DNA from: an uncultured Gammaproteobacteria bacterium
GTDB lineage: Bacteria; Patescibacteriota; Microgenomatia; 2-02-FULL-39-11
NCBI GenBank assembly: GCA_964354025.1
Contig: CAYGXQ010000001.1
Span: 5,963 to 69,962, forward strand
Length of the DNA stretch: 64,000 bases
Direction of reading: 5' to 3'
The number at the start of each line of letters is the position of its first letter. Position 1 is the first letter of the stretch. Shown here in pieces: positions 1 to 64,000 of this stretch. Both the position numbers and the translations under genes were made by a program. The notes below the pieces were generated by a model that worked only from the letters and a program-made list of their open reading frames with translations, was not told where the DNA came from and ran no database searches.

Positions 1-1014
1 AAAAACCAAAAAAAACTGGGAGAAACATTCGTCTTTGTTTCTCAGCAATACGAAGAAGCGGTTAATTTGGTGGATTTGAATCCGGTTCGCTCGCGGACGC
101 TTTTGGCTGAAGCGAAATTGTCTTTATCTCCTCTTTTGAAAGAATTTCCCAAAGGATCAGGGGAATTTAAACAAGTTAACGAGTGGTTGGATAAAGTCTC
201 CCAGGAGGAGGTGGTGGCTTATAAAATCTATAAACTGACGGCTGTTCCTCTGTTTTTTGACTTAAACTTGGTGAAACAGGGAGGGGTGGGAGCAAAAATG
301 AGCGGTTGGAAGACAGACAAAGCGATATTGGACATGGTAAACAAAACAGTTTACAGTTTATCAACAGAGACAAAACAGTCAGGAATCGTAGCCGGAAGCG
401 AAGCGGTAAAGGATGCTAAGCTGATTACCAATCACGGAAAAATGATTTATCTCCTAAACAGTGACGGGATCGTCGGGATTGACGCGGAGGGTAAGACGGC
501 CAAAATTCTGATTAAACCGGACGAGAAGTGGGGTGAGATTGTTTCCCTTTGCAGTTTCGGCGGCAACCTGTATCTTTTGGATAAGAAAAACAACGCCATT
601 TGGAAATATATCGCCACTGATTTCGGCTTTTCCACCCGAAGCAATTATTTAAATCCCGATGTCCGGGCAAACTTTCAGGAAGCCGGAAGTATAGTGATAG
701 ACGGATCGGTTTGGGTGGCCGGGGTTAATGAAATTCTCAAATTTACCAGAGGATTAGGTGAACAGTTTTCATTGAAAAGCTTTGCCGATACCATCCAAAA
801 CATGTCGGTGATGACCACTGATGATGTAGCTAAAAATATCTATATTCTAGATAAGGCTTTATCGAGAATCGTTGTTTTCAATAAAGACGGAGAATATCAA
901 GCTCAATACCAGTGGGATGAGCTGAAGAAGGCTGATGATATAATTTCTTCAGAAGAGGAAAAAAAGATTTTTGTCCTGATAGGCAGTAAAATATACGGGA
1001 TTGATTTAAAATGA
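1..1014 (+). CDS. Hypothetical protein, 5'-truncated at the window edge. The frame is open from nt 1, so the 67 TTG start is probably internal. Repeated Y-L-D / I-Y-G-I-D blocks suggest a beta-propeller-like fold.
   Basis: Six-frame ORF 67..1014 with an in-frame open reading frame back to position 1; no recognisable catalytic motif. Confidence 0.4.
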   Translation, partial: KNQKKLGETFVFVSQQYEEAVNLVDLNPVRSRTLLAEAKLSLSPLLKEFPKGSGEFKQVNEWLDKVSQEEVVAYKIYKLTAVPLFFDLNLVKQGGVGAKMSGWKTDKAILDMVNKTVYSLSTETKQSGIVAGSEAVKDAKLITNHGKMIYLLNSDGIVGIDAEGKTAKILIKPDEKWGEIVSLCSFGGNLYLLDKKNNAIWKYIATDFGFSTRSNYLNPDVRANFQEAGSIVIDGSVWVAGVNEILKFTRGLGEQFSLKSFADTIQNMSVMTTDDVAKNIYILDKALSRIVVFNKDGEYQAQYQWDELKKADDIISSEEEKKIFVLIGSKIYGIDLK

Positions 1015-1448
1015 AAATCTTAAACCATCGAGCCACTCATGATTATCAGATTTTGGAGACCCTGGAAGCAGGGATCCATTTGACGGGACCGGAAGTCAAA
1101 TCCGTCAAAGGCGAGCGGATGTCTTTGGAAGGGTCTTTTGTGAAAGTGGTGGGAGGCGAGATATATCTGGTGAATGCCCAGATTTTCCCCTATCCCTTTG
1201 CCCGTCCGGAGGGCTATGATCCCAAGCGTTCCCGCAAGCTCCTGCTTCACAAAAGAGAGATTCTTAACTTAAAAAACAAACTGGCTACGGCCCGTTTGAC
1301 CCTGATACCCCTGGAATGTTATAATACACACGGATTTATCAAGCTGAAAATCGCTTTAGCCAAAGGGAAGAAAGAGTACGAAAAAAGGGAAAAGATAAAA
1401 AGAAAAGATTTGGATAGAGCCATGCAAAGAGAGTTAAGAGGCAAATAG
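1011..1448 (+). CDS. smpB: SsrA-binding protein SmpB
   Basis: 145 aa. Motifs HDYxIxETxEAGIxLxGxEVKS and KRSRKLLLHKRE match the SmpB family. A tmRNA follows immediately downstream. Confidence 0.9.
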   Translation: MKILNHRATHDYQILETLEAGIHLTGPEVKSVKGERMSLEGSFVKVVGGEIYLVNAQIFPYPFARPEGYDPKRSRKLLLHKREILNLKNKLATARLTLIPLECYNTHGFIKLKIALAKGKKEYEKREKIKRKDLDRAMQRELRGK

Positions 1449-1556
1449 CCCGCCTACGCTCAAATTCGTCTCGAGGTCTACGTCCTCGCAGCCGAATGTT
1501 CGCTTCGGCGGGCATAAGAAACAGTAGACTCTCTTTGTTCGTCAACTGTTTCTAAT

Positions 1557-1965
1557 GGGGACGTATTGATCGACAGAGAAAAGCTCTTTTAAATTGCAAG
1601 CCGACGATGGTACTAGGTCGCAAAAAGGTACCAAAAAATAACTGCTAATAAATCAGCAGACGAAGCAGAAGCAATTTTAGCTTTCAGAGCAAATCAAAGC
1701 TATCAATTCGCTTTTGCTCCAAGCTTATCAGCGTAAGCTGAAAGTTTTGGCATCTATTATTTCTTTCTCCCGATGAAGGGTAATAGGTGTAAACTCAGTC
1801 GGGACGCCAGGAGTTAAACCGGTCAATTAGCTTCGGAGGATTTAGACCAATACTGCGTGAACCGTTTCTGTCAGTTGAAACCACGCTTTTAGCCGACTGA
1901 CTAAGCTTGTAGATGTTTAAAGGAACTTTCTTTGGACGAGAGATCACTTCTCTCCGTCTCCACCA
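1557..1965 (+). ncRNA. ssrA: tmRNA (SsrA), standard one-piece
   Basis: The 5' GGGGACG pairs with the 3' CGUCUCC-ACCA, including a G3:U wobble. The conserved block GACUGACUAAGCUUGUAG lies near the 3' end. AAAAAAUAACU|GCU resembles the E. coli resume-codon context. The locus is directly downstream of smpB. Confidence 0.7.
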
Positions 1966-2040
1966 CGTAATAATCCGCCGGGAGGCGGATTAAACGTGGT
2001 TAGGAACGTTAATCGCAGAGCGATTTTACGTTCCACCACA

Positions 2041-2709
2041 ATGACTCTGTTAGACCTTTTATTTCCCCGCCGCTGTGTAAGTTGCGGCCGGATCGGAAAA
2101 TATATTTGTTCCCGCTGTTTCCCAAAGATTAAATTTATCCAACACCAGCTTTGTCCGGTTTGTGCCAAGCCGGCCGTTGACGGGATCACTCATCCGTATT
2201 GCCGGGGGAAATACCGGATGGACGGGATGTTTGCGGCCTGTCATTATCAGGGAGTGGTCAAACAGGCCATCCATCTTCTGAAATACCGACAGGTGAGCGA
2301 TCTGGTAGCAGAATTATCCTTATTGTTAGTTACGAATTATCCAAAGACAATTCCGAAATTAGATTTGTTAATCCCGGTTCCTCTTCACTTTCGAAGGGAA
2401 AAGGAGAGGGGATTTAACCAAAGTTTCCTGCTGGCTAAATCATTGGGGAAAAGATTGGGAGTTCCGGTTAACAATCATTTATTGAAAAGAATCAGATACA
2501 CCAAACCGCAGGCGGATCTGAAGCGGGAAAAACGGTTGGATAACATCAAAAATGTTTTTATCTGCAAAGAAAACGGAATACTTCGCGGCAAAACAATCGG
2601 TTTAGTCGACGACGTAGCCACCACCTTCGCCACCATCAACGAATGCTGTCGAGTTTTGAAACAGTCAGGAGTAAAAGCGGTTTGGGGCATCGTCCTGGCA
2701 CACGGTTAA
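2041..2709 (+). CDS. ComF-family (ComFC-like) phosphoribosyltransferase-domain protein
   Basis: N-terminal CxxC...CxxC zinc finger and C-terminal PRTase motif (GLVDDVATTFATI). The start is placed at the internal ATG at 2041. Confidence 0.7.
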   Translation: MTLLDLLFPRRCVSCGRIGKYICSRCFPKIKFIQHQLCPVCAKPAVDGITHPYCRGKYRMDGMFAACHYQGVVKQAIHLLKYRQVSDLVAELSLLLVTNYPKTIPKLDLLIPVPLHFRREKERGFNQSFLLAKSLGKRLGVPVNNHLLKRIRYTKPQADLKREKRLDNIKNVFICKENGILRGKTIGLVDDVATTFATINECCRVLKQSGVKAVWGIVLAHG

Positions 2710-3125
2710 TCCAGCCCGATTCTTCTAAGTTGATGTAATTTGTAGATTTTATCGAAGGAAAAAATATCGCTAAAGCCGTATTTCTGCATTACGGCGATAT
2801 TCGCGCAATCGACGACAGAGGTTTTATTTTTTATTTGCTTTCTAAAAAGGCTTAGAGTTTCTTTTTCCAATTCACCGGAAATGGTGTACATCTCCAAATT
2901 AGAATCTTTGACAGAATCTAAAAATTCAATTGCCGTTTGTTGATCTATACGATAACTCAAAAGATTGGCGACTTCATAGACAACAAGATTGATGACGGCA
3001 AATGTTATCTTTTCCCGGACCAATTTCTTATTAATAAATCGTGCCTTTTTATGATTTGCATCTTGAGGATTGATTAACGCATAGAAAGCGTCCGAATCGA
3101 CCAAAACTTTCTTGAGATCTTCCAT
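2706..3125 (-). CDS. vapC: PIN-domain toxin (VapC-like)
   Basis: 139 aa. Acidic residues (LVDSDAF, VVDCANIA, FSFD) are typical of PIN nucleases. It overlaps the upstream small gene by 1 nt. Confidence 0.7.
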   Translation of the reverse strand: MEDLKKVLVDSDAFYALINPQDANHKKARFINKKLVREKITFAVINLVVYEVANLLSYRIDQQTAIEFLDSVKDSNLEMYTISGELEKETLSLFRKQIKNKTSVVDCANIAVMQKYGFSDIFSFDKIYKLHQLRRIGLD

Positions 3126-3394
3126 TACCGGCCTCCTAAAACCGCTTCGGCCAAATATTTATCGTGATTTTTAGAAAGATCTTTCGGTAAACCTTTAAGG
3201 TTCCACTTAGCCAATTTATCCATCAGTTTCCAGGATTGATCTTTCCGGCTTTTTTCTTTAATAATTTTTTTAGCGCCCTTTCTGATCAGTTCTGAAAGAG
3301 TAAGATGTTCGGAACGGGCGAGAAATAGAAGATTTTGGTGCAGCTCTTCCGGAAGATAAATTTGTGTTCTAACCATATTATATACATTATACAT
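3125..3394 (-). CDS. Putative ribbon-helix-helix antitoxin (VapB-like)
   Basis: 89 aa, small, directly upstream of and overlapping the PIN gene. N-terminal TQIYLPEELHQNL resembles an RHH beta-strand. Confidence 0.5.
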   Translation of the reverse strand: MYNVYNMVRTQIYLPEELHQNLLFLARSEHLTLSELIRKGAKKIIKEKSRKDQSWKLMDKLAKWNLKGLPKDLSKNHDKYLAEAVLGGR

Positions 3395-3467
3395 TATACA
3401 TTATATCTGTCAAATAGACAGGATAGTGAATACACGTGAGATTTGATATAATTATCCAGGTTTATTT

Positions 3468-3553
3468 GGAGGCGTCCGATAGTGGTCAATTCGGGCGGTT
3501 TGCTAAACCGCTGAGCTGAAAGGCTCACGTGGGTTCAAATCCCACCGCCTCCG
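3468..3553 (+). tRNA. tRNA-Ser (anticodon GCU)
   Basis: Cloverleaf folded by hand. Acceptor GGAGGCG/CGCCUCC, long variable arm, T-loop GUUCAAAUC, anticodon loop UUGCUAA. CCA is not encoded. Confidence 0.85.
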
Positions 3554-3571
3554 CAAATTCCTGAAGTCTAT

Positions 3572-5002
3572 TTATAGTAAAAGAAAATGAGAGAGTGGAA
3601 TATTAACTGCTGTTTTACTTTCGTTTATTGATAAAGGTGATTTTGATACAACTAATCCGTATTTAGATTTTACACTCTTAGCAGTGTTATTTATTTGGGT
3701 AAATCCTTTTTTTCCGTATCCTACTTCTAATATAATATTTTGTTCATATAAACGGATAATAAAATCAGCTCCACCCGCTGCACTATCATAGGTAAGTGAG
3801 GCGTTTTTATTAACCAGACACCTTGTAAGATAAAGCCCTACCGTATCCTCCAACAACTTTCCCATATACATGTCTTGTCCGATGATATTTCCTACAAAGT
3901 TATAGTACATTGACCTAAAAGCCGGAGAAGCAAAAAGATATTTCGACGGCTTTCTCACTTGAGTTGCATGAGCTCCGTAAGGAAAGACTCTAAGCACTGT
4001 TTCTGTTTTCTCCAGCACATTTAATACCTGGGTAAGAGTTAATCTATCTATATCTAAATCGGGAGCTAAATTAGTAATGCTTAAAATATCGGTGGCGGCA
4101 ACCGTATATAAAATTTCGGGAATCTTTGAGATAATTTCATTTCTAAACTGCCCAAGTTGGGCAATATCCATACTTACCACTCTGTCTAATATCTTTTTTA
4201 TTTGGTCATAAACCAATCCCTCATTTTTCAACTTTACGGCAAACGGTAATGTTCCATATTTCATATATCTGTCTACCTCCAATCTCTCAATACCCATCCA
4301 GTACTGTTTTACTTCATTCTCCAGTATTTTTATTTGGTTAAATACTTCCTCAGATGTATTTGATTCGAAGACAGCCTTCCTTAATTTACCGGATAGTCCT
4401 TTTATTTCAAACTTGTTATCTTTAATTTTGATATATTCAGTAAAACTCATCGGATATAGCTTTTCAAAAATCACGCGTCTTGCTACATCAGGATTAGTTT
4501 GAAGCGTAACAGCAGAAGAGCCTGTTGCGAAAATGAAGACTTTTTTTGACCTGTCAAATATAGTTTTAAGGGTAATTGCCCATTTATTGTCATACTGCAC
4601 CTCATCAAGGAAAAGTACGACCGGTTTATCCAATCTTTCAAAGACGCTTCCCAAAATTTCTTCATAAGCGGACAACACATCGGAAAGCGTGACGCCTATA
4701 ATTTGGGTTATTTGGTCTACTGATAGAAAAAGTTTATTTACCCCAGGTTGAATAGTTTCATAAAATAGTTGAGAAAGAAGAGTTGTTTTCCCTACACCCC
4801 GAAATCCGGATATAGCTAACCAGCGAATTTCCGTATTATCCTGCCGAAAATCATTGTAATATTTATTTAGCTTCACATAACAATTGCGCTTAGGATTTTT
4901 GTTATTTTGTTCATCATATACATAGGCTCTGGCCCTGAAGTTTGCTTGAGCTATTTGTTCCTGAAGATATTTGAGAATAAGGTCTTTCTTCTCAGTAGTC
5001 AT
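3572..5002 (-). CDS. AAA-superfamily ATPase with DUF4143 (COG1373-like), paralog 1
   Basis: 476 aa. Walker A GFRGVGKTTL and Walker B LFLDEVQY. Paralogous to the genes at 13284 and 61119. Confidence 0.75.
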   Translation of the reverse strand: MTTEKKDLILKYLQEQIAQANFRARAYVYDEQNNKNPKRNCYVKLNKYYNDFRQDNTEIRWLAISGFRGVGKTTLLSQLFYETIQPGVNKLFLSVDQITQIIGVTLSDVLSAYEEILGSVFERLDKPVVLFLDEVQYDNKWAITLKTIFDRSKKVFIFATGSSAVTLQTNPDVARRVIFEKLYPMSFTEYIKIKDNKFEIKGLSGKLRKAVFESNTSEEVFNQIKILENEVKQYWMGIERLEVDRYMKYGTLPFAVKLKNEGLVYDQIKKILDRVVSMDIAQLGQFRNEIISKIPEILYTVAATDILSITNLAPDLDIDRLTLTQVLNVLEKTETVLRVFPYGAHATQVRKPSKYLFASPAFRSMYYNFVGNIIGQDMYMGKLLEDTVGLYLTRCLVNKNASLTYDSAAGGADFIIRLYEQNIILEVGYGKKGFTQINNTAKSVKSKYGLVVSKSPLSINESKTAVNIPLSHFLLL

Positions 5003-5408
5003 ATTACTAGTATATTACGCTAGACTAGAATAGTCAACTACTAGTGTATCCTACTATACTAGAGTACTGAAATGTGTCATTTAGCCTTGTATTTAAGGGA
5101 TTTACTAGTTTCCCCTTTTTCTTAAACTGTTTTACTTCATCCATTCATCCAGCCACATGCCGTTGTGATGGTCTTTAGCCCTGGTTTGCGCTTTGAGTAA
5201 CTCTTCATAAAGCATTGGTTTTCGCATTTTCCATTAATCAGTATTATATTTATAGTCTTCATGAGTTTATTTTATGATTTATATTAATGATAAAAAAGAG
5301 GTATATAAAGAGGAGAAAGAAAACCAAGTGTTGATACATTATATTAATTTTAGTTATTAAGAAGAAATAATAATTTTCATTTACGGCTTAGTCATGTAAA
5401 ATACAATT

Positions 5409-6260
5409 ATGAAGAGAGTTAACCCGCAACAACAAATAATTAATTATTACCACTCTGTTGAATCAAGACTCGGGTATGGATTCCTTTTAAGAGGGATTAA
5501 ACACTTTGGATATTATCCTCAAGATAAAAAACATATTTCCTTATGGAAAGCACAAATTCTTATGATTGATAAACTTGCTGAGACTATTAAATTGCCCAAG
5601 CATTCTTATCTTCTTGACGCGGGTTGCGGAGAAGGTTACACCGCTATTTACCTAGCAAAGCACTATCACTATCGTGTCTCAGGGGTAGATCTTTTGGATT
5701 TCAATATTACGAGCGCAGAGAAGAAGGCACAAAAAGAAAACGTGAAAGAAAAAGTAAATTTCCATATCATGAACTATGAACATCTAACCTATTCCGACAA
5801 TACATTTGATGGTGTTTATACTCTCGAGACTCTTGTTCATGCACAAAATTATATAAAAGCGCTAAGAGAATTTCATCGAGTATTAAAACCGCATGGAAAA
5901 ATTGTCCTCTTCGAATACACTATAGCACCACAAAAACTATTAACAAAGCAACAAAAAGAAATGGCGGTGCTCGTAAATAAAATGTCAGGAATGCATAGTT
6001 TCCCTCATTTTATTCATGGAAGTTTTCCCAACATCATGAAAGAGGCAGGTTTCACTACTGTATCTGTTACGGATATTACACAGGAAGTGTTGCCAGGGCT
6101 GAAATTTTTCTATTATCTAGCTTTCCTCGTTTATCCAATTATTAAGCTGTTGAAACTGCAAAAGATTTTTATAAATGCAACATGTGCTGTAGAGGCATAC
6201 AAAAATGTAAAGGATGATATTTTTCGCTATGTCATAGTAGAAGCAGTGAAAACACCGTGA
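5409..6260 (+). CDS. Class I SAM-dependent methyltransferase
   Basis: Motif I LDAGCGEGY and motif post-I VSGVDL. The gene body is AT-rich. Confidence 0.7.
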   Translation: MKRVNPQQQIINYYHSVESRLGYGFLLRGIKHFGYYPQDKKHISLWKAQILMIDKLAETIKLPKHSYLLDAGCGEGYTAIYLAKHYHYRVSGVDLLDFNITSAEKKAQKENVKEKVNFHIMNYEHLTYSDNTFDGVYTLETLVHAQNYIKALREFHRVLKPHGKIVLFEYTIAPQKLLTKQQKEMAVLVNKMSGMHSFPHFIHGSFPNIMKEAGFTTVSVTDITQEVLPGLKFFYYLAFLVYPIIKLLKLQKIFINATCAVEAYKNVKDDIFRYVIVEAVKTP

Positions 6261-6313
6261 ATTTGGGTAAAATATCAGCCAAATTCACGGTAATTTGACA
6301 AAACACCGTGAAT
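6249..6313. promoter_or_regulatory. Operator-like repeat unit upstream of fic. AAAACACCGTGAAT occurs twice as a direct repeat, with an inverted copy ATTCACGGT between them.
   Basis: Read directly from the sequence. The first copy overlaps the methyltransferase stop codon. Confidence 0.3.
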
Positions 6314-6332
6314 ATAGTATACTTCTCCCCAT

Positions 6333-7205
6333 ATGGCAGTCAACTCTTTGGTGAAAGAAAGGATCTGGAAGCTGAAGGAATCATACGATACACTGCGTTC
6401 GGGCAAAGACTCGCTTCTTTCGCTGATTGATGAAGCTGAACTGCCGGAAAATGTCTACAATTCCAATGCCATCGAAAACTCCACATTAACGCTTAAAGAA
6501 ACGGAACAGATTCTTATGGATTTGGAAGTGTCCAGGAAAGTATCGGTCCGCGAAGTTTTTGAAGCTAAAAACTTGGGTCGGGTGATCACCTACAAAAAAA
6601 ACATCTTACACCAGCAGGAATTGTCTATCGAGCTGATTCTTTTTCTTCATAAAATGCTTCTAAGCGGTATAAATGATGATATTGCCGGAAGATTTCGCCA
6701 AGACAATGAATATGTCCGGATCGGTACATTTATTGCCATCCCTCCTGAATATGTGGAACAGCGAATGAAGGAGATATTGATAGAATATTCCAGTAATTTT
6801 TCCCTGTATTTTTTGGAGAAAATTGCCAAATTCCATTTGGATTTTGAGACGATCCATCCGTTTAATGACGGAAACGGCCGTCTGGGACGTGTTTTAATAA
6901 ATTACCACCTGTTGTGTCTTGGTTTCCCCCGGATTATTATCCGCCAAAAAGACAGGAAAATATATTATAAAGCGTTTGAAATATACAGAAATGATAAGAA
7001 AACAAAACTGATGGAAAACGTAATATCGCTTGCGATTTTGGAATCCCTACACAAAAGAATTGCCTATTTAAAAGGGATGACGATTATTCTACTGTCGGAA
7101 TATGCCGGTAAACACAAACTGGGTTCTCCGGCGGTTTTCAATGCCGCCAAAAGACAAACCATTCCCGCTTTCAGGGAAAAAGGAATCTGGAAAATCGGTA
7201 TTTGA
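6333..7205 (+). CDS. fic: Fic/Doc family protein (AMPylase-like)
   Basis: Canonical Fic motif HPFNDGNGRLGR. Confidence 0.8.
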   Translation: MAVNSLVKERIWKLKESYDTLRSGKDSLLSLIDEAELPENVYNSNAIENSTLTLKETEQILMDLEVSRKVSVREVFEAKNLGRVITYKKNILHQQELSIELILFLHKMLLSGINDDIAGRFRQDNEYVRIGTFIAIPPEYVEQRMKEILIEYSSNFSLYFLEKIAKFHLDFETIHPFNDGNGRLGRVLINYHLLCLGFPRIIIRQKDRKIYYKAFEIYRNDKKTKLMENVISLAILESLHKRIAYLKGMTIILLSEYAGKHKLGSPAVFNAAKRQTIPAFREKGIWKIGI

Positions 7206-7332
7206 ATTCCTTATGTATCAAGTTAATACAAACCCGGCGTGAATGTAGAACTTCAGATTAAATATTAACGAACGAAGATATTATTTCTTTTATTGATTAT
7301 GCTATGAATCTACATTATTATTTAATACAAGT

Positions 7333-7719
7333 ATGAAAAATAAAATAAAAAGCAAGAAGTTCTTCTTCTTTATTATTTTTCTTTTAGCTAATTTTCCAGG
7401 AATAGGTTATTTGCCGATCGTTAATCATTTTGACTGTACAGGATTGCCAAATAATTGTACAGGAACAGAACTTGTTATCAAACTAAATCCAATCCTTTGG
7501 TTTCCAGAGATATTATCTAAATGGACCAGTGTTTTTCCTGGTAACCTATTTGGAATTAATGTACAGGAATTTGGTCACTTTACTCGTCCGTTTATGCTAT
7601 TTCCCATACTTTCATTTATAAATTATGGAGAAATTATTACAATAATGTTATTGACATTATATTGGATATTACTTTCAAATATTTTCCAAATTATTCTCAA
7701 AAAATTTAAAAGATCATAG
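7333..7719 (+). CDS. Hypothetical small membrane protein, AT-rich
   Basis: ORF only, with hydrophobic segments; no homology recognised. Confidence 0.25.
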   Translation: MKNKIKSKKFFFFIIFLLANFPGIGYLPIVNHFDCTGLPNNCTGTELVIKLNPILWFPEILSKWTSVFPGNLFGINVQEFGHFTRPFMLFPILSFINYGEIITIMLLTLYWILLSNIFQIILKKFKRS

Positions 7720-7807
7720 ATGGCCAATCGTCAATAAAAAGGTTTTAACACCGTAAATGGTCCCCCGCGAAATATACCAAGTTAGAACTTTTGGTATAAT
7801 AAATAAA

Positions 7808-8539
7808 ATGATGAAAGATAAATTTGCCGTTGTTACTGGAGCTTCGACTGGTATTGGCAGAGCCATTGCCGTAGCCTTTGCTAAAAAAGGAGTAAAGGTT
7901 GCCCTTGTGGCCCGGACAAAAGAGAGGCTACAGATGACAAAAGATTTAGTGGAAAAAGCCGGCGGCCAGGCGGAAATTTTCCCAACAGATCTTAGTAAAC
8001 TCGATTCCATCAACGATTTGATTTCCCGGATCAAGAGCAAAACAAAGAAGATAGATATCCTGGTAAACGTGGCCGGTATCTGGCATGGGGAAAATGAGGT
8101 TTATGCCGGAAGAAATTTTGCGGATTTTCCGCAGCCGGTTATTCTTGATACTTTTTTTGTCGGGACAATCGCTCCGACAATTCTTGCCCATGCTTTTGTA
8201 CCTTTGATGGGAAAGGGAAGTAAGATCATCAATATCTCCGGCACCTTTTCAAGCGGGGCAAAAGGCTGGTTGCCTTATTATGTTTCCAAAAGAGCCATTG
8301 AGGATTTGACAATCGGTTTGGCCGAGGAATTGAAGGAAAAAGACATTCAGGTCAACGCCATTTCGCCTTCCGATACCGCTACCGATGCATATAAAAAATA
8401 TTTTCCGCAATATCTGAAAGAGGCGATTAATCCCGAGGAAATTGCCGCTTATGCCGTTTACCTTTGCGAAAATAACCTGACCGGAAAAGTTTTCGTTTTG
8501 AAGAAAGACAAAGAACCCTCTGAAGGCTTTCACCGATAA
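7808..8539 (+). CDS. Short-chain dehydrogenase/reductase (SDR) family oxidoreductase
   Basis: TGASTGIGRAIA Rossmann motif, NVAG, and the YxxxK catalytic pair (YYVSK). Confidence 0.85.
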   Translation: MMKDKFAVVTGASTGIGRAIAVAFAKKGVKVALVARTKERLQMTKDLVEKAGGQAEIFPTDLSKLDSINDLISRIKSKTKKIDILVNVAGIWHGENEVYAGRNFADFPQPVILDTFFVGTIAPTILAHAFVPLMGKGSKIINISGTFSSGAKGWLPYYVSKRAIEDLTIGLAEELKEKDIQVNAISPSDTATDAYKKYFPQYLKEAINPEEIAAYAVYLCENNLTGKVFVLKKDKEPSEGFHR

Positions 8540-8569
8540 TAATCGCTAAGATTCTGGTAAAATAGACGC

Positions 8570-10306
8570 ATGAAGATGAAAGTGGTCTACTTCCTGGGAA
8601 TAATCCTTATTTTAACCGGTATCTTTTTCCGCTTTTATAATCTCCGTTACAACAGCGAATTTGAGTGGGACCAGGAAAATTCGGTAGCTTATCCGGCCAG
8701 AGGCATTATTGTTGACCATAAATTACCGCTCATCGGCGCTAAAACAAGCGTCGGCAACCTCTACGTTGGCCCGCTTTACTCCTATCTGGCGGCCGTCTTT
8801 TTTTTCTCTTTCAAGATGGACCCGATTGCCGGAGTCTATTTGGCGGCGACGGTGTCAGTGATAACAATTCTTATTAGTTACTTGTTGATGAGAAAACTGG
8901 GAAAAGAGGCCGCTTTCTTTTTCACTCTTCTTTGGTCGACCTCGTCTTTGATGATTACCTATGACCGGATACCGTGGAATGTAAATCTATTGCCGCCGGC
9001 TGCCATTTTGACTTTTTTCGGGATGTATTTAACCAATTGGATTTTGCTCGGTTTAGGCATTTTTCTCGGGATTAACAGCCATTACAGTTTTATCTTTTTT
9101 ATTCTTGCCTGCGTCATATTTTTTGTTATCAACAGGAAATTAATTACCAGGTCGATCTGTTGGACAATCCTTCTATCACTTCTTGGGATACTGCCGCTTC
9201 TGATTTTTCATTTCCGTCACGGTAATTCTCTGGGAAATAACTTACAGCAATTTACCGTCTCTTCAATCAACGGATTTTCCCGTTTGGGCAGTTCATTTAT
9301 TTTTGCTTTTACCAATACCCTTGAATCCCAAATGGCGGTGGTTTTTGGCCGCGAATCCGGCTGGATAAAGGAAATTTTTGCCGCCATTTTTATTTATTTC
9401 CTGATTTTTTTCCGGCATCTCAAGCCCATAAGGAATTTCCTCAAAGTATTTTCCGTCATTTTTTTGATGTATCTGTTGGGCTTTACCGTTTATCACGGTC
9501 ACGCGCCCTCGTACTATTTTATCGGGCTTTATCCTATAGCTACCATTGGATTGGCTTTGGTTTTGGCGGAAATTAGCCGCAGGCTTGCCGCTTTATCAGT
9601 CCTGATCCTTTTTATCGCCTTTATGAATCTTATGCAGGCGTATCCGCTGGTTAAAAAGATAAGTCCGACGTCTTTGGGTACCAAACAGGATTTATTGAAA
9701 ACCATCAAGAATCTGGCCGGAGAAGAGAAAACCAGCCTTATCTATGATATGGATCTGGGGAACAGTTTCGGCTACAGTTTCCTGGCTGATTATTACCGGC
9801 TTAATCTAGTTTCCGGGGAAGAAACGAAAAACAAGTATTGGATCAGCCGGCCGGCCGGCCGTTTTCCCGGCCGGCCGGATTATACTTTTGGCGACTTTGC
9901 CTTAGGTTTGCCTCAAACAGTAGAGCGGATCTATGCTTCTAAAGAAGTGCTATTGTTTGGGGAATTATTCCGCATAAGAATTCCCAAAAACTGGACCGTA
10001 GTTCAATGTCAGGGAATTGATTTCGATAAGTATTTTTTGACCGCGGACAACAGTGTTTCATGCGATATTTTTCCTAAAGAAAGCAAAGGCATCACCATTA
10101 CCAATCTTCCGGATTGCAACCGGTCAAAATTTGCGGCAAGTCAATTAATAAAATCGCCGGGCGGGGAGGAATTATATCAAGTAAATAATCAGGAAATCGC
10201 CGGGATTTTTGAGGAAAACCGGTGTGTTTTCTTTACTGATCTGGATAAGAGTATCAACGGAGAGATTTCATCCGATTTAGCGACAATTATATTGTCGCTA
10301 AAATAA
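8570..10306 (+). CDS. Polytopic membrane protein with a C-terminal soluble domain; possible GT-C-fold glycosyltransferase (PMT/ArnT-like)
   Basis: About 12 predicted TM helices followed by a ~200-aa hydrophilic domain. The assignment rests on architecture alone. Confidence 0.35.
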   Translation: MKMKVVYFLGIILILTGIFFRFYNLRYNSEFEWDQENSVAYPARGIIVDHKLPLIGAKTSVGNLYVGPLYSYLAAVFFFSFKMDPIAGVYLAATVSVITILISYLLMRKLGKEAAFFFTLLWSTSSLMITYDRIPWNVNLLPPAAILTFFGMYLTNWILLGLGIFLGINSHYSFIFFILACVIFFVINRKLITRSICWTILLSLLGILPLLIFHFRHGNSLGNNLQQFTVSSINGFSRLGSSFIFAFTNTLESQMAVVFGRESGWIKEIFAAIFIYFLIFFRHLKPIRNFLKVFSVIFLMYLLGFTVYHGHAPSYYFIGLYPIATIGLALVLAEISRRLAALSVLILFIAFMNLMQAYPLVKKISPTSLGTKQDLLKTIKNLAGEEKTSLIYDMDLGNSFGYSFLADYYRLNLVSGEETKNKYWISRPAGRFPGRPDYTFGDFALGLPQTVERIYASKEVLLFGELFRIRIPKNWTVVQCQGIDFDKYFLTADNSVSCDIFPKESKGITITNLPDCNRSKFAASQLIKSPGGEELYQVNNQEIAGIFEENRCVFFTDLDKSINGEISSDLATIILSLK

Positions 10307-10542
10307 TCCTATAGTAGTTATTGACTATTAAGCGGGTTTGTGGTAAACTTCTTTTACAGATTTATTAAACCGATAAATCTGCTTATATCAGATTTAGTTT
10401 TAAAGAGTCAAGATAAAGATACCCGTTTGTAAAATACTTCGTATCTTTTCCGCTTTTTGAGAGACCACTTCTTATTTAGGCAGATTCATCTGTTTTATAC
10501 TTCGACTAAGCTCAGTATTATTAATATTAAAAAGGAGAAAAA

Positions 10543-10863
10543 ATGGCTAAAAATTTATTTGTCGGGAGCATCCCCTTTACCGTTGATGAAAATGCTTTGA
10601 ACCAGTTGTTCACCACCATCGGTCAGGTTCAATCAGTCAGCATCATTAAGGATAAATATACCGGATCCAGCCGCGGATTTGCTTTCGTAGAAATGGTTAA
10701 TGAGGAAGACGCAAAAAAAGCCATAGAACAATTGAATGGACATTTACTTGAAGGCAGAAACATCGTCGTCAAAGAGGCTTTGCCGAAACCTACCTATACC
10801 AACGGTCGAAGCGACGGAAGAAGCCGCGGCGGCTTTGGTAATCGTGGCAGCCGAAGGTATTGA
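10543..10863 (+). CDS. RRM-type RNA-binding protein with a Gly/Arg-rich tail
   Basis: RNP2 LFVGSI, RNP1 RGFAFVEM, and a C-terminal RGG-like tail. Confidence 0.85.
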   Translation: MAKNLFVGSIPFTVDENALNQLFTTIGQVQSVSIIKDKYTGSSRGFAFVEMVNEEDAKKAIEQLNGHLLEGRNIVVKEALPKPTYTNGRSDGRSRGGFGNRGSRRY

Positions 10864-10888
10864 ATTTAATTTAATTTAACAAATTCTT

Positions 10889-11143
10889 GTGAAAACACCT
10901 ACTAATCCGTGCATTCGCTGCGGTAAGGAACGTATTTTTTCCAAGAAATGGAAAGAATATATCGGTAAGTCATTGGTGACTTATACCGACAATATCTGTC
11001 CGGATCCCGAGTGCCAGAAAATTGTGGAAACCGGTCTCAAAGATAAAAAAGACCGCCTTGAGACAATCCAGGCCAATTCCTTAAGACGCAGGACGGAAAA
11101 CCGGAGAAATAGAAAATCCTCAAGTAAAAGACAGACCCGTTGA
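10889..11143 (+). CDS. Small zinc-ribbon protein with a highly basic C-terminus
   Basis: CxxC ... CxxC followed by an Arg/Lys-rich tail; GTG start. Confidence 0.35.
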   Translation: MKTPTNPCIRCGKERIFSKKWKEYIGKSLVTYTDNICPDPECQKIVETGLKDKKDRLETIQANSLRRRTENRRNRKSSSKRQTR

Positions 11144-11187
11144 AGAAAGGCAGGTTGTTGTTCTATAATGATCTAAGATAGAAAAAT

Positions 11188-11721
11188 ATGAACACGGCTG
11201 CCCAAAACAATCCGCTATCCAATCAACCAAACCTTAACGAAATACTGATTTCCTGGACCAGCCCGGCTTACCCTTTCAAGAAAAGAAACCGGATTTTTTA
11301 CCAGACGATTGCCGCCCTGACTCTACTTCTGGTGGTTATTGTTTTTTTCCTGCATGAGTTTTTACTAATCGGTGTGATTTTGTCTATCGCCTTTGTCGTT
11401 TATGTTATTTCCACTATCCCGCCGCTTGAGACGGAGCACCGGATTACTCCTTTGGGGTTTGAAAATGCGGGGCGGATGTTCCGCTGGATAGAACTTTATT
11501 CTTTCTGGTTTGAAAGCAAATGGGAAGAAAGAGTACTGGTAATCCAGACGAGATTGCCTTTTCCGGCGCAACTGCGTGCGGTTGTGCGCGGAGTTGAGGA
11601 GAAAAAGCTGAAGGAGATTATCGGCAAATACCTTCTTTTTCAAGAAAAACCGCCGAAAAGCGTGGTTGATAATTTTTCCGACTGGCTGTCCAAAAAAATC
11701 CCCATGGAGTCGGAAAGCTAA
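11188..11721 (+). CDS. Hypothetical membrane protein
   Basis: Two TM helices near the N-terminus; no motif. Confidence 0.4.
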   Translation: MNTAAQNNPLSNQPNLNEILISWTSPAYPFKKRNRIFYQTIAALTLLLVVIVFFLHEFLLIGVILSIAFVVYVISTIPPLETEHRITPLGFENAGRMFRWIELYSFWFESKWEERVLVIQTRLPFPAQLRAVVRGVEEKKLKEIIGKYLLFQEKPPKSVVDNFSDWLSKKIPMESES

Positions 11722-11775
11722 GGTTACTCCTCAAAGTGGCGTATTTACCTTCCAGATAATATAATAGGTAGTAAT

Positions 11776-11847
11776 GTTCCCGTAGCTCAACGGATAGAGC
11801 GCGGCCCTGCGGAGGCTGAAATACCAGTTCGATTCTGGTCGGGAACG
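11776..11847 (+). tRNA. tRNA-Arg (anticodon reads GCG)
   Basis: 72-nt cloverleaf. Acceptor GUUCCCG/CGGGAAC, T-loop UUCGAUU, anticodon loop CUGCGGA. Confidence 0.7.
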
Positions 11848-11853
11848 CAAAAA

Positions 11854-11939
11854 GGAGAGTTGGCTGAGCGGTTCAAAGCGACGGTCTCGAAAACCGTTCT
11901 CCCGTAAGGGAGGCGCAGGTTCAAATCCTGCACTCTCCG
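11854..11939 (+). tRNA. tRNA-Ser (anticodon CGA)
   Basis: 86 nt, long variable arm, anticodon loop CUCGAAA, T-loop GUUCAAAUC. It lies 6 nt after the tRNA-Arg. Confidence 0.8.
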
Positions 11940-12050
11940 CAAAATCTGAAAATTTCAATTAATATAGATTGTTATATAGCCTCAAAACTCATTTTAGGTT
12001 CTAACACTATGACGGGCTGTCTCAAAATTCCTAATTCTTAAAATATCCGT

Positions 12051-13193
12051 TTGAGATGTATAATTCACTATATGGCAATTGAATTAATTGGAATGACTGG
12101 TGGGCATCCAGAACAACTAAATCCTACTTTCGTTAATCCTGCAGTAATGGCGGTAGTAAATAATGCTAATTTGGAAAGAATTATTGCAAAAGGTTTAAAT
12201 GTATCTGACAGTGGACAAATTCCAATTACGGATGTAAGGGATCTTATTCAAATGAGTCAAGAGATAAGGACCGCCAGTAGAAAAGAGGTAGGAGGATTTA
12301 AAGAAATAGTCGTATATCTAGGTAAAAAAAGTCATGATATCAGTCGAGGAGTTGGTGCTGTTTCATTCGTAGGGGTAGAAAGAAGTGTTCCAATCCCTTT
12401 TGCTGGTCAAACAAGCGCAATTCTTGATGATCTTAGTCCTGAATCTGATATTTTAATAGTTCATTTACACCCAGAATCCCCAGAAGCAAGCAATGAAGAT
12501 TTAAGCGCATTACAAACAATCGCTAGAGCTTTATCAGTAAAATCAGATAGAAATATAAGAGCTTCCTTATTAATTATTGGGGATAAAGATAATGAGGAGA
12601 TACTCTACACTTTTGATTCCAGAGGCAAATATATGACTGTTATTTTGGAGAATTTACTTGCCAGAGAACGGTTATCCCCGCCTCTTTTAGATAAACTTTT
12701 TCTATTAATATACAGAGGTGATCGTTTTGATAAAGCAGCAGATGCTTATCAGTCAACATGGTATCGGGATAATAAATTATATCCGCCGGAAATTCCAGGA
12801 ATAGGTCTTCTTCTACCCGGTTATTTAAATTCTACACCCCAAACTGCGTCTATTCCAGATCAGGCAATTATTGCTGAACCAAAGTCGAATTTACTAGTTT
12901 TACGTAATACTGGAGATACAGGAAAGTGGCCTGTTATATATATTGAAAAAGATGGAATTGTTCAACCTCTTGAGCGTCAATATAATGGAAAACAATATTG
13001 TTATCTATTAAATGGGATACCCTATTTTGCAGCGCCAAATAGTTTTATTCTTACTTCTGGAGTGAAAATTGGTATTCCTCAGGGAGGAATAAAGGTTGCA
13101 GATTATAAAATTAATCTAACTGGAGGAAGAAATATTCATGAAATTGATATACTTGCTGTGCCAAAAGACTCACTTCCGAGGGAAGCAAAATAG
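12051..13193 (+). CDS. Hypothetical protein in an AT-rich island; weak JAB/MPN-like HxH...S..D motif
   Basis: HLHPESPEASNED resembles the JAMM motif HxHx7Sx2D but is one residue short. Otherwise no homology is recognisable. Confidence 0.35.
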   Translation: MRCIIHYMAIELIGMTGGHPEQLNPTFVNPAVMAVVNNANLERIIAKGLNVSDSGQIPITDVRDLIQMSQEIRTASRKEVGGFKEIVVYLGKKSHDISRGVGAVSFVGVERSVPIPFAGQTSAILDDLSPESDILIVHLHPESPEASNEDLSALQTIARALSVKSDRNIRASLLIIGDKDNEEILYTFDSRGKYMTVILENLLARERLSPPLLDKLFLLIYRGDRFDKAADAYQSTWYRDNKLYPPEIPGIGLLLPGYLNSTPQTASIPDQAIIAEPKSNLLVLRNTGDTGKWPVIYIEKDGIVQPLERQYNGKQYCYLLNGIPYFAAPNSFILTSGVKIGIPQGGIKVADYKINLTGGRNIHEIDILAVPKDSLPREAK

Positions 13194-13283
13194 ATTTTAA
13201 TACTGTAAATGGTTCTCCGTCTGGTGCGGGACAAATCCCTCTCCCACCGCATAAAGAGGAAGATTGCCATCTGACGGAAAAAT

Positions 13284-14567
13284 TTAAGATAAATAATTAT
13301 TATCAATTACCCACTTATAAACAGGGATTACTTTTATAATCTGTTTCTTATCCGGTATTTCCTGCTCGGTATTATAAGTCAATATCAAACCGCTGGTTAC
13401 TTTTAATTCTTCCATTGCCTGCTTTAGACTGTCGATCTCTCTTTTCTTCGTCATTTCATCATGTAAATCCCAACATACCTGAATCAGCGCTTTTTTCCTG
13501 TTTGGCAGTTTAATCAAAAAATCAATTTCTTTATTATTCCCGGTTTTATAAAAATAGGTTTCACAACCTTTTCTTAATAACTCCAGAAAAACGCACTGTT
13601 CCATAATTCTTCCCTTATCTTCTGAAAATCTGAAGGAGACGGTATTTGCCAGTCCGCAATCAACGGAATATATCTTTTTGCTAGCTTTTTGTTGAAACTT
13701 GAGAGAATAGGAAAATTGAGACAGTTCAAACGTTAAAAATGCTTCATTGAAATAATTCAGATAATCAGAAATAGTTTCAAAAGAAAGGGAAAAAGTTTTT
13801 TTCAGTGATTCTATAGAAACAGTTTTTGCGGAGTTGGTAATAAGAAATATTCCCATTTTTTCCAGAGTATCTTTTTGCCGCACATCATATCTCATAACAA
13901 TATCTTTCTGGATGATATCAAAATAATATTGTTTTAATAGAGAAAGATTTCCTGTTTTGACTATTTCAGGAAATCCGCCGATTAACAGATATTCATCAAA
14001 ATTTTTAAGTAAAGTTTTTTCCTTGAGTATCAAATCCTTTTTACTTTCTACTTTTATTTCCTTAAAAGATAGAAATTCGCTGAAGGATAAAGGCAGTACC
14101 GAATATGAGATATGCCTGCCGGTAAGCAGAGTGGATAATTCCCGGCTTAACAATTTTGAAGAGGAACCGGTAAGAAAAATTTTATAATTCCCGCCGTCTC
14201 TTAATTTTCTCACCGCGCTTTCCCAATGATTCACGGCGTGGATTTCATCAAAGAAAAGATATTTCAGATTTTGACTGAAATATTCTTTCTGGACTGAGAT
14301 CAATTCTTCTATAACTTCAGGTGAATTATGGGAAACAAAATAAGGATCTTCAAAATTGATAAACAGAAAATCATCAGTGAGTTTTAATTTTTTGATCAGC
14401 AGTTTCAGAATTGATGACTTACCGCTTCTTCTGGGACCAATAATGTCGATCGCTTCCTTGCTTTTATAATCGATATGATCCACAACAGGACGATAATGTA
14501 GGTCTTCCTCATAAGCAGTCTTTTTCCAGAAGTCTATAATTTTGACCAATTGTTGGGTATCATACAT
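13284..14567 (-). CDS. AAA-superfamily ATPase with DUF4143, paralog 2
   Basis: Walker A GPRRSGKSSIL and Walker B LFFDEIH. The architecture matches the genes at 3572 and 61119. Confidence 0.75.
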   Translation of the reverse strand: MYDTQQLVKIIDFWKKTAYEEDLHYRPVVDHIDYKSKEAIDIIGPRRSGKSSILKLLIKKLKLTDDFLFINFEDPYFVSHNSPEVIEELISVQKEYFSQNLKYLFFDEIHAVNHWESAVRKLRDGGNYKIFLTGSSSKLLSRELSTLLTGRHISYSVLPLSFSEFLSFKEIKVESKKDLILKEKTLLKNFDEYLLIGGFPEIVKTGNLSLLKQYYFDIIQKDIVMRYDVRQKDTLEKMGIFLITNSAKTVSIESLKKTFSLSFETISDYLNYFNEAFLTFELSQFSYSLKFQQKASKKIYSVDCGLANTVSFRFSEDKGRIMEQCVFLELLRKGCETYFYKTGNNKEIDFLIKLPNRKKALIQVCWDLHDEMTKKREIDSLKQAMEELKVTSGLILTYNTEQEIPDKKQIIKVIPVYKWVIDNNYLS

Positions 14568-14626
14568 ACTAGAGTATAGTTTACTATAATATTAGATTAT
14601 AGTCAAGTATAGTTGATGATATCTTG

Positions 14627-15922
14627 TTACTTCATCCGCTTCTGGAGGTCTGATTCGACTGTCTGGCGGTCTTCTCCGAATTTCTTTTGGGATTGGATTT
14701 TAAACTCCTCAACTTTCGCTTTGTCAGGTTTATTTTCCGGTAAATTTTGTTCAAAATTGACCGGTTCTTCTTTAATGGCGACATTTCCCTCCTGAAGCGT
14801 TTTGAGATAAGCCTGGTATTTTTTAAGGAGACAAAGTTTGTCGACCGTGATATTTTGGGAATGAAATTCGGGTGCAACTACCTGAGCCTCTTCCGTTGTT
14901 TGTCTGAAAGAGACAAGCGTACCGACTTTTGATAAAGCTCTTTTAAGCGGAAGAGACGCTTCAGAGATTTTATTGGTCGTCAGAGTAAGGTTAATGCCGT
15001 ATCTTCGGTTTTCCATTAATAAATCGCACATTAAGGTTGTTGGCCAGGCTGAAGCTTCATCTATATAAAGATTAACGATTGGATTGCCGGCGGAATGTTC
15101 CAAATAATTGATGAGCTTAAAAAGAAGGATAGTAGTAATGATTTTATTGACATCGCTATTTTTCTTGAGGTTTTTGAAATCAAAGAGAATGATTTGATAA
15201 TTTGAAAAAAGTGACGGAAAAGAAAAGGTTGATTTTGGTTGTCCCAGAATATAGCGCATGGATTTATCGGTCACAAACAGACCGAGTTTTGAAACGATAT
15301 AATCCAATACTTCTGATTTATGAAAGTCAGAGGTTTGGGCGACCTGCTTATTCCAGTAATTCAGGACAATAGGATCCTGCACTTTCGGTAAAATATTTTT
15401 TAAGTACGAAGCATCCGTCAAACAGCGGAGAAGTTCGACAAAAGAAGCATTTTCGTCGTACAGAATTGTTAAAATGGCATTTCTGACCGCGTGTTCGAAA
15501 CGCGGTCCGATGACGCCGGTATGTTTCGGGTCATACAAATCATACATGAGGCTGATCAGGATATTGGCGATTTGTTGTCTGTTTTTCTCGTCTTTTTCTT
15601 CAAACAGATTAAGGCCAACAGGAAAGTCATTATTGCCCAGGTCCAGATAAGCGATTTTTGGCAACGTTTCGTTATCAGCACTGGTAATAATTTCTTCAGC
15701 CAGATCGCCATACTGATCGAATACGACAATGGGACAGGAGGAACGGATATCCTGATTGATTAAATTAAAAAAATATCTGGAAACACCGACTCCGGGAATA
15801 CCGGTGACAAGGATATTTCTTGACCGGTCGTCCGGGGACAAAAAAAGATTTTTAAAAATTTCCAGACCGTTAGTTGGATTATTCATATATTTATATACTA
15901 ACAAATTGGTTTTATTATTCAA
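14627..15922 (-). CDS. P-loop NTPase of the HerA/FtsK/VirD4-like (DUF87-type) class, with an atypical Walker A
   Basis: Walker B LYIDEASAW. Walker A reads GIPGVGVS, with Val in place of the canonical Lys. No TM segments. Confidence 0.5.
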   Translation of the reverse strand: MNNKTNLLVYKYMNNPTNGLEIFKNLFLSPDDRSRNILVTGIPGVGVSRYFFNLINQDIRSSCPIVVFDQYGDLAEEIITSADNETLPKIAYLDLGNNDFPVGLNLFEEKDEKNRQQIANILISLMYDLYDPKHTGVIGPRFEHAVRNAILTILYDENASFVELLRCLTDASYLKNILPKVQDPIVLNYWNKQVAQTSDFHKSEVLDYIVSKLGLFVTDKSMRYILGQPKSTFSFPSLFSNYQIILFDFKNLKKNSDVNKIITTILLFKLINYLEHSAGNPIVNLYIDEASAWPTTLMCDLLMENRRYGINLTLTTNKISEASLPLKRALSKVGTLVSFRQTTEEAQVVAPEFHSQNITVDKLCLLKKYQAYLKTLQEGNVAIKEEPVNFEQNLPENKPDKAKVEEFKIQSQKKFGEDRQTVESDLQKRMK

Positions 15923-15990
15923 CGGTCAGTCTTAAAACACACATTTGACAACGGATATAATGTAGTATATAGTATATACATAGAGAAATT

Positions 15991-16281
15991 ATGGGAAGTG
16001 AGAATATTACGAATTTTCAATGGGACAAGGGAAATATCGGGAAAAACCTTAAACATAAAGTGATGGATGAAGAGACAGAACAGGTATTTTTTGATAAGAA
16101 TAAAGTAATTTCAGAAGATATCGCTCACTCGCAAAAAGAAAAAAGATATATCATTATCGGTAAAACGAAAGAAGGAAGGTTACTTTATACAGTATATACA
16201 TTTAGAGGAAACAAGATAAGAGTCGTTTCCTCAAGAGATATTAATAAAAAGGAGGTTCATTTTTATGAAAAAGCCGCTTAA
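15991..16281 (+). CDS. brnT: BrnT-family ribonuclease toxin
   Basis: N-terminal FQWDKGNIGKNLKHKV matches the BrnT signature (FxWDxxKxxxNxxKHGV). It overlaps the downstream antitoxin gene. Confidence 0.65.
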   Translation: MGSENITNFQWDKGNIGKNLKHKVMDEETEQVFFDKNKVISEDIAHSQKEKRYIIIGKTKEGRLLYTVYTFRGNKIRVVSSRDINKKEVHFYEKAA

Positions 16282-16531
16282 ATTGCCAAAATTTAAGAAT
16301 GAGGAGGAAGAAAGAAAATATTGGTGGAATCTGGACCTTTCCGGATATTTTGAACCGTCTGATTTCAAAAAAGGCGTGACATTTCCGAATCTTAAGCCAA
16401 CTACCACTCCCATTTCTATCCGTATTCCGAAGTACCTTTTAAATCGGGTCAAAGAAAAAGCAAATGAACTGGCGATGCCTTATCAGAGCCTGATTAAGCA
16501 GTATATTCAAAAAGGAGTGATGGCAAGATAA
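16265..16531 (+). CDS. brnA: BrnA-family antitoxin
   Basis: 88 aa with a C-terminal RHH-like segment (ISIRIPKYLLNRVKEKANE). It overlaps the brnT stop. Confidence 0.6.
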   Translation: MKKPLKLPKFKNEEEERKYWWNLDLSGYFEPSDFKKGVTFPNLKPTTTPISIRIPKYLLNRVKEKANELAMPYQSLIKQYIQKGVMAR

Positions 16532-16550
16532 AATAAACAAGAGAATCAAT

Positions 16551-17030
16551 ATGATCAAAGAATTTTCCGCCGGAGGAATTGTTTATAAGCGTAAAGCGGA
16601 AAGCGTAAAGCGGAAAGCCAGTGATGTTGTTTGGTTAGTATGTCAACATTCGCAGCATAAGGGCTGGGTTTTTCCGAAAGGCTTTATCGGCGACCACCCT
16701 TCGACAAGCTCAGGGCAAGCAGAATCTGAAGAAGAAGCGGCTTTGCGGGAAGTGGAAGAGGAGACTGGCGTCAAAGGCAAAATCTTAGCCAAACTGCCCA
16801 AACCCGCCGGATATTTTTACGTTTGGAAAGGCGAGAAACGTTTTAAAACCGTCTATTATTTCCTGATGGAATATGCAGGAGGAGACATAAAAAACCATGA
16901 TTTCGAAATGATGAAAGTCGAATGGTGGCCGAGGGAGAAAGTGGAAAAAAGTTTGACGTATAAGTCCGATAAGACCGCCTTTGCCGAAGCGTTAAAATTA
17001 TTTAATGATGCGGAGTACAATAAATCCTGA
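16551..17030 (+). CDS. NUDIX hydrolase
   Basis: Nudix box (E)x7REVEEETGV. Confidence 0.8.
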   Translation: MIKEFSAGGIVYKRKAESVKRKASDVVWLVCQHSQHKGWVFPKGFIGDHPSTSSGQAESEEEAALREVEEETGVKGKILAKLPKPAGYFYVWKGEKRFKTVYYFLMEYAGGDIKNHDFEMMKVEWWPREKVEKSLTYKSDKTAFAEALKLFNDAEYNKS

Positions 17031-17088
17031 TTAAATCGGGATTTAAACACTCCAGCAAAGTTTAATCTTCGAAGAAGATTATTACTTT

Positions 17089-17277
17089 GCGCCTGTAGCT
17101 TAACTGGACCTGCCCGCAAATGCCTCGCATAGCGATGTCAGGCGGGTAGAGCATCCCGATTTGCTCCCGTAGCTTAATGGATAGAGTAGTGGTTTCCGGA
17201 ACCGCTGATGCCAGTCCGATTCTGGCCGGGAGCGCAACATCGGGGCGGTTGGAGGTTCGAGTCCTCTCAGGCGCGCA
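17089..17277 (+). other. Split tRNA-like locus. A 5' tRNA half (17089-17158) and a matching 3' tRNA half (17236-17277) flank the intact tRNA-Arg(CCG).
   Basis: The 5' half has acceptor GCGCCUG and a D-arm carrying a ~38-nt insert. The 3' half has T-arm GGAGGUUCGAGUCCUCU and CAGGCGC+G, which pairs perfectly with the upstream 5' acceptor. UCCCG (17154-17158) can pair with CGGGG (17241-17245) as an anticodon stem. Confidence 0.35.
17163..17234 (+). tRNA. tRNA-Arg (anticodon CCG), nested inside the split tRNA-like locus
   Basis: 72-nt cloverleaf. Acceptor GCUCCCG/CGGGAGC, anticodon loop UUCCGGA. The T-loop is the atypical UCCGAUU. Confidence 0.6.
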
Positions 17278-17373
17278 GAAGTGAATGATATAAAAATAAT
17301 ATTCTTTAATCAAAAAGCAGAAAAATTGGGAAAAGAGCTGCTTAATAAGTTATAATACAGTTTAATACATACT

Positions 17374-17459
17374 GGAGAGGTGTGATAATTGGTAGTCGGC
17401 GCGCTTGGAAAGCGCGTGTCTCGGAAACGAGATTACGGGTTCGAGCCCCGTCCTCTCCG
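17374..17459 (+). tRNA. tRNA-Ser (anticodon GGA)
   Basis: 86 nt, long variable arm (UCUCG-GAAA-CGAGA), anticodon loop UUGGAAA, T-loop GUUCGAGCC. Confidence 0.85.
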
Positions 17460-17598
17460 CAAGAAAAAGGTACCGTAAGAAATGGACTTCTATTTCGGCT
17501 TAAATTCCTTATGTGTCAAGCTAATACAAACCTGGTGTGGATATAATGGTGTGGATATAATAATTGATATCGGTAGCTGTTAGCTGTACCATATAAAT

Positions 17599-18141
17599 AT
17601 GGGTAAGAAACCGAAAATACTTTTAAGTATATTAATCATTATAATTTTAATATGTGTTGGTTTGTTAATTTATTTAAATAAATTTCGGACAGAAGAGGCA
17701 CCATCAAAAGACGGTCTTTTTACCTATACCGGGATATTAGATCCCAAAAAATTGGATGACACTGCTGTGTCAGGATATAAAATAAAAATCAACATAGATC
17801 AATTGAGGAATAACGATACAATAGAGTTAAACTTACCCGGACCAATCACCTATACGGTTATTAAGGATCATACTGATCCTGAATTGCTGGTCGATACGTT
17901 TAGTGACCCGGCAGGAAAGACAAGAATTGTCAATGATTTCATTTGGTTTGGCAAGACTGTCCAGCCGGATGGCAAGGTAGGCTTGGGAGGCGATGTATTA
18001 TTTAATGTAAGTGAGGGGAAATATGTTACAGCGACTATCCATACTTTTTTAAGCGATAGATATATGTATGATATCAGACATTTAAACGATTCAGAACATA
18101 TGCTGCAAAAAATTGACCAGAGAAGATTTGGGGAGGATTAA
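17599..18141 (+). CDS. Hypothetical membrane-anchored or secreted protein
   Basis: N-terminal TM/signal anchor; AT-rich; no motif. Confidence 0.35.
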   Translation: MGKKPKILLSILIIIILICVGLLIYLNKFRTEEAPSKDGLFTYTGILDPKKLDDTAVSGYKIKINIDQLRNNDTIELNLPGPITYTVIKDHTDPELLVDTFSDPAGKTRIVNDFIWFGKTVQPDGKVGLGGDVLFNVSEGKYVTATIHTFLSDRYMYDIRHLNDSEHMLQKIDQRRFGED

Positions 18142-18200
18142 TTTTCCAATTACTAGCCTTTTGAATATAGATTCTGGTTATACCCCAAAACAGATAATAG

Positions 18201-18893
18201 TTATTTCCTTGATACAGTCTTTGCTTGGGAAAAATAAATCTTCAGTCTCAAAAGGAAATGCATCACACAGGCTGTTCCAAACACGATAGATAATTCCACA
18301 TGATTATAGAGCATATTGCCGCCTGAAAAATTATAAAACCAGGGATATTGTTTTGCCAAAATCATGATAATTCCAAAACCAAAGGAAGGGATCAGTCCCA
18401 ACAGTAAAATGCTGTCCCAAATGAGATTATGGATTTGTCTTCGTAAAACCTTCAGGGTAAACAGATATGCCACTATCGTTCCTAATAAAGGAAGATACAA
18501 ATTATAATTTCCGACAGGATTTGTTGTTTTCACATTTATCAGAGTATCGGTTGGCTTGATTTGTCCTCCGGTATCTAAAATGCCGATAAGATATTGATTC
18601 AATAAACTGTTGGCCCGGCTGCTATGGCTTTGGCCTCTGCCGTTTTTATCATTATAATCAGTGGTGGCGTCTTTGCCGCACCAGGACCGAATATCTAAAT
18701 TACTGTCATGGTCGGTCAGATAGTTGGTCAGATCATAGACGTTTTGATTAATAATCATCCAACAATCTTTTGGATTGTTATGTTGGGCAACCTGATTTGA
18801 AGTATAAGAAGTTTGGGCATACGTATTGGTAGAAAGTAAAAGAGTCATGATTAATGAAACCAAAAATGCAGTTAAAAGAGAGATTTTTTTCAT
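18201..18893 (-). CDS. Membrane protein with an N-terminal extracytoplasmic cytochrome b5-like domain
   Basis: A signal peptide is followed by HNNPKDCWMIINQNVYDLTNYLTDH...GKDATTDYN. This resembles the cyt b5 heme-binding fold, but HPGG is replaced by HDSN. C-terminal TM helices follow. Confidence 0.4.
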   Translation of the reverse strand: MKKISLLTAFLVSLIMTLLLSTNTYAQTSYTSNQVAQHNNPKDCWMIINQNVYDLTNYLTDHDSNLDIRSWCGKDATTDYNDKNGRGQSHSSRANSLLNQYLIGILDTGGQIKPTDTLINVKTTNPVGNYNLYLPLLGTIVAYLFTLKVLRRQIHNLIWDSILLLGLIPSFGFGIIMILAKQYPWFYNFSGGNMLYNHVELSIVFGTACVMHFLLRLKIYFSQAKTVSRK

Positions 18894-19005
18894 ACAAACA
18901 TAATATACAATATTCCTTAAAAATTTGCTAAAGAATTATTACAGTTTAATTTACGGCAGGAATACAATAGAATATAGGAGTTATTAATTATTAATTTAAA
19001 CAAAT

Positions 19006-20301
19006 ATGAAAATAAAATCTGTGAAAGCCCTGGAAATTCTTGACAGTCGGGGGAATCCGACAGTGGAAACATTTATCACTTTGGCCAACGGTTGTGTCGG
19101 CTGGGCGGCGGTTCCCTCAGGAGCTTCAACCGGAAAGTACGAAGCGGTCGAACTGCGGGACGGCGACAAAAAACGATACCTGGGCGCCGGAGTTTTAAAA
19201 GCAGTAGCAAATGTTAATCAGAAAATTTCCAAAGCGGTCCGCGGACTTGACGCGGGTGACCAAAAAACACTTGATAGGACAATGATTGAACTGGACGGCA
19301 CGGAAAATAAAGCTCATCTGGGAGCCAATGCTATTTTGTCTGTTTCTCTAAGCGCGGCCCGGGCACAGGCAGTTTCGGAGAAAAAAGAACTCTATCAGTA
19401 TCTGACTAAATTCAATCCCCATTTTTCCGGAACATACCTCATGCCGATACCGGAAATGAACGTCATGAACGGCGGCAAACACGCCAACTGGGCCACTGAT
19501 ATCCAGGAATACATGTTGTTTCCCATCGGCGCAAAAACAATTGCCGAAGCCATCAGGATGAACGCGGAGGTCTATCAGCTTTTGAAAAAAATCATCAAAG
19601 CCAAAGGTTATGCCATTTCCGTTGGCGATGAGGGCGGCTTCGCGCCGAATGTCGGATCCAATGAAGAACCGTTTCAACTCCTTTCCGAAGCGATTAATAA
19701 ATCCGGATATCTGCTTGGAAAAGATATTTCTCTGGGAATCGATTCAGCTGCCTCCGAATTTTACAAAGACGGCAAGTATAAGCTGAACAAAGAGGGAAAA
19801 ACAGTCACCAGTGACGGGTTGGCTGATTTTTATGCCAAATTGGCCACCAAATACCCGATTGTCTCCATGGAGGATATCTTTGCCGAGGACGATTGGAATG
19901 CCTTCCAAAAATTTACCAGGTCACAGGGCCATAAAATCCAAATTGTCGGTGATGATCTGTATGTCACCAATAAAAAAAGGTTCCAAAGGGGAATTGCGGA
20001 AAAAACCACCAATTCCATTCTCATCAAGTTAAACCAGATCGGCACTTTGACCGAAACCGTCGAGACTGTTCTTTTGGCCAAAGAAAACGGAATGACCGCC
20101 ATTGTTTCCCACCGGAGCGGCGAGACGGAAGATCCTTTCATTGCCGATTTTGCGGTGGCCATGGGTTGCGGGCAGATAAAAACCGGGGCCCCGGCCCGGT
20201 CTGAACGGGTGGTCAAATACAACCGGCTGATCAAGATCGAAAATGATTTAGGTCCGAAAGCGGTTTATCCAACGGGAAACCTGAAAGCTTTTTTAAGCTG
20301 A
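19006..20301 (+). CDS. eno: Enolase (phosphopyruvate hydratase)
   Basis: N-terminal EILDSRGNPTVE plus catalytic motifs, at full length of 431 aa. Confidence 0.95.
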   Translation: MKIKSVKALEILDSRGNPTVETFITLANGCVGWAAVPSGASTGKYEAVELRDGDKKRYLGAGVLKAVANVNQKISKAVRGLDAGDQKTLDRTMIELDGTENKAHLGANAILSVSLSAARAQAVSEKKELYQYLTKFNPHFSGTYLMPIPEMNVMNGGKHANWATDIQEYMLFPIGAKTIAEAIRMNAEVYQLLKKIIKAKGYAISVGDEGGFAPNVGSNEEPFQLLSEAINKSGYLLGKDISLGIDSAASEFYKDGKYKLNKEGKTVTSDGLADFYAKLATKYPIVSMEDIFAEDDWNAFQKFTRSQGHKIQIVGDDLYVTNKKRFQRGIAEKTTNSILIKLNQIGTLTETVETVLLAKENGMTAIVSHRSGETEDPFIADFAVAMGCGQIKTGAPARSERVVKYNRLIKIENDLGPKAVYPTGNLKAFLS

Positions 20302-21078
20302 AGAATTGGCGTAGGTTGTGACTTTGTCTATTCTTTCCTCACGGGTTAGGGGACTGGTAATTCCCGGTCCGCCGATACAGCCTCCGTCGCAAAAGAGGAT
20401 GTCCAACAGACGGACTTTTTTGTTTGTCTCAAAATTTTTGATGGCCTCCTGGCAATTATTCCAATTGGAAATAATCTGGACTTCTCCGTTGGTGAATTTA
20501 CTTGTCAGGCCACTGCTGTGGGACAATCCGCCGTCGATAGGGTAAAGCCTGGTCAGGCCGGGCTCGGAAATGTCGAATTTATCATCAGGATTTGAATCTT
20601 GCCGTATATTGAAATGTTTAAAAACCTGGTTTAGTTCATTATAAGTAACGACCAGGATTTCCAACTCGGGGAAATCCTCAGTGGCTTCCAGTTTCTTGAC
20701 GATGCACGGTCCGATAAAAACCGGCCGGTAGCCGGGATATTTCTCCCTGACGATTTTTGCGGTGGCCACCATCGGAGAATCGACGTTATAGGTCAGGTAT
20801 TTTTCATACTGGGGCATTTGTTTTCGGATCATCCTCACCACTGTCGGACAGGGACTGGTGATATAGCGGGTATTGGGATTCTCCTGCAGAAGTTTTAAAA
20901 GTTGCTCATTGGTTCTTTTGGCACCGGCGGCCACTTCAAGTGTATAGGTAAAACCGAGCTTTTTCAGCATGGTGATGATGGCTGGATAACCAAACATAAT
21001 CGGAAAAGAAGGGGCCACCATGGCGGCCAGTTTGGCCTTTTTCCCGATAAGTTCGATTAAAGTAGCGGTTTCATTCAT
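20293..21078 (-). CDS. [FeFe]-hydrogenase large-subunit C-terminal (H-cluster) domain-like protein
   Basis: TSPCP, GPCIVKK and FCDGGCIGGPG correspond to the L1 TSCCPxW, L2 MPCxxK and L3 ExMxCxGGCxxGGG motifs. L1 has a single Cys. No ferredoxin-like N-terminal domain is present. Confidence 0.55.
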   Translation of the reverse strand: MNETATLIELIGKKAKLAAMVAPSFPIMFGYPAIITMLKKLGFTYTLEVAAGAKRTNEQLLKLLQENPNTRYITSPCPTVVRMIRKQMPQYEKYLTYNVDSPMVATAKIVREKYPGYRPVFIGPCIVKKLEATEDFPELEILVVTYNELNQVFKHFNIRQDSNPDDKFDISEPGLTRLYPIDGGLSHSSGLTSKFTNGEVQIISNWNNCQEAIKNFETNKKVRLLDILFCDGGCIGGPGITSPLTREERIDKVTTYANSSA

Positions 21079-21602
21079 ATCTGCTTTTTGGCAATTTTAA
21101 ATAAAGCAAATGCGACGGTTCCGCCCATCAGGGAGGTAAACAGTTGGATCATTCCCATGGAGGTTAGGAAAATATTGGGGGCTACGTGACTACCGACCAG
21201 AATCAGGGAGGAGAAATAAAGGACGGAAGTTTTCAAAATTGAAGGAAAAATTATACTCAACGGAAAAGAGAAAACAGTTTTTATTTTTGCAAATGACCGG
21301 ATCAGGATTATGTTGCCCAGCCAGATAGACGGGAGAAACAAAATCAAAAAAGGAGTGAATTTTCCCAAGAGGATGCCGTTGGAAATGGCTCCAACACTCG
21401 GAAGAAGGGAAATAAATACGAGTTGTTTTCCCTTGACTTGTTTGGAGGAAGCGAGATACAAAAGGGCGTTGACCATGGTGCCGGTTAGCCATTGAGGACC
21501 GGTGAGAAGAAAAGGGATGGCAAAAGCGAAGGCCGGTAAAATAATTTCTAAGCTTAACAAACGGATATTGGTGATGGAAATGCTCACTGCTTTCTTTTCC
21601 AT
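21075..21602 (-). CDS. Hypothetical polytopic membrane protein, translationally coupled to the hydrogenase-like gene
   Basis: 5-6 TM helices and a 4-nt overlap with the downstream gene. Confidence 0.4.
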   Translation of the reverse strand: MEKKAVSISITNIRLLSLEIILPAFAFAIPFLLTGPQWLTGTMVNALLYLASSKQVKGKQLVFISLLPSVGAISNGILLGKFTPFLILFLPSIWLGNIILIRSFAKIKTVFSFPLSIIFPSILKTSVLYFSSLILVGSHVAPNIFLTSMGMIQLFTSLMGGTVAFALFKIAKKQI

Positions 21603-21637
21603 GGATTAATTATACAATAACTCGGAATTACCTTGTA

Positions 21638-21733
21638 GTCATTCCGACCGATTCCACGATAGTGGATGAGTGGAGGAATCTTCCCCAGTTGGAAGATCCC
21701 TCGGATCCGCCAGCTGGCGGACTCGGGATGACA
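21638..21733. repeat. MITE-like element copy E1 (imperfect TGTCAT...ATGACA terminal inverted repeats, internal hairpin)
   Basis: A 45-nt core is near-identical to the copy at 33706-33815. The ends are AGTCATTCCGAC / TCGGGATGACAT. Confidence 0.5.
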
Positions 21734-22877
21734 TAAGATACTTTAAAGTATTGCTTTGGGGTGATTCATTTACTCGAAAACAGCGGAGGTAGGGGATATA
21801 GAAAGTAAATAGCCGATTCCCAATTTTCCGGTAATTTATCTGGCACTTCAGATAATCCCCAAAAACTATCTCGTACGGTGTCGGTACGGGTATGGAAACG
21901 GTCGGAGTGGGAGTCAGCGTCGGCGTCTCTATCGATTGGGGTGTAGGAGTAGTGGTAGGAGTAATTGTTGGTGAAACCGTCGGAGTAACAGTCGGCGTTG
22001 GAGTTTGAGTAATAGTTGGGGTGATAGTAGCAGTTGGCGTTAGTGTTTGAGTTGCGGTTGGAGTAGCGGTCATTGTCGGAGTTGGAGTTTCCGTTGGAGT
22101 AACGGTTACAGTTGGCGTAATGGTTGGTGTTACAGTCGGCGTTTCTGTAGGAGTGGGAGTTTGGGTGACAGTCGGGGTAACCGTTGGCGTTGTAGTAGGA
22201 GTTTCTGTCGGTGTTTCTGTTGGCGTTATAGTCGGTGTTACTGTCCCTTCAGGCGGCTCTTGGGGACTGCTGGCATTTTGCGGATCGGATATTGCCCGAG
22301 TGACAAAATCATTTGCGTTATTATCAGAATCTTCCCCGTTTCCGGCAAATTCTTCAAGACCGCCAGGTTTTCGTTCGATACTGCCATTTGCAGTCGGATT
22401 GGTTGGAAAAGGCGCACTCTCAAAATTTTCAGCGGTACCAAATCCCACTTCATCAATAATTGAATCAGTTTGGTTCGTAAGAAATATCGTGTTATTAGGA
22501 GCGAGGATATATGAACCAGAGTTAGAATAAGTAATATCTGGAGTAACCGCTCCATCGTAAGTTGGTGAAGAATAAGTTATCAGGAAATAACTACGCGCAT
22601 TGATAGAAGTTTGTGAAGGAAGTGTGATAATGTCATAAAATGTTGTTCCGCTAGCTGACTTTTTTCTTATTTTCCATCCACTAATATCTTCCGTTTGGCT
22701 CATTGGATTATAAAGTTCGATAAATTCGTCATTAGCAGTCGCGCCAGCAATTTGTATTTCTGAAATGACGACATGGCCGGCGGCGGAAAGGACATTTTGA
22801 GGGAAGAATTTAATGAGAGTTAAAAAAACACCAAAAAGAAAACAAAAAGAAAGAGCGGGCAGGTATTCTTTTTTCAT
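21639..22877 (-). CDS. Secreted lamin-tail-domain (LTD) protein with a long Thr-Pro repeat linker
   Basis: Signal peptide; LTD motif [23 protein letters not shown]...WKI; about 110 residues of TPT(E/V/I)TP repeats. The annotated C-terminus runs into the MITE-like element. Confidence 0.65.
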
Positions 22878-22983
22878 AAATAAAATTTAAACGATGTTTC
22901 TAATATATGGTTTTGAGAAAGACAAAGTCAAGAGGGATCTGGAAAAGCCGGCGGAATTTAGCTATAATCGTCAGGCAGGTATA

Positions 22984-23727
22984 ATGGATAAACTATTTTA
23001 TATTATTATTTCCACTTTTTTCATAAGCCTTGGAGCTTTAGTCGGTGTTTTCACTTTTTCCCTCAAACAGGAAAAATTATCAAAAATACTTTTATTTATG
23101 GTTTCTCTATCAGCCGGAGCTTTGATGGGCGGAGCATTTCTTCACCTTTTGCCAGAAGCCACGGAGAAGTTGGAAGCAGAGACTGTTTTTATAATCGTAC
23201 TAATCTCTTTTATTCTCTTTTTCCTTGTCGAGAAACTATTTCACTGGAGGCATTGCCATAAAGGAAAATGTAATATTCACAGTTTCGGTTATATGAATCT
23301 TTTCGGAGACAGTATCCATAATTTTATTGACGGATTGATTATTGCGGCTACTTTTCTGACAGATGTAAAACTCGGTTTTATTACCACTTTAGCCGTTGCC
23401 TTGCATGAGATACCGCAGGAAATAGGAGATTTTGGCGTTTTGCTTTATGCGGGATTTGAAAAAGAAAAGGCATTGATAGCCAACTTTCTGGTGGCTTTGA
23501 CAGTAGTCTTGGGAGGGATTGTTGGTTATTTTCTTTCATTTAGATTACAAAATTTTGTCAGCTATCTTCTTCCGGTGGCTGCCGGAGGATTTATCTATAT
23601 TTCAGCCTCAGACTTAATGCCGGAAATAAGGAAAGAAGAAAGTCTAAAGAAATCTCTCCTTTCATTCGGAATGTTCCTGATTGGTGTTTTGCTCATGTAT
23701 TTAGTGAAACTGATGGGTTATAAGTAG
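22984..23727 (+). CDS. zupT: ZIP-family metal (Zn/Fe) transporter
   Basis: Signature HEIPQEIGDFGVLL plus multiple TM helices. The start is set at the internal ATG at 22984. Confidence 0.8.
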   Translation: MDKLFYIIISTFFISLGALVGVFTFSLKQEKLSKILLFMVSLSAGALMGGAFLHLLPEATEKLEAETVFIIVLISFILFFLVEKLFHWRHCHKGKCNIHSFGYMNLFGDSIHNFIDGLIIAATFLTDVKLGFITTLAVALHEIPQEIGDFGVLLYAGFEKEKALIANFLVALTVVLGGIVGYFLSFRLQNFVSYLLPVAAGGFIYISASDLMPEIRKEESLKKSLLSFGMFLIGVLLMYLVKLMGYK

Positions 23728-23757
23728 CCCCCAGTACCAGAGAGCCCCGCACAACCT

Positions 23758-24009
23758 TTAGTTATAAACATTAGACCGGTGGCCGGCGGTGATAATGTTG
23801 ATAACATTATCCTTTTTGTTTATTTTATAAATAATTCTAAATACTCCTATCCGATATGAATATTTTCCTAAAAGCTCTCTTCCGAGTGGTTTGCCCAAAT
23901 ATGGATCCTGTTTAAGAGTCTCGATGATTGAGGCCAATGCATTTTGGTGGATCTGTTTAATTTGTTTCAGTTGATTCTTTGCTTCCGGAGAAATGATTAT
24001 TCTATACAT
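23758..24009 (-). CDS. ParE/RelE-family toxin
   Basis: 83 aa. YRIGVFRIIYKI...ITAGHRSNVY is typical of RelE/ParE. It overlaps the upstream antitoxin. Confidence 0.7.
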   Translation of the reverse strand: MYRIIISPEAKNQLKQIKQIHQNALASIIETLKQDPYLGKPLGRELLGKYSYRIGVFRIIYKINKKDNVINIITAGHRSNVYN

Positions 24010-24284
24010 TTAGCTTGAAGCTTGAGACTTTTTTTAACTTCTTCCCAATCCAATCCCTTTCCCTCAGCAAGCTCTTTTTCCCCCTTTTTTATTGCATGCA
24101 TAAGAGTTTTATCGGCTAGAATTTCATTGGTTTCTTTCCAGGATTCATATTCTGTCGCAGAGATCAGTACCGCCGCGGGAACACCGTTGACAGTAATGAT
24201 GTATTCATCCAGAAGCCGGTTAGCTTTTTCCACAAGCGTAGTCAGTTGTTCCCTGGCTTTGGTAATTGGAAGAGTTTTAGTCAT
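23997..24284 (-). CDS. Phd/YefM-family antitoxin
   Basis: 95 aa. LPITKAREQLTTLVEKA...ITVNGVPAAVLIS is the Phd/YefM fold signature. Confidence 0.7.
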   Translation of the reverse strand: MTKTLPITKAREQLTTLVEKANRLLDEYIITVNGVPAAVLISATEYESWKETNEILADKTLMHAIKKGEKELAEGKGLDWEEVKKSLKLQAKCIE

Positions 24285-24369
24285 AATTTGATTATTAATT
24301 GATCTTACATAATTCTGTACAGATTGTCAACAGATGTAGGATATTGGTATAATCAGTCACTCTTTTTAT

Positions 24370-25320
24370 ATGAATTTAAACTCTATTTTTTTCAAAGAAC
24401 AAGTAATCAAATCTGTCAGGAAGTTTTTTGCTGATCAGAAATTTCATGAAGTGATCTCGCCGGTTCTGGGTAAATCGGTTCCCTACGAGCCGAATATTTA
24501 TCCCTTTTCTACAGTTTGGGAAAATGGCAAAAATAGAGAGATTTTTTATCTAGCTACTTCACCGGAAGGTTATATGAAAAAAGTTCTCGTCCAAGGCATC
24601 GGCAATTGTTTTACCATCGGATATTCTTTTAGAAATCAGGAAGATTTCAGCCCGATCCACCGGCCGGAGTTTCTGATGCTTGAATGGTATAGGGAAAATT
24701 CAAATTATAAAGAAATAATAGAAGACACAAAAGAGTTGATAAAATTTATTATTAATAAAATCGGTTACCGGGGAAAGAAGATAAAAACGGATAATAAATG
24801 GCCGGTTTTTTCGATGATCCAACTTTTTCAAAAATACAGCGGTTTAGATCTGGAAAAAATTATTGGCGATGAAGAGATGATCAAAGCGGCGGTGGCAAGA
24901 AACTATAATATTAAAGGCGCAAACTGGGAACAGCTTTTTAATCAAATATTTCTAAATGAAATCGAACCGCATTTAGGCAGCAACCCGTTTTTTATCATTG
25001 ATTATCCTGCGCGGATTTCTCCCCTTTGTGCCAAAAGACGGGATAAACCAAACTTTGCCGAGCGTTTCGAGTTTTACCTTGACCGGACGGAAGTGGGCAA
25101 CGGCAATACGGAAAATACAGATGTGGAAGATGTAAAAAAAACTTTTTTGGCAGAAAAAAAACAAAGAGAGAAATCCAGGATGTCGGTTTCAGCGGTTGAC
25201 GAAGAATTTTTGGAAGCTTTGGGGAAAATGAAAGAAAAAAATTACAGCGGAATGGGACTGGGAGTTGACCGGTTGATAATGATTTTGGGAGAGATCAAAG
25301 ACATAGGAGAAATCTACTGA
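24370..25320 (+). CDS. Class II aminoacyl-tRNA-synthetase catalytic-core paralog without an anticodon-binding domain (EpmA/GenX-like, or AsnA-like)
   Basis: Motif 2 FRNQEDFSPIHRPEFLMLEWY and motif 3 GMGLGVDRLIM, in only 316 aa. Confidence 0.55.
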   Translation: MNLNSIFFKEQVIKSVRKFFADQKFHEVISPVLGKSVPYEPNIYPFSTVWENGKNREIFYLATSPEGYMKKVLVQGIGNCFTIGYSFRNQEDFSPIHRPEFLMLEWYRENSNYKEIIEDTKELIKFIINKIGYRGKKIKTDNKWPVFSMIQLFQKYSGLDLEKIIGDEEMIKAAVARNYNIKGANWEQLFNQIFLNEIEPHLGSNPFFIIDYPARISPLCAKRRDKPNFAERFEFYLDRTEVGNGNTENTDVEDVKKTFLAEKKQREKSRMSVSAVDEEFLEALGKMKEKNYSGMGLGVDRLIMILGEIKDIGEIY

Positions 25321-25361
25321 ATATTCTTGTTTTATAAATAATTATCTGGAATAATGAACAT

Positions 25362-26750
25362 ATGGCCGTACAACTTGACTACCTTGCTCCATCGGGCTGG
25401 CAGCCGGAGAATCCGGATGAAAATTACGTTTTGGCCCAGTATAAACTGGAACTGGCGGACGGGATTGATAAAAGCATGTTTGTCCAGGCGGCCGCCTCAA
25501 TCGCCGCCGAATCCTCCACCGGTACCTGGACCAAAGTGGATGCGGGACCGGATTCGGGTATAAAAGTCGCCGAGCAATATAAAGCGGTCGTTTATGACAT
25601 TGATGAGGCAAGCCGTCTTTTCAAAGTCGCATATAAAAAGGATCTCTTTGAAAGAGATAATCTCTCCGGTCTTTTGGCCGGGCCGGCCGGTAACATCGCC
25701 GGAATGAAAATGGTCAAGGCTATGCGGCTTTTTGATATCCGTTTCCCCAAAGTGATGGTTGAGGCTTTCCCTGGACCAAGATACGGCGTTTTGGGAGTGC
25801 GTGACCTTTTGAGCCAAAGCGATGAACAAAGACAAATGCCGATTTTAGGCACTGTCGCCAAACCGAAAGTCGGAAGAACTGCCGGTGAGCAGGCTATTTT
25901 GGCTAAAAGATTGTGGACGGCCGGCGGAGGACTTTACGATTTCATCAAAGATGACGAGAATCTGACCAGTTTGCCTTTTAATAAATTTGAAGACCGCGTC
26001 CGTTTAGTCCATCAAGTCCAAAAAGAGCTGGAAGGAAAAGGCGGCCCCAAAAAACTGTATCTGTGCAACATCACCCATTCCAATCTCGATGTGATGTTGG
26101 AAAGAGCCAACTTGATCAAAGAAAACAGCGGCAGATGTTTAATGATTGACGCAGTGGTTACCGGTTTTTCCGCAGTACATACCCTCAGGTTGAAAAATCC
26201 GGATTTGATCATCCATGCCCACCGGGCGATGCACGGTTTTTTGACGCGGGAAAGCGGTAAAGATTTTATGGGCAGCGGATCTTTGCAGGGATTCAGTATT
26301 TCCATGATTTTACTGGCAAAAATATACCGATTATTGGGAGTGGATTCCCTGCATTCCGGTTCCCCGAAGGCCAAAATGGAGGATTACGGTGAAAGCGGGG
26401 AAATCATGCGTTTACTGACAACGGAAATTACTCCGCCAAATTCCAATTATCATTCTTTAGGGCAAAACTGGTTTGGGAAGTATAAGGTTTGGCCGGTGGC
26501 CTCCGGCGGATTGCATCCGGGAGTGATGGATAAAGTGATGGAAGCCTTCAGCAAAGATTGTTATATCCAGCTCGGCGGCGGAGTTTTGGGGCACCCGCAA
26601 GGGATAGAACGCGGAGTGGAAGCGGCCATTGAGGCAAGAAAAACTGTAATGAAAGGAATGACAATCAATGATTATGTCCGGAAATACCCTGAGTCTGCCC
26701 TTTCTGCCGCCGTCAAACTTTGGGGTACCGAGCCGAAGATTGTTTACTGA
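25362..26750 (+). CDS. rbcL: Ribulose-1,5-bisphosphate carboxylase large-subunit homolog (form II/III-like)
   Basis: GGLYDFIKDDENL, the active-site Lys context MPILGTVAKPKVG, and HAHRAMHG. Size is 462 aa. Confidence 0.85.
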   Translation: MAVQLDYLAPSGWQPENPDENYVLAQYKLELADGIDKSMFVQAAASIAAESSTGTWTKVDAGPDSGIKVAEQYKAVVYDIDEASRLFKVAYKKDLFERDNLSGLLAGPAGNIAGMKMVKAMRLFDIRFPKVMVEAFPGPRYGVLGVRDLLSQSDEQRQMPILGTVAKPKVGRTAGEQAILAKRLWTAGGGLYDFIKDDENLTSLPFNKFEDRVRLVHQVQKELEGKGGPKKLYLCNITHSNLDVMLERANLIKENSGRCLMIDAVVTGFSAVHTLRLKNPDLIIHAHRAMHGFLTRESGKDFMGSGSLQGFSISMILLAKIYRLLGVDSLHSGSPKAKMEDYGESGEIMRLLTTEITPPNSNYHSLGQNWFGKYKVWPVASGGLHPGVMDKVMEAFSKDCYIQLGGGVLGHPQGIERGVEAAIEARKTVMKGMTINDYVRKYPESALSAAVKLWGTEPKIVY

Positions 26751-26778
26751 TAGAAGAGGAGAGTATAATATAAAATCT

Positions 26779-27987
26779 ATGGAAGAATTGGACAGGCTAT
26801 ATCCTTTGATTACGAGCGAAGACCTGACGAAGTACGCCAAACTTTTCCAAAGGGATTTGATCGCCGCTTTGCACAACCAACAGTCTTCGCTTCCTTCCAT
26901 CCTCAATCCCATCCATAAAATTTCAGCCAAAGAGGGTTTTGGAGTGGCTCTCTCCATCGGCGGGACCAACGGTTATGTCTCGGCCTTCCGGATCTCCCGG
27001 AAAAAGGTGATCACTTTCTTAAACCGGAAAATATTTAATCTGCCGGAAAAAACGACCAGGGAAGAACTTTTTCATTTAATCACTAAAAATGTTTTTGCGG
27101 TGGCCTCCGGCCGGAAGAAAAAATTCCCCATAGGTATCGGTCTGGCATACACGCTGAAGCCGGTGCTTCACCACCGCTTCATCGACGGCACTTTGATGTA
27201 TATGTCCAAGGGCAGGGAGATTGAGGGACTGGTGGGACTGCGGGTCGGACAGGAATATCATAAATTTTTAATCGATAAATACGGGATTGATACGGAAGTG
27301 GCGGTGGCCAACGATGCCATTTGTCTGCTTTTGGGCGGAGACGGAGTGGAAATTGCCGGAGTGGTTGGGACAGGACTTAACTTCGCCTATTGGGAAAAAA
27401 GGACGGCCATTGCCCCTTTGAAACTCGGGGAGCTTAATAATTTCTGCCAGGGGGATATCGCCGTCAACATTGAGTCAAATAATTTTGACAAGATAGAGGG
27501 GACGAAGTTAAGAAGCATTGTCGATAAAGAAAGTGAAGATGTTGGATATTCTCTGGCGGAAAAAGAAGCCTCAGGTGCTTATCTGTACCGGCTGTTTAAT
27601 GCCGGAAAAGTGAAACTTTTGGGCAAAGATTTTCCCGATCTGTCTTCCACCGATCAGCTGAACGATATTCTGACGGGCGCTTATATTTTTCCGAAAAATA
27701 TCAGTCAGGAAAAAATAAAAAAGGCCGGACTTTTTGCCCAGCGACTGTTACATCGGAGCGCCCAGATTACGGCCATCCAGTTATGCGGGATCTTCATGAA
27801 AATCGGCAAAACCAAAGGAATAGTATCGGTAGTTATGGAAGGCGGGATTTTTTGGAAAGCGAAAAACTACGCTTCCTTGGTTAACCTTTACGTCAATATG
27901 ATCTTGCCGGAAGTGATCCCTTCTTTTGCCCGGCTTTTTGGAAGCAGTCGTCGCGGAATGGCCATTCTGGCCAGCAGCTTGATCTAA
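26779..27987 (+). CDS. Hexokinase-family sugar kinase
   Basis: SIGGTN, VAVANDAICLLLG, VVGTGLNFAYWE and VNIESNNFD map onto the hexokinase phosphate-1, connect and adenosine motifs. The start is set at an ATG preceded by GAGGAG. Confidence 0.55.
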   Translation: MEELDRLYPLITSEDLTKYAKLFQRDLIAALHNQQSSLPSILNPIHKISAKEGFGVALSIGGTNGYVSAFRISRKKVITFLNRKIFNLPEKTTREELFHLITKNVFAVASGRKKKFPIGIGLAYTLKPVLHHRFIDGTLMYMSKGREIEGLVGLRVGQEYHKFLIDKYGIDTEVAVANDAICLLLGGDGVEIAGVVGTGLNFAYWEKRTAIAPLKLGELNNFCQGDIAVNIESNNFDKIEGTKLRSIVDKESEDVGYSLAEKEASGAYLYRLFNAGKVKLLGKDFPDLSSTDQLNDILTGAYIFPKNISQEKIKKAGLFAQRLLHRSAQITAIQLCGIFMKIGKTKGIVSVVMEGGIFWKAKNYASLVNLYVNMILPEVIPSFARLFGSSRRGMAILASSLI

Positions 27988-28027
27988 TAACTTCTCCATT
28001 GTAATTATTCAGTTCTTCCCAAAAACA

Positions 28028-28128
28028 ATGTCATTGCGATCCCGATGGAAATCGGGAGAAGCAATCCCGTGATGCTGCAATAATTCCTGCGGGATCGCCA
28101 CGGCCAGTCGGACTGGCCTCGCGATGAC
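28028..28128. repeat. MITE-like element copy E4 (TGTCATTGCGA...TCGCGATGACA)
   Basis: 11-nt terminal inverted repeats. Internal blocks GAAGCAATCCCG and GCCACGGC are shared with the copy at 45933-46002. Three internal hairpins. Confidence 0.5.
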
Positions 28129-28205
28129 ATATTTACTGGGACATACTGAATAGATACCCTCCATTCCATTGACTATCCGTTTATATTCCCTTACCATGAA
28201 ATTAT

Positions 28206-31200
28206 ATGAGTTCACCGGAACACGGACATCATGGAGGAGACGCCAAGCCGGATTTGATGAAAAGGCTGGCTCAATTTTTTAGGGCGCTTTTTCAAAATAA
28301 AGCGGAGAAAGAGATGGCTGAAAGGGCAGCCGCGGGAGAAATCGCTAAGCGCGATTACGCCAAACACGAAACTGAAGCAAAATGGGAAGAGGAAAGAAGA
28401 AAACGGGAAGAAAGAGACCGGACACGAAAATACCATGAAGCCAGAAGCGCGGAAGTGGCTGAAGCCGAGGTGGAAGTAACCAGACGGCAAAACGCACAGA
28501 AAGTGAGAGATAAGCTGCAAGATGTAATCAATGATACCTCCGGTCAAAACGATATCGAAGGTTCAAGATATCTAATGGCGGAGATAAGAGGAAATACACA
28601 TGTACAAGAAGCCTTGAAGCATCTAATTGACGAAAGTCCCAACGCTAGGGAAGTCATCAGGGAGTTTTTGACGCAAGATAAGCGGGTTCACGGGAGAAGT
28701 CGGGAACTGATCAAACTGACACAGGCGCTTTTGTATGAAGCCCAAAAAACCGGTGACATAGGCAACTTGGATTCTTTTATTACCCAAGTAAAAAAACAAA
28801 TTGACGGACTTTTGATAGATGAATATTCCGCGGCAAATAGAGCAGCTAGGGGAAGGAGGGGGCAGGGATTTAATACTTTCAAGGAATTCTTAGAGGAGGA
28901 ACCGGGAATCGTGATGACTGATGACGAACAAAAAGAACTACAAACGCCTGTTTATTATAAAGATAAAGATAATAAAGATACAGATAGAGTCAATGAAACG
29001 GAAACTACGGAGAAATGGAAAAGAATAGTTCAGGAAATGGTGACAGAACCTCGAGTTGGTACCGTCCGAGCTTTTACTGCTGCGAAAGTAGATAAATTTG
29101 CCGAGAATTATGGCGGCAATATTCCTGACAGTCAAGTTGTCATTGATAAGATGGTGGCGCCGCTTGACCGGGTTTGGGGCGAGCTTGAAAGGAAAGATGT
29201 TGCCGGACAGTTAACGAGTGAAGATTTAATCAAATACAGCCGACAATTAGTCAGGGAAGAATCGCAGATCCGGCCAACTGATGTGGCGCCGGGAAGTGAT
29301 GCTTATTTTGCCGCTTCTCGAGCAATGGGGGATTACATGAATAATAAATTGGAAATTTTAGCCAAGAAGCTGGAAGAAAAATTAAAAGCGGAGAAAGTGG
29401 TCATGAAAGAAGGGATTAACGATGAGACGGAATTTTTGGCGGAAATGGCCAAAAGAAAAGGCCGGATAGGAGATTTGTTTGAACTTAACCCGGCGATGGA
29501 AGAACTTTTATACGGATTGGATGATAAAAGCCGTAAGTTTCGGGATAGAGTTTTTATGAATATCCACTCCAGAGTTTTATCCGATCAACGGAATTCCTCA
29601 AACGATAACTTCGGCCTTTACGAGCGGGCGGATTTTTCGACTATAATTGATCTTTTAAAAGTAGGATTGGAAAAATTTAAGGTAATGGAAACAGGCAGAA
29701 GTTTGGGTGAAACTCTAAGCGACCATTACAATAATCTCAGCAACGCCATCCGCCAGTGCCGGGACATTGATTTTTGGGCCTCCCAACCGGCTGCCAATTC
29801 GGAGAACTTCAACAAATCTCTCGGCATGTTCCAAAATGAGTATGTCAAAGAAGCTCTTAACATCCCTGGGGTGATAGTGGCTTTCCGGGCTTTTGAGGAT
29901 AATCTTCGCAGTATTATCGCTTCCAACGACGGTTATCTGCCGCCGGCTCTCATGGAATACGATGCGACCAGCGGACGCTCTTTCTGGGATAACATGTCCC
30001 GGGCACAGGTTGAGAAAATGGTCGGCATGGGAGTGGTCCCGGGTATCAAAAGAGATGAAAGAAATTATTATCTTCATGTCAGAAATAAAGACGGCTATTC
30101 AGTCGAGATGGACTTTAAAAATCCTTTGAAAAAAGAGGATGTTTCCTCCGATGAGTATCTGATGTATATGACTTTGGCCAAAGGGATCGGAATGGCCACT
30201 GCCCGGTATCTGGAAATGATTGCCCAGACGAAAGTCCCGGGGTCGGACAATCCGACGCTGGGTTTGGATACTTTCCACAGTATGCCTTATGAGGGAATGG
30301 CGAAAGCGATGAACTATTTTAATGTCTATATTGAGAAATGGAAAATGGGTTCATATAAATACGGCCATCTCATGAATATGCTGATACCGGATGAAAAAAA
30401 TAGGATGACAATAGACCAAAATGATTCTACTTCAGCCATCCGCGCTTATATGGCTTACCAGGACGGCACTTTTGAGGAAAAATTCGGCACTGATGCCAAA
30501 AGATTTATTGACCTGACTAATTTCTCCGGCATTTCCTCGGCTATAGGCAAAGACACAACCTGGCGGCAATATGACATGACGCTTGACTGGGAGGACCGGA
30601 AAAAAGAATTTTTAGGCGGTCCGACGCAGCTGGTTTTAAGCAAAAGATACGCGGAGGAGAAAGTCAAAGACCATCTGGTAGTGGCCAAATATCGGGAGCA
30701 ATACCGGCAGGAACTAATCAGCCAAAAATCCGGACTGCCGACCAGCGGCGCCGGTTTTGATAAGCTTTGGCGGGAATACGGGAAAAATAGATATGCTTAT
30801 AACATTGAAAAGGAATGGGAAAAACTTAACGGGCTTGACCCTAAAAAAGGCAGACAGCATACGGCTTTATGGCATCAGACAGACCATTTGATAGGAGCAT
30901 ATAGAAATGCCTTGAAGGCGAGAGTCTGGGTAGAGATGGCCATGAGAAATCCTCTGGTGGTGGCTCACAGCTTAAAAGTCGACCTTCCTTTGGTTGGGGG
31001 AGAGAAACGGAAGAAACAGATGACTCTTCATACCATGCTGGTACAGGATATTTTAGGCATTCCGCCGGAAGATACGAAATACGGTGAGGAAGTCGGTAAA
31101 TCCGCTACCAGAAAATCACCGACAAAACAGCAAGAACAATACATGATTGACGTCATGAATCTGGAGTGGGATCTGGCGGCAGTACGGGAGAAAGCCATCA

Positions 31201-32180
31201 ATGGTGAAGATACAGAATATGTGAGAGATCTGACCGATAAGGATTTTAAGGTTATTGGAGATGAAAAAAGGAAAGAACAGGCTTTGGCTTACTGGAGAAG
31301 AGTGAAAAAAGTAATTTTAGGCAGCGAAGATTCGGCTGAAGCGGATAGATTGATTAAACATTTTGGTTTGGGTCTGATGGAAAATCAGGTGGATTACGAA
31401 TGGGATCATCATCACATCCATGAATTGATGACCGATAAAAAGGACGGCTTTTTGGATAAATTAGATAAACAGTTAAATCAAAGTCCGATGTTTACGATTG
31501 TCGGTTCAGACGGCCAACAGATCGAAATCCCTTTTCTTTTGAAAAAAGCGGTGAAGATGGAGCCGGAGTGGATTTTAGGAACTGACGATATGGTTTTTAA
31601 CAAAATGGATATCCTCAATCTCGGTTCAAGACAGCTGATAAGAAGAGGAGGCGATATTGCCGCCCACCAGGCCGGCGGCGATGCCGTTATTCAGTATCTC
31701 CTGTATGGTTTAACGCCAACGCCAAATAAGGAAGAAGCGGTGAAACTGCTTGCCAAACTTCGTGATGCCTACTCCGGCGATATGATTGAAATCGGTTGGT
31801 CAGTTGGATCCAATCTTGCTTACATGACTGACCGGCTTTATGCCTGGGATTGGAATCATTATGGGCAGTCGGTCGCGCAAAGAGATGTCTGGGGTACAAG
31901 AAGAGGAGTGGCCTCCTGGTTAGCCAATGAAAGACGGGAATGGTGGGATACTTTGGAACACGCTGATGTTTTTCCGCCGAACGCGCATTCTTACTTTTAT
32001 AACATCGATGATAAAGTAAATATCCATACAATGAGAAAATGGTGCCACGCGGATAATTCGGATGTCTGGAAAGAAATCATTGCCCTGGGAGTTTTACTGG
32101 CTTTGGCGATCACCATCTACCGTGCCTTCACCGCCCCAAGTGAAGAAGAAGAGGGCGGCGGTAAAGGCGGACACCATTAG
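28206..32180 (+). CDS. Giant hypothetical protein (1324 aa), with a charged coiled-coil-like N-terminus, one C-terminal TM helix, and an EEEEGGGKGGHH tail
   Basis: A single long ORF with CDS-like composition; no catalytic motif recognised. Convergent with the VirB6-like gene. Confidence 0.6.
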   Translation: MSSPEHGHHGGDAKPDLMKRLAQFFRALFQNKAEKEMAERAAAGEIAKRDYAKHETEAKWEEERRKREERDRTRKYHEARSAEVAEAEVEVTRRQNAQKVRDKLQDVINDTSGQNDIEGSRYLMAEIRGNTHVQEALKHLIDESPNAREVIREFLTQDKRVHGRSRELIKLTQALLYEAQKTGDIGNLDSFITQVKKQIDGLLIDEYSAANRAARGRRGQGFNTFKEFLEEEPGIVMTDDEQKELQTPVYYKDKDNKDTDRVNETETTEKWKRIVQEMVTEPRVGTVRAFTAAKVDKFAENYGGNIPDSQVVIDKMVAPLDRVWGELERKDVAGQLTSEDLIKYSRQLVREESQIRPTDVAPGSDAYFAASRAMGDYMNNKLEILAKKLEEKLKAEKVVMKEGINDETEFLAEMAKRKGRIGDLFELNPAMEELLYGLDDKSRKFRDRVFMNIHSRVLSDQRNSSNDNFGLYERADFSTIIDLLKVGLEKFKVMETGRSLGETLSDHYNNLSNAIRQCRDIDFWASQPAANSENFNKSLGMFQNEYVKEALNIPGVIVAFRAFEDNLRSIIASNDGYLPPALMEYDATSGRSFWDNMSRAQVEKMVGMGVVPGIKRDERNYYLHVRNKDGYSVEMDFKNPLKKEDVSSDEYLMYMTLAKGIGMATARYLEMIAQTKVPGSDNPTLGLDTFHSMPYEGMAKAMNYFNVYIEKWKMGSYKYGHLMNMLIPDEKNRMTIDQNDSTSAIRAYMAYQDGTFEEKFGTDAKRFIDLTNFSGISSAIGKDTTWRQYDMTLDWEDRKKEFLGGPTQLVLSKRYAEEKVKDHLVVAKYREQYRQELISQKSGLPTSGAGFDKLWREYGKNRYAYNIEKEWEKLNGLDPKKGRQHTALWHQTDHLIGAYRNALKARVWVEMAMRNPLVVAHSLKVDLPLVGGEKRKKQMTLHTMLVQDILGIPPEDTKYGEEVGKSATRKSPTKQQEQYMIDVMNLEWDLAAVREKAINGEDTEYVRDLTDKDFKVIGDEKRKEQALAYWRRVKKVILGSEDSAEADRLIKHFGLGLMENQVDYEWDHHHIHELMTDKKDGFLDKLDKQLNQSPMFTIVGSDGQQIEIPFLLKKAVKMEPEWILGTDDMVFNKMDILNLGSRQLIRRGGDIAAHQAGGDAVIQYLLYGLTPTPNKEEAVKLLAKLRDAYSGDMIEIGWSVGSNLAYMTDRLYAWDWNHYGQSVAQRDVWGTRRGVASWLANERREWWDTLEHADVFPPNAHSYFYNIDDKVNIHTMRKWCHADNSDVWKEIIALGVLLALAITIYRAFTAPSEEEEGGGKGGHH

Positions 32181-32196
32181 TTACTACTAGTTACTA

Positions 32197-33726
32197 CTAC
32201 TTGTGAGTTCCTTTATCTCCACCTCCGAAGATACCGCTGGCCATCATTTTCAACTGGCCCATATAGTAGAACTGGCTGGCCGCGCCCATGGCCGTCTGGA
32301 AAGAACCGGTCAAAGGCGCCATGATGGTGCCCGGAGAAACAGGCAGGGCCGGTTTAGGCGCGAACATCTTTTTGATCGAGGCAATCAAAGTCGGGGCCAT
32401 GAAAAGGACACCGATGCCGATAAAAGCGGAAAAAACAGGAGGAGTCCCTATGCCCAAAAGAGGCGGTTGCCAGGCCGTGTTTTCCGGATTTTGGGAAGTC
32501 AAAAACATGGCAAACATCAAGACGGCGGCGGTGGCCGGGAAGACGACCAGATTAGCAATGACATTTAAAATCCAGTCGGTAAAAGCGGATTTGCCGGGGA
32601 CAGCCTCCGCCAGAAGCTGGATCGGGCCAATGATCAAAGAAATCATCACCTGGATATAGGAATTCACCAGAAGAAGTACCAGTCTGATGAAAGTAAAAAG
32701 CAGTCCCAGAGCCAAAATCAATATAATAATAGCTGATGGAGCAGCAGCGACAGCTGCTGTGCCCAAACCGATAGTAACGAGACCGGGAATCATAGAAATG
32801 AGTCCAATTACAACAGAGATACCGCCCAGTTGACCTCCATAACCTTTGATAAAATCGTCTACAGATCGGAAGCCGCCGCTGAAAACCGATCCGGCTAAAG
32901 TGCCTAACCCGCCGGTCATATACTGGCTTTGCAGTTCCGCCACTTTTGAAGCAAAACCGCCGCCCATGCCCTGAGCCATGACAGAGATCAGGATAGCCAT
33001 GACCAGATACATCATGTCAATCAGAAAACCGACGATCGGATAAGAAAGGGTGATCAGGACTAAAGTCAGAATGATTTTTGGTAAAGCCGCCTGAAGAGAG
33101 ATGACTGTTTTCGGATCAATTTTCATCCGGAAGATGATCATGAAGCCGATGGCCACCATGACGATAATCAAGATAGCGTAAGCAATATTTCGGGAAGTTT
33201 TCCAAAGAGAAAGAAGCGGGGTCATGGCGGCAAAACCGATCCCTTGGGCAAAAACAGGCTTGATAAAGCCGGCGTTGGCCAGATAGTCACGGGCATAATA
33301 GGCAAAACTGGCCGGAGGATTAGCGTAAATGGATGCTATAACTGTGCTGATATTTCCCAGAGCCGTTTGCTGCGGATTACAATTGTTATCATCAGGAAGG
33401 CAGACTAACAAACTAGTAATAGCGGCCACTTGGACATTAGCGATAAAGATGCTATGAGGGACCGCAGAAATATCAGTTTGTCCTTCTTTGGCTTTTTCCT
33501 CAGTAATATTTAAGTCGTTGACGATTTCCTTCAAACCCATCCTCCAATATCTTGTAGCGGTAGCGGCCGTAGCTTCTTTGGGGAATGAGAAGAATGGAAT
33601 TGCGGCAATAAATATCAAAAGTAAAAATCTGTAGATTTTGGGCAGACGGAGCATATTTTTATTATTCTGCTTTTTGACGGTGGTGTCAATCCTGTATTGT
33701 GTTATTGTCATCCCGACCGATTCCAC
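32197..33726 (-). CDS. VirB6/TrbL-like polytopic membrane protein (putative type-IV-secretion channel component)
   Basis: Signal/TM followed by an extracytoplasmic segment, then 8 or more TM helices and a Gly-rich tail. It sits directly downstream of six VirB2/TrbC-like genes. The true start is probably the ATG at 33711. Confidence 0.45.
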   Translation of the reverse strand: MESVGMTITQYRIDTTVKKQNNKNMLRLPKIYRFLLLIFIAAIPFFSFPKEATAATATRYWRMGLKEIVNDLNITEEKAKEGQTDISAVPHSIFIANVQVAAITSLLVCLPDDNNCNPQQTALGNISTVIASIYANPPASFAYYARDYLANAGFIKPVFAQGIGFAAMTPLLSLWKTSRNIAYAILIIVMVAIGFMIIFRMKIDPKTVISLQAALPKIILTLVLITLSYPIVGFLIDMMYLVMAILISVMAQGMGGGFASKVAELQSQYMTGGLGTLAGSVFSGGFRSVDDFIKGYGGQLGGISVVIGLISMIPGLVTIGLGTAAVAAAPSAIIILILALGLLFTFIRLVLLLVNSYIQVMISLIIGPIQLLAEAVPGKSAFTDWILNVIANLVVFPATAAVLMFAMFLTSQNPENTAWQPPLLGIGTPPVFSAFIGIGVLFMAPTLIASIKKMFAPKPALPVSPGTIMAPLTGSFQTAMGAASQFYYMGQLKMMASGIFGGGDKGTHK

Positions 33727-33815
33727 GATAGTGGATGAGTGGAGGGATCTTCCGCGTTCCGTTAGATGGAAGATTCCTCGACGCGGCCATTATCATGGCC
33801 TTACTCGGAATGACA
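33706..33815. repeat. MITE-like element copy E2 (TGTCATCCCGAC...ACTCGGAATGACA)
   Basis: Same 45-nt core as the copy at 21638. It overlaps the 5' end of the VirB6-like gene. Confidence 0.5.
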
Positions 33816-33816
33816 C

Positions 33817-34137
33817 TCAAGGTGAAGAAGGAATTTCGAAAATCAGGACATTGACGCCGGTGAAGTATTGGATGATTTTAAAAATCAGAAAAGCGACGGC
33901 CATCAGAGCGATGCCGGCAATGGCATAAGTCATCGTTTGTTGGGCGGAAGCGGTTGCTTTATGGTCACCGCCTGAAGTGAGATACTTGAAGCCGCCGATG
34001 ATAAGCATAACCATCAGAGCCAGCCCGGCTAAACTGACGGCGACAGTCAAAATATTGGAAAAAACAATTTCCAGACATTTGAGGGTGGGAACATCAACTC
34101 CGCCCACCGTCTGCATGCAGGAAGTCCAGTCTTTCAT
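33817..34137 (-). CDS. TrbC/VirB2-like small membrane protein (pilin-like), paralog 6 of 6
   Basis: TM1 - SGGD(H/K) motif - amphipathic helix - TM2 architecture, shared by all six tandem genes. Confidence 0.5.
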   Translation of the reverse strand: MKDWTSCMQTVGGVDVPTLKCLEIVFSNILTVAVSLAGLALMVMLIIGGFKYLTSGGDHKATASAQQTMTYAIAGIALMAVAFLIFKIIQYFTGVNVLIFEIPSSP

Positions 34138-34156
34138 GAGGGTTTAAATCTTCTGT

Positions 34157-34537
34157 TTAATAACCCGACGGCAACTTGATACCTCTCAGGATCGAGATAC
34201 CGAAGAATTGTTCGATGACGATCATCAGTCCCCAAGCGGCAAAGACGATGAAAAGGCCGAGGATGGCCGCCTGGATTTTGTGCTGGGCGGCTTCCACTTT
34301 ACTCTTGTCTCCACCGGAAAGGATCCATTCAACACCGGCGATAAGAAGATAGATGAAAGTCGCCAGAGCAGCCATTACAAGGATAAGACCGACCGCACCG
34401 CTGACTAATTTACCCAAATCGCCTGTTCTCAGATTTGAAGGACTAGGGATGATAATAGGAATGTCTTCAGCGAAAGCGGTTGTTTTTGAGAACAAAACCA
34501 GCGATAAAGTAGAAAGACCGGCGATAATTTTTTTCAT
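34157..34537 (-). CDS. TrbC/VirB2-like small membrane protein, paralog 5
   Basis: N-terminal signal peptide; LSGGDKSKVEAAQHKIQAAILGLFIVFAAWG. Confidence 0.5.
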   Translation of the reverse strand: MKKIIAGLSTLSLVLFSKTTAFAEDIPIIIPSPSNLRTGDLGKLVSGAVGLILVMAALATFIYLLIAGVEWILSGGDKSKVEAAQHKIQAAILGLFIVFAAWGLMIVIEQFFGISILRGIKLPSGY

Positions 34538-34596
34538 AAAATTTTTCCTCCCCTTATAAAATTATTATGACAATGTTTTGACTTGTTTGTCAAGCT

Positions 34597-34953
34597 CTAA
34601 AATAAAGTCGGCAGTTTTATCTGAAAACCGCCGCCTCCGCCAAGAGGCGAAATGCCCAAGAATTGCAAAACAACAACATACAATCCCCAGGATGCAAAAA
34701 GAATGAAGAGTCCGACGATGGCATTGGTAATTCTTTTTTGCGCTCCTTCCAGCGCTGCCTTATCTCCGCCTGAAGAAATCCATTCTAAACCGCCCTGGAG
34801 GAGATTGACAAAAGCCCAGATAGAGCCGGCGGTAAGCATGACGCCAACCAAAGCGGCAAAAAATTTGGCAAAAATCTCCGGCGCTTTTTCTGGATTTTGG
34901 CCGGAAATACCGGTGACAACTGGATTGGTGATTGGTGAGATTTGATAAATCAT
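34597..34953 (-). CDS. TrbC/VirB2-like small membrane protein, paralog 4
   Basis: ISSGGDKAALEGAQKRITNAIVGLFILFASWG. Confidence 0.5.
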   Translation of the reverse strand: MIYQISPITNPVVTGISGQNPEKAPEIFAKFFAALVGVMLTAGSIWAFVNLLQGGLEWISSGGDKAALEGAQKRITNAIVGLFILFASWGLYVVVLQFLGISPLGGGGGFQIKLPTLF

Positions 34954-34955
34954 AG

Positions 34956-35369
34956 TTAAAATCCGATATTCTGTAAAACTGCTCCCGGATTTAAGATGTT
35001 CAAACCGATGATTTTGCCGATCAATCCGGTAATTACCCAGGCGGAAACAACAATGATCAAGCCGATTAGGGCATTAACGATTTTATTACGGGCTTCTTCA
35101 AGATTATGCTTGTCGCCGCCCGCATTCATCCAGCCGTAACCGGCGATAATTATCTGGAAGATAAACCAGAGCGCGGCAACTATTGTTAAGAAACCTATGA
35201 TGCCGCTGAGAGCTTTGTTTAACTGGTTGCCGACTTTGGCGCTGTCGCCAATACCCAAATTGCACATCGCTTTTGCGATCTCTCCGAAACCATCACCGCA
35301 ACCCAAACCTTTGCTTGAAGGCGGAAGCGGGGCGGCCGCGTAGACAGCACTGATTAATTTATTTATCAT
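34956..35369 (-). CDS. TrbC/VirB2-like small membrane protein, paralog 3
   Basis: MNAGGDKHNLEEARNKIVNALIGLIIVVSAW. Confidence 0.5.
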   Translation of the reverse strand: MINKLISAVYAAAPLPPSSKGLGCGDGFGEIAKAMCNLGIGDSAKVGNQLNKALSGIIGFLTIVAALWFIFQIIIAGYGWMNAGGDKHNLEEARNKIVNALIGLIIVVSAWVITGLIGKIIGLNILNPGAVLQNIGF

Positions 35370-35740
35370 TGTAATTTCGGTTGTAAAATAGCCGTCGGAT
35401 CTTTGAAAAACAATATACCGAATACCGCCGCCAGCAAAAATGAAGCAACGATAATCACCAATCCCAAGAGAGTTTGCCAGATCCGGTCCAAGGCTTTGGT
35501 GACTTTTTTCGCGTCGCCGCCGGCCGACATATAATCAAAGCCGGCAATAATCAGATTGACGAATGAATAAAGTCCGGCGACAACAAAAACCAGTTTAAGG
35601 ATGGAATTCAGTAAAACCATGATACCGGTTAGCTCTCCGCCTGATCCAATCCCTTCAGGCATATAGGGAGGACGGGAAATGCAACCGATCGGGTCATTCG
35701 GATCGCAGGCGGCCAGAAGGGTGGTTAAAAGATAAATCAT
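35366..35740 (-). CDS. TrbC/VirB2-like small membrane protein, paralog 2
   Basis: MSAGGDAKKVTKALDRIWQTLLGLVIIVASF. Confidence 0.5.
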   Translation of the reverse strand: MIYLLTTLLAACDPNDPIGCISRPPYMPEGIGSGGELTGIMVLLNSILKLVFVVAGLYSFVNLIIAGFDYMSAGGDAKKVTKALDRIWQTLLGLVIIVASFLLAAVFGILFFKDPTAILQPKLQ

Positions 35741-35744
35741 ATTG

Positions 35745-36053
35745 CTAGCCTAAAATACCGCTTAGAGCTCCTCCAGTGATGAAATTTATTATTTGTAAAA
35801 TCCAATAGGCTCCAAACATAATAGTAAAGCCGATGATGGCAAAAGTCAAAATATTTTTACGCGATTCGGCTGCGTGTTCGTCGCCGCCGGCGTTCATAAT
35901 CACCCCTAAACCGGTAATGACGATGATAAAAAAGAAAATGACTCCGCCGACGATCAATATTTTCGGCAGCAGCGAGGACACCAGTGAGGAAAGGGTCGGA
36001 AAATTTTTGGCAAGCGGCCACTCTTTACTTATGTCCACCTGTGCGAGAAGCAT
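35745..36053 (-). CDS. TrbC/VirB2-like small membrane protein, paralog 1 (first gene of the array)
   Basis: MNAGGDEHAAESRKNILTFAIIGFTIMFGAY. Confidence 0.5.
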   Translation of the reverse strand: MLLAQVDISKEWPLAKNFPTLSSLVSSLLPKILIVGGVIFFFIIVITGLGVIMNAGGDEHAAESRKNILTFAIIGFTIMFGAYWILQIINFITGGALSGILG

Positions 36054-36150
36054 ACCTTCAGTCTAAGGAATCGGAGGCGGATTTGTCAAATGGCGGGAGA
36101 AGAACTAAAATAAGAGCATGAATTTATTAGTTTTGACCGACTTATAAGAT

Positions 36151-36699
36151 ATGTTCGACGAAAAATTGCTAGTCAAAGACATTTTGGCGGGAAACGAAAA
36201 AACCTTAAGGTTTTTTTACCGGCATTTCAAAAATCCCCTTATGAGTTATATAAAAAACAAAGTCGGTAATCCCCAGGATGCCGAAGAAATTATGCAGGAC
36301 GTCCTTCTTTCGACCATTGAAGCTTTCCGGGATTTCACTTTCCGCTGCCGGATTTTTACCTATATTTGCAGTATTGCCAATCACAAAGTGATTGATTATT
36401 ACCGCCGGAAGAAAATAAAAAACATCGTTTTCTCCCGGATCAAAGACGTGGAGCCGTTGATAATTACCCTCTTAAGCCCGGAAACTACTTTCGACGACGA
36501 GCTTTTGAAGGAAAAAATAACCCTGACATTTGGCCGGTTGACACCGCTGTACCGTAAAATTTTAACCTTGAAATATATTGACGGCTATTCCGTTTCCGAA
36601 ATTGCCCGGATGCTCTCCCTTTCTTTCAAAAGCGTAGAGAGCCATCTTTTCCGGGCCAGACGAACGTTTGCGATAATTTTTTCCTATGAAAGAAGATAA
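36151..36699 (+). CDS. ECF-type RNA polymerase sigma-70 family factor
   Basis: Region 2 (FYRHF...DAEEIMQDVLL) and region 4 (YSVSEIARMLSLSFKSVESHLFRARR). Divergent from the pilin array. Confidence 0.8.
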   Translation: MFDEKLLVKDILAGNEKTLRFFYRHFKNPLMSYIKNKVGNPQDAEEIMQDVLLSTIEAFRDFTFRCRIFTYICSIANHKVIDYYRRKKIKNIVFSRIKDVEPLIITLLSPETTFDDELLKEKITLTFGRLTPLYRKILTLKYIDGYSVSEIARMLSLSFKSVESHLFRARRTFAIIFSYERR

Positions 36700-36919
36700 A
36701 ACCTATCAGTTGCTGGTTCAAAGAATGCATGAGGTAGCCCTGTTGCCGACACAAAACGTCGGTTTCTTCACTCCTTTATATAAAAAAATAGCGCCAAAAC
36801 TGAAATTCTCACCCTGGAAAAGCGCCACAGTCATCTCCGTTACGGCCGCCGTCTGTCTGTATATTTTGTTTGGAGCAATTTTGGTTAGATTGGCATCTCT
36901 TCTTCAATTCGGTTTTTAA
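36686..36919 (+). CDS. Putative membrane-anchored anti-sigma factor
   Basis: 77 aa with a single TM, overlapping the sigma factor stop codon. The call rests on position and architecture alone. Confidence 0.3.
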   Translation: MKEDKTYQLLVQRMHEVALLPTQNVGFFTPLYKKIAPKLKFSPWKSATVISVTAAVCLYILFGAILVRLASLLQFGF

Positions 36920-36925
36920 CCCATT

Positions 36926-37555
36926 ATGGCTGATTTTGTCATCAAAATACTCAGACAATCTTTCCTGTTCGGTAGAAATGTTGCCGGCTGTTTGAACAAT
37001 CCTTATATTACTTTTCGGAAAATAGCGCTGGAAAAGAATAATTTTTGGCCGACCGCATTTATTACCCTTTTCTCGCTAGCCTATTTTGAATTTGCCGGTA
37101 TCATCAGAGCCGGTTTAGGCAACCCCATTTTTTTGACGTCGAAATTTAACAGCTTGGTATTGACTTCCTCCATCTGCTTTATCGGCTGCATTTCGCTTTT
37201 TTATCTTTTGGGAAAGATAATGAAGAAGACCGGCAGTTTCAGGACTTTGACCGTGCTTTGGTCTTACTCCCTTTTGCCGACCTTAATTTGGTTTTTTACC
37301 ACTTCCTGTTTGTATCTTATTTTGCCGCCGCCGCGGACGATGAGCATCCTGGGTAAAATCTATAGCGTATTCTATATCGCTTTTTCCATCGCTCTTCTTT
37401 ATTGGAAAATCATCCTTTACTATTTGACCTTGAGGTTCGGCTTGAAAATGGAAATCGGGAAAATTATGCTTGTCTCGGTTGTCTTTGTTGCCTATCTTGG
37501 ATTATTTGCATTGATTACATACCGTTTGGGAGTTTTCCGGATTCCGTTTATATGA
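36926..37555 (+). CDS. Hypothetical polytopic membrane protein
   Basis: 5 TM helices; the stop overlaps the hmgA start (ATGA). Confidence 0.35.
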   Translation: MADFVIKILRQSFLFGRNVAGCLNNPYITFRKIALEKNNFWPTAFITLFSLAYFEFAGIIRAGLGNPIFLTSKFNSLVLTSSICFIGCISLFYLLGKIMKKTGSFRTLTVLWSYSLLPTLIWFFTTSCLYLILPPPRTMSILGKIYSVFYIAFSIALLYWKIILYYLTLRFGLKMEIGKIMLVSVVFVAYLGLFALITYRLGVFRIPFI

Positions 37556-38706
37556 AATTACGACAATATAAAACCATTGAAGAAAGAAGAAAGTTGATCG
37601 AAGAAAAAACCAAGCTTTGTTTTGAGTCTATCAATATTTACCCTAAAGATTTAGAAGAAGCGCAGTTTCGAAACTGCGAAAATATGATCGGAGCAGTTCA
37701 GATTCCGCTTGGCATTGCCGGACCGTTACTGGTAAAAGGTCAGGAAGCCCGGGGAGAATATTTTTTGCCCCTAGCAACGACAGAAGGAGCTTTAGTGGCT
37801 TCAGTCAACCGCGGCTGTAAAGCAGTATCTTTAGCCGGCGGAGTAACTGTTTTTTCGGAAAATGCCGGGATGACCCGGGGTCCGATTTTCAAAACCAAAA
37901 ACCTTGAAGAGAGTTTTATGCTTAAAAAATGGCTGGAAGGGCATTTTGATTTGTTATCTCAAACCGCTTCTTTGACTTCGTCACATATCAAACTTCTTGA
38001 CGTTTTCATGAAAATAGTCGGCCGGAATGTTTATATCCGTTTCTCATACGATACTGATGAAGCGATGGGGATGAATATGGTGACTATTGCTACTGATAAA
38101 ATAGTGAAGTTGATAGAACAAAAGACGGGAACAGTCTGTCTTTCGCTGGCCGGCAATTTTGACACGGACAAAAAACCGTCATGGTTAAATTTTATTTTAG
38201 GCCGCGGCAGACAGGTTTGGGCAGAAGCGTTAATAAGTGAAAAAATAGTGAAGGAGGTTTTAAAAACTACTCCCCAAAAAATCCATCAGGTCGTTTTGGA
38301 TAAATGCCATTTAGGATCAATCGTCAGCGGTTCGATGGGATATAACGCCCATTTCGCCAATATTATTACCGCTCTTTTTATCGCTCTCGGTCAGGACGTT
38401 GCCCACACAGTTGAAGGAAGTCTGGGGGTGACTGCGACAGAAATAGCAAACGGAAATCTTTATATGACCGTCTATCTTCCGGATTTGCCGATCGGGACGG
38501 TGGGAGGAGGGACGGTTTTACCTTCCCAAAAAGAAGCGCTGAAGATTTTGGGAGTCGATCAAGAGAATGGAAAGAAAAACAGCCAGACTTTAGCAGAAAT
38601 TGTTGGAGGAGCCGTATTGGCAGGAGAATTATCACTGCTGGCTGCTTTGGCGCAAGGAGAATTGGCAGAAGCTCACGCGAGTTTGGCAAGAGGAAAAAAT
38701 GCATAA
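37552..38706 (+). CDS. hmgA: HMG-CoA reductase (class I-like)
   Basis: ENxIGxxxxPLGxAGPL, ATTEGxLVAS, DAMGMNMV and GTVGG motifs. The start is the internal ATG at 37552. Confidence 0.85.
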   Translation: MKLRQYKTIEERRKLIEEKTKLCFESINIYPKDLEEAQFRNCENMIGAVQIPLGIAGPLLVKGQEARGEYFLPLATTEGALVASVNRGCKAVSLAGGVTVFSENAGMTRGPIFKTKNLEESFMLKKWLEGHFDLLSQTASLTSSHIKLLDVFMKIVGRNVYIRFSYDTDEAMGMNMVTIATDKIVKLIEQKTGTVCLSLAGNFDTDKKPSWLNFILGRGRQVWAEALISEKIVKEVLKTTPQKIHQVVLDKCHLGSIVSGSMGYNAHFANIITALFIALGQDVAHTVEGSLGVTATEIANGNLYMTVYLPDLPIGTVGGGTVLPSQKEALKILGVDQENGKKNSQTLAEIVGGAVLAGELSLLAALAQGELAEAHASLARGKNA

Positions 38707-39742
38707 AGTCGGAATTACCGCTTACGGTGTTTATGTGCCAAGCAATCGGATTACAACCGCCGAGATTGCTTCTGTCTGGGGAAAAAATGCCGCCGATATC
38801 ACCAGATCATTGGGTGTCACCGAAAAATCAACGGCTGACCGTGATGAAGACACGGTGACTTTGGCCTTTGAAGCCGCTTCCAACGCGCTCCTTCGGACAA
38901 AGATCCTTCCCAGTCAGATAGACGCCTGTTTGGTTGGCTCCGAAAGCCATCCGTATGCCGTCAATCCCACTTCAACCATCGTGGCCGAATTCTTGGGTGT
39001 AGAAAAAAATTACCTGGCGGCTGATTTGGAGTTTGCCTGTAAAGCGGCGACCGCCGGTATAATTGCGCTATCAGGATTATTAATTTCCGGAAAAATCAAT
39101 TACGGTTTAGTGATTGGCAGCGACACCGCCCAAGCCAAACCGCACGATGTTTTGGAATATACGGCGGCGGCTGGCGCAGCCGCCTACATTTTAAGCCGTA
39201 AAGAAGCTGATTTTTTGGCCGAGATTTTGGATTTTGCCTCTTTTTCTTCAGATACTCCGGATTTTTGGCGGAGGGACGCTGTCCGTTTTCCCAGCCACGG
39301 CGGCCGGTTTACCGGAGAGCCGGCTTATTTTTATCATGTCGAATCAAGCGCCAGAAGCCTGCTCCAAAAGACCAAATCAGAACCGGCTGATTTTGCCTAC
39401 TGTGTTTTCCATATGCCCAACGGTAAATTTCCCCGGCAAGCGGCCAAACGTCTGGGTTTTTCCGAGAAACAACTGGCGCCTTCTTTGATTATTGACCAAA
39501 TAGGCAATCCTTACAGCGCCTCCAGTCTTTTAGGACTGGCGGCGGTTTTGGATATCGCCAAGGCCGGCGAAAAAATATTTATGGTTTCATACGGTTCCGG
39601 CGCCGGTTCAGACGCTTTTATTTTCGAAACCACTAAAAATCTTGAAAAAAGGCAAAAATCAGTGCCCACGTTTTCAGGTCAAATGAAAAATAAAAAATAC
39701 ATCTCTTATACCGATTATTTAAAATCAAGTAAAAAAATATGA
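38699..39742 (+). CDS. HMG-CoA synthase (archaeal type)
   Basis: GITAYGVYVP N-terminus plus the catalytic Cys context ACKAAT, at 347 aa. It overlaps hmgA by 8 nt. Confidence 0.8.
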   Translation: MHKVGITAYGVYVPSNRITTAEIASVWGKNAADITRSLGVTEKSTADRDEDTVTLAFEAASNALLRTKILPSQIDACLVGSESHPYAVNPTSTIVAEFLGVEKNYLAADLEFACKAATAGIIALSGLLISGKINYGLVIGSDTAQAKPHDVLEYTAAAGAAAYILSRKEADFLAEILDFASFSSDTPDFWRRDAVRFPSHGGRFTGEPAYFYHVESSARSLLQKTKSEPADFAYCVFHMPNGKFPRQAAKRLGFSEKQLAPSLIIDQIGNPYSASSLLGLAAVLDIAKAGEKIFMVSYGSGAGSDAFIFETTKNLEKRQKSVPTFSGQMKNKKYISYTDYLKSSKKI

Positions 39743-40887
39743 AAATCAATATTGCCGGCGCGGCCACTACCAAATTCGGTGAGCTCTGGCGGACTTCTCC
39801 TCGAGACTTGATCAAAGAAGCGGCCAGTAATGCTTTGGATCAGGCAAAAATAAAACCCTCGGCCGTTAAAGCGGTTTTCGTCGGCAACATGCTTTCCAGT
39901 GCTTTGGGTAATCAGGACCATTTGGGCGCTTTTTTTGCCGAGGAATTGGGGATGCCGGTAGCCGCCATGAAAATAGAAGGCGCTTGCGCCTCAGGCGGTT
40001 TGGCAGTTCATAGCGGTGTGATGGCCATTGAGTCAGGCCTTTACGGGACGGTTTTGGTTTTGGGAGTGGAGAAAATGACCGATCATAAACCTGAAGAAGT
40101 AGCTCAAATGCTGATGGGGGCAGGGACTGATGCCGAACGGGAAGCCGGGGCTACTTTTCCCGGGCTTTACGCGATTATGGCCAGGTGCCACATGCAAAAA
40201 TACGGGACTACCGAAGAGGAGATGGCGCAAGTGGCAGTCAAGAATCATTATCATGCTTCCCTTAATTCCCACGCCCAATTTGTTTTTCCGGTCACTTTGG
40301 AAAAGGTGATGAAGAGTCCGAAAGTGGCCGATCCTCTGAAGCTTTTGGACTGTTCGCCGATTACCGATGGCGCGGCGGCGGTAGTGTTAACAACGACTAA
40401 AGACCAACGAGCAAAGACCAATGTATCCATTATCGCTTCGGTGGTGGCGACCGATACTTTAGGCCTGTCTGAAAGGGAAGATCTGACCGGTTTGAAAGCG
40501 GTGAGAGTTGCCTCCCAAAAAGCCTACCGGATGGCGGGAATTTCCCCGAAAGAAATTGAGGTGGCCGAAGTGCATGACTGTTTTACCATTGCCGAAATCA
40601 TGGCTATGGAAGATTTGGGATTTTTCGAAAAAGGAAAAGCGGCCCGAGCCATCACTTCCGGAAAGACAAAGTTGGGCGGCAGCGGGCCGATAGTCAATAC
40701 TTCCGGAGGGCTGAAAGCCTGCGGTCATCCGGTGGGAGCCACCGGCGTCAAACAGATTGTCGAGATTTACAGTCAGTTAAAAGGAATTGCCGGCCGGAAA
40801 CAGGTTGAAGGAGCAAAAATCGGTTTAACTCATAATGTCGGCGGTAGCGGAGCAACGGCAGTTGTTCATATTTTAATAAAAGGATAA
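39739..40887 (+). CDS. Acetyl-CoA acetyltransferase (archaeal-type thiolase)
   Basis: Catalytic Cys in GACASGG, a C-terminal CGHPVGATG, and N-terminal similarity to SCP-x/archaeal thiolases. Confidence 0.8.
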   Translation: MKINIAGAATTKFGELWRTSPRDLIKEAASNALDQAKIKPSAVKAVFVGNMLSSALGNQDHLGAFFAEELGMPVAAMKIEGACASGGLAVHSGVMAIESGLYGTVLVLGVEKMTDHKPEEVAQMLMGAGTDAEREAGATFPGLYAIMARCHMQKYGTTEEEMAQVAVKNHYHASLNSHAQFVFPVTLEKVMKSPKVADPLKLLDCSPITDGAAAVVLTTTKDQRAKTNVSIIASVVATDTLGLSEREDLTGLKAVRVASQKAYRMAGISPKEIEVAEVHDCFTIAEIMAMEDLGFFEKGKAARAITSGKTKLGGSGPIVNTSGGLKACGHPVGATGVKQIVEIYSQLKGIAGRKQVEGAKIGLTHNVGGSGATAVVHILIKG

Positions 40888-40901
40888 GTATATAAGTATA
40901 T

Positions 40902-41201
40902 ATGATTTCACCTGTAAAAATTTGGCGAAACCAGAAAAGGATAAGACAACTTTTGGGTTTGGAGGGGAAAATCGTTTCCTTTACCAAAATATTCGTGCCG
41001 CCGGCCGGTTTCGAAGCCCAGGCTCCTTATATTGTCGCTTTGGTTAAACTGGACAACGGCCGAAATTTTACCGCCCAGATGGTCGATTGGGAAGAAAAAC
41101 AATTACAGATCGGACAAAAAGTAAAAACCATCCTTCGTAAAACCCGGGACCCGGGAGAAGAAGGGATCATTCCATACGGGATTAAATTCAGACCGATATG
41201 A
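40902..41201 (+). CDS. DUF35 OB-fold protein (scaffold subunit of the archaeal thiolase/HMG-CoA synthase complex)
   Basis: 99 aa; sits between the thiolase and mevalonate kinase genes; lacks the Zn-ribbon. Confidence 0.55.
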   Translation: MISPVKIWRNQKRIRQLLGLEGKIVSFTKIFVPPAGFEAQAPYIVALVKLDNGRNFTAQMVDWEEKQLQIGQKVKTILRKTRDPGEEGIIPYGIKFRPI

Positions 41202-42151
41202 CTCTTACAGTTTCCGCTCCGGGTAAAATCCATCTTTTAGGTGAACACGCGGTCGTTTACGGGAGACCGGCGTTTTTAGCGGCGATTGATAAAAGACTTT
41301 ACGTAAGTATTAAGTATCAGGTATCAGGTATCAGGTATAAAAATAACTCGCTAATTAATTCATCTGAAAAAAAAGATTTGATCCATAGCGCGATTGAAGT
41401 TTTTAAAAAATATTATCAACTAGATAAATTACCTCCAATAGAAATTACCGTAGATTCCCAGATTCCCGTCGGTAGCGGGCTTGGTTCATCGGCCGCGCTT
41501 TCAGCCGCCTTGATCGGCGCACTGATGAAACTTATCAAAAATCTCTGGAATCCGGTAAAAATAAACGAGTTGGTTTACGAAGTGGAAAAAATAGCCCACG
41601 GTCATCCTTCAGGCGCGGATAACACAGCGGTTGTTTTCGGCGGCTTGGTCTGGTACCGGCGTGAATTTGATTTTTTAAAATCCATTTGGAGCTTGCCGGT
41701 TACCGCTTATAAAATCCCTAAATTTCTTTTGATAGATTCGGGCAGACCGATTGAAACAACTAAAAAGATGGTAGAGGCGGTTGCTTCTCAATATCATAAA
41801 AATCCAAAAAAGATGGAAGTAGTTTTTGCCGATCAGGAGAAACAGACAAAAAAACTGCTTTTGGCTTTAAAAAGCGGCGACCGTCAAATTTTGATTAGAA
41901 CGATGAAAAAAGGACAGAGGAATCTGGATAAAATATCTGTTGTTGGTTCATACGCAAGAAAAATTATCAAAGAGATTGAAAAGGCGGGAGGAGCGGCAAA
42001 AGTTACCGGCGCCGGGGGAAAGAAAAAAGGAAGCGGAATGATTCTTGCTTATCATCATGATCCAAGCGTCATCCAGCAAATTGCGGCAATGTTTAAAGTG
42101 TCAGTTTTATCGGTTGATTTAGGAGGAGAAGGAGTGCGGATTGAGTATTAG
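41198..42151 (+). CDS. mvk: Mevalonate kinase (GHMP family)
   Basis: APGKIHLLGEHAVVYG and PVGSGLGSSAA, with a C-terminal GAGGKKKGSG. Contains an in-frame GTATCA hexamer repeat. Confidence 0.75.
   Translation: MTLTVSAPGKIHLLGEHAVVYGRPAFLAAIDKRLYVSIKYQVSGIRYKNNSLINSSEKKDLIHSAIEVFKKYYQLDKLPPIEITVDSQIPVGSGLGSSAALSAALIGALMKLIKNLWNPVKINELVYEVEKIAHGHPSGADNTAVVFGGLVWYRREFDFLKSIWSLPVTAYKIPKFLLIDSGRPIETTKKMVEAVASQYHKNPKKMEVVFADQEKQTKKLLLALKSGDRQILIRTMKKGQRNLDKISVVGSYARKIIKEIEKAGGAAKVTGAGGKKKGSGMILAYHHDPSVIQQIAAMFKVSVLSVDLGGEGVRIEY
41305..41338. repeat. In-frame hexamer microsatellite (AGTATT/GGTATC, about 5.5 units) inside mvk
   Basis: aagtattaagtatcaggtatcaggtatcaggtat, encoding VSIKYQVSGIRYK. Confidence 0.6.
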
Positions 42152-42236
42152 GTATTAGGTATCAAGTATTAAGTATAAAAATACTTTTTTAATAAATACA
42201 TAATACCTAATACTTAATACCTGATACTTTATACTA
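42144..42236. repeat. Palindromic hexamer-repeat hairpin (GTATTA/GGTATC arms) in the mvk-kinase intergenic spacer
   Basis: A left arm of hexamer repeats and a right arm that is its approximate reverse complement, separated by an AT-rich loop. Confidence 0.55.
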
Positions 42237-42238
42237 TT

Positions 42239-43150
42239 ATGTCAATTACAGTAACAGCGCCGGGGAAACTGATGCTCATGGGAGACCATGCGGTGGTTTA
42301 CGGCCGGCCGTGCCTGGTGGCCACCGTTGATAAATATTTGACCGTCAAAGCCGGTTTATCAGATAGTCAAGACGATGTTTTGGCAACGCCCACGGCAAAC
42401 AATCAGACTTTTTTGACCCAGGCGATAAAATTATTCCGGGAACATTACCGGCTGGACAAACCGGTGACGCTCGAGACGGAAAGCGAGTTGGGAAATTACG
42501 GTTTAGGTTCGTCATCGGCGGTGACGGTGGCAACAATCAAAGCCTTAAGCGAGTTATTCCAGCAAAAAATTACGGATAGAGAATTATTTGATCTGTCGTT
42601 TAAAACTGTTTTGTCGGTTCAGGGTTTGGGATCGGGTTTTGACGTGGCCAGCGTCATATATGGCGGCATTATTTATTTTGTTTCCAAAGGTGAAACGATC
42701 GAACGGTTACCGATGACGGATTTAAATTTGGTTGTTGGTTACTCCGGAGTGAAAGCCGATACGGTCAAAATGGTAAAATCGGTGGAAGGAAAAAAGAAAC
42801 AGTACTCGGAAGGGGTAGAGAAAATTTTTAACAGCATTGCCGACTTGGTGGAAAAGGGAAAAAATGCCATCTTTGAAAAAGACTGGCCGACTCTGGGGAA
42901 ATATCTGAATTACCATCAGGACTATCTGGAGGATTTGGGCGTTTCGACGCCAAAACTGGCCGGGATGATTGCGGCGGCCAGGGAAGCCGGCGCCTACGGA
43001 GCCAAGTTGTCCGGAGCCGGCGGAGGAGATTGCATGTTCGCATTAGTTGACCAAACTTCAAAAGAAAAAGTGACCAAAGCAATCGAAAAAGCGGGTGGAG
43101 AAATTGTCGAAATGATTGTTGGAACAGCGAAAGGCGTGAGTCAGGTATGA
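42239..43150 (+). CDS. Second GHMP kinase, probable phosphomevalonate kinase
   Basis: APGKLMLMGDHAVVYG, GLGSSSAV and GAGGGDC motifs. Its position between mvk and the decarboxylase supports the call. Confidence 0.55.
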   Translation: MSITVTAPGKLMLMGDHAVVYGRPCLVATVDKYLTVKAGLSDSQDDVLATPTANNQTFLTQAIKLFREHYRLDKPVTLETESELGNYGLGSSSAVTVATIKALSELFQQKITDRELFDLSFKTVLSVQGLGSGFDVASVIYGGIIYFVSKGETIERLPMTDLNLVVGYSGVKADTVKMVKSVEGKKKQYSEGVEKIFNSIADLVEKGKNAIFEKDWPTLGKYLNYHQDYLEDLGVSTPKLAGMIAAAREAGAYGAKLSGAGGGDCMFALVDQTSKEKVTKAIEKAGGEIVEMIVGTAKGVSQV

Positions 43151-44127
43151 AAGCAACCGCTATCGCACCATCAAATATCGCCTTTATCAAATACTGGGGA
43201 AAGACGGATGAAATCTTGCGTCTGCCGGCAAACAGTAGTATTTCCATGAATTTAAGCGAGTTGCAGACAACTACTACCGTGGAATTTAATAATGATTTAA
43301 ATGAAGACACAGTGCTTATTGACGGGAAAAAAGTTACAGAGCTGAAAAAAAAGCGGGTAACAGAGCATCTGGACCGGATCAGAAAAATGGCCGGAATAAA
43401 TTCGAAAGGGAAAGTAGTCAGTCAAAATAATTTTCCCATGGGAGGAGGATTATCTTCCTCCGCTTCCGCTTTTGCGGCCTTGACCCTGGCGGGAGTGATT
43501 GCCGCCGGTTTGGATTTGACGGAAAAAGAATTGTCAATTTTAGCCAGGCAGGCTTCCGGTTCGGCTTGCCGGTCAATCCCCGACGGTTTTGTGGAATGGT
43601 TGGAAGGTAAAACCAATGAGGATTCCTACGCTGTTTCCCTGTTTCCCCACGACTTTTGGGAGATCTGCGATATTGTCGTTGTTGTTAACACTGCCGAAAA
43701 GGCGGTAACTACTACAGAGGCGCAACAATCGGCCTTTTCCAGCCCGTTTTTCAGGGAAAGATTGAGTAAAATCGACGATAAAATTTCCCTGCTTAAAAAA
43801 TATCTTGGAGAAAAAGATTTCCCTAAATTTGGAACACTCGTGGAAAATGAAGCTTTGGAAATGCACGCTATCATCATGACCTGCCAACCGAGCTATCTTT
43901 ATTGGCTGCCGGAAACGGTCAAATTAATGTTACTCGTGAGACAGTGGCGGAAAGACGGCCTAGCGGTTTATTTTACGATTAATACCGGCCATGATCTGCA
44001 CCTGCTTTGTCAGAAAAATGACGTAGACAGAATAACTCAATTGTTAAAAGTGATCCCGGAGGTAAAAAATATAATAATTAATCAACCGGCAGTCGGGGCA
44101 AAAACAATCGATAAACATTTATTTTAA
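43147..44127 (+). CDS. Mevalonate diphosphate (or phosphomevalonate) decarboxylase
   Basis: N-terminal NIAFIKYWGK, GGGLSSSASAFAAL and RxxSGSACRS motifs. Confidence 0.75.
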   Translation: MKATAIAPSNIAFIKYWGKTDEILRLPANSSISMNLSELQTTTTVEFNNDLNEDTVLIDGKKVTELKKKRVTEHLDRIRKMAGINSKGKVVSQNNFPMGGGLSSSASAFAALTLAGVIAAGLDLTEKELSILARQASGSACRSIPDGFVEWLEGKTNEDSYAVSLFPHDFWEICDIVVVVNTAEKAVTTTEAQQSAFSSPFFRERLSKIDDKISLLKKYLGEKDFPKFGTLVENEALEMHAIIMTCQPSYLYWLPETVKLMLLVRQWRKDGLAVYFTINTGHDLHLLCQKNDVDRITQLLKVIPEVKNIIINQPAVGAKTIDKHLF

Positions 44128-45165
44128 GTGCTTATGCATTTTAAAGATTATTTAGAAGATTCAAAAAAAGAAATTGAAAAAGAGATGTCCATAGTTTTTA
44201 ACGGATGGGAAAAAGAGATTGCCGGGACTAAGCCGAAACTATTGCCGCTATTTCAGGCTTTGGTGGGAAGTATGACCGGCGGGAAGAAATTACGCGGAAC
44301 GCTGGTTAAATTGGGATATTCTCTCATTAATCCCAATCCTCCGCCGGAAATTATTAAGGCGTCTTTAGCTTACGAAATTTTCCAAACTTCCATCCTCATC
44401 CATGATGATATTATTGACAGAAGTGAACTTCGGCGCGGGAAAAAGTCCCTTTACACATTATTAGGTGCTGATCATTATGGCATCTCCCAGGCGATTTGTT
44501 TGGGTGATCTTGGTTTTTTTCTCTCCCTAAAACTTTTTAATTCATTGGATTTTCCTAAAACCAATAAAGAGATGGCTACCCGGTTATTTATCCAAACAAT
44601 GCAGGATACGGTTTTGGGAGAAATGGCGGATATTCAGGAAGCCGGGAAAAAATTAATTTCCGAGAAAAAAATTATTGATATTTATCGCAGTAAAACCGCC
44701 CTCTATACCATCATCGGACCGATGCAGCTTGGCGCGGTTTTGGCTGGAGCTGATAAAAAAATTCTTACTGAGATAAGAAATTTCGGCGAAAATTTAGGAA
44801 TTGCTTTCCAAATATATGATGATATCATAGGAGTTTTTGGTCAAAAAGAAATCACCGGCAAATCGGCCTCATCTGATATTAAAGAAGGGAAAGCCACCTT
44901 ACTATTGATTGAGGCGAGAAAACAGGTCAATCAAAAACAATTAGATATTCTTGACAAATATTACGGTCAAGATAAAGTAACAGAAAATGAAGCGGAAATA
45001 ATAAGAAAAGTTTTTATTGAAACAGGCGCATTGACATGCACAGAAGAAAAAGCTAAGGAATATATGACCGAAGCCAAAGCGCAAATCTCTACAATGAAGA
45101 TAAGCAGTAATATGAGGAAAATATTATTTGAATTAGTAGACGATCTTACCAATAGAGTAAAATAA
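44128..45165 (+). CDS. Polyprenyl diphosphate synthase (trans-isoprenyl diphosphate synthase)
   Basis: First DDIID (LIHDDIIDR) and second DDxxD (QIYDDIIG) motifs. Confidence 0.85.
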   Translation: MLMHFKDYLEDSKKEIEKEMSIVFNGWEKEIAGTKPKLLPLFQALVGSMTGGKKLRGTLVKLGYSLINPNPPPEIIKASLAYEIFQTSILIHDDIIDRSELRRGKKSLYTLLGADHYGISQAICLGDLGFFLSLKLFNSLDFPKTNKEMATRLFIQTMQDTVLGEMADIQEAGKKLISEKKIIDIYRSKTALYTIIGPMQLGAVLAGADKKILTEIRNFGENLGIAFQIYDDIIGVFGQKEITGKSASSDIKEGKATLLLIEARKQVNQKQLDILDKYYGQDKVTENEAEIIRKVFIETGALTCTEEKAKEYMTEAKAQISTMKISSNMRKILFELVDDLTNRVK

Positions 45166-45169
45166 GCCT

Positions 45170-45913
45170 ATGATAAAGGGAAATATTCCCACACACGTCG
45201 CTTTCATCATGGACGGCAACCGCCGGTGGGCCAAAGAACGCGGTAAGCCAGTCTTTGAAGGTCACCGGGAAGGGGAAAAGCGGGTTGAACCGCTGATCGA
45301 TAAAGCGATAGAAATGGGTATTTCGCATCTTACTTTTTGGGCCTTCTCAACGGAAAATTGGTACCGTTCAAGCAAAGAAGTGCAATTCCTCTGCAATATA
45401 TTCAGGTATGTCCTTGATAAAAAATACGACGCATATCACCGGAAAAACATAAAAATAAATATCATTGGTGATCTATCCAAATTTCCGGAAGATATTCAGA
45501 AAAAGACCAAAAAGTGGATGGAGGAGATGAAAAATAACAAGAAAATCACCGTTAATTTTGCCTTAAATTACGGCGGTCGGGACGAGATTATGCGCGCCAT
45601 TAATAAATTGAATCATGAATTAAGAATTAAGAATTATGCCTGTCCGCCATCAGCTATTGCTGAAGGCAATTGCAGGCGGGAATTAGGAGTAACAAAAGAA
45701 GAATTTGAGAAATATTTGGATACGGCGGGACAGCCGGATCCGGATCTGATCATAAGAACCGGAGGCGAAAAAAGACTATCCGGTTTTCTTTTGTGGCAGT
45801 CGGAATACGCGGAATTGTATTTTACCGAATCTTTTTGGCCGGATTTTACTCCGGCGGAATTTGAGAAAGCGGTTGATGATTATTCAAACAGAAAGAGAAG
45901 ATTTGGGAAATAG
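45170..45913 (+). CDS. uppS: Undecaprenyl diphosphate synthase (cis-prenyltransferase)
   Basis: HVAFIMDGNRRWA, FSTENWYR and RTGGEKRLSGFLLWQ motifs. Confidence 0.9.
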   Translation: MIKGNIPTHVAFIMDGNRRWAKERGKPVFEGHREGEKRVEPLIDKAIEMGISHLTFWAFSTENWYRSSKEVQFLCNIFRYVLDKKYDAYHRKNIKINIIGDLSKFPEDIQKKTKKWMEEMKNNKKITVNFALNYGGRDEIMRAINKLNHELRIKNYACPPSAIAEGNCRRELGVTKEEFEKYLDTAGQPDPDLIIRTGGEKRLSGFLLWQSEYAELYFTESFWPDFTPAEFEKAVDDYSNRKRRFGK

Positions 45914-45932
45914 TATCAGTATCAGTATAGAT

Positions 45933-46002
45933 TGTCATTGCGAGCAAAGCGAAGCAATCCCGGTCGAGATTGCCACGGCTACTTCGTAGCCTCGCAATGA
46001 CA
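45933..46002. repeat. MITE-like element copy E3 (perfect 12-nt terminal inverted repeats TGTCATTGCGAG / CTCGCAATGACA)
   Basis: Internal blocks are shared with the copy at 28028. It is preceded by a GTATCA tandem repeat (45911-45930). Confidence 0.55.
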
Positions 46003-46045
46003 TAGGATTGCGTAAGTCTTGGTAGTATAATAAAGGAAATTTTTT

Positions 46046-46882
46046 ATGGATAGAGAGCGCCTGACCATCACTTTAAAAAAATCCCTACTGACTAAAGTAG
46101 ACGGTTTCATCGACGGGACGAAAATCAGAAACCGTTCACACGCCATCGAGTATTTAGTCACCCAAAGCTTATCTCCCCGGGTAAACCAGGCGGTTATCCT
46201 GGTTGGCGGAAAGGGACTGAATATGCGGCCATTTACTTTTGAGATGCCCAAAGGGCTTTTCCCGGTTGGCGGCCGGCCGATTTTAGAGCACATTGTTGAG
46301 AGGCTGAAAAAATACGAGATCAGGGATATCATTTTTTCCATCGGCCATCTGGGAGAGAAAATCAGGGAACATTTCGGCGACGGCAAGAAATTCGATGTCA
46401 AAATCACTTACGTCGATGAAAGCAAAGAAGCGGGTACCGGCGGAGCGCTGGTCTTGGCGAAAAAATATCTTAAAAGCGAATCGTTTCTGGTTATCCACGG
46501 CGATATTTTGATTGACATCAATCTGGCAGATTTAGTGGCTTTCCACAAAGAACAGGGGACGGTCGGGACAATTGCCTTAACCTCGGTCGTTGATCCTTCC
46601 AGTTTCGGGGAAGTGATTTTGCATGGCGCCCTCATCAAGCAATTTATCGAAAAGCCGGAAAAGGGACGGCAGACTTCGCAGTTGATCAACAGCGGCCTCT
46701 ATGTTTTTGACAGGGAAATTTTTGATTATTTGCCCAAAACCGGCAGTTGCCTTTTAGAAGATATTTTTTCCAAGCTGGCCCAAAACCGGCAACTTTCCGG
46801 ATTCCTCTTTGCCGGCCGGTGGGTAGATATCGGCACGCCTCAATCCTACGAAAAAGCCATCAAAGAGTGGGGGAAGATATAA
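46046..46882 (+). CDS. Sugar-phosphate nucleotidyltransferase with an N-terminal ribbon-helix-helix-like extension
   Basis: ILVGGKGLNMRPFTFEMPKGLFPVGGRPIL is the NTP-transferase signature. The first ~40 aa (RLTITLKKSLLTKVDGFIDG...RSHAIEYLV) resemble a CopG/RHH fold. Confidence 0.6.
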   Translation: MDRERLTITLKKSLLTKVDGFIDGTKIRNRSHAIEYLVTQSLSPRVNQAVILVGGKGLNMRPFTFEMPKGLFPVGGRPILEHIVERLKKYEIRDIIFSIGHLGEKIREHFGDGKKFDVKITYVDESKEAGTGGALVLAKKYLKSESFLVIHGDILIDINLADLVAFHKEQGTVGTIALTSVVDPSSFGEVILHGALIKQFIEKPEKGRQTSQLINSGLYVFDREIFDYLPKTGSCLLEDIFSKLAQNRQLSGFLFAGRWVDIGTPQSYEKAIKEWGKI

Positions 46883-46884
46883 TT

Positions 46885-47343
46885 TTATCGGTAGGTTTTG
46901 ATGCGGTAGGATTTGGAGACGGTCGAGCCGTTGGTCATTTTGGCGGTTAAGACCAATCTGGCCCCCGTTAAATTATAGTGGTAAGTACAAACGGAGGTTG
47001 AACAGGTGCCGAAAAGAAGTTCCCTTTCCATCCCCGGATTGTTATCCGCTCTGACGGCACCACCGGCTCCCTGTTGGATATTATTGCTTCTATAAAGAAA
47101 AGAATAGGCGACTGATTCGATGCCTGAGAAATTGGAAAAGGAGAAAAGGATACCCAGTTTATCAGAACGGTAACGGACAACGGCCGGGATAGAACCGGAT
47201 GAAGCGGTTGATTTTTTAACAGTCGTTGTTTTTTTGGTGGAAGGGACGAATTTTTTCGCTGCGTCAGCATTTTTCGGAAAGGCAGCGGCAATTATGATAC
47301 AGAATATAATAATTAAAAATATTTTTTTCATTTTACCACCCAA
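46885..47343 (-). CDS. Hypothetical secreted protein
   Basis: Signal peptide; no motif. Confidence 0.35.
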   Translation of the reverse strand: MGGKMKKIFLIIIFCIIIAAAFPKNADAAKKFVPSTKKTTTVKKSTASSGSIPAVVRYRSDKLGILFSFSNFSGIESVAYSFLYRSNNIQQGAGGAVRADNNPGMERELLFGTCSTSVCTYHYNLTGARLVLTAKMTNGSTVSKSYRIKTYR

Positions 47344-47382
47344 TTATAGCAATTCTTCTCTCTGATTGGTATACTATTCCCT

Positions 47383-47997
47383 ATGGGAATAGGGAAATGG
47401 CTCGTTATTATTGTTGTGACCGTGCTTTTGGCTGCTGGCGGATATTTTGCCTACCGGCAATTTTTGGCTCCCCAAGTCACCAGTCCGGTGGCTAATGTCC
47501 AACCCACACCGTTGCCGGCGGAAGAATTGGCTGAATGGGTAGATCAATCGGAATTTTCTTTTAAATATCCTAAAAGCCTGAAGCTTGATCCGCATGTAGA
47601 AGACCAGAAAAATTATGCCCATGTGGAACTGACGGTACCGGACAAATCGGGCAACCTGATTATCTGGGTGAAAGATACCAATGCCGAGGACATAGAAGAC
47701 TGGATCAAAAAGGAAAAAATTTCCAGCGCGATCGACAGTACCTTAGGCGGCGAGCCGGCGAAGAAAGTTTTAGGGAGCGAAGGAGATTCGAAGTTGACTT
47801 TAACCACAATCAGAGGCGGTTATTTATACCAGATAGAGGTGAATGATAAAGGCGAAAACTACTGGAACAAAATTTTTGAGATTATTGCCCCGAGTTTCAA
47901 ATTTGTCAGTGTGGAGAAAGAAAAGACAGAAGAAAATGGAGGAGAGAGCGCTCCGGTCGAAGAAGAATTTACAGGAGATGAAGAAGTAATAGAATAA
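47383..47997 (+). CDS. Hypothetical membrane-anchored acidic protein
   Basis: N-terminal TM; acidic C-terminus. Confidence 0.35.
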   Translation: MGIGKWLVIIVVTVLLAAGGYFAYRQFLAPQVTSPVANVQPTPLPAEELAEWVDQSEFSFKYPKSLKLDPHVEDQKNYAHVELTVPDKSGNLIIWVKDTNAEDIEDWIKKEKISSAIDSTLGGEPAKKVLGSEGDSKLTLTTIRGGYLYQIEVNDKGENYWNKIFEIIAPSFKFVSVEKEKTEENGGESAPVEEEFTGDEEVIE

Positions 47998-48156
47998 ATA
48001 GATTAAGGCACTCCCTCGGAGACGGAATTTCTCCATTGCTTATGTCTTTTCTGATCTTGATTATTTTGGGCAAAGTATCATATCTTTACTTAATCGATTA
48101 TTATTATTGGTATCCCGCATTCCGAAATTGTCTCCTTCGGGATTGCCATATTTTAT

Positions 48157-49428
48157 ATGAGTAACTATTTCTTCATATTAGGCCGTGATCCGGCCTTGTC
48201 AGTGGCCGAAATTATTTCTGTCCTCAACCGTTTATCCGTCAAGCACTCCCTGAAATATTTTTCCCAGGAAGCATTAATCGTCGAAACGGAAACGGATTTA
48301 TCAAAGATGTCTCTGATGAATGTTTTGGGCGGGACGGTGAAGTTCGGAAAAGTTATTAGTGAAGTGGGATTGGATGAAAGCGAAAAAAAATTTGAGGAAG
48401 TCATCAGCGCCAAAAGTTTAAGGAAAAATTTCCTCCCTGAATACCCCGGCAAACTGCATACCGGTATCAGCATATACGACGCCGGAGGGGAGAAATTGCT
48501 GCTTTCCAGTTTGACGGATCAGTTAAAAGATCTTAATGTTGTGGTCAAAAAAAATCTGCAGGCGGACGGTTTGAAAATCGGTTTTGTCCAGATAAAAGAC
48601 CGGTATCTCTCAAGCGTTTCGGTTGAGAAAAATGAACTTTTGAAAAAAGGGGCGGAAATAGTTTTCCTGGTTTCTAAAGACAAAATACTAATCGGGAAAA
48701 CGCTTGAGGTACAGAAATTCGCTGAATTCACCTTCCGGGATATGGCCAGGCCGGAGAAAGACAAACGCTCCGGTATCATGCCGCCGAAACTGGCGCGGAT
48801 GATGATAAATTTGTCGGAGACCGCAAGCGTAGGAGTTTTGCTTGATCCTTTTTGCGGCAGCGGCACTATTTTACAGGAAGCGGTAACGATGGGGTACAGG
48901 CAAATTCATGGAACCGATATCAGCCAAAAAGCCGTTTCCGACAGCCAAAAAAATATCCACTGGCTGTTGGGACATATCCACAATGCGGAGAGATCGTCGT
49001 ACAATATAAAAATAGGGGAGGCGGACGCGCGCAGACTGTCGGAAAAATTTTCCCGAAATTCTGTTGACGCCATTGTGACCGAACCGTATCTCGGACCGGC
49101 ATTTTTTGAAAAACCGAAATTTTTGACAGTTAACAGACTTTTGCCGGAACTGGGCAGTTTGTATCTGGCGGCTTTCGGAAGTTTCGGGAAAATATTGCAA
49201 AAAGACGGTAAAGTGGTAATCATTTTTCCGGCTTTTAACGTCGAGGGAAAATGGCAGTTTATGGATATCCTGCCGCAGATACAAAGAAACGGTTTTATCC
49301 AGAAAGATTTGTTGTCATCAGTCGTGCAGACCGCATATCCTGCTTATCAGAAAGACAGACGATCGGTGGTTTACGGCGGCAAGGAGCAGTTTGTCAGGCG
49401 GGAAATTCTCGTTTTTCAAAAAATATGA
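48157..49428 (+). CDS. Putative RNA (guanine-N2/adenine-N6-type) methyltransferase, UPF0020/Trm14-like
   Basis: Motif I LDPFCGSGT and motif IV VTEPYLGP (a DPPY-like variant), with an N-terminal THUMP-like region. Confidence 0.5.
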   Translation: MSNYFFILGRDPALSVAEIISVLNRLSVKHSLKYFSQEALIVETETDLSKMSLMNVLGGTVKFGKVISEVGLDESEKKFEEVISAKSLRKNFLPEYPGKLHTGISIYDAGGEKLLLSSLTDQLKDLNVVVKKNLQADGLKIGFVQIKDRYLSSVSVEKNELLKKGAEIVFLVSKDKILIGKTLEVQKFAEFTFRDMARPEKDKRSGIMPPKLARMMINLSETASVGVLLDPFCGSGTILQEAVTMGYRQIHGTDISQKAVSDSQKNIHWLLGHIHNAERSSYNIKIGEADARRLSEKFSRNSVDAIVTEPYLGPAFFEKPKFLTVNRLLPELGSLYLAAFGSFGKILQKDGKVVIIFPAFNVEGKWQFMDILPQIQRNGFIQKDLLSSVVQTAYPAYQKDRRSVVYGGKEQFVRREILVFQKI

Positions 49429-49555
49429 GCAATTTTAATACCACTTTTAAGCTGATCATGATGCTGGCGATAGCCGTCGGTTCGCTTCTGTTGTATTTCC
49501 TTTATATGATTATATTTACCCCAAACGGGGTTTTAAGTATGTTATAATCTTTTTT

Positions 49556-49990
49556 ATGTTAAAAGACGACATCCAAAAATCGGTAAATGAAAACCTAAAA
49601 GCCGGTAAAGCTCTGGAAGTGAAAGTCCTCCGATTTCTTCTTTCGGAAATCCAATACGCCGAGATTGCCAAACAGGCTCCTTTAACTGACGAGGAGACGG
49701 TTACCCTTTTGGCCAAAGAACTGAAAAAACGGAAAGAAGCCATCGGGATGTTCCAAAAAGCCAATCGTGACGATTTGGTAGCCGATGAAGAAAAACAACT
49801 AACTGTCATCCAAAAATATTTACCGCAACAGCTGACGGAAAAAGAATTGGAAAAAGCGGTTGACGAAATCCTCTCTACCCTAACCGATAAATCAAATATG
49901 GGAAAAATCATCGGGTTAGTGATGGCCAAAGTAAAAGGGCAAGCCGACGGAAAAACAGTTGCGGATTTAGTGAAAAATAAAATCAGTTAA
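49556..49990 (+). CDS. GatB/YqeY-domain protein
   Basis: 144 aa. LKAGKALEVKVLRFLLSEIQ is typical of YqeY. Confidence 0.7.
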   Translation: MLKDDIQKSVNENLKAGKALEVKVLRFLLSEIQYAEIAKQAPLTDEETVTLLAKELKKRKEAIGMFQKANRDDLVADEEKQLTVIQKYLPQQLTEKELEKAVDEILSTLTDKSNMGKIIGLVMAKVKGQADGKTVADLVKNKIS

Positions 49991-50035
49991 CGTACAACTT
50001 GCAGAAACGTTAAGAGTCGTGTATATTATGCCAAT

Positions 50036-50680
50036 ATGCCAAGAAAAACTAAAAAATTAAAGACAGAAATAGCCGTCGAACCGCAAAAGCCGGAAAAAAA
50101 GAAAATAAAGCTTTTTTCGGTAAAAAACATCATCCTACTCGCAGTATTTGTAATTATTGTTTTAGCCTGGAAATTCAAAGGTAATTTCGTCGCTGCCCTG
50201 GTTAACGGACAGCCTATCTCGCGTTTTGAATTAAACGACCAGCTGGTTAAACAGTATGGCGACTCGACTTTGGACAACATTATCAATGAACGGTTAATTA
50301 TTGCCGGGGTCAGACAGAAAGGCATTTTTGTCACTTCAGCAGAAATCAATGATAGGGTGAAACAGATTGAAGATAAATTAAAAGACAAGATCTCTCTGGC
50401 AGACGCTTTGAAGGCTCAAGGGTTAACGGAGGCGGCTTTTCGAAAACAGCTGGAAATCCAAATCTCAATCGAAAAAATGTTTGATAAAGACGCGACAGTT
50501 TCTTCAAAAGAAATAGATGATTATCTTGCCCAAAACAAAGAGGCTTTCAAGACCGCCACCGATCAGGCGGCCATCCGGACAGACATTGAGAGCACACTCA
50601 AGCAGCAAAAAAGCAGTGATCTTTTTAACAACTGGTTTACCGAAATCCGCAAGAACGCCAGCATCAAAAAATTTCTCTAA
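50036..50680 (+). CDS. Membrane-anchored SurA-N/PpiD-like chaperone-domain protein
   Basis: A TM anchor followed by a SurA N-terminal-like segment. Adjacent to the cyclophilin gene. Confidence 0.4.
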   Translation: MPRKTKKLKTEIAVEPQKPEKKKIKLFSVKNIILLAVFVIIVLAWKFKGNFVAALVNGQPISRFELNDQLVKQYGDSTLDNIINERLIIAGVRQKGIFVTSAEINDRVKQIEDKLKDKISLADALKAQGLTEAAFRKQLEIQISIEKMFDKDATVSSKEIDDYLAQNKEAFKTATDQAAIRTDIESTLKQQKSSDLFNNWFTEIRKNASIKKFL

Positions 50681-50694
50681 ATACTAAAATATAC

Positions 50695-51357
50695 ATGGCT
50701 GATGAGTTGAAACCTTACCTGAAAGATTTTCTTCTATATTTATTGATCATTATTATCGTCATTGCCGGTTTAACTTTCTTGATCTCACAAAAACCAACAT
50801 CCAATAATGAAAATAAAGAGGCCACCGGTTCCTCATCGGTTGCTTACAAACAATACTCTACCCCACCGAAGATGGAGATTGATGTGTCCAAAAAATACAC
50901 CGCTAAACTGACAACCGGAAAAGGCGTAATTTCCGTGGAACTTTTTGCCAAAGAAGCGCCCAACGCCGTCAATAATTTCGTCTTTCTGGCCAAAGAAGGA
51001 TTTTACGACGGAACAAAATTCCACCGGATCGTTAAAGATTTCATGATCCAAGGCGGTGATCCTCAAGGAGATGGTGCCGGCGGGCCGGGGTACACTTTTC
51101 CTGATGAGCCGATCACCAGGGATTACAAAAGAGGAATAATTGCCATGGCCAACAGGGGGCCGGATACTAATGGCAGCCAGTTTTTCATCATGCTCAAAGA
51201 CAACGACCTGCCTAAACAATATGTTATTTTCGGACAGGTGACCAGCGGTTTGGACGTGGTCGACAAAATCGCCCAGACACCGGTGGCCGACAACGGCATG
51301 GGAGAAATATCCAAACCGACGGAAGAAATAAAAGTTGAAAAAATTGTCATCCAATGA
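50695..51357 (+). CDS. ppiB: Cyclophilin-type peptidyl-prolyl cis-trans isomerase, membrane-anchored
   Basis: FHRIVKDFMIQGGDP, MANRGPDTNGSQFFI and an N-terminal TM. Confidence 0.9.
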   Translation: MADELKPYLKDFLLYLLIIIIVIAGLTFLISQKPTSNNENKEATGSSSVAYKQYSTPPKMEIDVSKKYTAKLTTGKGVISVELFAKEAPNAVNNFVFLAKEGFYDGTKFHRIVKDFMIQGGDPQGDGAGGPGYTFPDEPITRDYKRGIIAMANRGPDTNGSQFFIMLKDNDLPKQYVIFGQVTSGLDVVDKIAQTPVADNGMGEISKPTEEIKVEKIVIQ

Positions 51358-52211
51358 GCCTCCTCTTTGCCTTACTGACCGCCTTTTTCTGGGGCTGTGG
51401 TGATTTCTTCATCGCCATTTCTTCAAAAAAGTTCGGAGCCGGTTTCAGCTTTCACTTTTTTCGGATAGTTTCTCTTCTCGTCCTGACGATTCCGGCCATT
51501 ATCCTTTTTCCGACGACGAATTTTACGCCAATAAATTTTTGGACCGTGGTCGCCACTTCTATCCTGGAAAGCATCGGTATCCGTTTCTTTTTCAAAGCGC
51601 TGGCCGAAAAAAACACCATCATCAACGGGACAATCGCTTCTTCATTTTCAATTATTACTGTTTTAGTTTCCCTGATATTTTTTGGAGAGAGGCCGACAGT
51701 TACTCAATTGATAATTATTGGTTTGGTGATTGTCGGTATCATCATGGCATCGCTCAATGTCCGCGACTTATCCAAAATCCACCTGATTGAAAAAGGGGCC
51801 CTTTATGCTTTCGCCGCCATGTTTATTTGGGGAGTCTATTTTGCGGTGGTGCGGATTCCCACCCGGGAACTGGGTTGGTTCTGGCCGGTCTATTTTGTCA
51901 GATTGACGGTCATTTTGGAACTGCCGTTTATTTTCTCCAAAAAAATTTCTTTACCAAAAAGATTTTTCAGTTGGAAAGCGATTGGTTTAATGATGATTGC
52001 GGCTGTAATACCGACCATCGGCGACTCTTTTTATAATTTGGGAATTGCCGTCCCCCAAACCGCTACCTCTTTGTTTGTACCGGTGGCGTCCGCTTCACCA
52101 GTTATTTATAATATTCTAGCCGGTTGGTTTTTCCGGGAAAAAATCGAGCCGATCCAAAAACTGGGCATTGCCGCCACTATCCTCGGCGTCATCCTTTTGA
52201 GTATAAAGTAA
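51354..52211 (+). CDS. EamA/DMT-superfamily transporter
   Basis: 10 TM helices arranged as two EamA-like repeats. Confidence 0.65.
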   Translation: MSLLFALLTAFFWGCGDFFIAISSKKFGAGFSFHFFRIVSLLVLTIPAIILFPTTNFTPINFWTVVATSILESIGIRFFFKALAEKNTIINGTIASSFSIITVLVSLIFFGERPTVTQLIIIGLVIVGIIMASLNVRDLSKIHLIEKGALYAFAAMFIWGVYFAVVRIPTRELGWFWPVYFVRLTVILELPFIFSKKISLPKRFFSWKAIGLMMIAAVIPTIGDSFYNLGIAVPQTATSLFVPVASASPVIYNILAGWFFREKIEPIQKLGIAATILGVILLSIK

Positions 52212-52220
52212 TTTATTTGT

Positions 52221-52505
52221 TTAATTCTTTTCGGATCGTTTGTCCAATTCCATCATGATTTCTTTGGGAGTAATATTAACCGATGCCAAAAAGACTAATA
52301 AGTGAAACCAAAGGTCAGCCATTTCGGAAATGATCATTTTTCTATTTTTGTTTTTTCCGGCAATGATTACTTCACTGGCTTCTTCCCCGATTTTTTGAAG
52401 GATACGATCTGTTCCATTTTTACACAAAAAAACAACATACGACTTTTTTGGAAGCGTTTTTAATCGTTCTTGAATAATGGTAAATAATTTATTTAGCGTC
52501 ATCAT
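52221..52505 (-). CDS. hisE: Phosphoribosyl-ATP pyrophosphatase
   Basis: 94 aa; EEASEVIIAGKN and EMADLWFHLLV motifs. Confidence 0.8.
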   Translation of the reverse strand: MMTLNKLFTIIQERLKTLPKKSYVVFLCKNGTDRILQKIGEEASEVIIAGKNKNRKMIISEMADLWFHLLVFLASVNITPKEIMMELDKRSEKN

Positions 52506-52816
52506 ATTTTTTCCCTAAAACAACTTTTATATCCCCAGTGACAGGCGGCCGAACCGATTAAATCTGCTTTTATAAGCAAAGTATCTCTGTCACAATCGGT
52601 AAAAATATTTTTCACCCGTAATTTATTACCCGAAGATTCTCCTTTTAACCAAATTTTTCGTCGGCTTCGGCTCCAGAAATAGACATAACCGGTCTTTAGC
52701 GTAAGTTGCAGAGCTTGTCTATTGGTATAACCGAGCATTAATACTTCAGCGGATTTTTCTTCCTGAATGATAACCGGAATCAATCCAGTTAGTTTTTCAA
52801 AGTTAAGTTTTCTCAT
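52502..52816 (-). CDS. hisI: Phosphoribosyl-AMP cyclohydrolase
   Basis: 104 aa; GLIPVIIQ and CDRDTLL...CHWGYKSCF motifs. Confidence 0.85.
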   Translation of the reverse strand: MRKLNFEKLTGLIPVIIQEEKSAEVLMLGYTNRQALQLTLKTGYVYFWSRSRRKIWLKGESSGNKLRVKNIFTDCDRDTLLIKADLIGSAACHWGYKSCFREKI

Positions 52817-52817
52817 A

Positions 52818-53576
52818 TTAATTCCTTATAAAAATATTTTTATTTTTTAAATATGTTTTTACATCAGGAACCGTTAATTCTCCAAAGTGGAAAAGGGAAG
52901 CCGCCAACGCCGCATCCGCTTTTCCTTCTTCAAAAATTTCTGCAAAATCAGACAATTTACCGGCACCGCCTGAGGCAATTACTGGGATTGAGAGGTTGCT
53001 TGATACGAGCCGTGTCAATTCCAGATCAAAGCCTTTTTTTGTCCCGTCAGAGTCAATGCTGGTTAAAAGTATTTCTCCGGCACCCAATGCTGCCGCTTTT
53101 TTGGTCCAGTCAAAGGCGGAAATACCGGTATCGGTTCGGCCGCCATTAATAAAGACGTGCCACTCGTCAGGACCGGTTTTTCTGGCATCAAGTGATAAAA
53201 CCACACACTGACTGCCGAAAATATTGGCGCAGTCGCTGATCAGTTTCGGACGATTGAAAGCACCGGTATTCACAGAGACTTTATCAGCCCCGGTACGAAG
53301 AATAATCCGCATATCTTCAATAGTCCGCACTCCACCACCGACGGAAAAAGGGATAGTAACCTCAAGAGCGGTTTTTTTCACTACCTCCAGTAAAATATCC
53401 CTATTTTCCACCGTGGCGGTGATATCCAAAAAGACCAATTCGTCGGCCCCCTGCCGGTCGTAAACTTTGGCTAGCTTGACCGGATCGCCGGCATCACGAA
53501 AAGTCTCAAAGCATATGCCTTTGACGACTTTACCTTCAGTCATATCCAGACAGGGAATAATCCGTTTAGTCAACAT
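52818..53576 (-). CDS. hisF: Imidazole glycerol phosphate synthase cyclase subunit
   Basis: RIIPCLDMTEGKVVKG, SVGGGVRT and ASGGAG motifs. The start is set at the internal ATG (MLTKRIIPC). Confidence 0.9.
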   Translation of the reverse strand: MLTKRIIPCLDMTEGKVVKGICFETFRDAGDPVKLAKVYDRQGADELVFLDITATVENRDILLEVVKKTALEVTIPFSVGGGVRTIEDMRIILRTGADKVSVNTGAFNRPKLISDCANIFGSQCVVLSLDARKTGPDEWHVFINGGRTDTGISAFDWTKKAAALGAGEILLTSIDSDGTKKGFDLELTRLVSSNLSIPVIASGGAGKLSDFAEIFEEGKADAALAASLFHFGELTVPDVKTYLKNKNIFIRN

Positions 53577-54207
53577 AATAGTTTCTCCAATTCTTGAGTA
53601 ATTGAAAACCAGCTTTACCGCTTTTTTCCGGGTGAAATTGGGTTGCGACGATATTATTTTTAACAATAATACTGGCGAACTTTTCTCCATAATCAGTTTC
53701 GCCGGCAATAATTGATTTTTCTGCCGGTTGGCAATAATAACTGTTCACGAAATAAAAAAAACTTTTATCCCGGATAGAAAAAAATAATTGTTTTATTGCC
53801 TGCCTTGTCGGCAGGCAGGTTAAATTGTTAAATTGTTGCATTGCTACCTGGTTCCAGCCGATCTGCGGTATCTTCCTCTCCTTGCGGAATTTTTTGACTT
53901 GGCCTTTGAGCAGACCCAAACAATTGACATTGCCTTCTTCACTTTTGTCAAACAAAAGCTGCATCCCTAAACAAATTCCCAAAACCGGTTTACCTCGTTT
54001 AACTTCCTCTTTAATGACTTTCGTTAAACCTTTTTTCTCCAAGTTTTTCATGCCTTCTCCGGCCGCCCCGACTCCGGGGAAAACCAGGGCTTTGGCCTTG
54101 GTAAGCACAAGAGAATCGCCGGAAATTTCCGTTGGAATTCCCAGTTTGGTAAAAGCATTAGACACGCTGGCCAGGTTACCCAGGCCATAATCAATAATGG
54201 CGATCAT
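53566..54207 (-). CDS. hisH: Imidazole glycerol phosphate synthase glutaminase subunit
   Basis: MIAIIDYGLGNL, the catalytic GICLGMQ, and HPEKS. Confidence 0.9.
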   Translation of the reverse strand: MIAIIDYGLGNLASVSNAFTKLGIPTEISGDSLVLTKAKALVFPGVGAAGEGMKNLEKKGLTKVIKEEVKRGKPVLGICLGMQLLFDKSEEGNVNCLGLLKGQVKKFRKERKIPQIGWNQVAMQQFNNLTCLPTRQAIKQLFFSIRDKSFFYFVNSYYCQPAEKSIIAGETDYGEKFASIIVKNNIVATQFHPEKSGKAGFQLLKNWRNYYVD

Positions 54208-54797
54208 AAAACTCCTTTCGTCGAAGGAATGTCGCTGCTTACCCGCTGGTCAATTTCTAAGGCCTTGCGGATGGCCCGGGCACAGGCTTTGAAAATCGCC
54301 TCTATTTGGTGATGATCGTTGCGTCCGTTTTCCACTTTGATGAATAAATTGATTTTGGCATTTTGGGCAAAAGCCTCCCAAAAGTCATAAACCAGTTCCG
54401 TCGGCAGATCGCCGACTTTTTCCCGGGTAAATTGACAATTAAAATTAAAGGCATACCGGCCGGAAAAATCGACTGCCGCCGTTGCCAGGACTTCATCCAT
54501 CGGCAGGATAAAAAAACCATAACGGTTGACGCCTTTTTTATCACCTAAGGCTTTTTGAAAAGCCTGGCCCAATAAAATGCCTATATCTTCAACTGTGTGG
54601 TGTTCGTCAACTTCGATGTCACCAATAGCTTTGATATTTAAATCGAACAAACCGTGTTTGGCAAAAAGATCGAGCATGTGATTTAGAAATCCAACCGGAG
54701 TCTTGATCATCCTCTTTCCGCAACCATCGATATTTAAAACAATTGAAATATCGGTTTCTCCAGTCTTACGTGTAATTTCCGCGATTCTTGGTTTCAT
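54204..54797 (-). CDS. hisB: Imidazoleglycerol-phosphate dehydratase
   Basis: RKTGETDISIVLNIDG and the two His-rich motifs DEHHTVED and RNDHHQIEA. Confidence 0.9.
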   Translation of the reverse strand: MKPRIAEITRKTGETDISIVLNIDGCGKRMIKTPVGFLNHMLDLFAKHGLFDLNIKAIGDIEVDEHHTVEDIGILLGQAFQKALGDKKGVNRYGFFILPMDEVLATAAVDFSGRYAFNFNCQFTREKVGDLPTELVYDFWEAFAQNAKINLFIKVENGRNDHHQIEAIFKACARAIRKALEIDQRVSSDIPSTKGVL

Positions 54798-55555
54798 AAA
54801 AGTATCTCCTTCAACTGATTAACATTAGTAATTTGGAAATCACCAAGTGGGTTTTGGCCGATAAAAATACATTTCATCCCCGCATTTTTGGAAGCTAATA
54901 CGTCGTTGATACTGTCACCGACATAGATGGGGTTTTGAACTTGCATTCTCTTTTTAGCTGTAAGCAGAGGTTCAGGATTTGGTTTTTCCCGTAAAACATC
55001 TTCCAGGGCTATGACGGAGGTTTCTTGAATATAATCCGGCAGATACTGGAGATTTTTTAAGGCATACAAAGCTTCAAACCGGGGCCGGCCGGTGGCGACG
55101 CCAAGCCGGTATTTCCGGGACAGTTTTTTCCAGAGACTGAATTTTAATAAAGAAGGTTCGTTGTCGATAAGACCAACCGGATATTTAACCGGAGGCAAAC
55201 GGTTATAACAGGAAGAAAATAATCGTTCGCCTAAATAATAAGATTGAAAGACATCTTTGATTTTTTGGTATTTATCCGACTCTCTTAATTTTATATCAAT
55301 GCCTTTGGCTTTTTGCGCGAAATTTTTCCGCGGAATACCATCAGTAAAAAGTTCTATTAATGAATATGACAAATCCCAATCATTATTGTAGCCTGGCAAT
55401 TCTTTCAAAGCTTCAATATCTTCCTGCAAAGCCCTGATTTTATTGGAATATTTGTCTAAAAAATAATTCACCGTTTTTTCAATAGCCAAACGGTATGATT
55501 GACTGACGTCGACTAAGACGCCGTCCATATCGAAAATGATGCCGTCAAATTTCAT
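54794..55555 (-). CDS. HAD-superfamily hydrolase, candidate histidinol-phosphate phosphatase
   Basis: HAD motif I IIFDMDGVL and motif IV GDSINDV. Embedded in the his operon. Confidence 0.55.
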   Translation of the reverse strand: MKFDGIIFDMDGVLVDVSQSYRLAIEKTVNYFLDKYSNKIRALQEDIEALKELPGYNNDWDLSYSLIELFTDGIPRKNFAQKAKGIDIKLRESDKYQKIKDVFQSYYLGERLFSSCYNRLPPVKYPVGLIDNEPSLLKFSLWKKLSRKYRLGVATGRPRFEALYALKNLQYLPDYIQETSVIALEDVLREKPNPEPLLTAKKRMQVQNPIYVGDSINDVLASKNAGMKCIFIGQNPLGDFQITNVNQLKEILL

Positions 55556-56640
55556 ATAACCTCCTTGATAGTTTTTAGTAATAAACGATTTTCTTCAGAA
55601 CTTCTGACGGTGATTCTTACGCAACCATCGAGATACTTTTTGTTACTCCGGTCGCGGATAATAAATCCTTTCTTTTTCAACTTTTGACAAAGCAGAGTTG
55701 CTCCACTGCCGACTTTAACCAGCAAAAAATTTGTTCGTGAAGGATAAACATAAAGACCTAAGTCCGTCAGTTCTTTTGTAAGTCTCTCTCTTTCTTTAAT
55801 TATCATTTTTATTTGCTTTTTGATCCAATTTCCGTCTTTTTCCAAAACCGTTTCCGCCAGTTTATAGGAGAAATAACTGACACCCATCGGGAAGCGGATA
55901 CCGTCAAATTTTTGACTCAAAAATCGGTTGCTGATCAGATAACCGACTCTGGCTCCGGCGATGGCGGCAAATTTGGAAAAGCTGCGCAAGATCACTAAGT
56001 TATCATATTTTTGCAGAAAGAAAGTTGTGCTTTGACCATAAAATTCCCGATAGGCTTCATCGACAACCACAATACTTTTTGATCTCTTAACAATTTCCCC
56101 AATAACTTTCGGAGGAATAACCGTCCCGGTCGGATTATTGGGATTGCATAGAAAAATAATTTTCACTCTATTTTTATTGGCAAGATCAATTATTTTTTCC
56201 GCGTCAATGGAAAAATCCGGCAGAAGAAGAGGCACCTCCAAATTTATGCCTCTGTTTATTTCACACTGGATGGAAAACATTTCATAAGTCGGCGGAGAAG
56301 TAATAAAAAAATCTCCAGGATTGAGAAAAGTTTTTGCCAGTATGTCGATTGCTTCATCGCCGCTGTTGGTAACGGTAATCATGGAAGGCTTAGCCTTTTC
56401 ATAGCCGGCGATCAATTTTTTCAGTTTGGTGTAAGAGGGATCGGCGTATTCATTGATTGGGCAGTTAAGCGCCATTGTTTTCAGGAAAAAAGGCAGGCTT
56501 TTGGGAGGAAATGGCGGAGTATTGGCATCGAAACGCCAGGTTTTTTCCAGACCGGTTTCTTCCCACTGATAGGGAATTATTTTTTCCGCTACTTCTGATA
56601 GATATTGATTATTATTTTTCATATATTTGTAGTGACACAA
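55552..56640 (-). CDS. hisC: Histidinol-phosphate aminotransferase
   Basis: Class II aminotransferase motifs: NPNNPTG and the PLP lysine context SFSKFAAIAGARVGY. Confidence 0.85.
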   Translation of the reverse strand: MCHYKYMKNNNQYLSEVAEKIIPYQWEETGLEKTWRFDANTPPFPPKSLPFFLKTMALNCPINEYADPSYTKLKKLIAGYEKAKPSMITVTNSGDEAIDILAKTFLNPGDFFITSPPTYEMFSIQCEINRGINLEVPLLLPDFSIDAEKIIDLANKNRVKIIFLCNPNNPTGTVIPPKVIGEIVKRSKSIVVVDEAYREFYGQSTTFFLQKYDNLVILRSFSKFAAIAGARVGYLISNRFLSQKFDGIRFPMGVSYFSYKLAETVLEKDGNWIKKQIKMIIKERERLTKELTDLGLYVYPSRTNFLLVKVGSGATLLCQKLKKKGFIIRDRSNKKYLDGCVRITVRSSEENRLLLKTIKEVI

Positions 56641-56665
56641 ATGTAACAGATAGCATGCATCCGTG

Positions 56666-57970
56666 TCAGTTATTAATAAACCTTATACTGGTTGCGTTTT
56701 TATGCGCCGGCAACTGTTCGATATCCGCCATAATTTCAATTGTTTCTGAAATCCTTGATAATCCGTTTCTGGTACATTTTTGGATCTGCATCCATTTGCC
56801 GAAAGCGTCCACACCCAGAGGCGGATACATTTTGGCCATTCCGCCGGTTGGCAGGACATGGTTGGCGCCGGTTGCGTAGTCTCCGCTTGACTTAGTCGTC
56901 CAATTGCCAAGAAAGACTGATCCGGCATTTTGGATTTGACTGACGATTTTTTCCGGATTTCCGGTCATGATTTCCAAGTGCTCGGGCGCATAATCATTGA
57001 TAAAATCAATCGCTTCTTTAAAGGTATCGGCCGTCAGAATCAAACCGTATTTTTTTAACGATTCCTTTATCCGGTCTTTGGTTGCGAGATTATTTATTTG
57101 TTTCTTAATTTCCTTAACACAGTTTTTCGCTATAGCGAAATTTTGTGTTTTGACCGTTACAATAACGCAGGCAGAATCAGGACCGTGTTCGGCGTCAGCC
57201 ATAAGATCGGCTACTGCCCAGGCGGGATTGGCGCTCTCGTCAGCCAGGATCAGGACTTCCGAAGGGCCGGCCGGCATATCGATGGCGACTTTCGGGAAAA
57301 CCGTTATTTTAGCAGCCGTCACGAATGAATTTCCGGCGCCGAAAATCTTATAGACTTTTGGAATACTTTCAGTTCCGTAAGCCATGGCGGCGATTGCTTC
57401 GGCGCCGCCGACTTTAAATATCTTTTTCAAACCCAACATGTCAGCCGCAACCAGTGTCGCCGGCGGAATTTGTCCGTCTCCTCTTGGCGGAGAGCAAATA
57501 ATAATTTCCCGGCAGCCGGCAATTTGGGCCGGAATGGCGGTCATGAGGACCGATGACGGATAAACCGCTTTTCCGCCAGGAATATATAAACCGACTTTTT
57601 CAATCGGCCGCCAGACCCGCCAGACGGAAATACCCTTTTCCGGTTTGACCACGGTATCAACTTTTTTCGGTAGTTGCGCCTTCTGCACAGCGGTAATATT
57701 TTTTATCATTTGTTTTATGGCTGAGATAAATGCTTGATTTACTTCCTTATAAGCGTTGGTTATTTCTTCTTCAGTTGTTTGGATTGATCGATAATTCTCT
57801 TTCCCAAACCTGGCTTGGTATTTTTCCAGCATGATTTGGTTCCCGTCTCTTTTCACGTTTTCAATAATTTTTATCACTTGAGGCATGATTTCCTCATTGG
57901 TTCCAAATGACCTTTGCATAATTCTTTGATAGTCTTTTCTTGATAATTTATTAAGCTGAACAATTTTCAT
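56666..57970 (-). CDS. hisD: Histidinol dehydrogenase
   Basis: 434 aa with typical HisD blocks (IICSPP, GPSEVLILADE, HGPDSACVIVT). Confidence 0.9.
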   Translation of the reverse strand: MKIVQLNKLSRKDYQRIMQRSFGTNEEIMPQVIKIIENVKRDGNQIMLEKYQARFGKENYRSIQTTEEEITNAYKEVNQAFISAIKQMIKNITAVQKAQLPKKVDTVVKPEKGISVWRVWRPIEKVGLYIPGGKAVYPSSVLMTAIPAQIAGCREIIICSPPRGDGQIPPATLVAADMLGLKKIFKVGGAEAIAAMAYGTESIPKVYKIFGAGNSFVTAAKITVFPKVAIDMPAGPSEVLILADESANPAWAVADLMADAEHGPDSACVIVTVKTQNFAIAKNCVKEIKKQINNLATKDRIKESLKKYGLILTADTFKEAIDFINDYAPEHLEIMTGNPEKIVSQIQNAGSVFLGNWTTKSSGDYATGANHVLPTGGMAKMYPPLGVDAFGKWMQIQKCTRNGLSRISETIEIMADIEQLPAHKNATSIRFINN

Positions 57971-57985
57971 AATTTACTCCTTAAA

Positions 57986-58861
57986 TTAAATAATTATTTT
58001 TTCAATCGGTAGTACCATGATTTCCGAGGCGCCGACTTTTTTTAATCTTTCCATCGTCTCCCAAAAAATATCTTCTTTGACTACCGATTGGACTGAAACC
58101 CAACCGGTCTTTGCCAGAGAAGAAATGGTTGGCGATTTCAGGCCGGGAATGATTTTTTTAAGCCTCGGCAATATTTTTTCAGGCGCATTCATCAAGATAT
58201 ATTTGTAGTTTCTTGCCGATAAAACTCCCTTAAATCTGGTTAATAACTGTTTTATACAAGATTGTCGTTTTTGGGAAGTTAATGATTTATCATTTGTAAT
58301 CAAAACCGCTTCCGAATCGTAGATTTTCCTGATAATTTTCAAATCATTTAAGATCAGAGTGCTACCGGTTGAAACCAGGTCAACGATCACTTGGGCAACT
58401 CCCAAAGATGGTGCAACCTCAACCGAACCTTTAATCTGCACAAGATCAACCGGTATATTTTGCCGGCTGAAAAAACGTTCTGCCGAGTTCGGATAAGCGG
58501 TGGCAATTTTCTGGTTTTTCAATTCCTTAATGTTGGTAAAGTTTGATTCTTTGGGAACAGCGACGATCAAAGAACAAAAACCGAATCTCAAGTTAAGGAG
58601 TTTCTTAACTTTTGGCCTCAGTTCATATAGTAAATTTTGTCCAATGATGCCGAGATCGACAATACCGGCAGAAACATAATTTGGGATATCGTCATCCCGC
58701 AGGAATAGGATTTCCAGAGGGAAATTCAGACAGCGGGAAAAAAGTCTCTTTTGATAACTTTCAAAAACTAAACCGGAAGACCGCAAAAAAGCGAGCGTCT
58801 CGTCCGTCAAACGCCCATCTTTCTGGATCGCTAATTTAAGATATTTATCTGATGTATTCAT
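57986..58861 (-). CDS. hisG: ATP phosphoribosyltransferase (long form)
   Basis: LKLAIQKDGRL and DLVSTGSTL, with a C-terminal regulatory domain. Confidence 0.9.
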   Translation of the reverse strand: MNTSDKYLKLAIQKDGRLTDETLAFLRSSGLVFESYQKRLFSRCLNFPLEILFLRDDDIPNYVSAGIVDLGIIGQNLLYELRPKVKKLLNLRFGFCSLIVAVPKESNFTNIKELKNQKIATAYPNSAERFFSRQNIPVDLVQIKGSVEVAPSLGVAQVIVDLVSTGSTLILNDLKIIRKIYDSEAVLITNDKSLTSQKRQSCIKQLLTRFKGVLSARNYKYILMNAPEKILPRLKKIIPGLKSPTISSLAKTGWVSVQSVVKEDIFWETMERLKKVGASEIMVLPIEKIII

Positions 58862-58868
58862 ATCTTTG

Positions 58869-58942
58869 GGTGACCGAGCGGGTTTGAACCGCCGACCTTC
58901 TCGTTCACAGCGAGATGCTCTACCAATTGAGCTACGGCCACC
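58869..58942 (-). tRNA. tRNA-His (anticodon GUG), with an encoded G-1
   Basis: The reverse complement folds as GGUGGCCG...anticodon loop CUGUGAA...GGUUCAAACCC...CGGUCACC. The extra 5' G pairs with the discriminator C. Confidence 0.85.
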
Positions 58943-59268
58943 ATGCCCCGCCTTTGGCGGGGAATTATCAAATTACAAATTTCAAATTACAAAAAAAGAC
59001 CCTCGTTACTTAAACACAAGTTATTATCAACTCGTGATCAAGGAACGAAGGTCTTAAATAAAAAAGAGACCTCCGCGGTCCCATCCTTTTTCCCTATACC
59101 GTATAGTATAGGGCTCTTGGGGTCGGCTCCGTCCGCCAGCTGGCGGACGACATCGACTGTTGTATTTTTACGGTTCAACTTCCGTCCCACATTTTGGCGG
59201 GAAGCTCGTGGATCGTGACTCCACTCAAACGCTTTTATGAATTGTATTAAACATTATACCAAAGCTTG

Positions 59269-59595
59269 TCAAATTTTTTGTTTATTTCCCAATTCCTGTT
59301 TTATCCAGTGCTCTACCTTTTTGGTAGTTTTTGTTACCGGAGAAGACAGAAGAACGAAGGTTTCGTAACTGTGGATTTTGGCTACTTCTTTCTCTATTTT
59401 TGGGAAATTTTCCTCAATAGATTCCATCACCAGCATTACTTCATTGTTTGAAGCAATCTTTCCTTTCCACAAATATGAAGAAGTAACGGGAAACCTCTTC
59501 GTGCAGACTACCAGTTTTTTGGCCAAAAGAGTTTTAGCGATTTTTTCCGCCTCTTTATCACTGGCGCAGGTGAGAAAAAGCAAACACATTTTCAT
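59269..59595 (-). CDS. cutA: Divalent-cation tolerance protein CutA
   Basis: 108 aa with a CutA1 fold signature (LVVCTKRFPVTSSYLWKGKI). Confidence 0.75.
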   Translation of the reverse strand: MKMCLLFLTCASDKEAEKIAKTLLAKKLVVCTKRFPVTSSYLWKGKIASNNEVMLVMESIEENFPKIEKEVAKIHSYETFVLLSSPVTKTTKKVEHWIKQELGNKQKI

Positions 59596-60644
59596 TGGAA
59601 ATAATGGGTATTTGAGTAGAGATACTGATTGACAAAGATCCGTTTGAAATTGAAAATATTGTTTTGCTCATAAAAGACAATCAGGGCTTTTTTATACTCC
59701 AGCTCATCAATATCCCGGTAAGAAAGAGGAATCAGGTCATAAGCGATAAGGATGGCGTTGGCAATCATTCTTCCGGTCCTTTTATTGCCATCGGTAAACG
59801 GCTGTAAATAAGAAATCATACTGATTGCCGTCAGCGCTTTGGTAAAAGGATTATTAAGTTTATTAATGAAGGAAACTGTTTTTCTTAAATACTTTTCAAT
59901 TGCTTCTTTATTGGAAGGAGGTAAGTAGTTTGTCCCCGAAATCCCCACACGATGAGAACGGATACCGGAGGTAACCGGAAGATCTTTGATCATCAGAGAG
60001 TGTATTTCGATTATTTTGTCAACGGAAAGATTATCAAATTGAGAAGGATTTTCCAAAACAAAAGAAAGCGCGTCTTTATGATTGAGTATCATAATAGCCT
60101 CCTCTTTCGGGTGACCGGCAGCCTGCTGTTTTTGTTTTATCAATTGCTCCGTCTCAAGAAGGGTATAGGTATTGCCTTCAATCCTGCTTGATTTCCAGGA
60201 AAATTCGATGGTCAATCTTTCAAGTTCTTTCTGAAAAATTGTCGGACCAATAATACTTTTTTGCCGGGCAAGACTTTTTTTACTTCCTTGAAGAGTTTTT
60301 ATTTCCTCATCGGTAAAAAGGTCGCAAAGTTTGGAAAAAATTGTTTCATCGAATGATTCCTTTACGTATTGCCTGATACTGCTTCCCTCGGAAAAGTAAA
60401 AATCAAGGCTGAGCGGAATAAGAAGTGAATATTTTTCATTGATGAGATATTTGGTCGATCTTCCCGCGCCTGTCGATTTGACCCAATTCATTTTGATAAG
60501 ACTGTTTAAGTCACGCAGGATGGTTATCTTTGACGAAGGATTTGTTTCCCGTAAGGCAAGTTCTAACTCGCCGCGGGTTTGGGGCTTGGCGATTAATTGG
60601 CAGATGATCGCCTGAATACGTCTTGAAATGATCGTATCATTCAT
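59592..60644 (-). CDS. Fic/Doc family protein, second copy
   Basis: Fic motif HPFTDGNKRTGR, with an N-terminal wHTH-like region. Confidence 0.75.
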   Translation of the reverse strand: MNDTIISRRIQAIICQLIAKPQTRGELELALRETNPSSKITILRDLNSLIKMNWVKSTGAGRSTKYLINEKYSLLIPLSLDFYFSEGSSIRQYVKESFDETIFSKLCDLFTDEEIKTLQGSKKSLARQKSIIGPTIFQKELERLTIEFSWKSSRIEGNTYTLLETEQLIKQKQQAAGHPKEEAIMILNHKDALSFVLENPSQFDNLSVDKIIEIHSLMIKDLPVTSGIRSHRVGISGTNYLPPSNKEAIEKYLRKTVSFINKLNNPFTKALTAISMISYLQPFTDGNKRTGRMIANAILIAYDLIPLSYRDIDELEYKKALIVFYEQNNIFNFKRIFVNQYLYSNTHYFQ

Positions 60645-60704
60645 TCCTTAATATCGTATCATAATGAAACGGAAAATGGTATTGTTTGGAACGAAAAAGA
60701 CTAA

Positions 60705-61043
60705 TTAGAAAGTGCCTATTTGGCCGGTGATGGCCTGGCTGTAGGTGTTCATGAAATTAAATATAAGCATAATTGAAACGATTAAAGAGATCACAGTGAG
60801 AACGATGGCGATAATGCCAACTTGTTTTGATTTGCTATCTTCCTGACGAAGATATTTGATGGCCGGGATAAGCCCAAATGGCGGCAGAAGGAAACTGAGG
60901 GCATAGAGTGATAATTGCTTAAATAATGAGATGGAGGGCGGCTTTTCTTTCAGCTTCGCTCCGCAAGCCCGGCAGAAAAAATCCGTCAGATCAATGCTAT
61001 TTCTACATACAGGACATACAGAATAAGCAACTATCTGATCCAT
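60705..61043 (-). CDS. Zinc-ribbon membrane protein
   Basis: CPVCxn...CRAC followed by two TM helices. Confidence 0.4.
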   Translation of the reverse strand: MDQIVAYSVCPVCRNSIDLTDFFCRACGAKLKEKPPSISLFKQLSLYALSFLLPPFGLIPAIKYLRQEDSKSKQVGIIAIVLTVISLIVSIMLIFNFMNTYSQAITGQIGTF

Positions 61044-61118
61044 ACGATCATTATATCATCGAAAGAAACAGGATAATATCGTCTTGCAAACAGGACGATA
61101 ATATGGTAATATTGTTCT

Positions 61119-62423
61119 ATGAATACAATATTAAGGACGCTTTTATACGAATGGAAGGATAGAAAATTACCCCCGATAATAGGGCGGGATACCCATTTGG
61201 ACACCTCACTGCAACAGGGGACTAATAACGCAACGGTGATAACCGGGTTTAGACGGGTAGGAAAGACATACCTGGTTTATGAGGCTATAGAAAAGCTTTT
61301 GGAGACCCATCCCCGTGATGAGGTAGTTTATATTAACTTTGAAGATGAGCGGATAATTTCACCCGCCACCGAGTTACTCACTGATCTGATACCGGAAATA
61401 CAGGCGGTTTACGGTAAAAAACCTAAATATCTCTTTTTGGATGAACTGCAGCTTATCCCTAACTGGTCAAAATGGGTGCGCCGGATACTGGATACAGAGT
61501 CAATACAAATATTTATAACCGGTTCCTCCTCAAAAATGGGCAGTGCGGAATTGCCGACAGAGCTTCGGGGCAGAGAATGGGAAGTAATAGTCAGCCCGCT
61601 TACCTTCGCCGAATTTTTACGCTTTAAGAAGGTAAATATAGACTTTGGGAAATCAGCCTTCGTAAAAGATGAGATGGCGCGCTTTCGTTTTCTTTTTGAC
61701 GAATACCTGACATTTGGATCGTTACCGGCCGTAGTGTTGACAACACATGAGAAAAAACAGGAGCTTTTACAGTCCTATTTTCAGACCGTAGTACAAAGGG
61801 ATATAGCCGAAAGGCATAAGATAGACAATGACACCGCGCTAAAAACACTTTTGAAACTGCTTCTTAATTCGAGCTATATTACGATTTCAAAACTGGCCAA
61901 TTCTCTCAAAAGCATGAGTATACCAATAGGAAAGTCAACAGTAAATAATTACCTTTCCTATATAGAAAGCTCGTACTTTATGAGCGAGCTTTATATCTAT
62001 AGTCCGGCAGTGATAAATCAACTGCAATATCCGCGAAAAGTATATTTTGTCGATACCGGATTTATGACCGCGTTGTCCACTAAATTTTCTAAAAATATGG
62101 GTAGACTATTTGAAAACACAGTTTTTCATAAGTTGGTGCGGGAAAACCTGTTAGCACAGACAGGCGAAACTATACACTACTACAAAGACGATAAAGGCAG
62201 CGAGGTAGATTTTGCCATTCTTAGTCAAGGTAAAACTACTGCTTTATATCAGGTATGTTTTGATCTGACTGATGAAGAAACACAGAGCCGGGAAGTGAAA
62301 TCGCTCATAAAAGCGGGGACAACTTTAAACTGCAAAAACCTTAACCTTATAACCCTGGAAAAACCTAATGCATTAAAACTGCTTCAAGAAATAAAAGTTA
62401 TTTCCGCCCCGGAATTTCTATAA
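61119..62423 (+). CDS. AAA-superfamily ATPase with DUF4143, paralog 3
   Basis: Walker A GFRRVGKTYL and Walker B LFLDELQ. A C-terminal DUF4143-like region as in paralogs 1 and 2. Confidence 0.75.
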   Translation: MNTILRTLLYEWKDRKLPPIIGRDTHLDTSLQQGTNNATVITGFRRVGKTYLVYEAIEKLLETHPRDEVVYINFEDERIISPATELLTDLIPEIQAVYGKKPKYLFLDELQLIPNWSKWVRRILDTESIQIFITGSSSKMGSAELPTELRGREWEVIVSPLTFAEFLRFKKVNIDFGKSAFVKDEMARFRFLFDEYLTFGSLPAVVLTTHEKKQELLQSYFQTVVQRDIAERHKIDNDTALKTLLKLLLNSSYITISKLANSLKSMSIPIGKSTVNNYLSYIESSYFMSELYIYSPAVINQLQYPRKVYFVDTGFMTALSTKFSKNMGRLFENTVFHKLVRENLLAQTGETIHYYKDDKGSEVDFAILSQGKTTALYQVCFDLTDEETQSREVKSLIKAGTTLNCKNLNLITLEKPNALKLLQEIKVISAPEFL

Positions 62424-62504
62424 TGCAGTGAATCCTTTTATTAATGGATACGGCCTTAGGTGCCAACCATGAACCAGAACAAAGTTCGGTATCATGGCAT
62501 AGCG

Positions 62505-62527
62505 TAATACACACCTGGTGTGTATGA
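62505..62527. terminator. Perfect palindrome ATACACACC-T-GGTGTGTAT between two convergent genes (candidate bidirectional terminator)
   Basis: 9-bp stem with a short loop, read directly from the sequence. The flanks are not strongly T-rich. Confidence 0.35.
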
Positions 62528-62542
62528 ATAGCCAATCCATAT

Positions 62543-62980
62543 CTATATATGAACTACCTCGACTTGTTTGCCCGCGTAATCCTTTATATAATCCGCGACT
62601 ACATTTCTGTGACAGTAATGCGGATCTTTCTCAAAACAGAGAAGACATATTTTTTTATCGGATCCCATGTCAATGATATCATCGATGGAATCCTTAAATT
62701 CCGGCAGATATGATCGGTATTGGTCAAAAAAAGTACGGTAATCCTGATAATGAGCAAGATAGTTTCTTAGCGGTTTGGGAGTTCCCAATTCCTGAAAATG
62801 GTAATAGGAAATCCCGGTTTGCTTAAGATAATTACTTAATGCCTTTTGGCTAAATCCCGGTTTGCGACTGTAAGGATTTTCCCGGATATCAACGATAGTG
62901 TCTATATTTTCCGCCTGTAATTTATTTAGAAATTCTTTTATTGTTTCCCCTTCATATCCTGACGTGAATAGGTGTGTCAT
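62543..62980 (-). CDS. DUF488-family protein
   Basis: 145 aa; the N-terminal LFTSGYEG...DIRENP...KPGFS pattern is typical of DUF488. Confidence 0.6.
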   Translation of the reverse strand: MTHLFTSGYEGETIKEFLNKLQAENIDTIVDIRENPYSRKPGFSQKALSNYLKQTGISYYHFQELGTPKPLRNYLAHYQDYRTFFDQYRSYLPEFKDSIDDIIDMGSDKKICLLCFEKDPHYCHRNVVADYIKDYAGKQVEVVHI

Positions 62981-63194
62981 AAATCCAGTATATCAAAAAC
63001 TGGAGAGAATAATTATAGGAAGATTTTTTCCCGTCGGAGATGGCTAAACCAGTTTATTTATTTGTATAACTTGGCCAGGAGGTGATGATTAAAGGATTTT
63101 GATCCCAAATATTGATCTGCTGGTTTATTTCTTCGGTGATAAACGGCATGAAGGGATGAAGGAGTTTCAAACAGAAACATCTTGAGGCAACTCT

Positions 63195-64000
63195 TTAACT
63201 TTTTCTTTCTTGAGCGAAGGGAGAGACTGTCAGAGATAATGGTTGGGGAACAATTACCGCCTGTCCTATACCATGTGATAAAAGAGAGTCATTTTGTGAA
63301 AGTTTGTATGCTTTGCCGATCATATCCACTGTATGTAATGATGACCGAAATCGCATACCGTTGTCTGGAGAAACCGTTTGACCTATTCCGTAGACCTTAA
63401 GAAGAAAATCAGTTAATGTTCTGGTATAACCAACTCCTCCACCAGGAAATTGCCAAATTTGTGGAGGATTTCCGTTCGCTTGCCGAAGTAATAAATATGG
63501 TTCATGTACTTCACTACCGGTAAAAATTTCCAATGAACCTCTGTCACCGGTGAGTCGAATACCATAATAGGTCGTCTCAAGTCCCTTCCCGCCATCAAAT
63601 AAGACCGTAATATTGCCTATGTGTCCTTTTAACCAAAGATAGGTTTCTAAATTTCCAGGAGCAGGGGTATTATCAGACTGTTGATAGCGTGCTAAGACAG
63701 CTTGATCAACCGTAGCACGTAATTTATTTCCTGATAATTGCGCGAAGAGAAATCCAAGATGCGCCGGGTGGACAACCATATCCATTCCCAAGCCTCCGCC
63801 ACTCTTATTTCTATCTGCAACCAACCATTCTCTTCCCTCTTCAATCGGCCAGCGTTCGATACATCTTCCTTCAATTTGCGAGAGAGTGCCAATCTTTTCA
63901 TAAAGTTTTTCCTGAATAGTATATCGAAGAGCATCACTGTCGGCAAAAAAGTCAATGGGCACAAGACGGTCTTTATTTCCTTGGAATAGTTGGACCATAG
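63195..64000 (-). CDS. Gfo/Idh/MocA-family oxidoreductase, C-terminal part only
   Basis: The alpha/beta C-terminal domain is typical of Gfo/Idh/MocA. The ORF reaches the window end, so the gene is 5'-truncated and the N-terminal Rossmann domain lies outside the window. Confidence 0.5.
   Translation of the reverse strand, partial: MVQLFQGNKDRLVPIDFFADSDALRYTIQEKLYEKIGTLSQIEGRCIERWPIEEGREWLVADRNKSGGGLGMDMVVHPAHLGFLFAQLSGNKLRATVDQAVLARYQQSDNTPAPGNLETYLWLKGHIGNITVLFDGGKGLETTYYGIRLTGDRGSLEIFTGSEVHEPYLLLRQANGNPPQIWQFPGGGVGYTRTLTDFLLKVYGIGQTVSPDNGMRFRSSLHTVDMIGKAYKLSQNDSLLSHGIGQAVIVPQPLSLTVSPFAQERKS

Follow-up and report, generated by a model that had tools for sequence, protein, structure and literature searches.

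We have identified a tightly packed operon of nine genes that leads from acetyl-CoA to the cell-wall lipid carrier via the mevalonate pathway in a Gottesmanbacteria-like host of the CPR. The operon lies within a 64 kb stretch of DNA that was analysed as a whole and is referred to here as the window. Our overall reading is that these genes form one transcription unit taking acetyl-CoA to undecaprenyl diphosphate by the classical lower route, and we give it a probability of about 0.7. Judged by sequence matches, the upper half of the pathway is archaeal in type, and the lower half consists of two GHMP kinases and a decarboxylase of the MVD family. This lower-half combination is the classical set of eukaryotes and Firmicutes, whereas the archaeal route employs a dehydratase, a decarboxylase and IPK. 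An earlier, sequence-only reading of this DNA had described an archaeal-style operon throughout, which fails for the post-mevalonate steps. It had also called the operon complete, which it is not, because no isomerase is present. Its view of the host as CPR-like is upheld by the closest homologues, which carry the names Candidatus Gottesmanbacteria or Microgenomates.

All nine ORFs are co-directional on the + strand, and their profile matches are far beyond chance. They encode, in order, a class I, NADPH-type HMG-CoA reductase of the soluble archaeal-like form (HMGR; 37552..38706; 384 aa), an archaeal-type HMG-CoA synthase (HMGS; 38699..39742), an archaeal-type acetoacetyl-CoA thiolase (AACT; 39739..40887), a mini-DUF35 protein (PF01796; 40902..41201), kinase A, assigned as mevalonate kinase by TIGR00549 and motifs (41198..42151), kinase B, assigned as phosphomevalonate kinase (PMK) by motifs and PMK model scores (42239..43150), an MVD-family decarboxylase, assigned as diphosphomevalonate decarboxylase (MDD) by TIGR01240 (43147..44127), a trans-polyprenyl diphosphate synthase (PF00348; 44128..45165), and the cis-prenyltransferase undecaprenyl diphosphate synthase, UppS (TIGR00055; 45170..45913). 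The gene families, their direction and their order had been proposed from the sequence alone, and both the ORFs, which lie at the coordinates first given, and the family matches bear this out. So do the junctions, where several ATGA start overlaps had been noted: three occur inside the region (HMGS/thiolase, DUF35/kinase A and kinase B/decarboxylase), and a fourth joins a Yip1 gene to HMGR at the 5′ boundary. HMGR and HMGS overlap by 8 nt, and the other intergenic gaps measure 0 to 14 nt, with the exception of an 87-nt spacer between kinase A and kinase B. At this spacer (42140..42228, + strand), the heptamer RGTATYA is repeated in two arrays of opposite orientation, which fold into a hairpin whose stem is 20 bp long. 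Its RNA minimum free energy is -31.7 kcal/mol (z = -6.0), and the motif was matched 9 times against an expectation of 0.03. The element is absent from all 80 related loci and may represent a stem-loop in the mRNA or a short palindromic insertion.

Gene order is widely shared among relatives. The order HMGR-HMGS-AACT-DUF35-kinase A-kinase B was found in 54/80 related loci, mostly Microgenomates, and decarboxylase-UppS in 53/80. Often (in 23 relatives), kinase B is followed by an IDI-like Nudix gene or forms a fusion with one. Upstream, relatives usually have genes for an ECF sigma factor and a Yip1 membrane protein as well, with Sig-Yip1-HMGR in 46 of the 80 loci and Yip1-HMGR in 50. Here, the ECF-type sigma-70 factor (36151..36699, + strand) matches Pfam Sigma70_r2/r4 and scores 80.6 on TIGR02937 (cutoff 42.9). 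A small + strand ORF (36686..36919; 77 aa) overlaps the stop of the sigma gene by 14 nt. Its product has a single hydrophobic segment, gave no family match and might be an anti-sigma or membrane partner. A multi-pass membrane protein with a Yip1 domain follows (36926..37555, + strand; PF04893, E = 5e-7), and its stop overlaps the HMGR start. The best sigma-70-like promoter match of the region, TTGTCA-17-TAAAAT (36083..36111, + strand; 10/12 consensus positions), immediately precedes the sigma factor gene and may mark where the transcription unit begins, although it is weak evidence since the total of promoter-like sites in the region does not exceed the shuffled expectation. Downstream of UppS lies a sugar-1-phosphate nucleotidylyltransferase gene (46046..46882, + strand; PF00483, 155 bits) with an N-terminal extension of ~47 aa. 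This gene follows UppS only in the nearest relatives (L002, L003, L021 and L072), so that it may be associated with the operon, though only loosely.

Within the upper half, the archaeal affinity is consistent across the proteins. For HMGR, HMGS, thiolase and DUF35, the best solved relative of each is from Methanothermococcus thermolithotrophicus, either 6HR7 or the thiolase/HMGCS/DUF35 complex 6ESQ. HMGR matches PF00368 (E = 4e-121) and scores 442.5 on the class I/NADPH model TIGR00533 (cutoff 441.8) versus 60.5 on the class II model TIGR00532; its match to 6HR7 reaches 372 bits, and that to human HMGR 276 bits. HMGS exceeds the cutoffs of the archaeal models NF003274 (488 bits) and TIGR00748 (427 bits), falls below that of the bacterial TIGR01835 (129, cutoff 360), and is closest in the PDB to 6ESQ_I (359 bits). 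Thiolase scores 480 bits on PRK06064 (cutoff 420) and 321 bits against 6ESQ_A. The class I reductase and the archaeal-type synthase and thiolase of the sequence-only reading, together with its DUF35 OB-fold partner, are thereby confirmed. In HMGS, the catalytic tetrad as defined in PMC12960953 is intact (E82/C114/H238/N270), and thiolase retains Cys83, HDCF at residue 279 and GHP at residue 329; HDxF is a hallmark of archaeal ACATs (PMC12960953).

These motifs bear on whether the thiolase/HMGS-like/DUF35 trio might instead be an acyltransferase of the PhlABC/MucABC kind, with no mevalonate module. Such repurposing is known from homologous tripartite complexes of bacteria (PMC12960953), and PhlA, PhlB and PhlC are among the weaker PDB matches. 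However, both the HMGS tetrad and the thiolase HDxF are lost in repurposed complexes, archaeal HMGS and thiolase score about twice the Phl proteins, and the trio sits between HMGR and mevalonate kinase. We consider such an acyltransferase highly improbable.

The mini-DUF35 protein matches PF01796 only (49.5 bits). It comprises an N-terminal helix and an OB fold, contains no cysteine, and has a deletion of the ~30-residue rubredoxin-like zinc ribbon; against 6ESQ_E (58.6 bits), residues 17-99 align with 48-128 and residues 5-16 with 3-17. The ribbon is likewise absent from 63/63 relatives examined, which are mostly 98-109 aa long and none of which has two CxxC motifs. By analogy, mini-DUF35 is presumed to bridge thiolase and HMGS. 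As every characterised complex member, unlike this one, possesses the zinc ribbon, the scaffolding role is an extrapolation.

Kinase A exceeds the cutoff of the mevalonate kinase model TIGR00549 (186, cutoff 163), carries the motifs PVGSGLGSSAA and HGHPSGADN, and had exclusively mevalonate kinases as its top matches in a fold search. The mevalonate kinase motif HGxPSGxDN is present in kinase A and in the partner kinase of Parcubacteria and DPANN-labelled loci. The motifs YGLGSS, GSGFDVAS..YGG and KLSGAGGGDC of kinase B match S. pneumoniae PMK (3GON) and Listeria 3K17. In Parcubacteria and DPANN-labelled loci, kinase B orthologues adjoin decarboxylases in which the MDD signature is complete (Lys, Arg, Met), and such enzymes need mevalonate diphosphate as substrate. 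Given the PMK active-site motifs and these neighbors, the classical route is most likely, in which kinase A would be the mevalonate kinase and kinase B a phosphomevalonate kinase that is mevalonate-kinase-like overall. The sequence-only reading had wavered between PMK and an alternative route for the second kinase; motifs and orthologues narrow this choice, whereas the structure-based assignment that it proposed was run and left the two kinases unseparated.

By whole sequence and fold, both kinases are nearer M. mazei mevalonate kinase than PMKs, kinase B more so, and both exceed the TIGR00549 cutoff while neither reaches that of a PMK model. The roles might be reversed, with kinase B as mevalonate kinase and the divergent kinase A as PMK. 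Kinase B does match archaeal mevalonate kinases better than kinase A (PRK03926, 232 v 144 bits; M. mazei 6MDE, 147 v 81 bits; profile scores, 217 v 144), and NCBI names both proteins mevalonate kinase. We nevertheless regard a reversal as quite unlikely, since the classic mevalonate kinase motifs sit in kinase A, the PMK-type YGLGSS, GSGFDVA and GGGDC sit in kinase B, and 3/3 PMK models favor kinase B (TIGR01220, 112 v 49; NF040957, 94 v 68; TIGR01219, 28 v 18.5). In the fold search, the PMK-like 3K17 also ranks higher with kinase B (8th) than with kinase A (18th).

The decarboxylase scores 258 on TIGR01240 (cutoff 171), and its closest PDB relative is the Anaerolinea phosphomevalonate decarboxylase (PMD) 6N0X/6N0Z (294-297 bits, 43% identity), compared with 206 bits for E. 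faecalis MDD. Its specificity residues are mixed (Lys19, Thr190, Gln193): Lys occupies the Lys21-equivalent position, Thr190 replaces the Arg193-equivalent of MDD, and Gln replaces the MDD Met. The match to a PMD raises an alternative in which the enzyme converts mevalonate 5-phosphate to isopentenyl phosphate, to be phosphorylated by an unlinked IPK or by kinase B, which would then be an isopentenyl phosphate kinase of the GHMP type. In having Thr190 and no Met at 193, the enzyme is indeed nearer to PMD and to the decarboxylase-IPK fusion P0272 of locus L082 (R19/S190/H193) than to the K/R/M of MDD. In addition, the IDI-like domain after or fused to kinase B would tie this kinase to IPP, and some CPR carry IPK (PMC6107057). 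The fusion argument is weak because fusions of non-consecutive mevalonate enzymes are known, and kinase A-decarboxylase and kinase B-decarboxylase fusions both exist. PMD-signature sequences have a non-basic residue at the Lys21-equivalent position, paired with His193 (Dellas 2013, Table 4), whereas that position is Lys here and basic (Lys or Arg) in 69/72 CPR decarboxylases (96%). A basic residue alone is no proof of diphosphate specificity, as IPK-fused P0272 has Arg at position 19. The kinase B orthologues, however, co-occur with full-signature MDDs, and no AA_kinase/IPK gene was found in the 64 kb window or among conserved neighbors within 10 kb in 80 loci. The monophosphate route is thus unlikely, and mevalonate diphosphate is the most likely substrate of the decarboxylase.

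The polyprenyl synthase matches PF00348 (194 bits) and has DDIID as its first aspartate-rich motif; no NCBIfam equivalog reached its cutoff, and the enzyme presumably supplies the allylic primer for UppS, which scores 259.5 on TIGR00055 (cutoff 109.6). An IPP isomerase had been reported as missing from the window, and every search agrees. Pfam scans of all other ORFs in the window detected no IDI, AA_kinase (IPK) or MEP enzyme, no tblastn match of an IDI-like domain to the window had an E value below 0.2, and the window's sole Nudix gene (16551-17030) matched no IDI model.

In the pathway that we propose, thiolase and HMGS would make HMG-CoA, probably bridged, as in the channelling complex of archaea, by the DUF35 that lacks a zinc ribbon, and the class I reductase would yield mevalonate. 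Kinase A would phosphorylate mevalonate and kinase B mevalonate 5-phosphate, after which the decarboxylase would convert mevalonate 5-diphosphate to IPP. The trans-prenyl synthase and UppS would build the C55 chain of undecaprenyl diphosphate, the lipid on which cell-envelope glycans are carried, with the IPP isomerase for DMAPP presumably encoded elsewhere in the genome. The genes would be co-transcribed, and the upstream start of the unit may include the ECF sigma factor and the Yip1 membrane protein.

The operon resembles several known systems in part. It shares with the Chloroflexi/haloarchaeal route of PMD and IPK (Dellas 2013; Anaerolinea 6N0X) a closely related decarboxylase with Thr at 190, but differs in its second GHMP kinase, in the lack of an IPK in the window, and in Lys at the key position, where PMDs have Asn or Leu. 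With the lower pathway of Firmicutes (mvaK1-mvaD-mvaK2) and eukaryotes it shares three GHMP-fold steps, the PMK motifs and the decarboxylase Lys21-equivalent. Unlike in that pathway, kinase B is much nearer mevalonate kinases than Firmicute PMKs and below all PMK cutoffs, the decarboxylase has neither the Arg nor the Met of the MDD signature, and HMGR, HMGS and thiolase belong to other classes. The M. thermolithotrophicus channelling complex (6ESQ/6ET9) provides the best solved relatives of thiolase, HMGS and DUF35, and its catalytic and CoA-site motifs are kept here; its DUF35 has the rubredoxin-like zinc ribbon, which the DUF35 of the putative complex here has lost. The closest precedent is the CPR mevalonate gene set of Hoshino and Gaucher 2018 (PMC6107057), who reported its synteny with a cis-prenyltransferase and whose phylogenies assigned MVK, PMVK and DPMD to CPR. 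Lineage (Microgenomates), cis-prenyltransferase synteny and the combination of an archaeal upper with a bacterial/eukaryotic lower half all agree. The IDI-I and IPK genes that are syntenic in many CPR (PMC6107057) are missing from our locus. Absent from that paper are DUF35 (0 occurrences), the sigma and Yip1 genes upstream, and fusions of kinase B with IDI. The hybrid layout, which the sequence-only reading had not presented as known, was described for this lineage in 2018 (PMC6107057) and is therefore ordinary for the group.

Nine ORFs, all in one direction, fill positions 37552-45913 of the plus strand. Their families, set by curated models, confirmed the sequence-only reading of a co-directional run of mevalonate and isoprenoid genes: HMG-CoA reductase (HMGR), HMG-CoA synthase (HMGS), thiolase (AACT; 39739-40887), a DUF35 protein, two GHMP kinases, here called kinase A (KinA; 41198-42151) and kinase B (KinB; 42239-43150), a decarboxylase of the MVD family (43147-44127), a trans-polyprenyl synthase, also on the plus strand, and UppS (45170-45913), which scored above the TIGR00055 cutoff (259.5 vs 109.55) and carries DGNRR at residue 15. 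The overlapping ATGA junctions it had reported are present, with three inside the region and an additional 8-nt overlap of the HMGR and HMGS genes. Other junctions are gaps of 0 to 14 nt, save for an 87-nt spacer between kinases A and B. A sugar-1-phosphate nucleotidylyltransferase gene located 3' of UppS (46046-46882) has an N-terminal extension of ~47 residues that resembles, by eye, a ribbon-helix-helix DNA-binding domain.

A kinase B profile, run against genomes representative of their species, retrieved 80 related loci. The order HMGR-HMGS-AACT-DUF35-KinA-KinB occurs in 54 of the 80, and is continued by the decarboxylase and then UppS in 53. Upstream of the mevalonate genes, the window encodes an ECF-type sigma factor (36151-36699), a small hydrophobic ORF and a Yip1-domain membrane protein (36926-37555), the stop codon of which overlaps the HMGR start; the order sigma-Yip1-HMGR is found in 46 of the 80 loci. 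The best promoter-like match, which is weak evidence, lies just 5' of the sigma gene. Based upon this upstream conservation, the Yip1/HMGR overlap and the promoter-like match, the functional unit probably begins ~1.4 kb ahead of position 37552. Conservation of the sigma-Yip1-HMGR order suggests envelope-linked regulation of lipid-carrier synthesis.

By name, the nearest homologues belong to Candidatus Gottesmanbacteria or Microgenomates, and tmRNA with SmpB, the sigma factor of ECF type, pilin genes of T4SS type and a RuBisCO-like gene, all carried by the window, fit a CPR host. Many MAG records with the CPR-type operon (L005, L007, L008 and others among the loci) bear the title "uncultured Gammaproteobacteria" (TPA assemblies), with "Aenigmatarchaeota" on a few; the Gammaproteobacteria titles look like labelling errors. 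The RuBisCO large-subunit homologue (25362-26750) is followed by an overlapping hexokinase-family gene (26668-27987). A 1324-aa ORF at 28206-32180 had no Pfam match at E <= 1e-4. On the minus strand, 52221-58861 holds a run of histidine biosynthesis genes (hisE/hisI, hisF, hisB, a HAD phosphatase, hisC, hisD and hisG), which would be atypical of reduced CPR metabolism.

Model scores and PDB matches bear out the class I HMGR and the archaeal-type HMGS and thiolase that had been claimed for the upper half of the pathway. HMGR barely exceeded the cutoff of the class I/NADPH model TIGR00533 (442.5 vs 441.8) and scored 60.5 against a cutoff of 260 with the class II model TIGR00532. At E <= 1e-10, its PDB matches are the archaeal 6HR7 (372 bits) and reductases of class I, among them that of human (276 bits); known class II enzymes, e.g. 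that of P. mevalonii, are absent from these matches. HMGS passed two archaeal models (NF003274, 488 vs 244; TIGR00748, 427 vs 353), fell short of the bacterial model TIGR01835 (129 vs 360) and best matched 6ESQ_I (359 bits). Thiolase passed PRK06064 (480 vs 420), reached 453 of the 600 required by NF053570, an equivalog specific to M. thermolithotrophicus, and best matched 6ESQ_A (321 bits). The best solved relatives of HMGR, HMGS, thiolase and DUF35 all come from Methanothermococcus thermolithotrophicus. The catalytic E-C-H-N tetrad of HMGS is intact (E82, C114, H238, N270), as are the thiolase motifs C83-A-S, HDCF at residue 279 (the shared CoA site) and GHP at residue 329. Since the tetrad and motifs, which are reported to be lost in complexes repurposed as acyltransferases (PMC12960953), are both kept, the thiolase/HMGS module should make HMG-CoA.

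The DUF35 gene that had been placed beside the thiolase gene was identified by PF01796 (49.5 bits vs a cutoff of 27.1) and by its best PDB match, 6ESQ_E (58.6 bits). Its product is 99 residues long and consists of the OB domain alone: residues 5-16 align with the helix at the N-terminus of 6ESQ_E, residues 17-99 align with the OB fold, and residues ~18-47 of 6ESQ_E are skipped. The missing stretch of ~30 residues is the rubredoxin-like zinc ribbon, and the window protein contains no cysteine. Among 63 related DUF35 genes, mostly encoding 98-109 aa, none has the two CxxC motifs, and the ribbon is missing in all; ribbon loss is a lineage trait. In contrast, the DUF35 proteins of characterised thiolase complexes all carry the ribbon. 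From gene adjacency we infer that the shortened DUF35, which retains the N-terminal helix, bridges thiolase and HMGS.

The two kinases were distinguished by motifs and gene context. Kinase A passed the mevalonate kinase model TIGR00549 (186 vs 163), and its segments PVGSGLGSSAA and HGHPSGADN are of the usual mevalonate kinase type (HGxPSGxDN). Kinase B also passed TIGR00549 (192), but lacks the HGxPSGxDN segment. It was below every curated phosphomevalonate kinase (PMK) cutoff (TIGR01220, 111.7 vs 165.7; NF040957, 94.4 vs 500; TIGR01219, 27.7 vs 377), and outscored kinase A on all three models. S. pneumoniae PMK (3GON) and a Listeria PMK homologue (3K17), both from the PDB search, served as references, and the motif patterns (K)F/YGLGSS, GSxGD[LI]A..YGG and SG[AS]GGGDC were tested. 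Compared with the solved PMKs, kinase B has YGLGSS for KF/YGLGSS, GSGFDVASVIYGG for GSCGDIASCMYGG and KLSGAGGGDC for KSSGAGGGDC; SGAGGGD never varies among 30 kinase B homologues, in which its flanking K, L and C show conservation of 90% or more. These segments are presumably diagnostic of PMK. Several Parcubacteria and DPANN-labelled loci encode a kinase B orthologue (~45% identity) beside an HGxPSGxDN kinase and a full-signature diphosphomevalonate decarboxylase (MDD) with Lys19, Arg190 and Met193 (numbering of the window decarboxylase). Because a decarboxylase of this signature needs mevalonate diphosphate, the orthologue would have to supply it, and this co-occurrence is the strongest argument for kinase B as a putative PMK.

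Global comparisons of the kinases were less informative. With whole-sequence profiles, the kinase A and kinase B families alike gave M. mazei mevalonate kinase (MVK) a higher score than two PMKs, so global similarity does not discriminate. The structure-based assignment of the second kinase that had been proposed as a check was performed with AlphaFold models (pLDDT 93.5 and 90.3) and Foldseek against the PDB: mevalonate kinases topped both lists, the PMK-like 3K17 equalled the TM-score of the top match for kinase B (0.89), and the kinases were not separated by fold.

The window holds no IPP isomerase (IDI), as the sequence-only reading had stated: tblastn with an IDI-like domain and the Pfam scan found nothing, and the only Nudix gene of the window (16551-17030) matched no IDI model. 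In 13 related loci, an IDI-like Nudix gene separates kinase B from the decarboxylase, while 10 encode it as a fusion with kinase B. The two arrangements are exemplified by proteins P0184, P0216, P0220 and P0230 and loci L012, L024, L026, L030, L042, L044, L053, L054, L058 and L060. The fusions of some Gottesmanbacteria carry the domain, ~170 aa, at the C-terminus of kinase B; Roizmanbacteria and others encode it as a gene of its own in the kinase B-decarboxylase interval. IDI is the best or joint-best match of this domain, despite scores below cutoff (NF002995, 79-83 vs 127; TIGR02150, 58-76 vs 105.8). The IDI-like gene is lost from the operon in the window and its nearest relatives. Fusions of kinase B with IDI, kinase B with decarboxylase, kinase A with decarboxylase, a PMK-like protein with decarboxylase and isopentenyl phosphate kinase (IPK) with decarboxylase all occur, and fusion partners thus cannot fix the order of steps. 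An IPK suspected in the decarboxylase-UppS gap of Roizmanbacteria proved to be two minus-strand T4SS-pilin-like genes. One or two such small opposite-strand genes occupy this gap in Roizmanbacteria-type loci (L009, L013, L017, L018, L025, L029, L035, L040, L045 and L080); each product has a TM segment and, after it, the conserved motif S/TxGxxxK (TSGGDKEK, for example). Similar pilin genes are found at 33.8-36.0 kb of the window.

The decarboxylase passed TIGR01240 (258.1 vs 171.35) and scored 201.8 against a cutoff of 475 with NF040704, the model of phosphomevalonate decarboxylase (PMD). Among solved structures, the decarboxylase is closest to 6N0X of Anaerolinea thermophila, a PMD (PMC9254496), with 294 bits and 43% identity; E. 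faecalis MDD gave 206 bits at 38% identity. As read from the PDB sequences, 6N0Z is an engineered variant of 6N0X, with Lys for Asn in the YWGN segment and Met for His in a loop. The terminal-phosphate contacts of MDD are Tyr18, Lys21, Ser139, Ser141 and Ser192, with the Lys listed as MDD-specific (Dellas Table 4). To these residues we added, as signature positions, the adjacent Arg and the Met mutated in 6N0Z. The window decarboxylase keeps Tyr16, Lys19, Ser137 and Ser139 (in a Ser-Gly-Ser segment), and replaces Ser192 with Thr189, Arg with Thr190 and Met with Gln193. Firmicute MDDs have Ser-Arg where the window enzyme has Thr189-Thr190, and position 193 is Met in MDDs, His in PMD and Gln here. 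The PMD signature, a non-basic residue at the Lys21 equivalent with His at the 193 equivalent, is absent from the window enzyme (Lys19/Gln193), the signature of which appears intermediate between the two known specificities. Among 150 representatives of the family, 67 are Lys/Met, ~35 show the non-basic/His pattern of PMD (including a Chloroflexi cluster) and 37 are hybrids of Lys or Arg with His. Of 72 CPR homologues, 69 have Lys or Arg at position 19; close relatives of identical gene content in this set vary at position 193 between Met, Gln and His.

A basic residue 19 alone is no proof of diphosphate specificity, given that Arg19 occurs in an IPK-fused decarboxylase (Arg19/Ser190/His193) of locus L082 (GCA_015657915.1, NPIE01003509.1), which is outside the 72-homologue set. 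Positions 6774-12883 of that contig encode together a standalone Lys/Arg/Met decarboxylase, a Nudix-PMK-like fusion, the IPK-decarboxylase fusion and a mevalonate-kinase-like gene. With a full-signature MDD and an IPK-decarboxylase fusion side by side, this genome may run both routes.

The archaeal route proceeds through phosphomevalonate dehydratase and a decarboxylase of the UbiD type to IPK. A pair of GHMP kinases with an MVD homologue is the classical set, and the archaeal-style label was therefore not upheld for the lower half of the operon, although the pathway, the class I HMGR and the archaeal-type upper half of the sequence-only reading stand. IPK, IPP isomerase and MEP enzymes were sought by Pfam scan in every other sizeable ORF of the 64 kb, and none was found; no AA_kinase family occurs in the window, and no IPK-like family among the conserved neighbours of the related loci. 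Because of the kinase evidence and the lack of a detected IPK, we judge the lower half to follow the classical route, via mevalonate 5-phosphate and 5-diphosphate to IPP, with a probability of about 0.7. A non-classical Microgenomates lower pathway in which the decarboxylase acts on mevalonate 5-phosphate and kinase B is a GHMP-fold isopentenyl phosphate kinase would account for the PMD-like Thr190, the non-Met193 loop, the PMD as closest structure and the frequent fusion of the PMK-like kinase B to an IDI-like domain. If true, a GHMP-fold kinase would replace the amino-acid-kinase-fold IPK that, to our knowledge, every known alternative route uses, and we consider such a pathway very improbable.

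The operon also contains short repeats. RGTATYA heptamers (nine matches vs 0.03 expected) form arrays at 41306-41338 within the kinase A coding sequence, at 42140-42176 (plus orientation) and at 42195-42228 (inverted). The first encodes IKYQVSGIRYK; nowhere else is confidence in the kinase A model low. The inverted pair in the kinase A-kinase B spacer forms a predicted 20-bp hairpin (-31.7 kcal/mol, z = -6). The element is absent from the 80 related loci, and was found only in L001, a Logan contig of the same organism. Other tandem arrays of 7-nt period, some in coding sequence, lie at 45617-45636 (UppS; GAATTAA x2.9 at the ELRIKNY stretch), 16587-16618 (the Nudix gene; AAGCGGA x4.6), 3381-3405 and 58963-58993. 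Such arrays within genes could shift the reading frame through slippage.

The genomes of CPR bacteria are very small, and most of these bacteria are unable to make their own membrane lipids. A self-contained operon that starts at acetyl-CoA and ends at the C55 lipid carrier indicates which biosynthesis they retain. In the literature searched, we found no description of a DUF35 without its zinc ribbon, of the sigma and Yip1 genes as a conserved feature, of fusions between kinase B and IDI, or of a decarboxylase with an intermediate signature. All four count as refinements and do not constitute a new kind of system. Clustering of the pathway genes with a cis-prenyltransferase gene, and their combination of archaeal with bacterial/eukaryotic characters, were described by Hoshino and Gaucher in 2018 (PMC6107057), and a 2024 study took a "eukaryote-type pathway in CPR" as established. 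The mix of an archaeal upper and a classical lower half has already been used in arguments on the age of the pathway (PMC6107057, PMC11052028), so the locus brings no new concept. In light of the 2018 coverage, the operon is a known arrangement, correctly read.

Follow-up and report, generated by a model that had tools for sequence, protein, structure and literature searches.

Heptanucleotide tandem arrays inside a mevalonate kinase gene and at its junction with a second GHMP kinase gene

The window that we analysed, a 64-kb stretch of DNA, contains an isoprenoid operon in which two GHMP kinase genes follow one another on the + strand: mvk (41198-42151) and, after a spacer of 87 nt, a second gene with the Pfam domains GHMP_kinases_N and C (kinase 2, 42239..43150). 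GTAT-type tandem repeats occur inside mvk and, as an inverted pair, in the spacer. What is the unit of these repeats, how did they come to occupy an enzyme gene and a tight gene junction, and does the hairpin that they build in the spacer have a role of its own? We note separately that kinase 2 passes the TIGR00549 mevalonate-kinase cut-off and scores above the upstream gene, mvk.

The repeat unit and the coding tract of mvk

Tandem Repeats Finder (TRF) assigns a period of 7, with the unit RGTATYA, to the tracts of both loci. The mvk tract contains 3.6 copies of GTATCAG with 100% matches (41314-41338), and the spacer contains one array of 5.3 copies (42140-42176) and another of 4.7 copies (42195-42227), so that all three have at least three head-to-tail 7-nt copies, like heptanucleotide simple sequence repeats (SSR) of the LSSR/STRR type. 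The original prediction had described hexamers. The tandem repeats are indeed present at the predicted positions and exceed chance, but their unit is not six bases long: the six-base chunks into which the mvk tract had been cut all differ from each other, and the hexamer reading is ruled out by the period. In the 64-kb window, the pattern RGTATYARGTATYA is present 9 times, every time at the mvk or the spacer locus, while 0.01 occurrences are expected from shuffles; no further copy of the unit pattern was found in the window, and AAGTAT is not enriched genome-wide, the excess being confined to the arrays.

The window by itself contains 6 period-7 arrays of at least three copies. Besides the two loci considered here, (GAATTAA)x3 in uppS (45615..45636, + strand), which encodes HELRIKNY, is the second coding heptamer array of the operon. 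Other periods are also represented. The array ATAAGTAT x2.4, of period 8 according to TRF (40884..40902, + strand), runs from a stop codon to an ATG and fills the 14-nt spacer between the thiolase and OB-fold genes; it is absent from the nearest relative (locus L001), where this spacer is 6 nt long. A third GTAT-type run had been announced near 45911-45930, and it is the only one with a period of 6: AGTATC x2.8 (about 45911..45928, + strand; 45912-45928 in TRF) begins within the uppS stop codon TAG and adjoins a MITE-like element. This hexamer run is specific to the lineage of the window, since L001 has TAGTATAG at the position where the window has TAGTATCAGTATCAGTATAG.

In mvk, the array AAGTATT AAGTATC AGGTATC AGGTATC AGGTAT (41305..41338, + strand) is read in frame as VSIKYQVSGIRYK and encodes residues S37-Y47 of ...YVSIKYQVSGIRYK..., which bears out the prediction of a coding tandem repeat within a conserved enzyme. 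Three of the four units of this coding array are the stop-free C variant, GTATCAG. In the AlphaFold model, the tract spans the end (S37-Y40) of the strand formed by residues 25-40 and from there enters a loop, modelled as coil over residues 41-51; confidence drops in the 41-50 block (pLDDT 62; mean 91). The model thus places the tract in a low-confidence loop at the tip of a β-hairpin, which agrees with the variable surface loop that had been anticipated.

The length of the unit matters for the reading frame. It had been suggested that the tract could expand or contract without a frameshift; this does not hold for single units because the unit has 7 nt and not 6, and the gain or loss of one unit leads to a stop at codon 50. 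The reading frame is kept when three units are gained or lost. Nor is the repeat a lineage-specific insert: the segment is as long as its counterpart in several relatives and aligns with the archaeal Mvk 6mde without a net gap.

Comparison with L001 bears on the history of the tract. L001 has a (CAAGTAG)n array orthologous to the mvk tract; the three ATCAGGT units of the window align in register with GACAAGT/AGCAAGT of L001, with the same substitutions in every unit. The orthologous array has a different, internally homogeneous unit, which indicates that the tract evolves in concert. The stretch that follows the coding array, AAAAATAACTCGCTAATTAATTCAT (41339..41363, + strand), resembles the loop of the intergenic hairpin, and does not fold by itself. 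Together with the array it forms a direct repeat of 58 nt (41306-41363 with 42144-42201, 79% identity). This repeat, and a 15-mer (GTAAGTATTAAGTAT) held in common with the L001 spacer, had hinted that the mvk tract was a recent ectopic copy of the left arm of the spacer. We dropped this scenario as the main story since the L001 mvk loop aligns throughout, and has its own heptamer array in register; sequence exchange between the mvk tract and the left arm is possible.

Period-7 arrays across the clade and their probable origin

To put these tracts in context, period-7 arrays were counted in 985 kb, consisting of the window and 81 related Gottesmanbacteria/Microgenomates loci, with a threshold of at least three copies. 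There are 85 such arrays for 0.33 expected, an excess of about 250-fold. Neighbouring periods are less favoured (15 arrays vs 0.33 expected for period 8, 6 vs 2 for period 6, 2 vs 0 for period 9). The arrays use many unrelated units, and 77 out of 100 are inside ORFs. The mvk and spacer tracts are local members of a population of 7-base repeats that pervades Gottesmanbacteria and Microgenomates. Unit sharing within one genome is suggestive: identical units make up 4.8% of the array pairs within genomes and 0.9% of those between genomes, and a permutation test allowing up to one mismatch gives p = 0.09.

The coding arrays recur at the same residues: HMGR at about 109-123 (12 loci), HMGS at about 348 (7 loci), thiolase at about 217 (6 loci), UppS at about 146-169 (14 loci, with the GAATTAA array of the window at this hot spot) and Mvk at about 36-44 (5 loci) and about 195-206 (14 loci). 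The mvk tract of the window occupies one of these hot spots. At three of the six recurrent sites the arrays are length-neutral, the segment being equally long with and without an array (17/17 amino acids for Mvk-195, 15/15 for HMGR, 20/20 for HMGS-348). The mvk ORF is intact in 82 of 82 orthologues, including those that bear an array. Apparent insertions of 450 nt in mvk at several loci are an artefact, the match having been joined to the paralogous downstream kinase.

Differences in tract length do exist between relatives, as had been expected; in two of them (P0011 and P0012) the segment is 7 residues shorter, which corresponds to three units. Within the species, no copy-number polymorphism is seen in a comparison with the one other assembly of the organism (Logan contig L203, which encodes the identical protein): the two agree at 100% over 2,474 nt and could stem from a single sample; the closest relative besides this one has 74% protein identity. 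The strain-level variation that had been envisaged is therefore not seen in this single, identical assembly.

We consider, with a probability of about 0.6, that both tracts are heptanucleotide SSRs which arose by slippage in 7-nt register together with quasi-palindrome templating, and which are kept where they are tolerated. According to this mechanism, replication misalignment in 7-nt register would make and homogenise the arrays, while quasi-palindrome (template-switch) correction and the repair of out-of-register hairpins would hold the arms of the spacer complementary to each other. Selection would act solely as a filter: arrays would survive at gene junctions or in permissive segments of proteins, in the latter case provided they are in frame and stop-free. 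The distribution of the variants fits this filter, since the coding copy has the stop-free GTATCAG and the spacer has GTATTAG, which contains a stop; the T variants GTATTAG and GTATTAA put a stop in every reading frame.

Two points count against slippage. One is that no copy-number polymorphism is seen between the two assemblies. The other is that classical gain and loss of units hardly explains coding arrays that are both perfect and length-neutral, and a homogenisation that preserves length has to be assumed because slippage by a single unit is lethal in coding arrays. A different proposal starts from this observation. In Gottesmanbacteria, an unrecognised length-preserving process would repeatedly turn short segments of essential genes into perfect tandem 7-mers at a small number of set positions, replace the unit in concert between lineages and also build the hairpins that run from stop to start at gene junctions. 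The positions concerned are HMGR ~110, HMGS ~350, thiolase ~220, Mvk ~40 and ~195, and UppS ~160. Since slippage by one unit would be lethal, such a process would have to be either a templated patch mechanism, for example a transient misalignment by 7 nt or the conversion of different sites from one shared template, or be driven by selection for peptides with a period of 7 residues; the usual expansion of microsatellites would not suffice. We regard this proposal as a minority possibility.

The hairpin between the two kinase genes

The left arm of the spacer hairpin, GAGTATT AGGTATT AGGTATC AAGTATT AAGTAT (42140..42178, + strand), holds the last codons of mvk, and its first units contain the mvk stop codon TAG (42149-42151, + strand), which is supplied by the GTATTAG variant. 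The right arm, ATACATA ATACCTA ATACTTA ATACCTG ATACTTT ATAC (42199..42236, + strand), consists of the reverse-complement heptamers, the whole reverse-complement array being 42195-42236. In the predicted fold, the arms are joined by an A+T-rich loop (AAAATACTTTTTTAATAAAT, 42179..42198, + strand) with a small inner stem. The prediction of a hairpin made from a left array and its reverse complement in the 87-nt spacer is thus confirmed, and folding of the spacer shows that it is strong (-33.6 kcal/mol, z = -5.5; 0 of 200 shuffles are as stable). In the minimum free energy fold, pairing of the outer stem stops at 42230, which leaves 8 nt to the ATG at 42239 and no Shine-Dalgarno motif (GGAG or AAGG) in between.

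Hairpins of the REP/BIME type play an intercistronic role in RNA in some operons of E. coli, as stabilisers or in processing or coupling. By analogy, the spacer hairpin could be an RNA element that has been selected to stabilise the transcript, to direct its processing by RNases, or to set the ratio of the two kinases by coupling or attenuation. The stability of the hairpin agrees with such a role, and so does its position, which has the stop codon as one exact limit and, as the other, a point 8 nt short of an ATG devoid of Shine-Dalgarno motif. The alignment of the spacer with that of L001 does so too: 46 of 54 positions (85%) are identical vs 66% of four-fold degenerate sites (n = 651), which could indicate constraint, although a gapped alignment of repeats inflates the identity. 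The same junction holds inverted arrays of 7-8-mers, whose units are unrelated, in about a dozen relatives, and 8 of the 10 tested fold significantly (z from -2.7 to -6.6).

On the other hand, the first suggestion, that the hairpin could act as an attenuator or processing site, finds no support in the spacer. The intrinsic terminator scan of the spacer makes no call: the stem is A+U-rich, the bases after it are UUUAUACUAUUAUG, and the combination of a G+C-rich stem and a U-run is not found. No promoter is called in the spacer, and the search with Rfam covariance models over 40800-46200 gives 0 matches at E <= 1. The antisense strand folds into an equally stable structure (-33.3 kcal/mol) and no strand bias of G-U pairs is seen in the hairpin; this speaks against a selected RNA, but since both strands fold equally, the strand-asymmetry test is uninformative on the RNA role.

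The relatives also argue against it. In L001, the homologous spacer is 54 nt long instead of 87, the arms have about 2+3 units instead of 5+6, and the fold is no better than that of shuffles (-9.2 kcal/mol, z = -0.16); the loop is largely conserved, and the hairpin of the window is an expanded version of this weaker inverted repeat. The two genes overlap in 30 relatives and are separated by at most 6 nt in 10 more, and these 40 have no hairpin; the junction is ancestrally overlapping. Similar hairpins are present at other junctions of the operon. The attenuator or processing claim is therefore unsupported, a regulatory role of the hairpin is unproven, and we consider a selected RNA element to be unlikely.

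If slippage produces the arrays, the correction of the arms keeps them complementary and selection is a mere filter, then the hairpin is most likely a by-product rather than a dedicated regulator. It may nonetheless have consequences for expression. Because the 5' arm holds the end and the stop codon of mvk, and 8 nt lie between the 3' arm and an ATG without a Shine-Dalgarno motif, the translation of kinase 2 should remain coupled to that of mvk, whose ribosomes would open the stem on completing the gene. Protection of the 3' end of mvk by the stem is also possible.

A rather improbable alternative takes the spacer for a mobile element, small and palindromic like a MITE or a REPIN, with arms that happen to be heptamer arrays, and the mvk tract for a half-copy of it. 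The 58-nt direct repeat, in which the mvk tract is paired with the left arm and the loop, can be read in this way. Moreover, an AGTATTA-type hairpin occurs at the mvk/kinase 2 junction of a distant relative (L058), while L059, which is close to L058, has a different unit. Arrays of the form (GTATYAR)n are present in at least 120 metagenome contigs of 24-71% G+C; among the matches listed, 15 of the 120 fetched loci contain an inverted pair of the same unit, usually beginning at a stop codon, and such hairpins follow stop codons in unrelated contigs. These distributions fit a mobile or a selected element as well as they fit SSRs, and are a point against our preferred reading. However, any heptamer might be found in more than 120 contigs, the abundance of (GTATYAR)n being uncalibrated, and the loops of these hairpins differ from one instance to another. 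Unlike a MITE, the spacer has inverted arms but neither a flanking duplication (no target-site duplication is seen in 42125-42250) nor dispersed copies in the window, and unlike REP/REPIN elements, which have many copies, the unit pattern is found at two loci in 64 kb, only one of which is a hairpin. The orthology of the mvk tract with the L001 array speaks against a new insertion, and the number of copies in the arms varies among relatives as it does in SSRs.

The arrays could also be recognised by a protein acting in trans, such as a translational regulator (S1, Csp or CsrA type), an idea already put forward for the TAACTGA heptamers of Beggiatoaceae (PMC4679880). As in that case, the array overlaps the upstream stop codon and ends a few nucleotides before a start codon devoid of Shine-Dalgarno motif; the unit GGTATCA is one base away from GTTATCA, the reverse complement of TAACTGA, and four AGTAT-type runs occur within 5 kb of the operon. 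Nevertheless, relatives have unrelated units at the same positions, so there is no conserved recognition sequence, most arrays are within coding sequence, and no candidate binding protein has been identified; such a function is very doubtful. Last, slippage of ±7 nt could make the mvk tract a contingency switch, turning the kinase on or off by phase variation. This idea follows from a unit that is not a multiple of 3 and from the truncation at codon 50, but deserves hardly any credence given the mere 3.6 perfect copies, the housekeeping nature of this isoprenoid gene within a pathway operon, the identity of the two assemblies and the intact ORFs of all 82 orthologues, array carriers included.

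Meaning of the arrays and comparison with known repeats

One does not expect essential genes to contain repeats whose unit is not a triplet. In the present case, an uncultured clade with reduced genomes tolerates, or actively generates, perfect 7-nt arrays in core isoprenoid enzymes and in the tightest gene junctions of the operon. If slippage is the cause, the arrays carry an inherent risk of frameshifts and point to peculiarities of replication and repair in these organisms; if a length-preserving templated process operates instead, then it is a mutational mechanism so far undescribed. In either case, the peptide segments that the arrays create are hypervariable and of low complexity, and their sites can be predicted; this is of importance when proteins of the Candidate Phyla Radiation (CPR) are aligned, placed in phylogenies or modelled. 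The hairpins that stand in place of overlapping stop/start junctions are natural test cases of translational coupling across structured spacers.

Heptamer repeats have precedents. Those of the STRR type in cyanobacteria were reportedly described by Mazel et al. in 1990, and small dispersed repeats in Nostoc are said to have been described by Elhai in 2008. In the literature searched, we found no report on simple sequence repeats in CPR bacteria, and a literature search for the repeat sequences themselves returned no paper that mentions them. According to Mrazek, Guo and Shah (2007), as related in PMC4679880 and PMC4692102, heptanucleotides are the most abundant class of long SSRs in many prokaryotes, polymerase slippage is their proposed cause, and units whose length is not divisible by 3 should be found chiefly outside genes. 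The arrays described here share with these LSSRs, in so far as the two citing papers relate them, the head-to-tail 7-nt units, the over-represented period, the many units per genome and the proposed slippage; they differ from this description in that about three quarters are in frame in housekeeping enzymes, at fixed hot spots, three of which show no length change.

Phase-variable contingency loci also have a non-triplet repeat in an ORF, where slippage by one unit shifts the frame, but the mvk tract is in a gene of the housekeeping class, has a low copy number and shows no polymorphism between the two identical assemblies. The REP/BIME/REPIN elements of proteobacteria are imperfect palindromes located in operons just after stop codons, like the spacer hairpin, and their effects on mRNA stability and coupling are a possible functional analogy (PMC3116915). 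REPs have a conserved sequence of 20-40 nt, hundreds of copies and a RAYT transposase (PMC3116915), whereas here the arms are tandem 7-mers whose sequence is unconserved between instances, with one copy in 64 kb.

The GGGAATC and GGGGAYT heptamer repeats of Xanthomonas and Nostoc (Rehm 2015, PMC4692102) also form intergenic arrays that vary in length and sequence between close species, and a part of them is arranged in inverted pairs that could fold into stem-loops. They are G-rich and have been discussed as quadruplex formers, while the units described here are A+T-rich and cannot form G4.

The arrays of TAACTGA heptamers in marine Beggiatoaceae, cyanobacteria and Bacteroidetes (MacGregor 2015, PMC4679880) overlap the stop codon of the gene before them and are closely followed by the start codon of the next one, in most cases with no Shine-Dalgarno sequence. 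The spacer array has this placement, with TAG (42149-42151) in its first units and no Shine-Dalgarno motif before the ATG. In both systems, reverse copies are read as peptides with a period of 7 residues (LSVISYQ there, VSGIRYQ here). The Beggiatoaceae genome has one dominant unit, in mostly direct copies (a single one is indirect), with coding copies at the termini of proteins; here, there are many units and frequent inverted pairs, and the coding copies are in internal loops or helices of enzymes. Since the unit is GGTATCA and not GTTATCA, the likeness between the two is one of resemblance rather than identity.

Repeat unit and reading frame in the mevalonate operon

The mevalonate-pathway operon lies at 37.4–45.9 kb of the window (+ strand) and encodes, in this order, HMG-CoA reductase, HMG-CoA synthase, thiolase, a DUF35/OB-fold protein, a first GHMP kinase which we call mvk (41198–42151, +), a second GHMP kinase (kinase 2; 42239–43150, +), diphosphomevalonate decarboxylase, a polyprenyl synthetase and UppS. 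Both kinases exceed the TIGR00549 mevalonate-kinase cut-off of 163 bits (186 bits upstream, 192 downstream). The downstream kinase is the better fit to mevalonate kinase models; the repeat-carrying gene may be a diverged paralogue, possibly a phosphomevalonate kinase.

Tandem repeats had been described within mvk and, inverted, in the 87-nt spacer before kinase 2. The repeats are real, but their unit, taken to be a hexamer in the original prediction, was misread. The mvk tract (41305–41338) is AAGTATT AAGTATC AGGTATC AGGTATC AGGTAT, translated in frame as (V)SIKYQVSGIRY(K); the spacer comprises GAGTATT AGGTATT AGGTATC AAGTATT AAGTAT (left arm, 42140–42178), an A+T-rich loop and reverse-complement units (right arm, 42199–42236). 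Tandem Repeats Finder gives a period of 7 for all three arrays, so that the unit is the heptamer RGTATYA. The pattern RGTATYARGTATYA occurs 9 times in 64 kb (0.01 expected), and only in the mvk tract and the spacer. Among the runs described, the third, predicted near 45911–45930, is the sole true hexamer: AGTATC ×2.8 at 45912–45928, beginning in the uppS stop codon.

A seven-nucleotide unit reverses the argument that the mvk tract can change length without a frameshift. The gain or loss of one unit produces a stop at codon 50, and the frame is kept only with three units; the tract minus three units matches the short loop found in some relatives. GTATCAR units contain no stop in any of the three frames, and GTATTAR units contain one in every frame within seven codons. 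In the mvk coding tract, three of the four units are C variants and the TAA of the lone T variant is out of frame. The spacer units are mostly T variants, and the first in-frame TAG there is the mvk stop codon.

The mvk loop and the kinase junction in relatives

Homologues of Mvk number in the thousands, and the nearest with a name come from Candidatus Microgenomates and Gottesmanbacteria, which are members of the Candidate Phyla Radiation (CPR). The relatives fetched were the nearest one, L001 (74% protein identity), a second locus, L002, and a further 80 loci retrieved by scanning species-representative genomes; L003, among these 80, is a duplicate of L001. In an alignment of 36 sequences, the mvk tract lies in a hypervariable stretch that follows the conserved YVxIK strand, and several relatives match its length exactly, for example with the peptide IKNQRSKIKDK. 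At this position the DNA of L002 is (AAAATCA/AAGATCA/AAGATAA)n. The loop of L001 aligns with that of the window throughout, its (CAAGTAG)×2.4 being in register with the window's (CAGGTAT)×3, and the same two substitutions are repeated in every unit, which indicates concerted evolution of an orthologous array and no new insertion. The segment also aligns without net gap with Methanosarcina Mvk (6mde). An AlphaFold2 model with a mean pLDDT of 91 shows residues 41–51 as coil between strands 25–40 and 52–55, with a pLDDT of 62 for the 41–50 block, so that the segment is predicted to be a permissive β-hairpin tip.

The same Mvk loops also hold palindromic inserts read in frame, in the relatives P0014, P0037, P0018, P0022 and P0004, in L001 (4540–4552), and in L017 and L052 at the hot spot near residue 195. 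They include CGCCAGCTGGCG in L001, the locus checked at the DNA level, and SPASPGLG- or ERSEAESRDL...SLTLGMTQ-type peptides, which resemble translated MITE-like elements.

The folding check proposed for the spacer hairpin bore it out: the RNA of 42130–42245 folds at −33.6 kcal/mol (z = −5.5), which none of 200 shuffles equals, and the mvk tract alone gives no fold. In the outer stem, the last mvk codons and the stop codon are paired with sequence that ends 8 nt before the kinase-2 ATG; a Shine-Dalgarno-like motif is absent between stem and ATG. Thirty loci have an overlapping mvk|kinase-2 junction (ATGA and similar) and 10 others one of 0–6 nt, so that tight coupling is the common state, and probably the ancestral one. 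About 12 loci other than L001 have spacers of 60–120 nt in which a tandem 7–8-mer array is followed by a loop and then by its inverted counterpart, with a stop codon at one end and an ATG just beyond the other. The units of the junction spacers belong to four or more unrelated families: AGTATTA (window, L001, L058), CAAATCTA (L014, L059, L061), GTTACTT (L017, L031, L060) and CCAATTA (L008). The same stop-to-start architecture occurs at other operon junctions; the OB|mvk junction of L002, for instance, has (CTAGCGT)n.

A dedicated RNA function of the spacer hairpin is possible, and less supported than a by-product of repeat dynamics. Eight of the ten inverted-array spacers tested in relatives fold with z from −2.7 to −6.6. 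The L001 spacer, a shorter form of the window's element (54 versus 87 nt, about 2+3 versus 5+6 units), has a fold that is no more stable than those of shuffles (−9.2 kcal/mol, z = −0.16). Its aligned part is identical to the window at 46 of 54 positions, compared with 66% of four-fold degenerate sites (n = 651), which hints at constraint on the spacer, although the gapped alignment of repeats biases the figure. The antisense strand folds equally well (−33.3 kcal/mol), a scan for terminator-like and promoter-like sites calls none within the spacer, and 40800–46200 is without an Rfam match at E ≤ 1.

After uppS, a MITE-like element (GATTGTCATTGCGAGC...CTCGCAATGAC) and a promoter-like stretch are identical at 117 of 126 positions between the window (45931–46010) and L001 (~9090–9170), against 66% at four-fold sites, so that this intergenic block is either constrained or being homogenised. 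The polyprenyl synthetase (44128–45165, versus 7320–8375 in L001) is only 34% identical in the two (four-fold sites 29%), while its flanking genes are 75–94% identical; it looks like a non-orthologous replacement within a syntenic operon. The second kinase of L002 (6965–8422) is a fusion protein with a GNAT acetyltransferase domain at its N-terminus (485 aa). The 659-nt junction spacer of L050 (5588–6248) is dense with different short arrays and a MITE-like element, and includes AGGGTTTAGGGTTTAG, which is identical to TTTAGGG, the telomere unit of plant type; in L070, (CCCTAAC)n lies at 3051–3075. This likeness to telomeres is probably a coincidence.

Heptamer arrays within and outside the clade

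Tandem arrays of at least 3 copies with periods of 4–12 were counted in the window and 81 loci (985 kb), with first-order Markov simulations as expectation. There are 85 arrays of period 7 (0.33 expected), 15 of period 8 (0.33), 6 of period 6 (2) and 2 of period 9 (0). Predicted ORFs, with a coding fraction of 0.91, wholly contain 77 of the 100 period-7/8 arrays, and one array scored as intergenic proved to be coding. Coding-strand units are A-rich (43% A) and enriched in AAGT, GTCA and ATCA; where a unit would bring a stop into frame, a single variant unit avoids this, as AAAGTTA does among AAAGTTT in uppS of L031.

When the arrays of the window and L004–L082 are mapped onto the window's proteins, in-frame arrays of differing unit are found again and again at a few shared positions of conserved Gottesmanbacteria enzymes: HMGR ~109–123 (12 loci), HMGS ~348 (7), thiolase ~217 (6), Mvk ~36–44 (5, including the window) and ~195–206 (14), and UppS ~146–169 (14, including the window at 45615–45636). 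Between conserved anchors, the length of the segment does not depend on the presence of an array at Mvk-195 (17 residues either way), HMGR (15) and HMGS-348 (20), so that at these three sites the sequence is overwritten and no length is added.

The window's UppS array, (GAATTAA)×3, is the second coding heptamer array of the operon and encodes HELRIKNY; HELRIKN is also found in the Mvk loop of the relative P0008. Elsewhere in the window, a 159-aa ORF contains (AAGCGKA)×4.6 (16587–16618), which encodes YKRKAESVKRKAS in frame close to the N-terminus; the sole NCBIfam match of this ORF, 8-oxo-(d)GTP phosphatase MutT1, scores 34 bits, far under the cut-off of 475. Two further arrays are intergenic: (TATACAT)×3.6 at 3381–3405, which is GTATAAT on the opposite strand, and (AATTACA)×4.3 at 58963–58993, immediately following a G+C-rich hairpin, ccccgcctttggcgggg, and a stretch that by eye resembles a tRNA gene.

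Mobility of the spacer element is another possible, less supported explanation. A metagenome scan for (GTATYAR)×3.6 returned at least 120 contigs. Among the matches listed, G+C ranges from 24 to 71%, and 15 loci have an inverted partner with the identical unit within 150 nt, usually starting at a stop codon, and lie between genes that are co-directional or convergent, with loops that are not conserved; these contigs hold 59 other arrays of period 7 versus 6 of period 8. Two related non-CPR contigs, L186 (1800–1897) and L103 (~994–1035), share a gene junction at which one has a full (GTATTAR)n hairpin from stop codon to ATG and the other the direct array only, a natural pair with and without the hairpin outside the clade.

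Protein binding by the arrays, also possible, is likewise less supported. Units across the window and the 81 loci are very diverse. Identical units at different sites are about 5 times more frequent within one genome than between genomes, an excess that is not significant in a permutation test.

Origin of the arrays and comparison with known heptamer repeats

The best-supported explanation, to which we give a probability of about 0.6, is that the mvk and spacer tracts are heptanucleotide simple-sequence repeat arrays. Misalignment in a 7-nt register would generate these arrays and keep them homogeneous, and they would persist where they do no harm. In this reading, the mvk|kinase-2 junction once overlapped, and the hairpin that came to lie in it would be a quasi-palindromic by-product; the geometry of the hairpin probably keeps the translation of kinase 2 coupled to that of mvk. 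The puzzle that goes beyond this explanation is that perfect non-triplet arrays are kept, with length unchanged, at fixed sites of essential genes clade-wide.

As relayed in PMC4679880 and PMC4692102, Mrazek et al. (2007) found that heptanucleotide repeats outnumber all other long simple-sequence repeats in many prokaryotes, and proposed slippage linked to the polymerase footprint as their cause. In Beggiatoaceae, TAACTGA repeats overlap upstream stop codons just 5' of start codons that have no Shine-Dalgarno motif; occasional read-through of the repeats yields LSVISYQ peptides (PMC4679880). In Xanthomonas and Nostoc, G-rich heptamers vary from one close species to another, and some occur as inverted pairs (PMC4692102). 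The basic nature of the arrays of this clade is the same as that of the known heptanucleotide repeats, with three differences for which we found no report in CPR bacteria: in-frame arrays within core enzymes predominate here, they occupy fixed hot spots, three of which are length-neutral, and stop-to-start hairpins are frequent.
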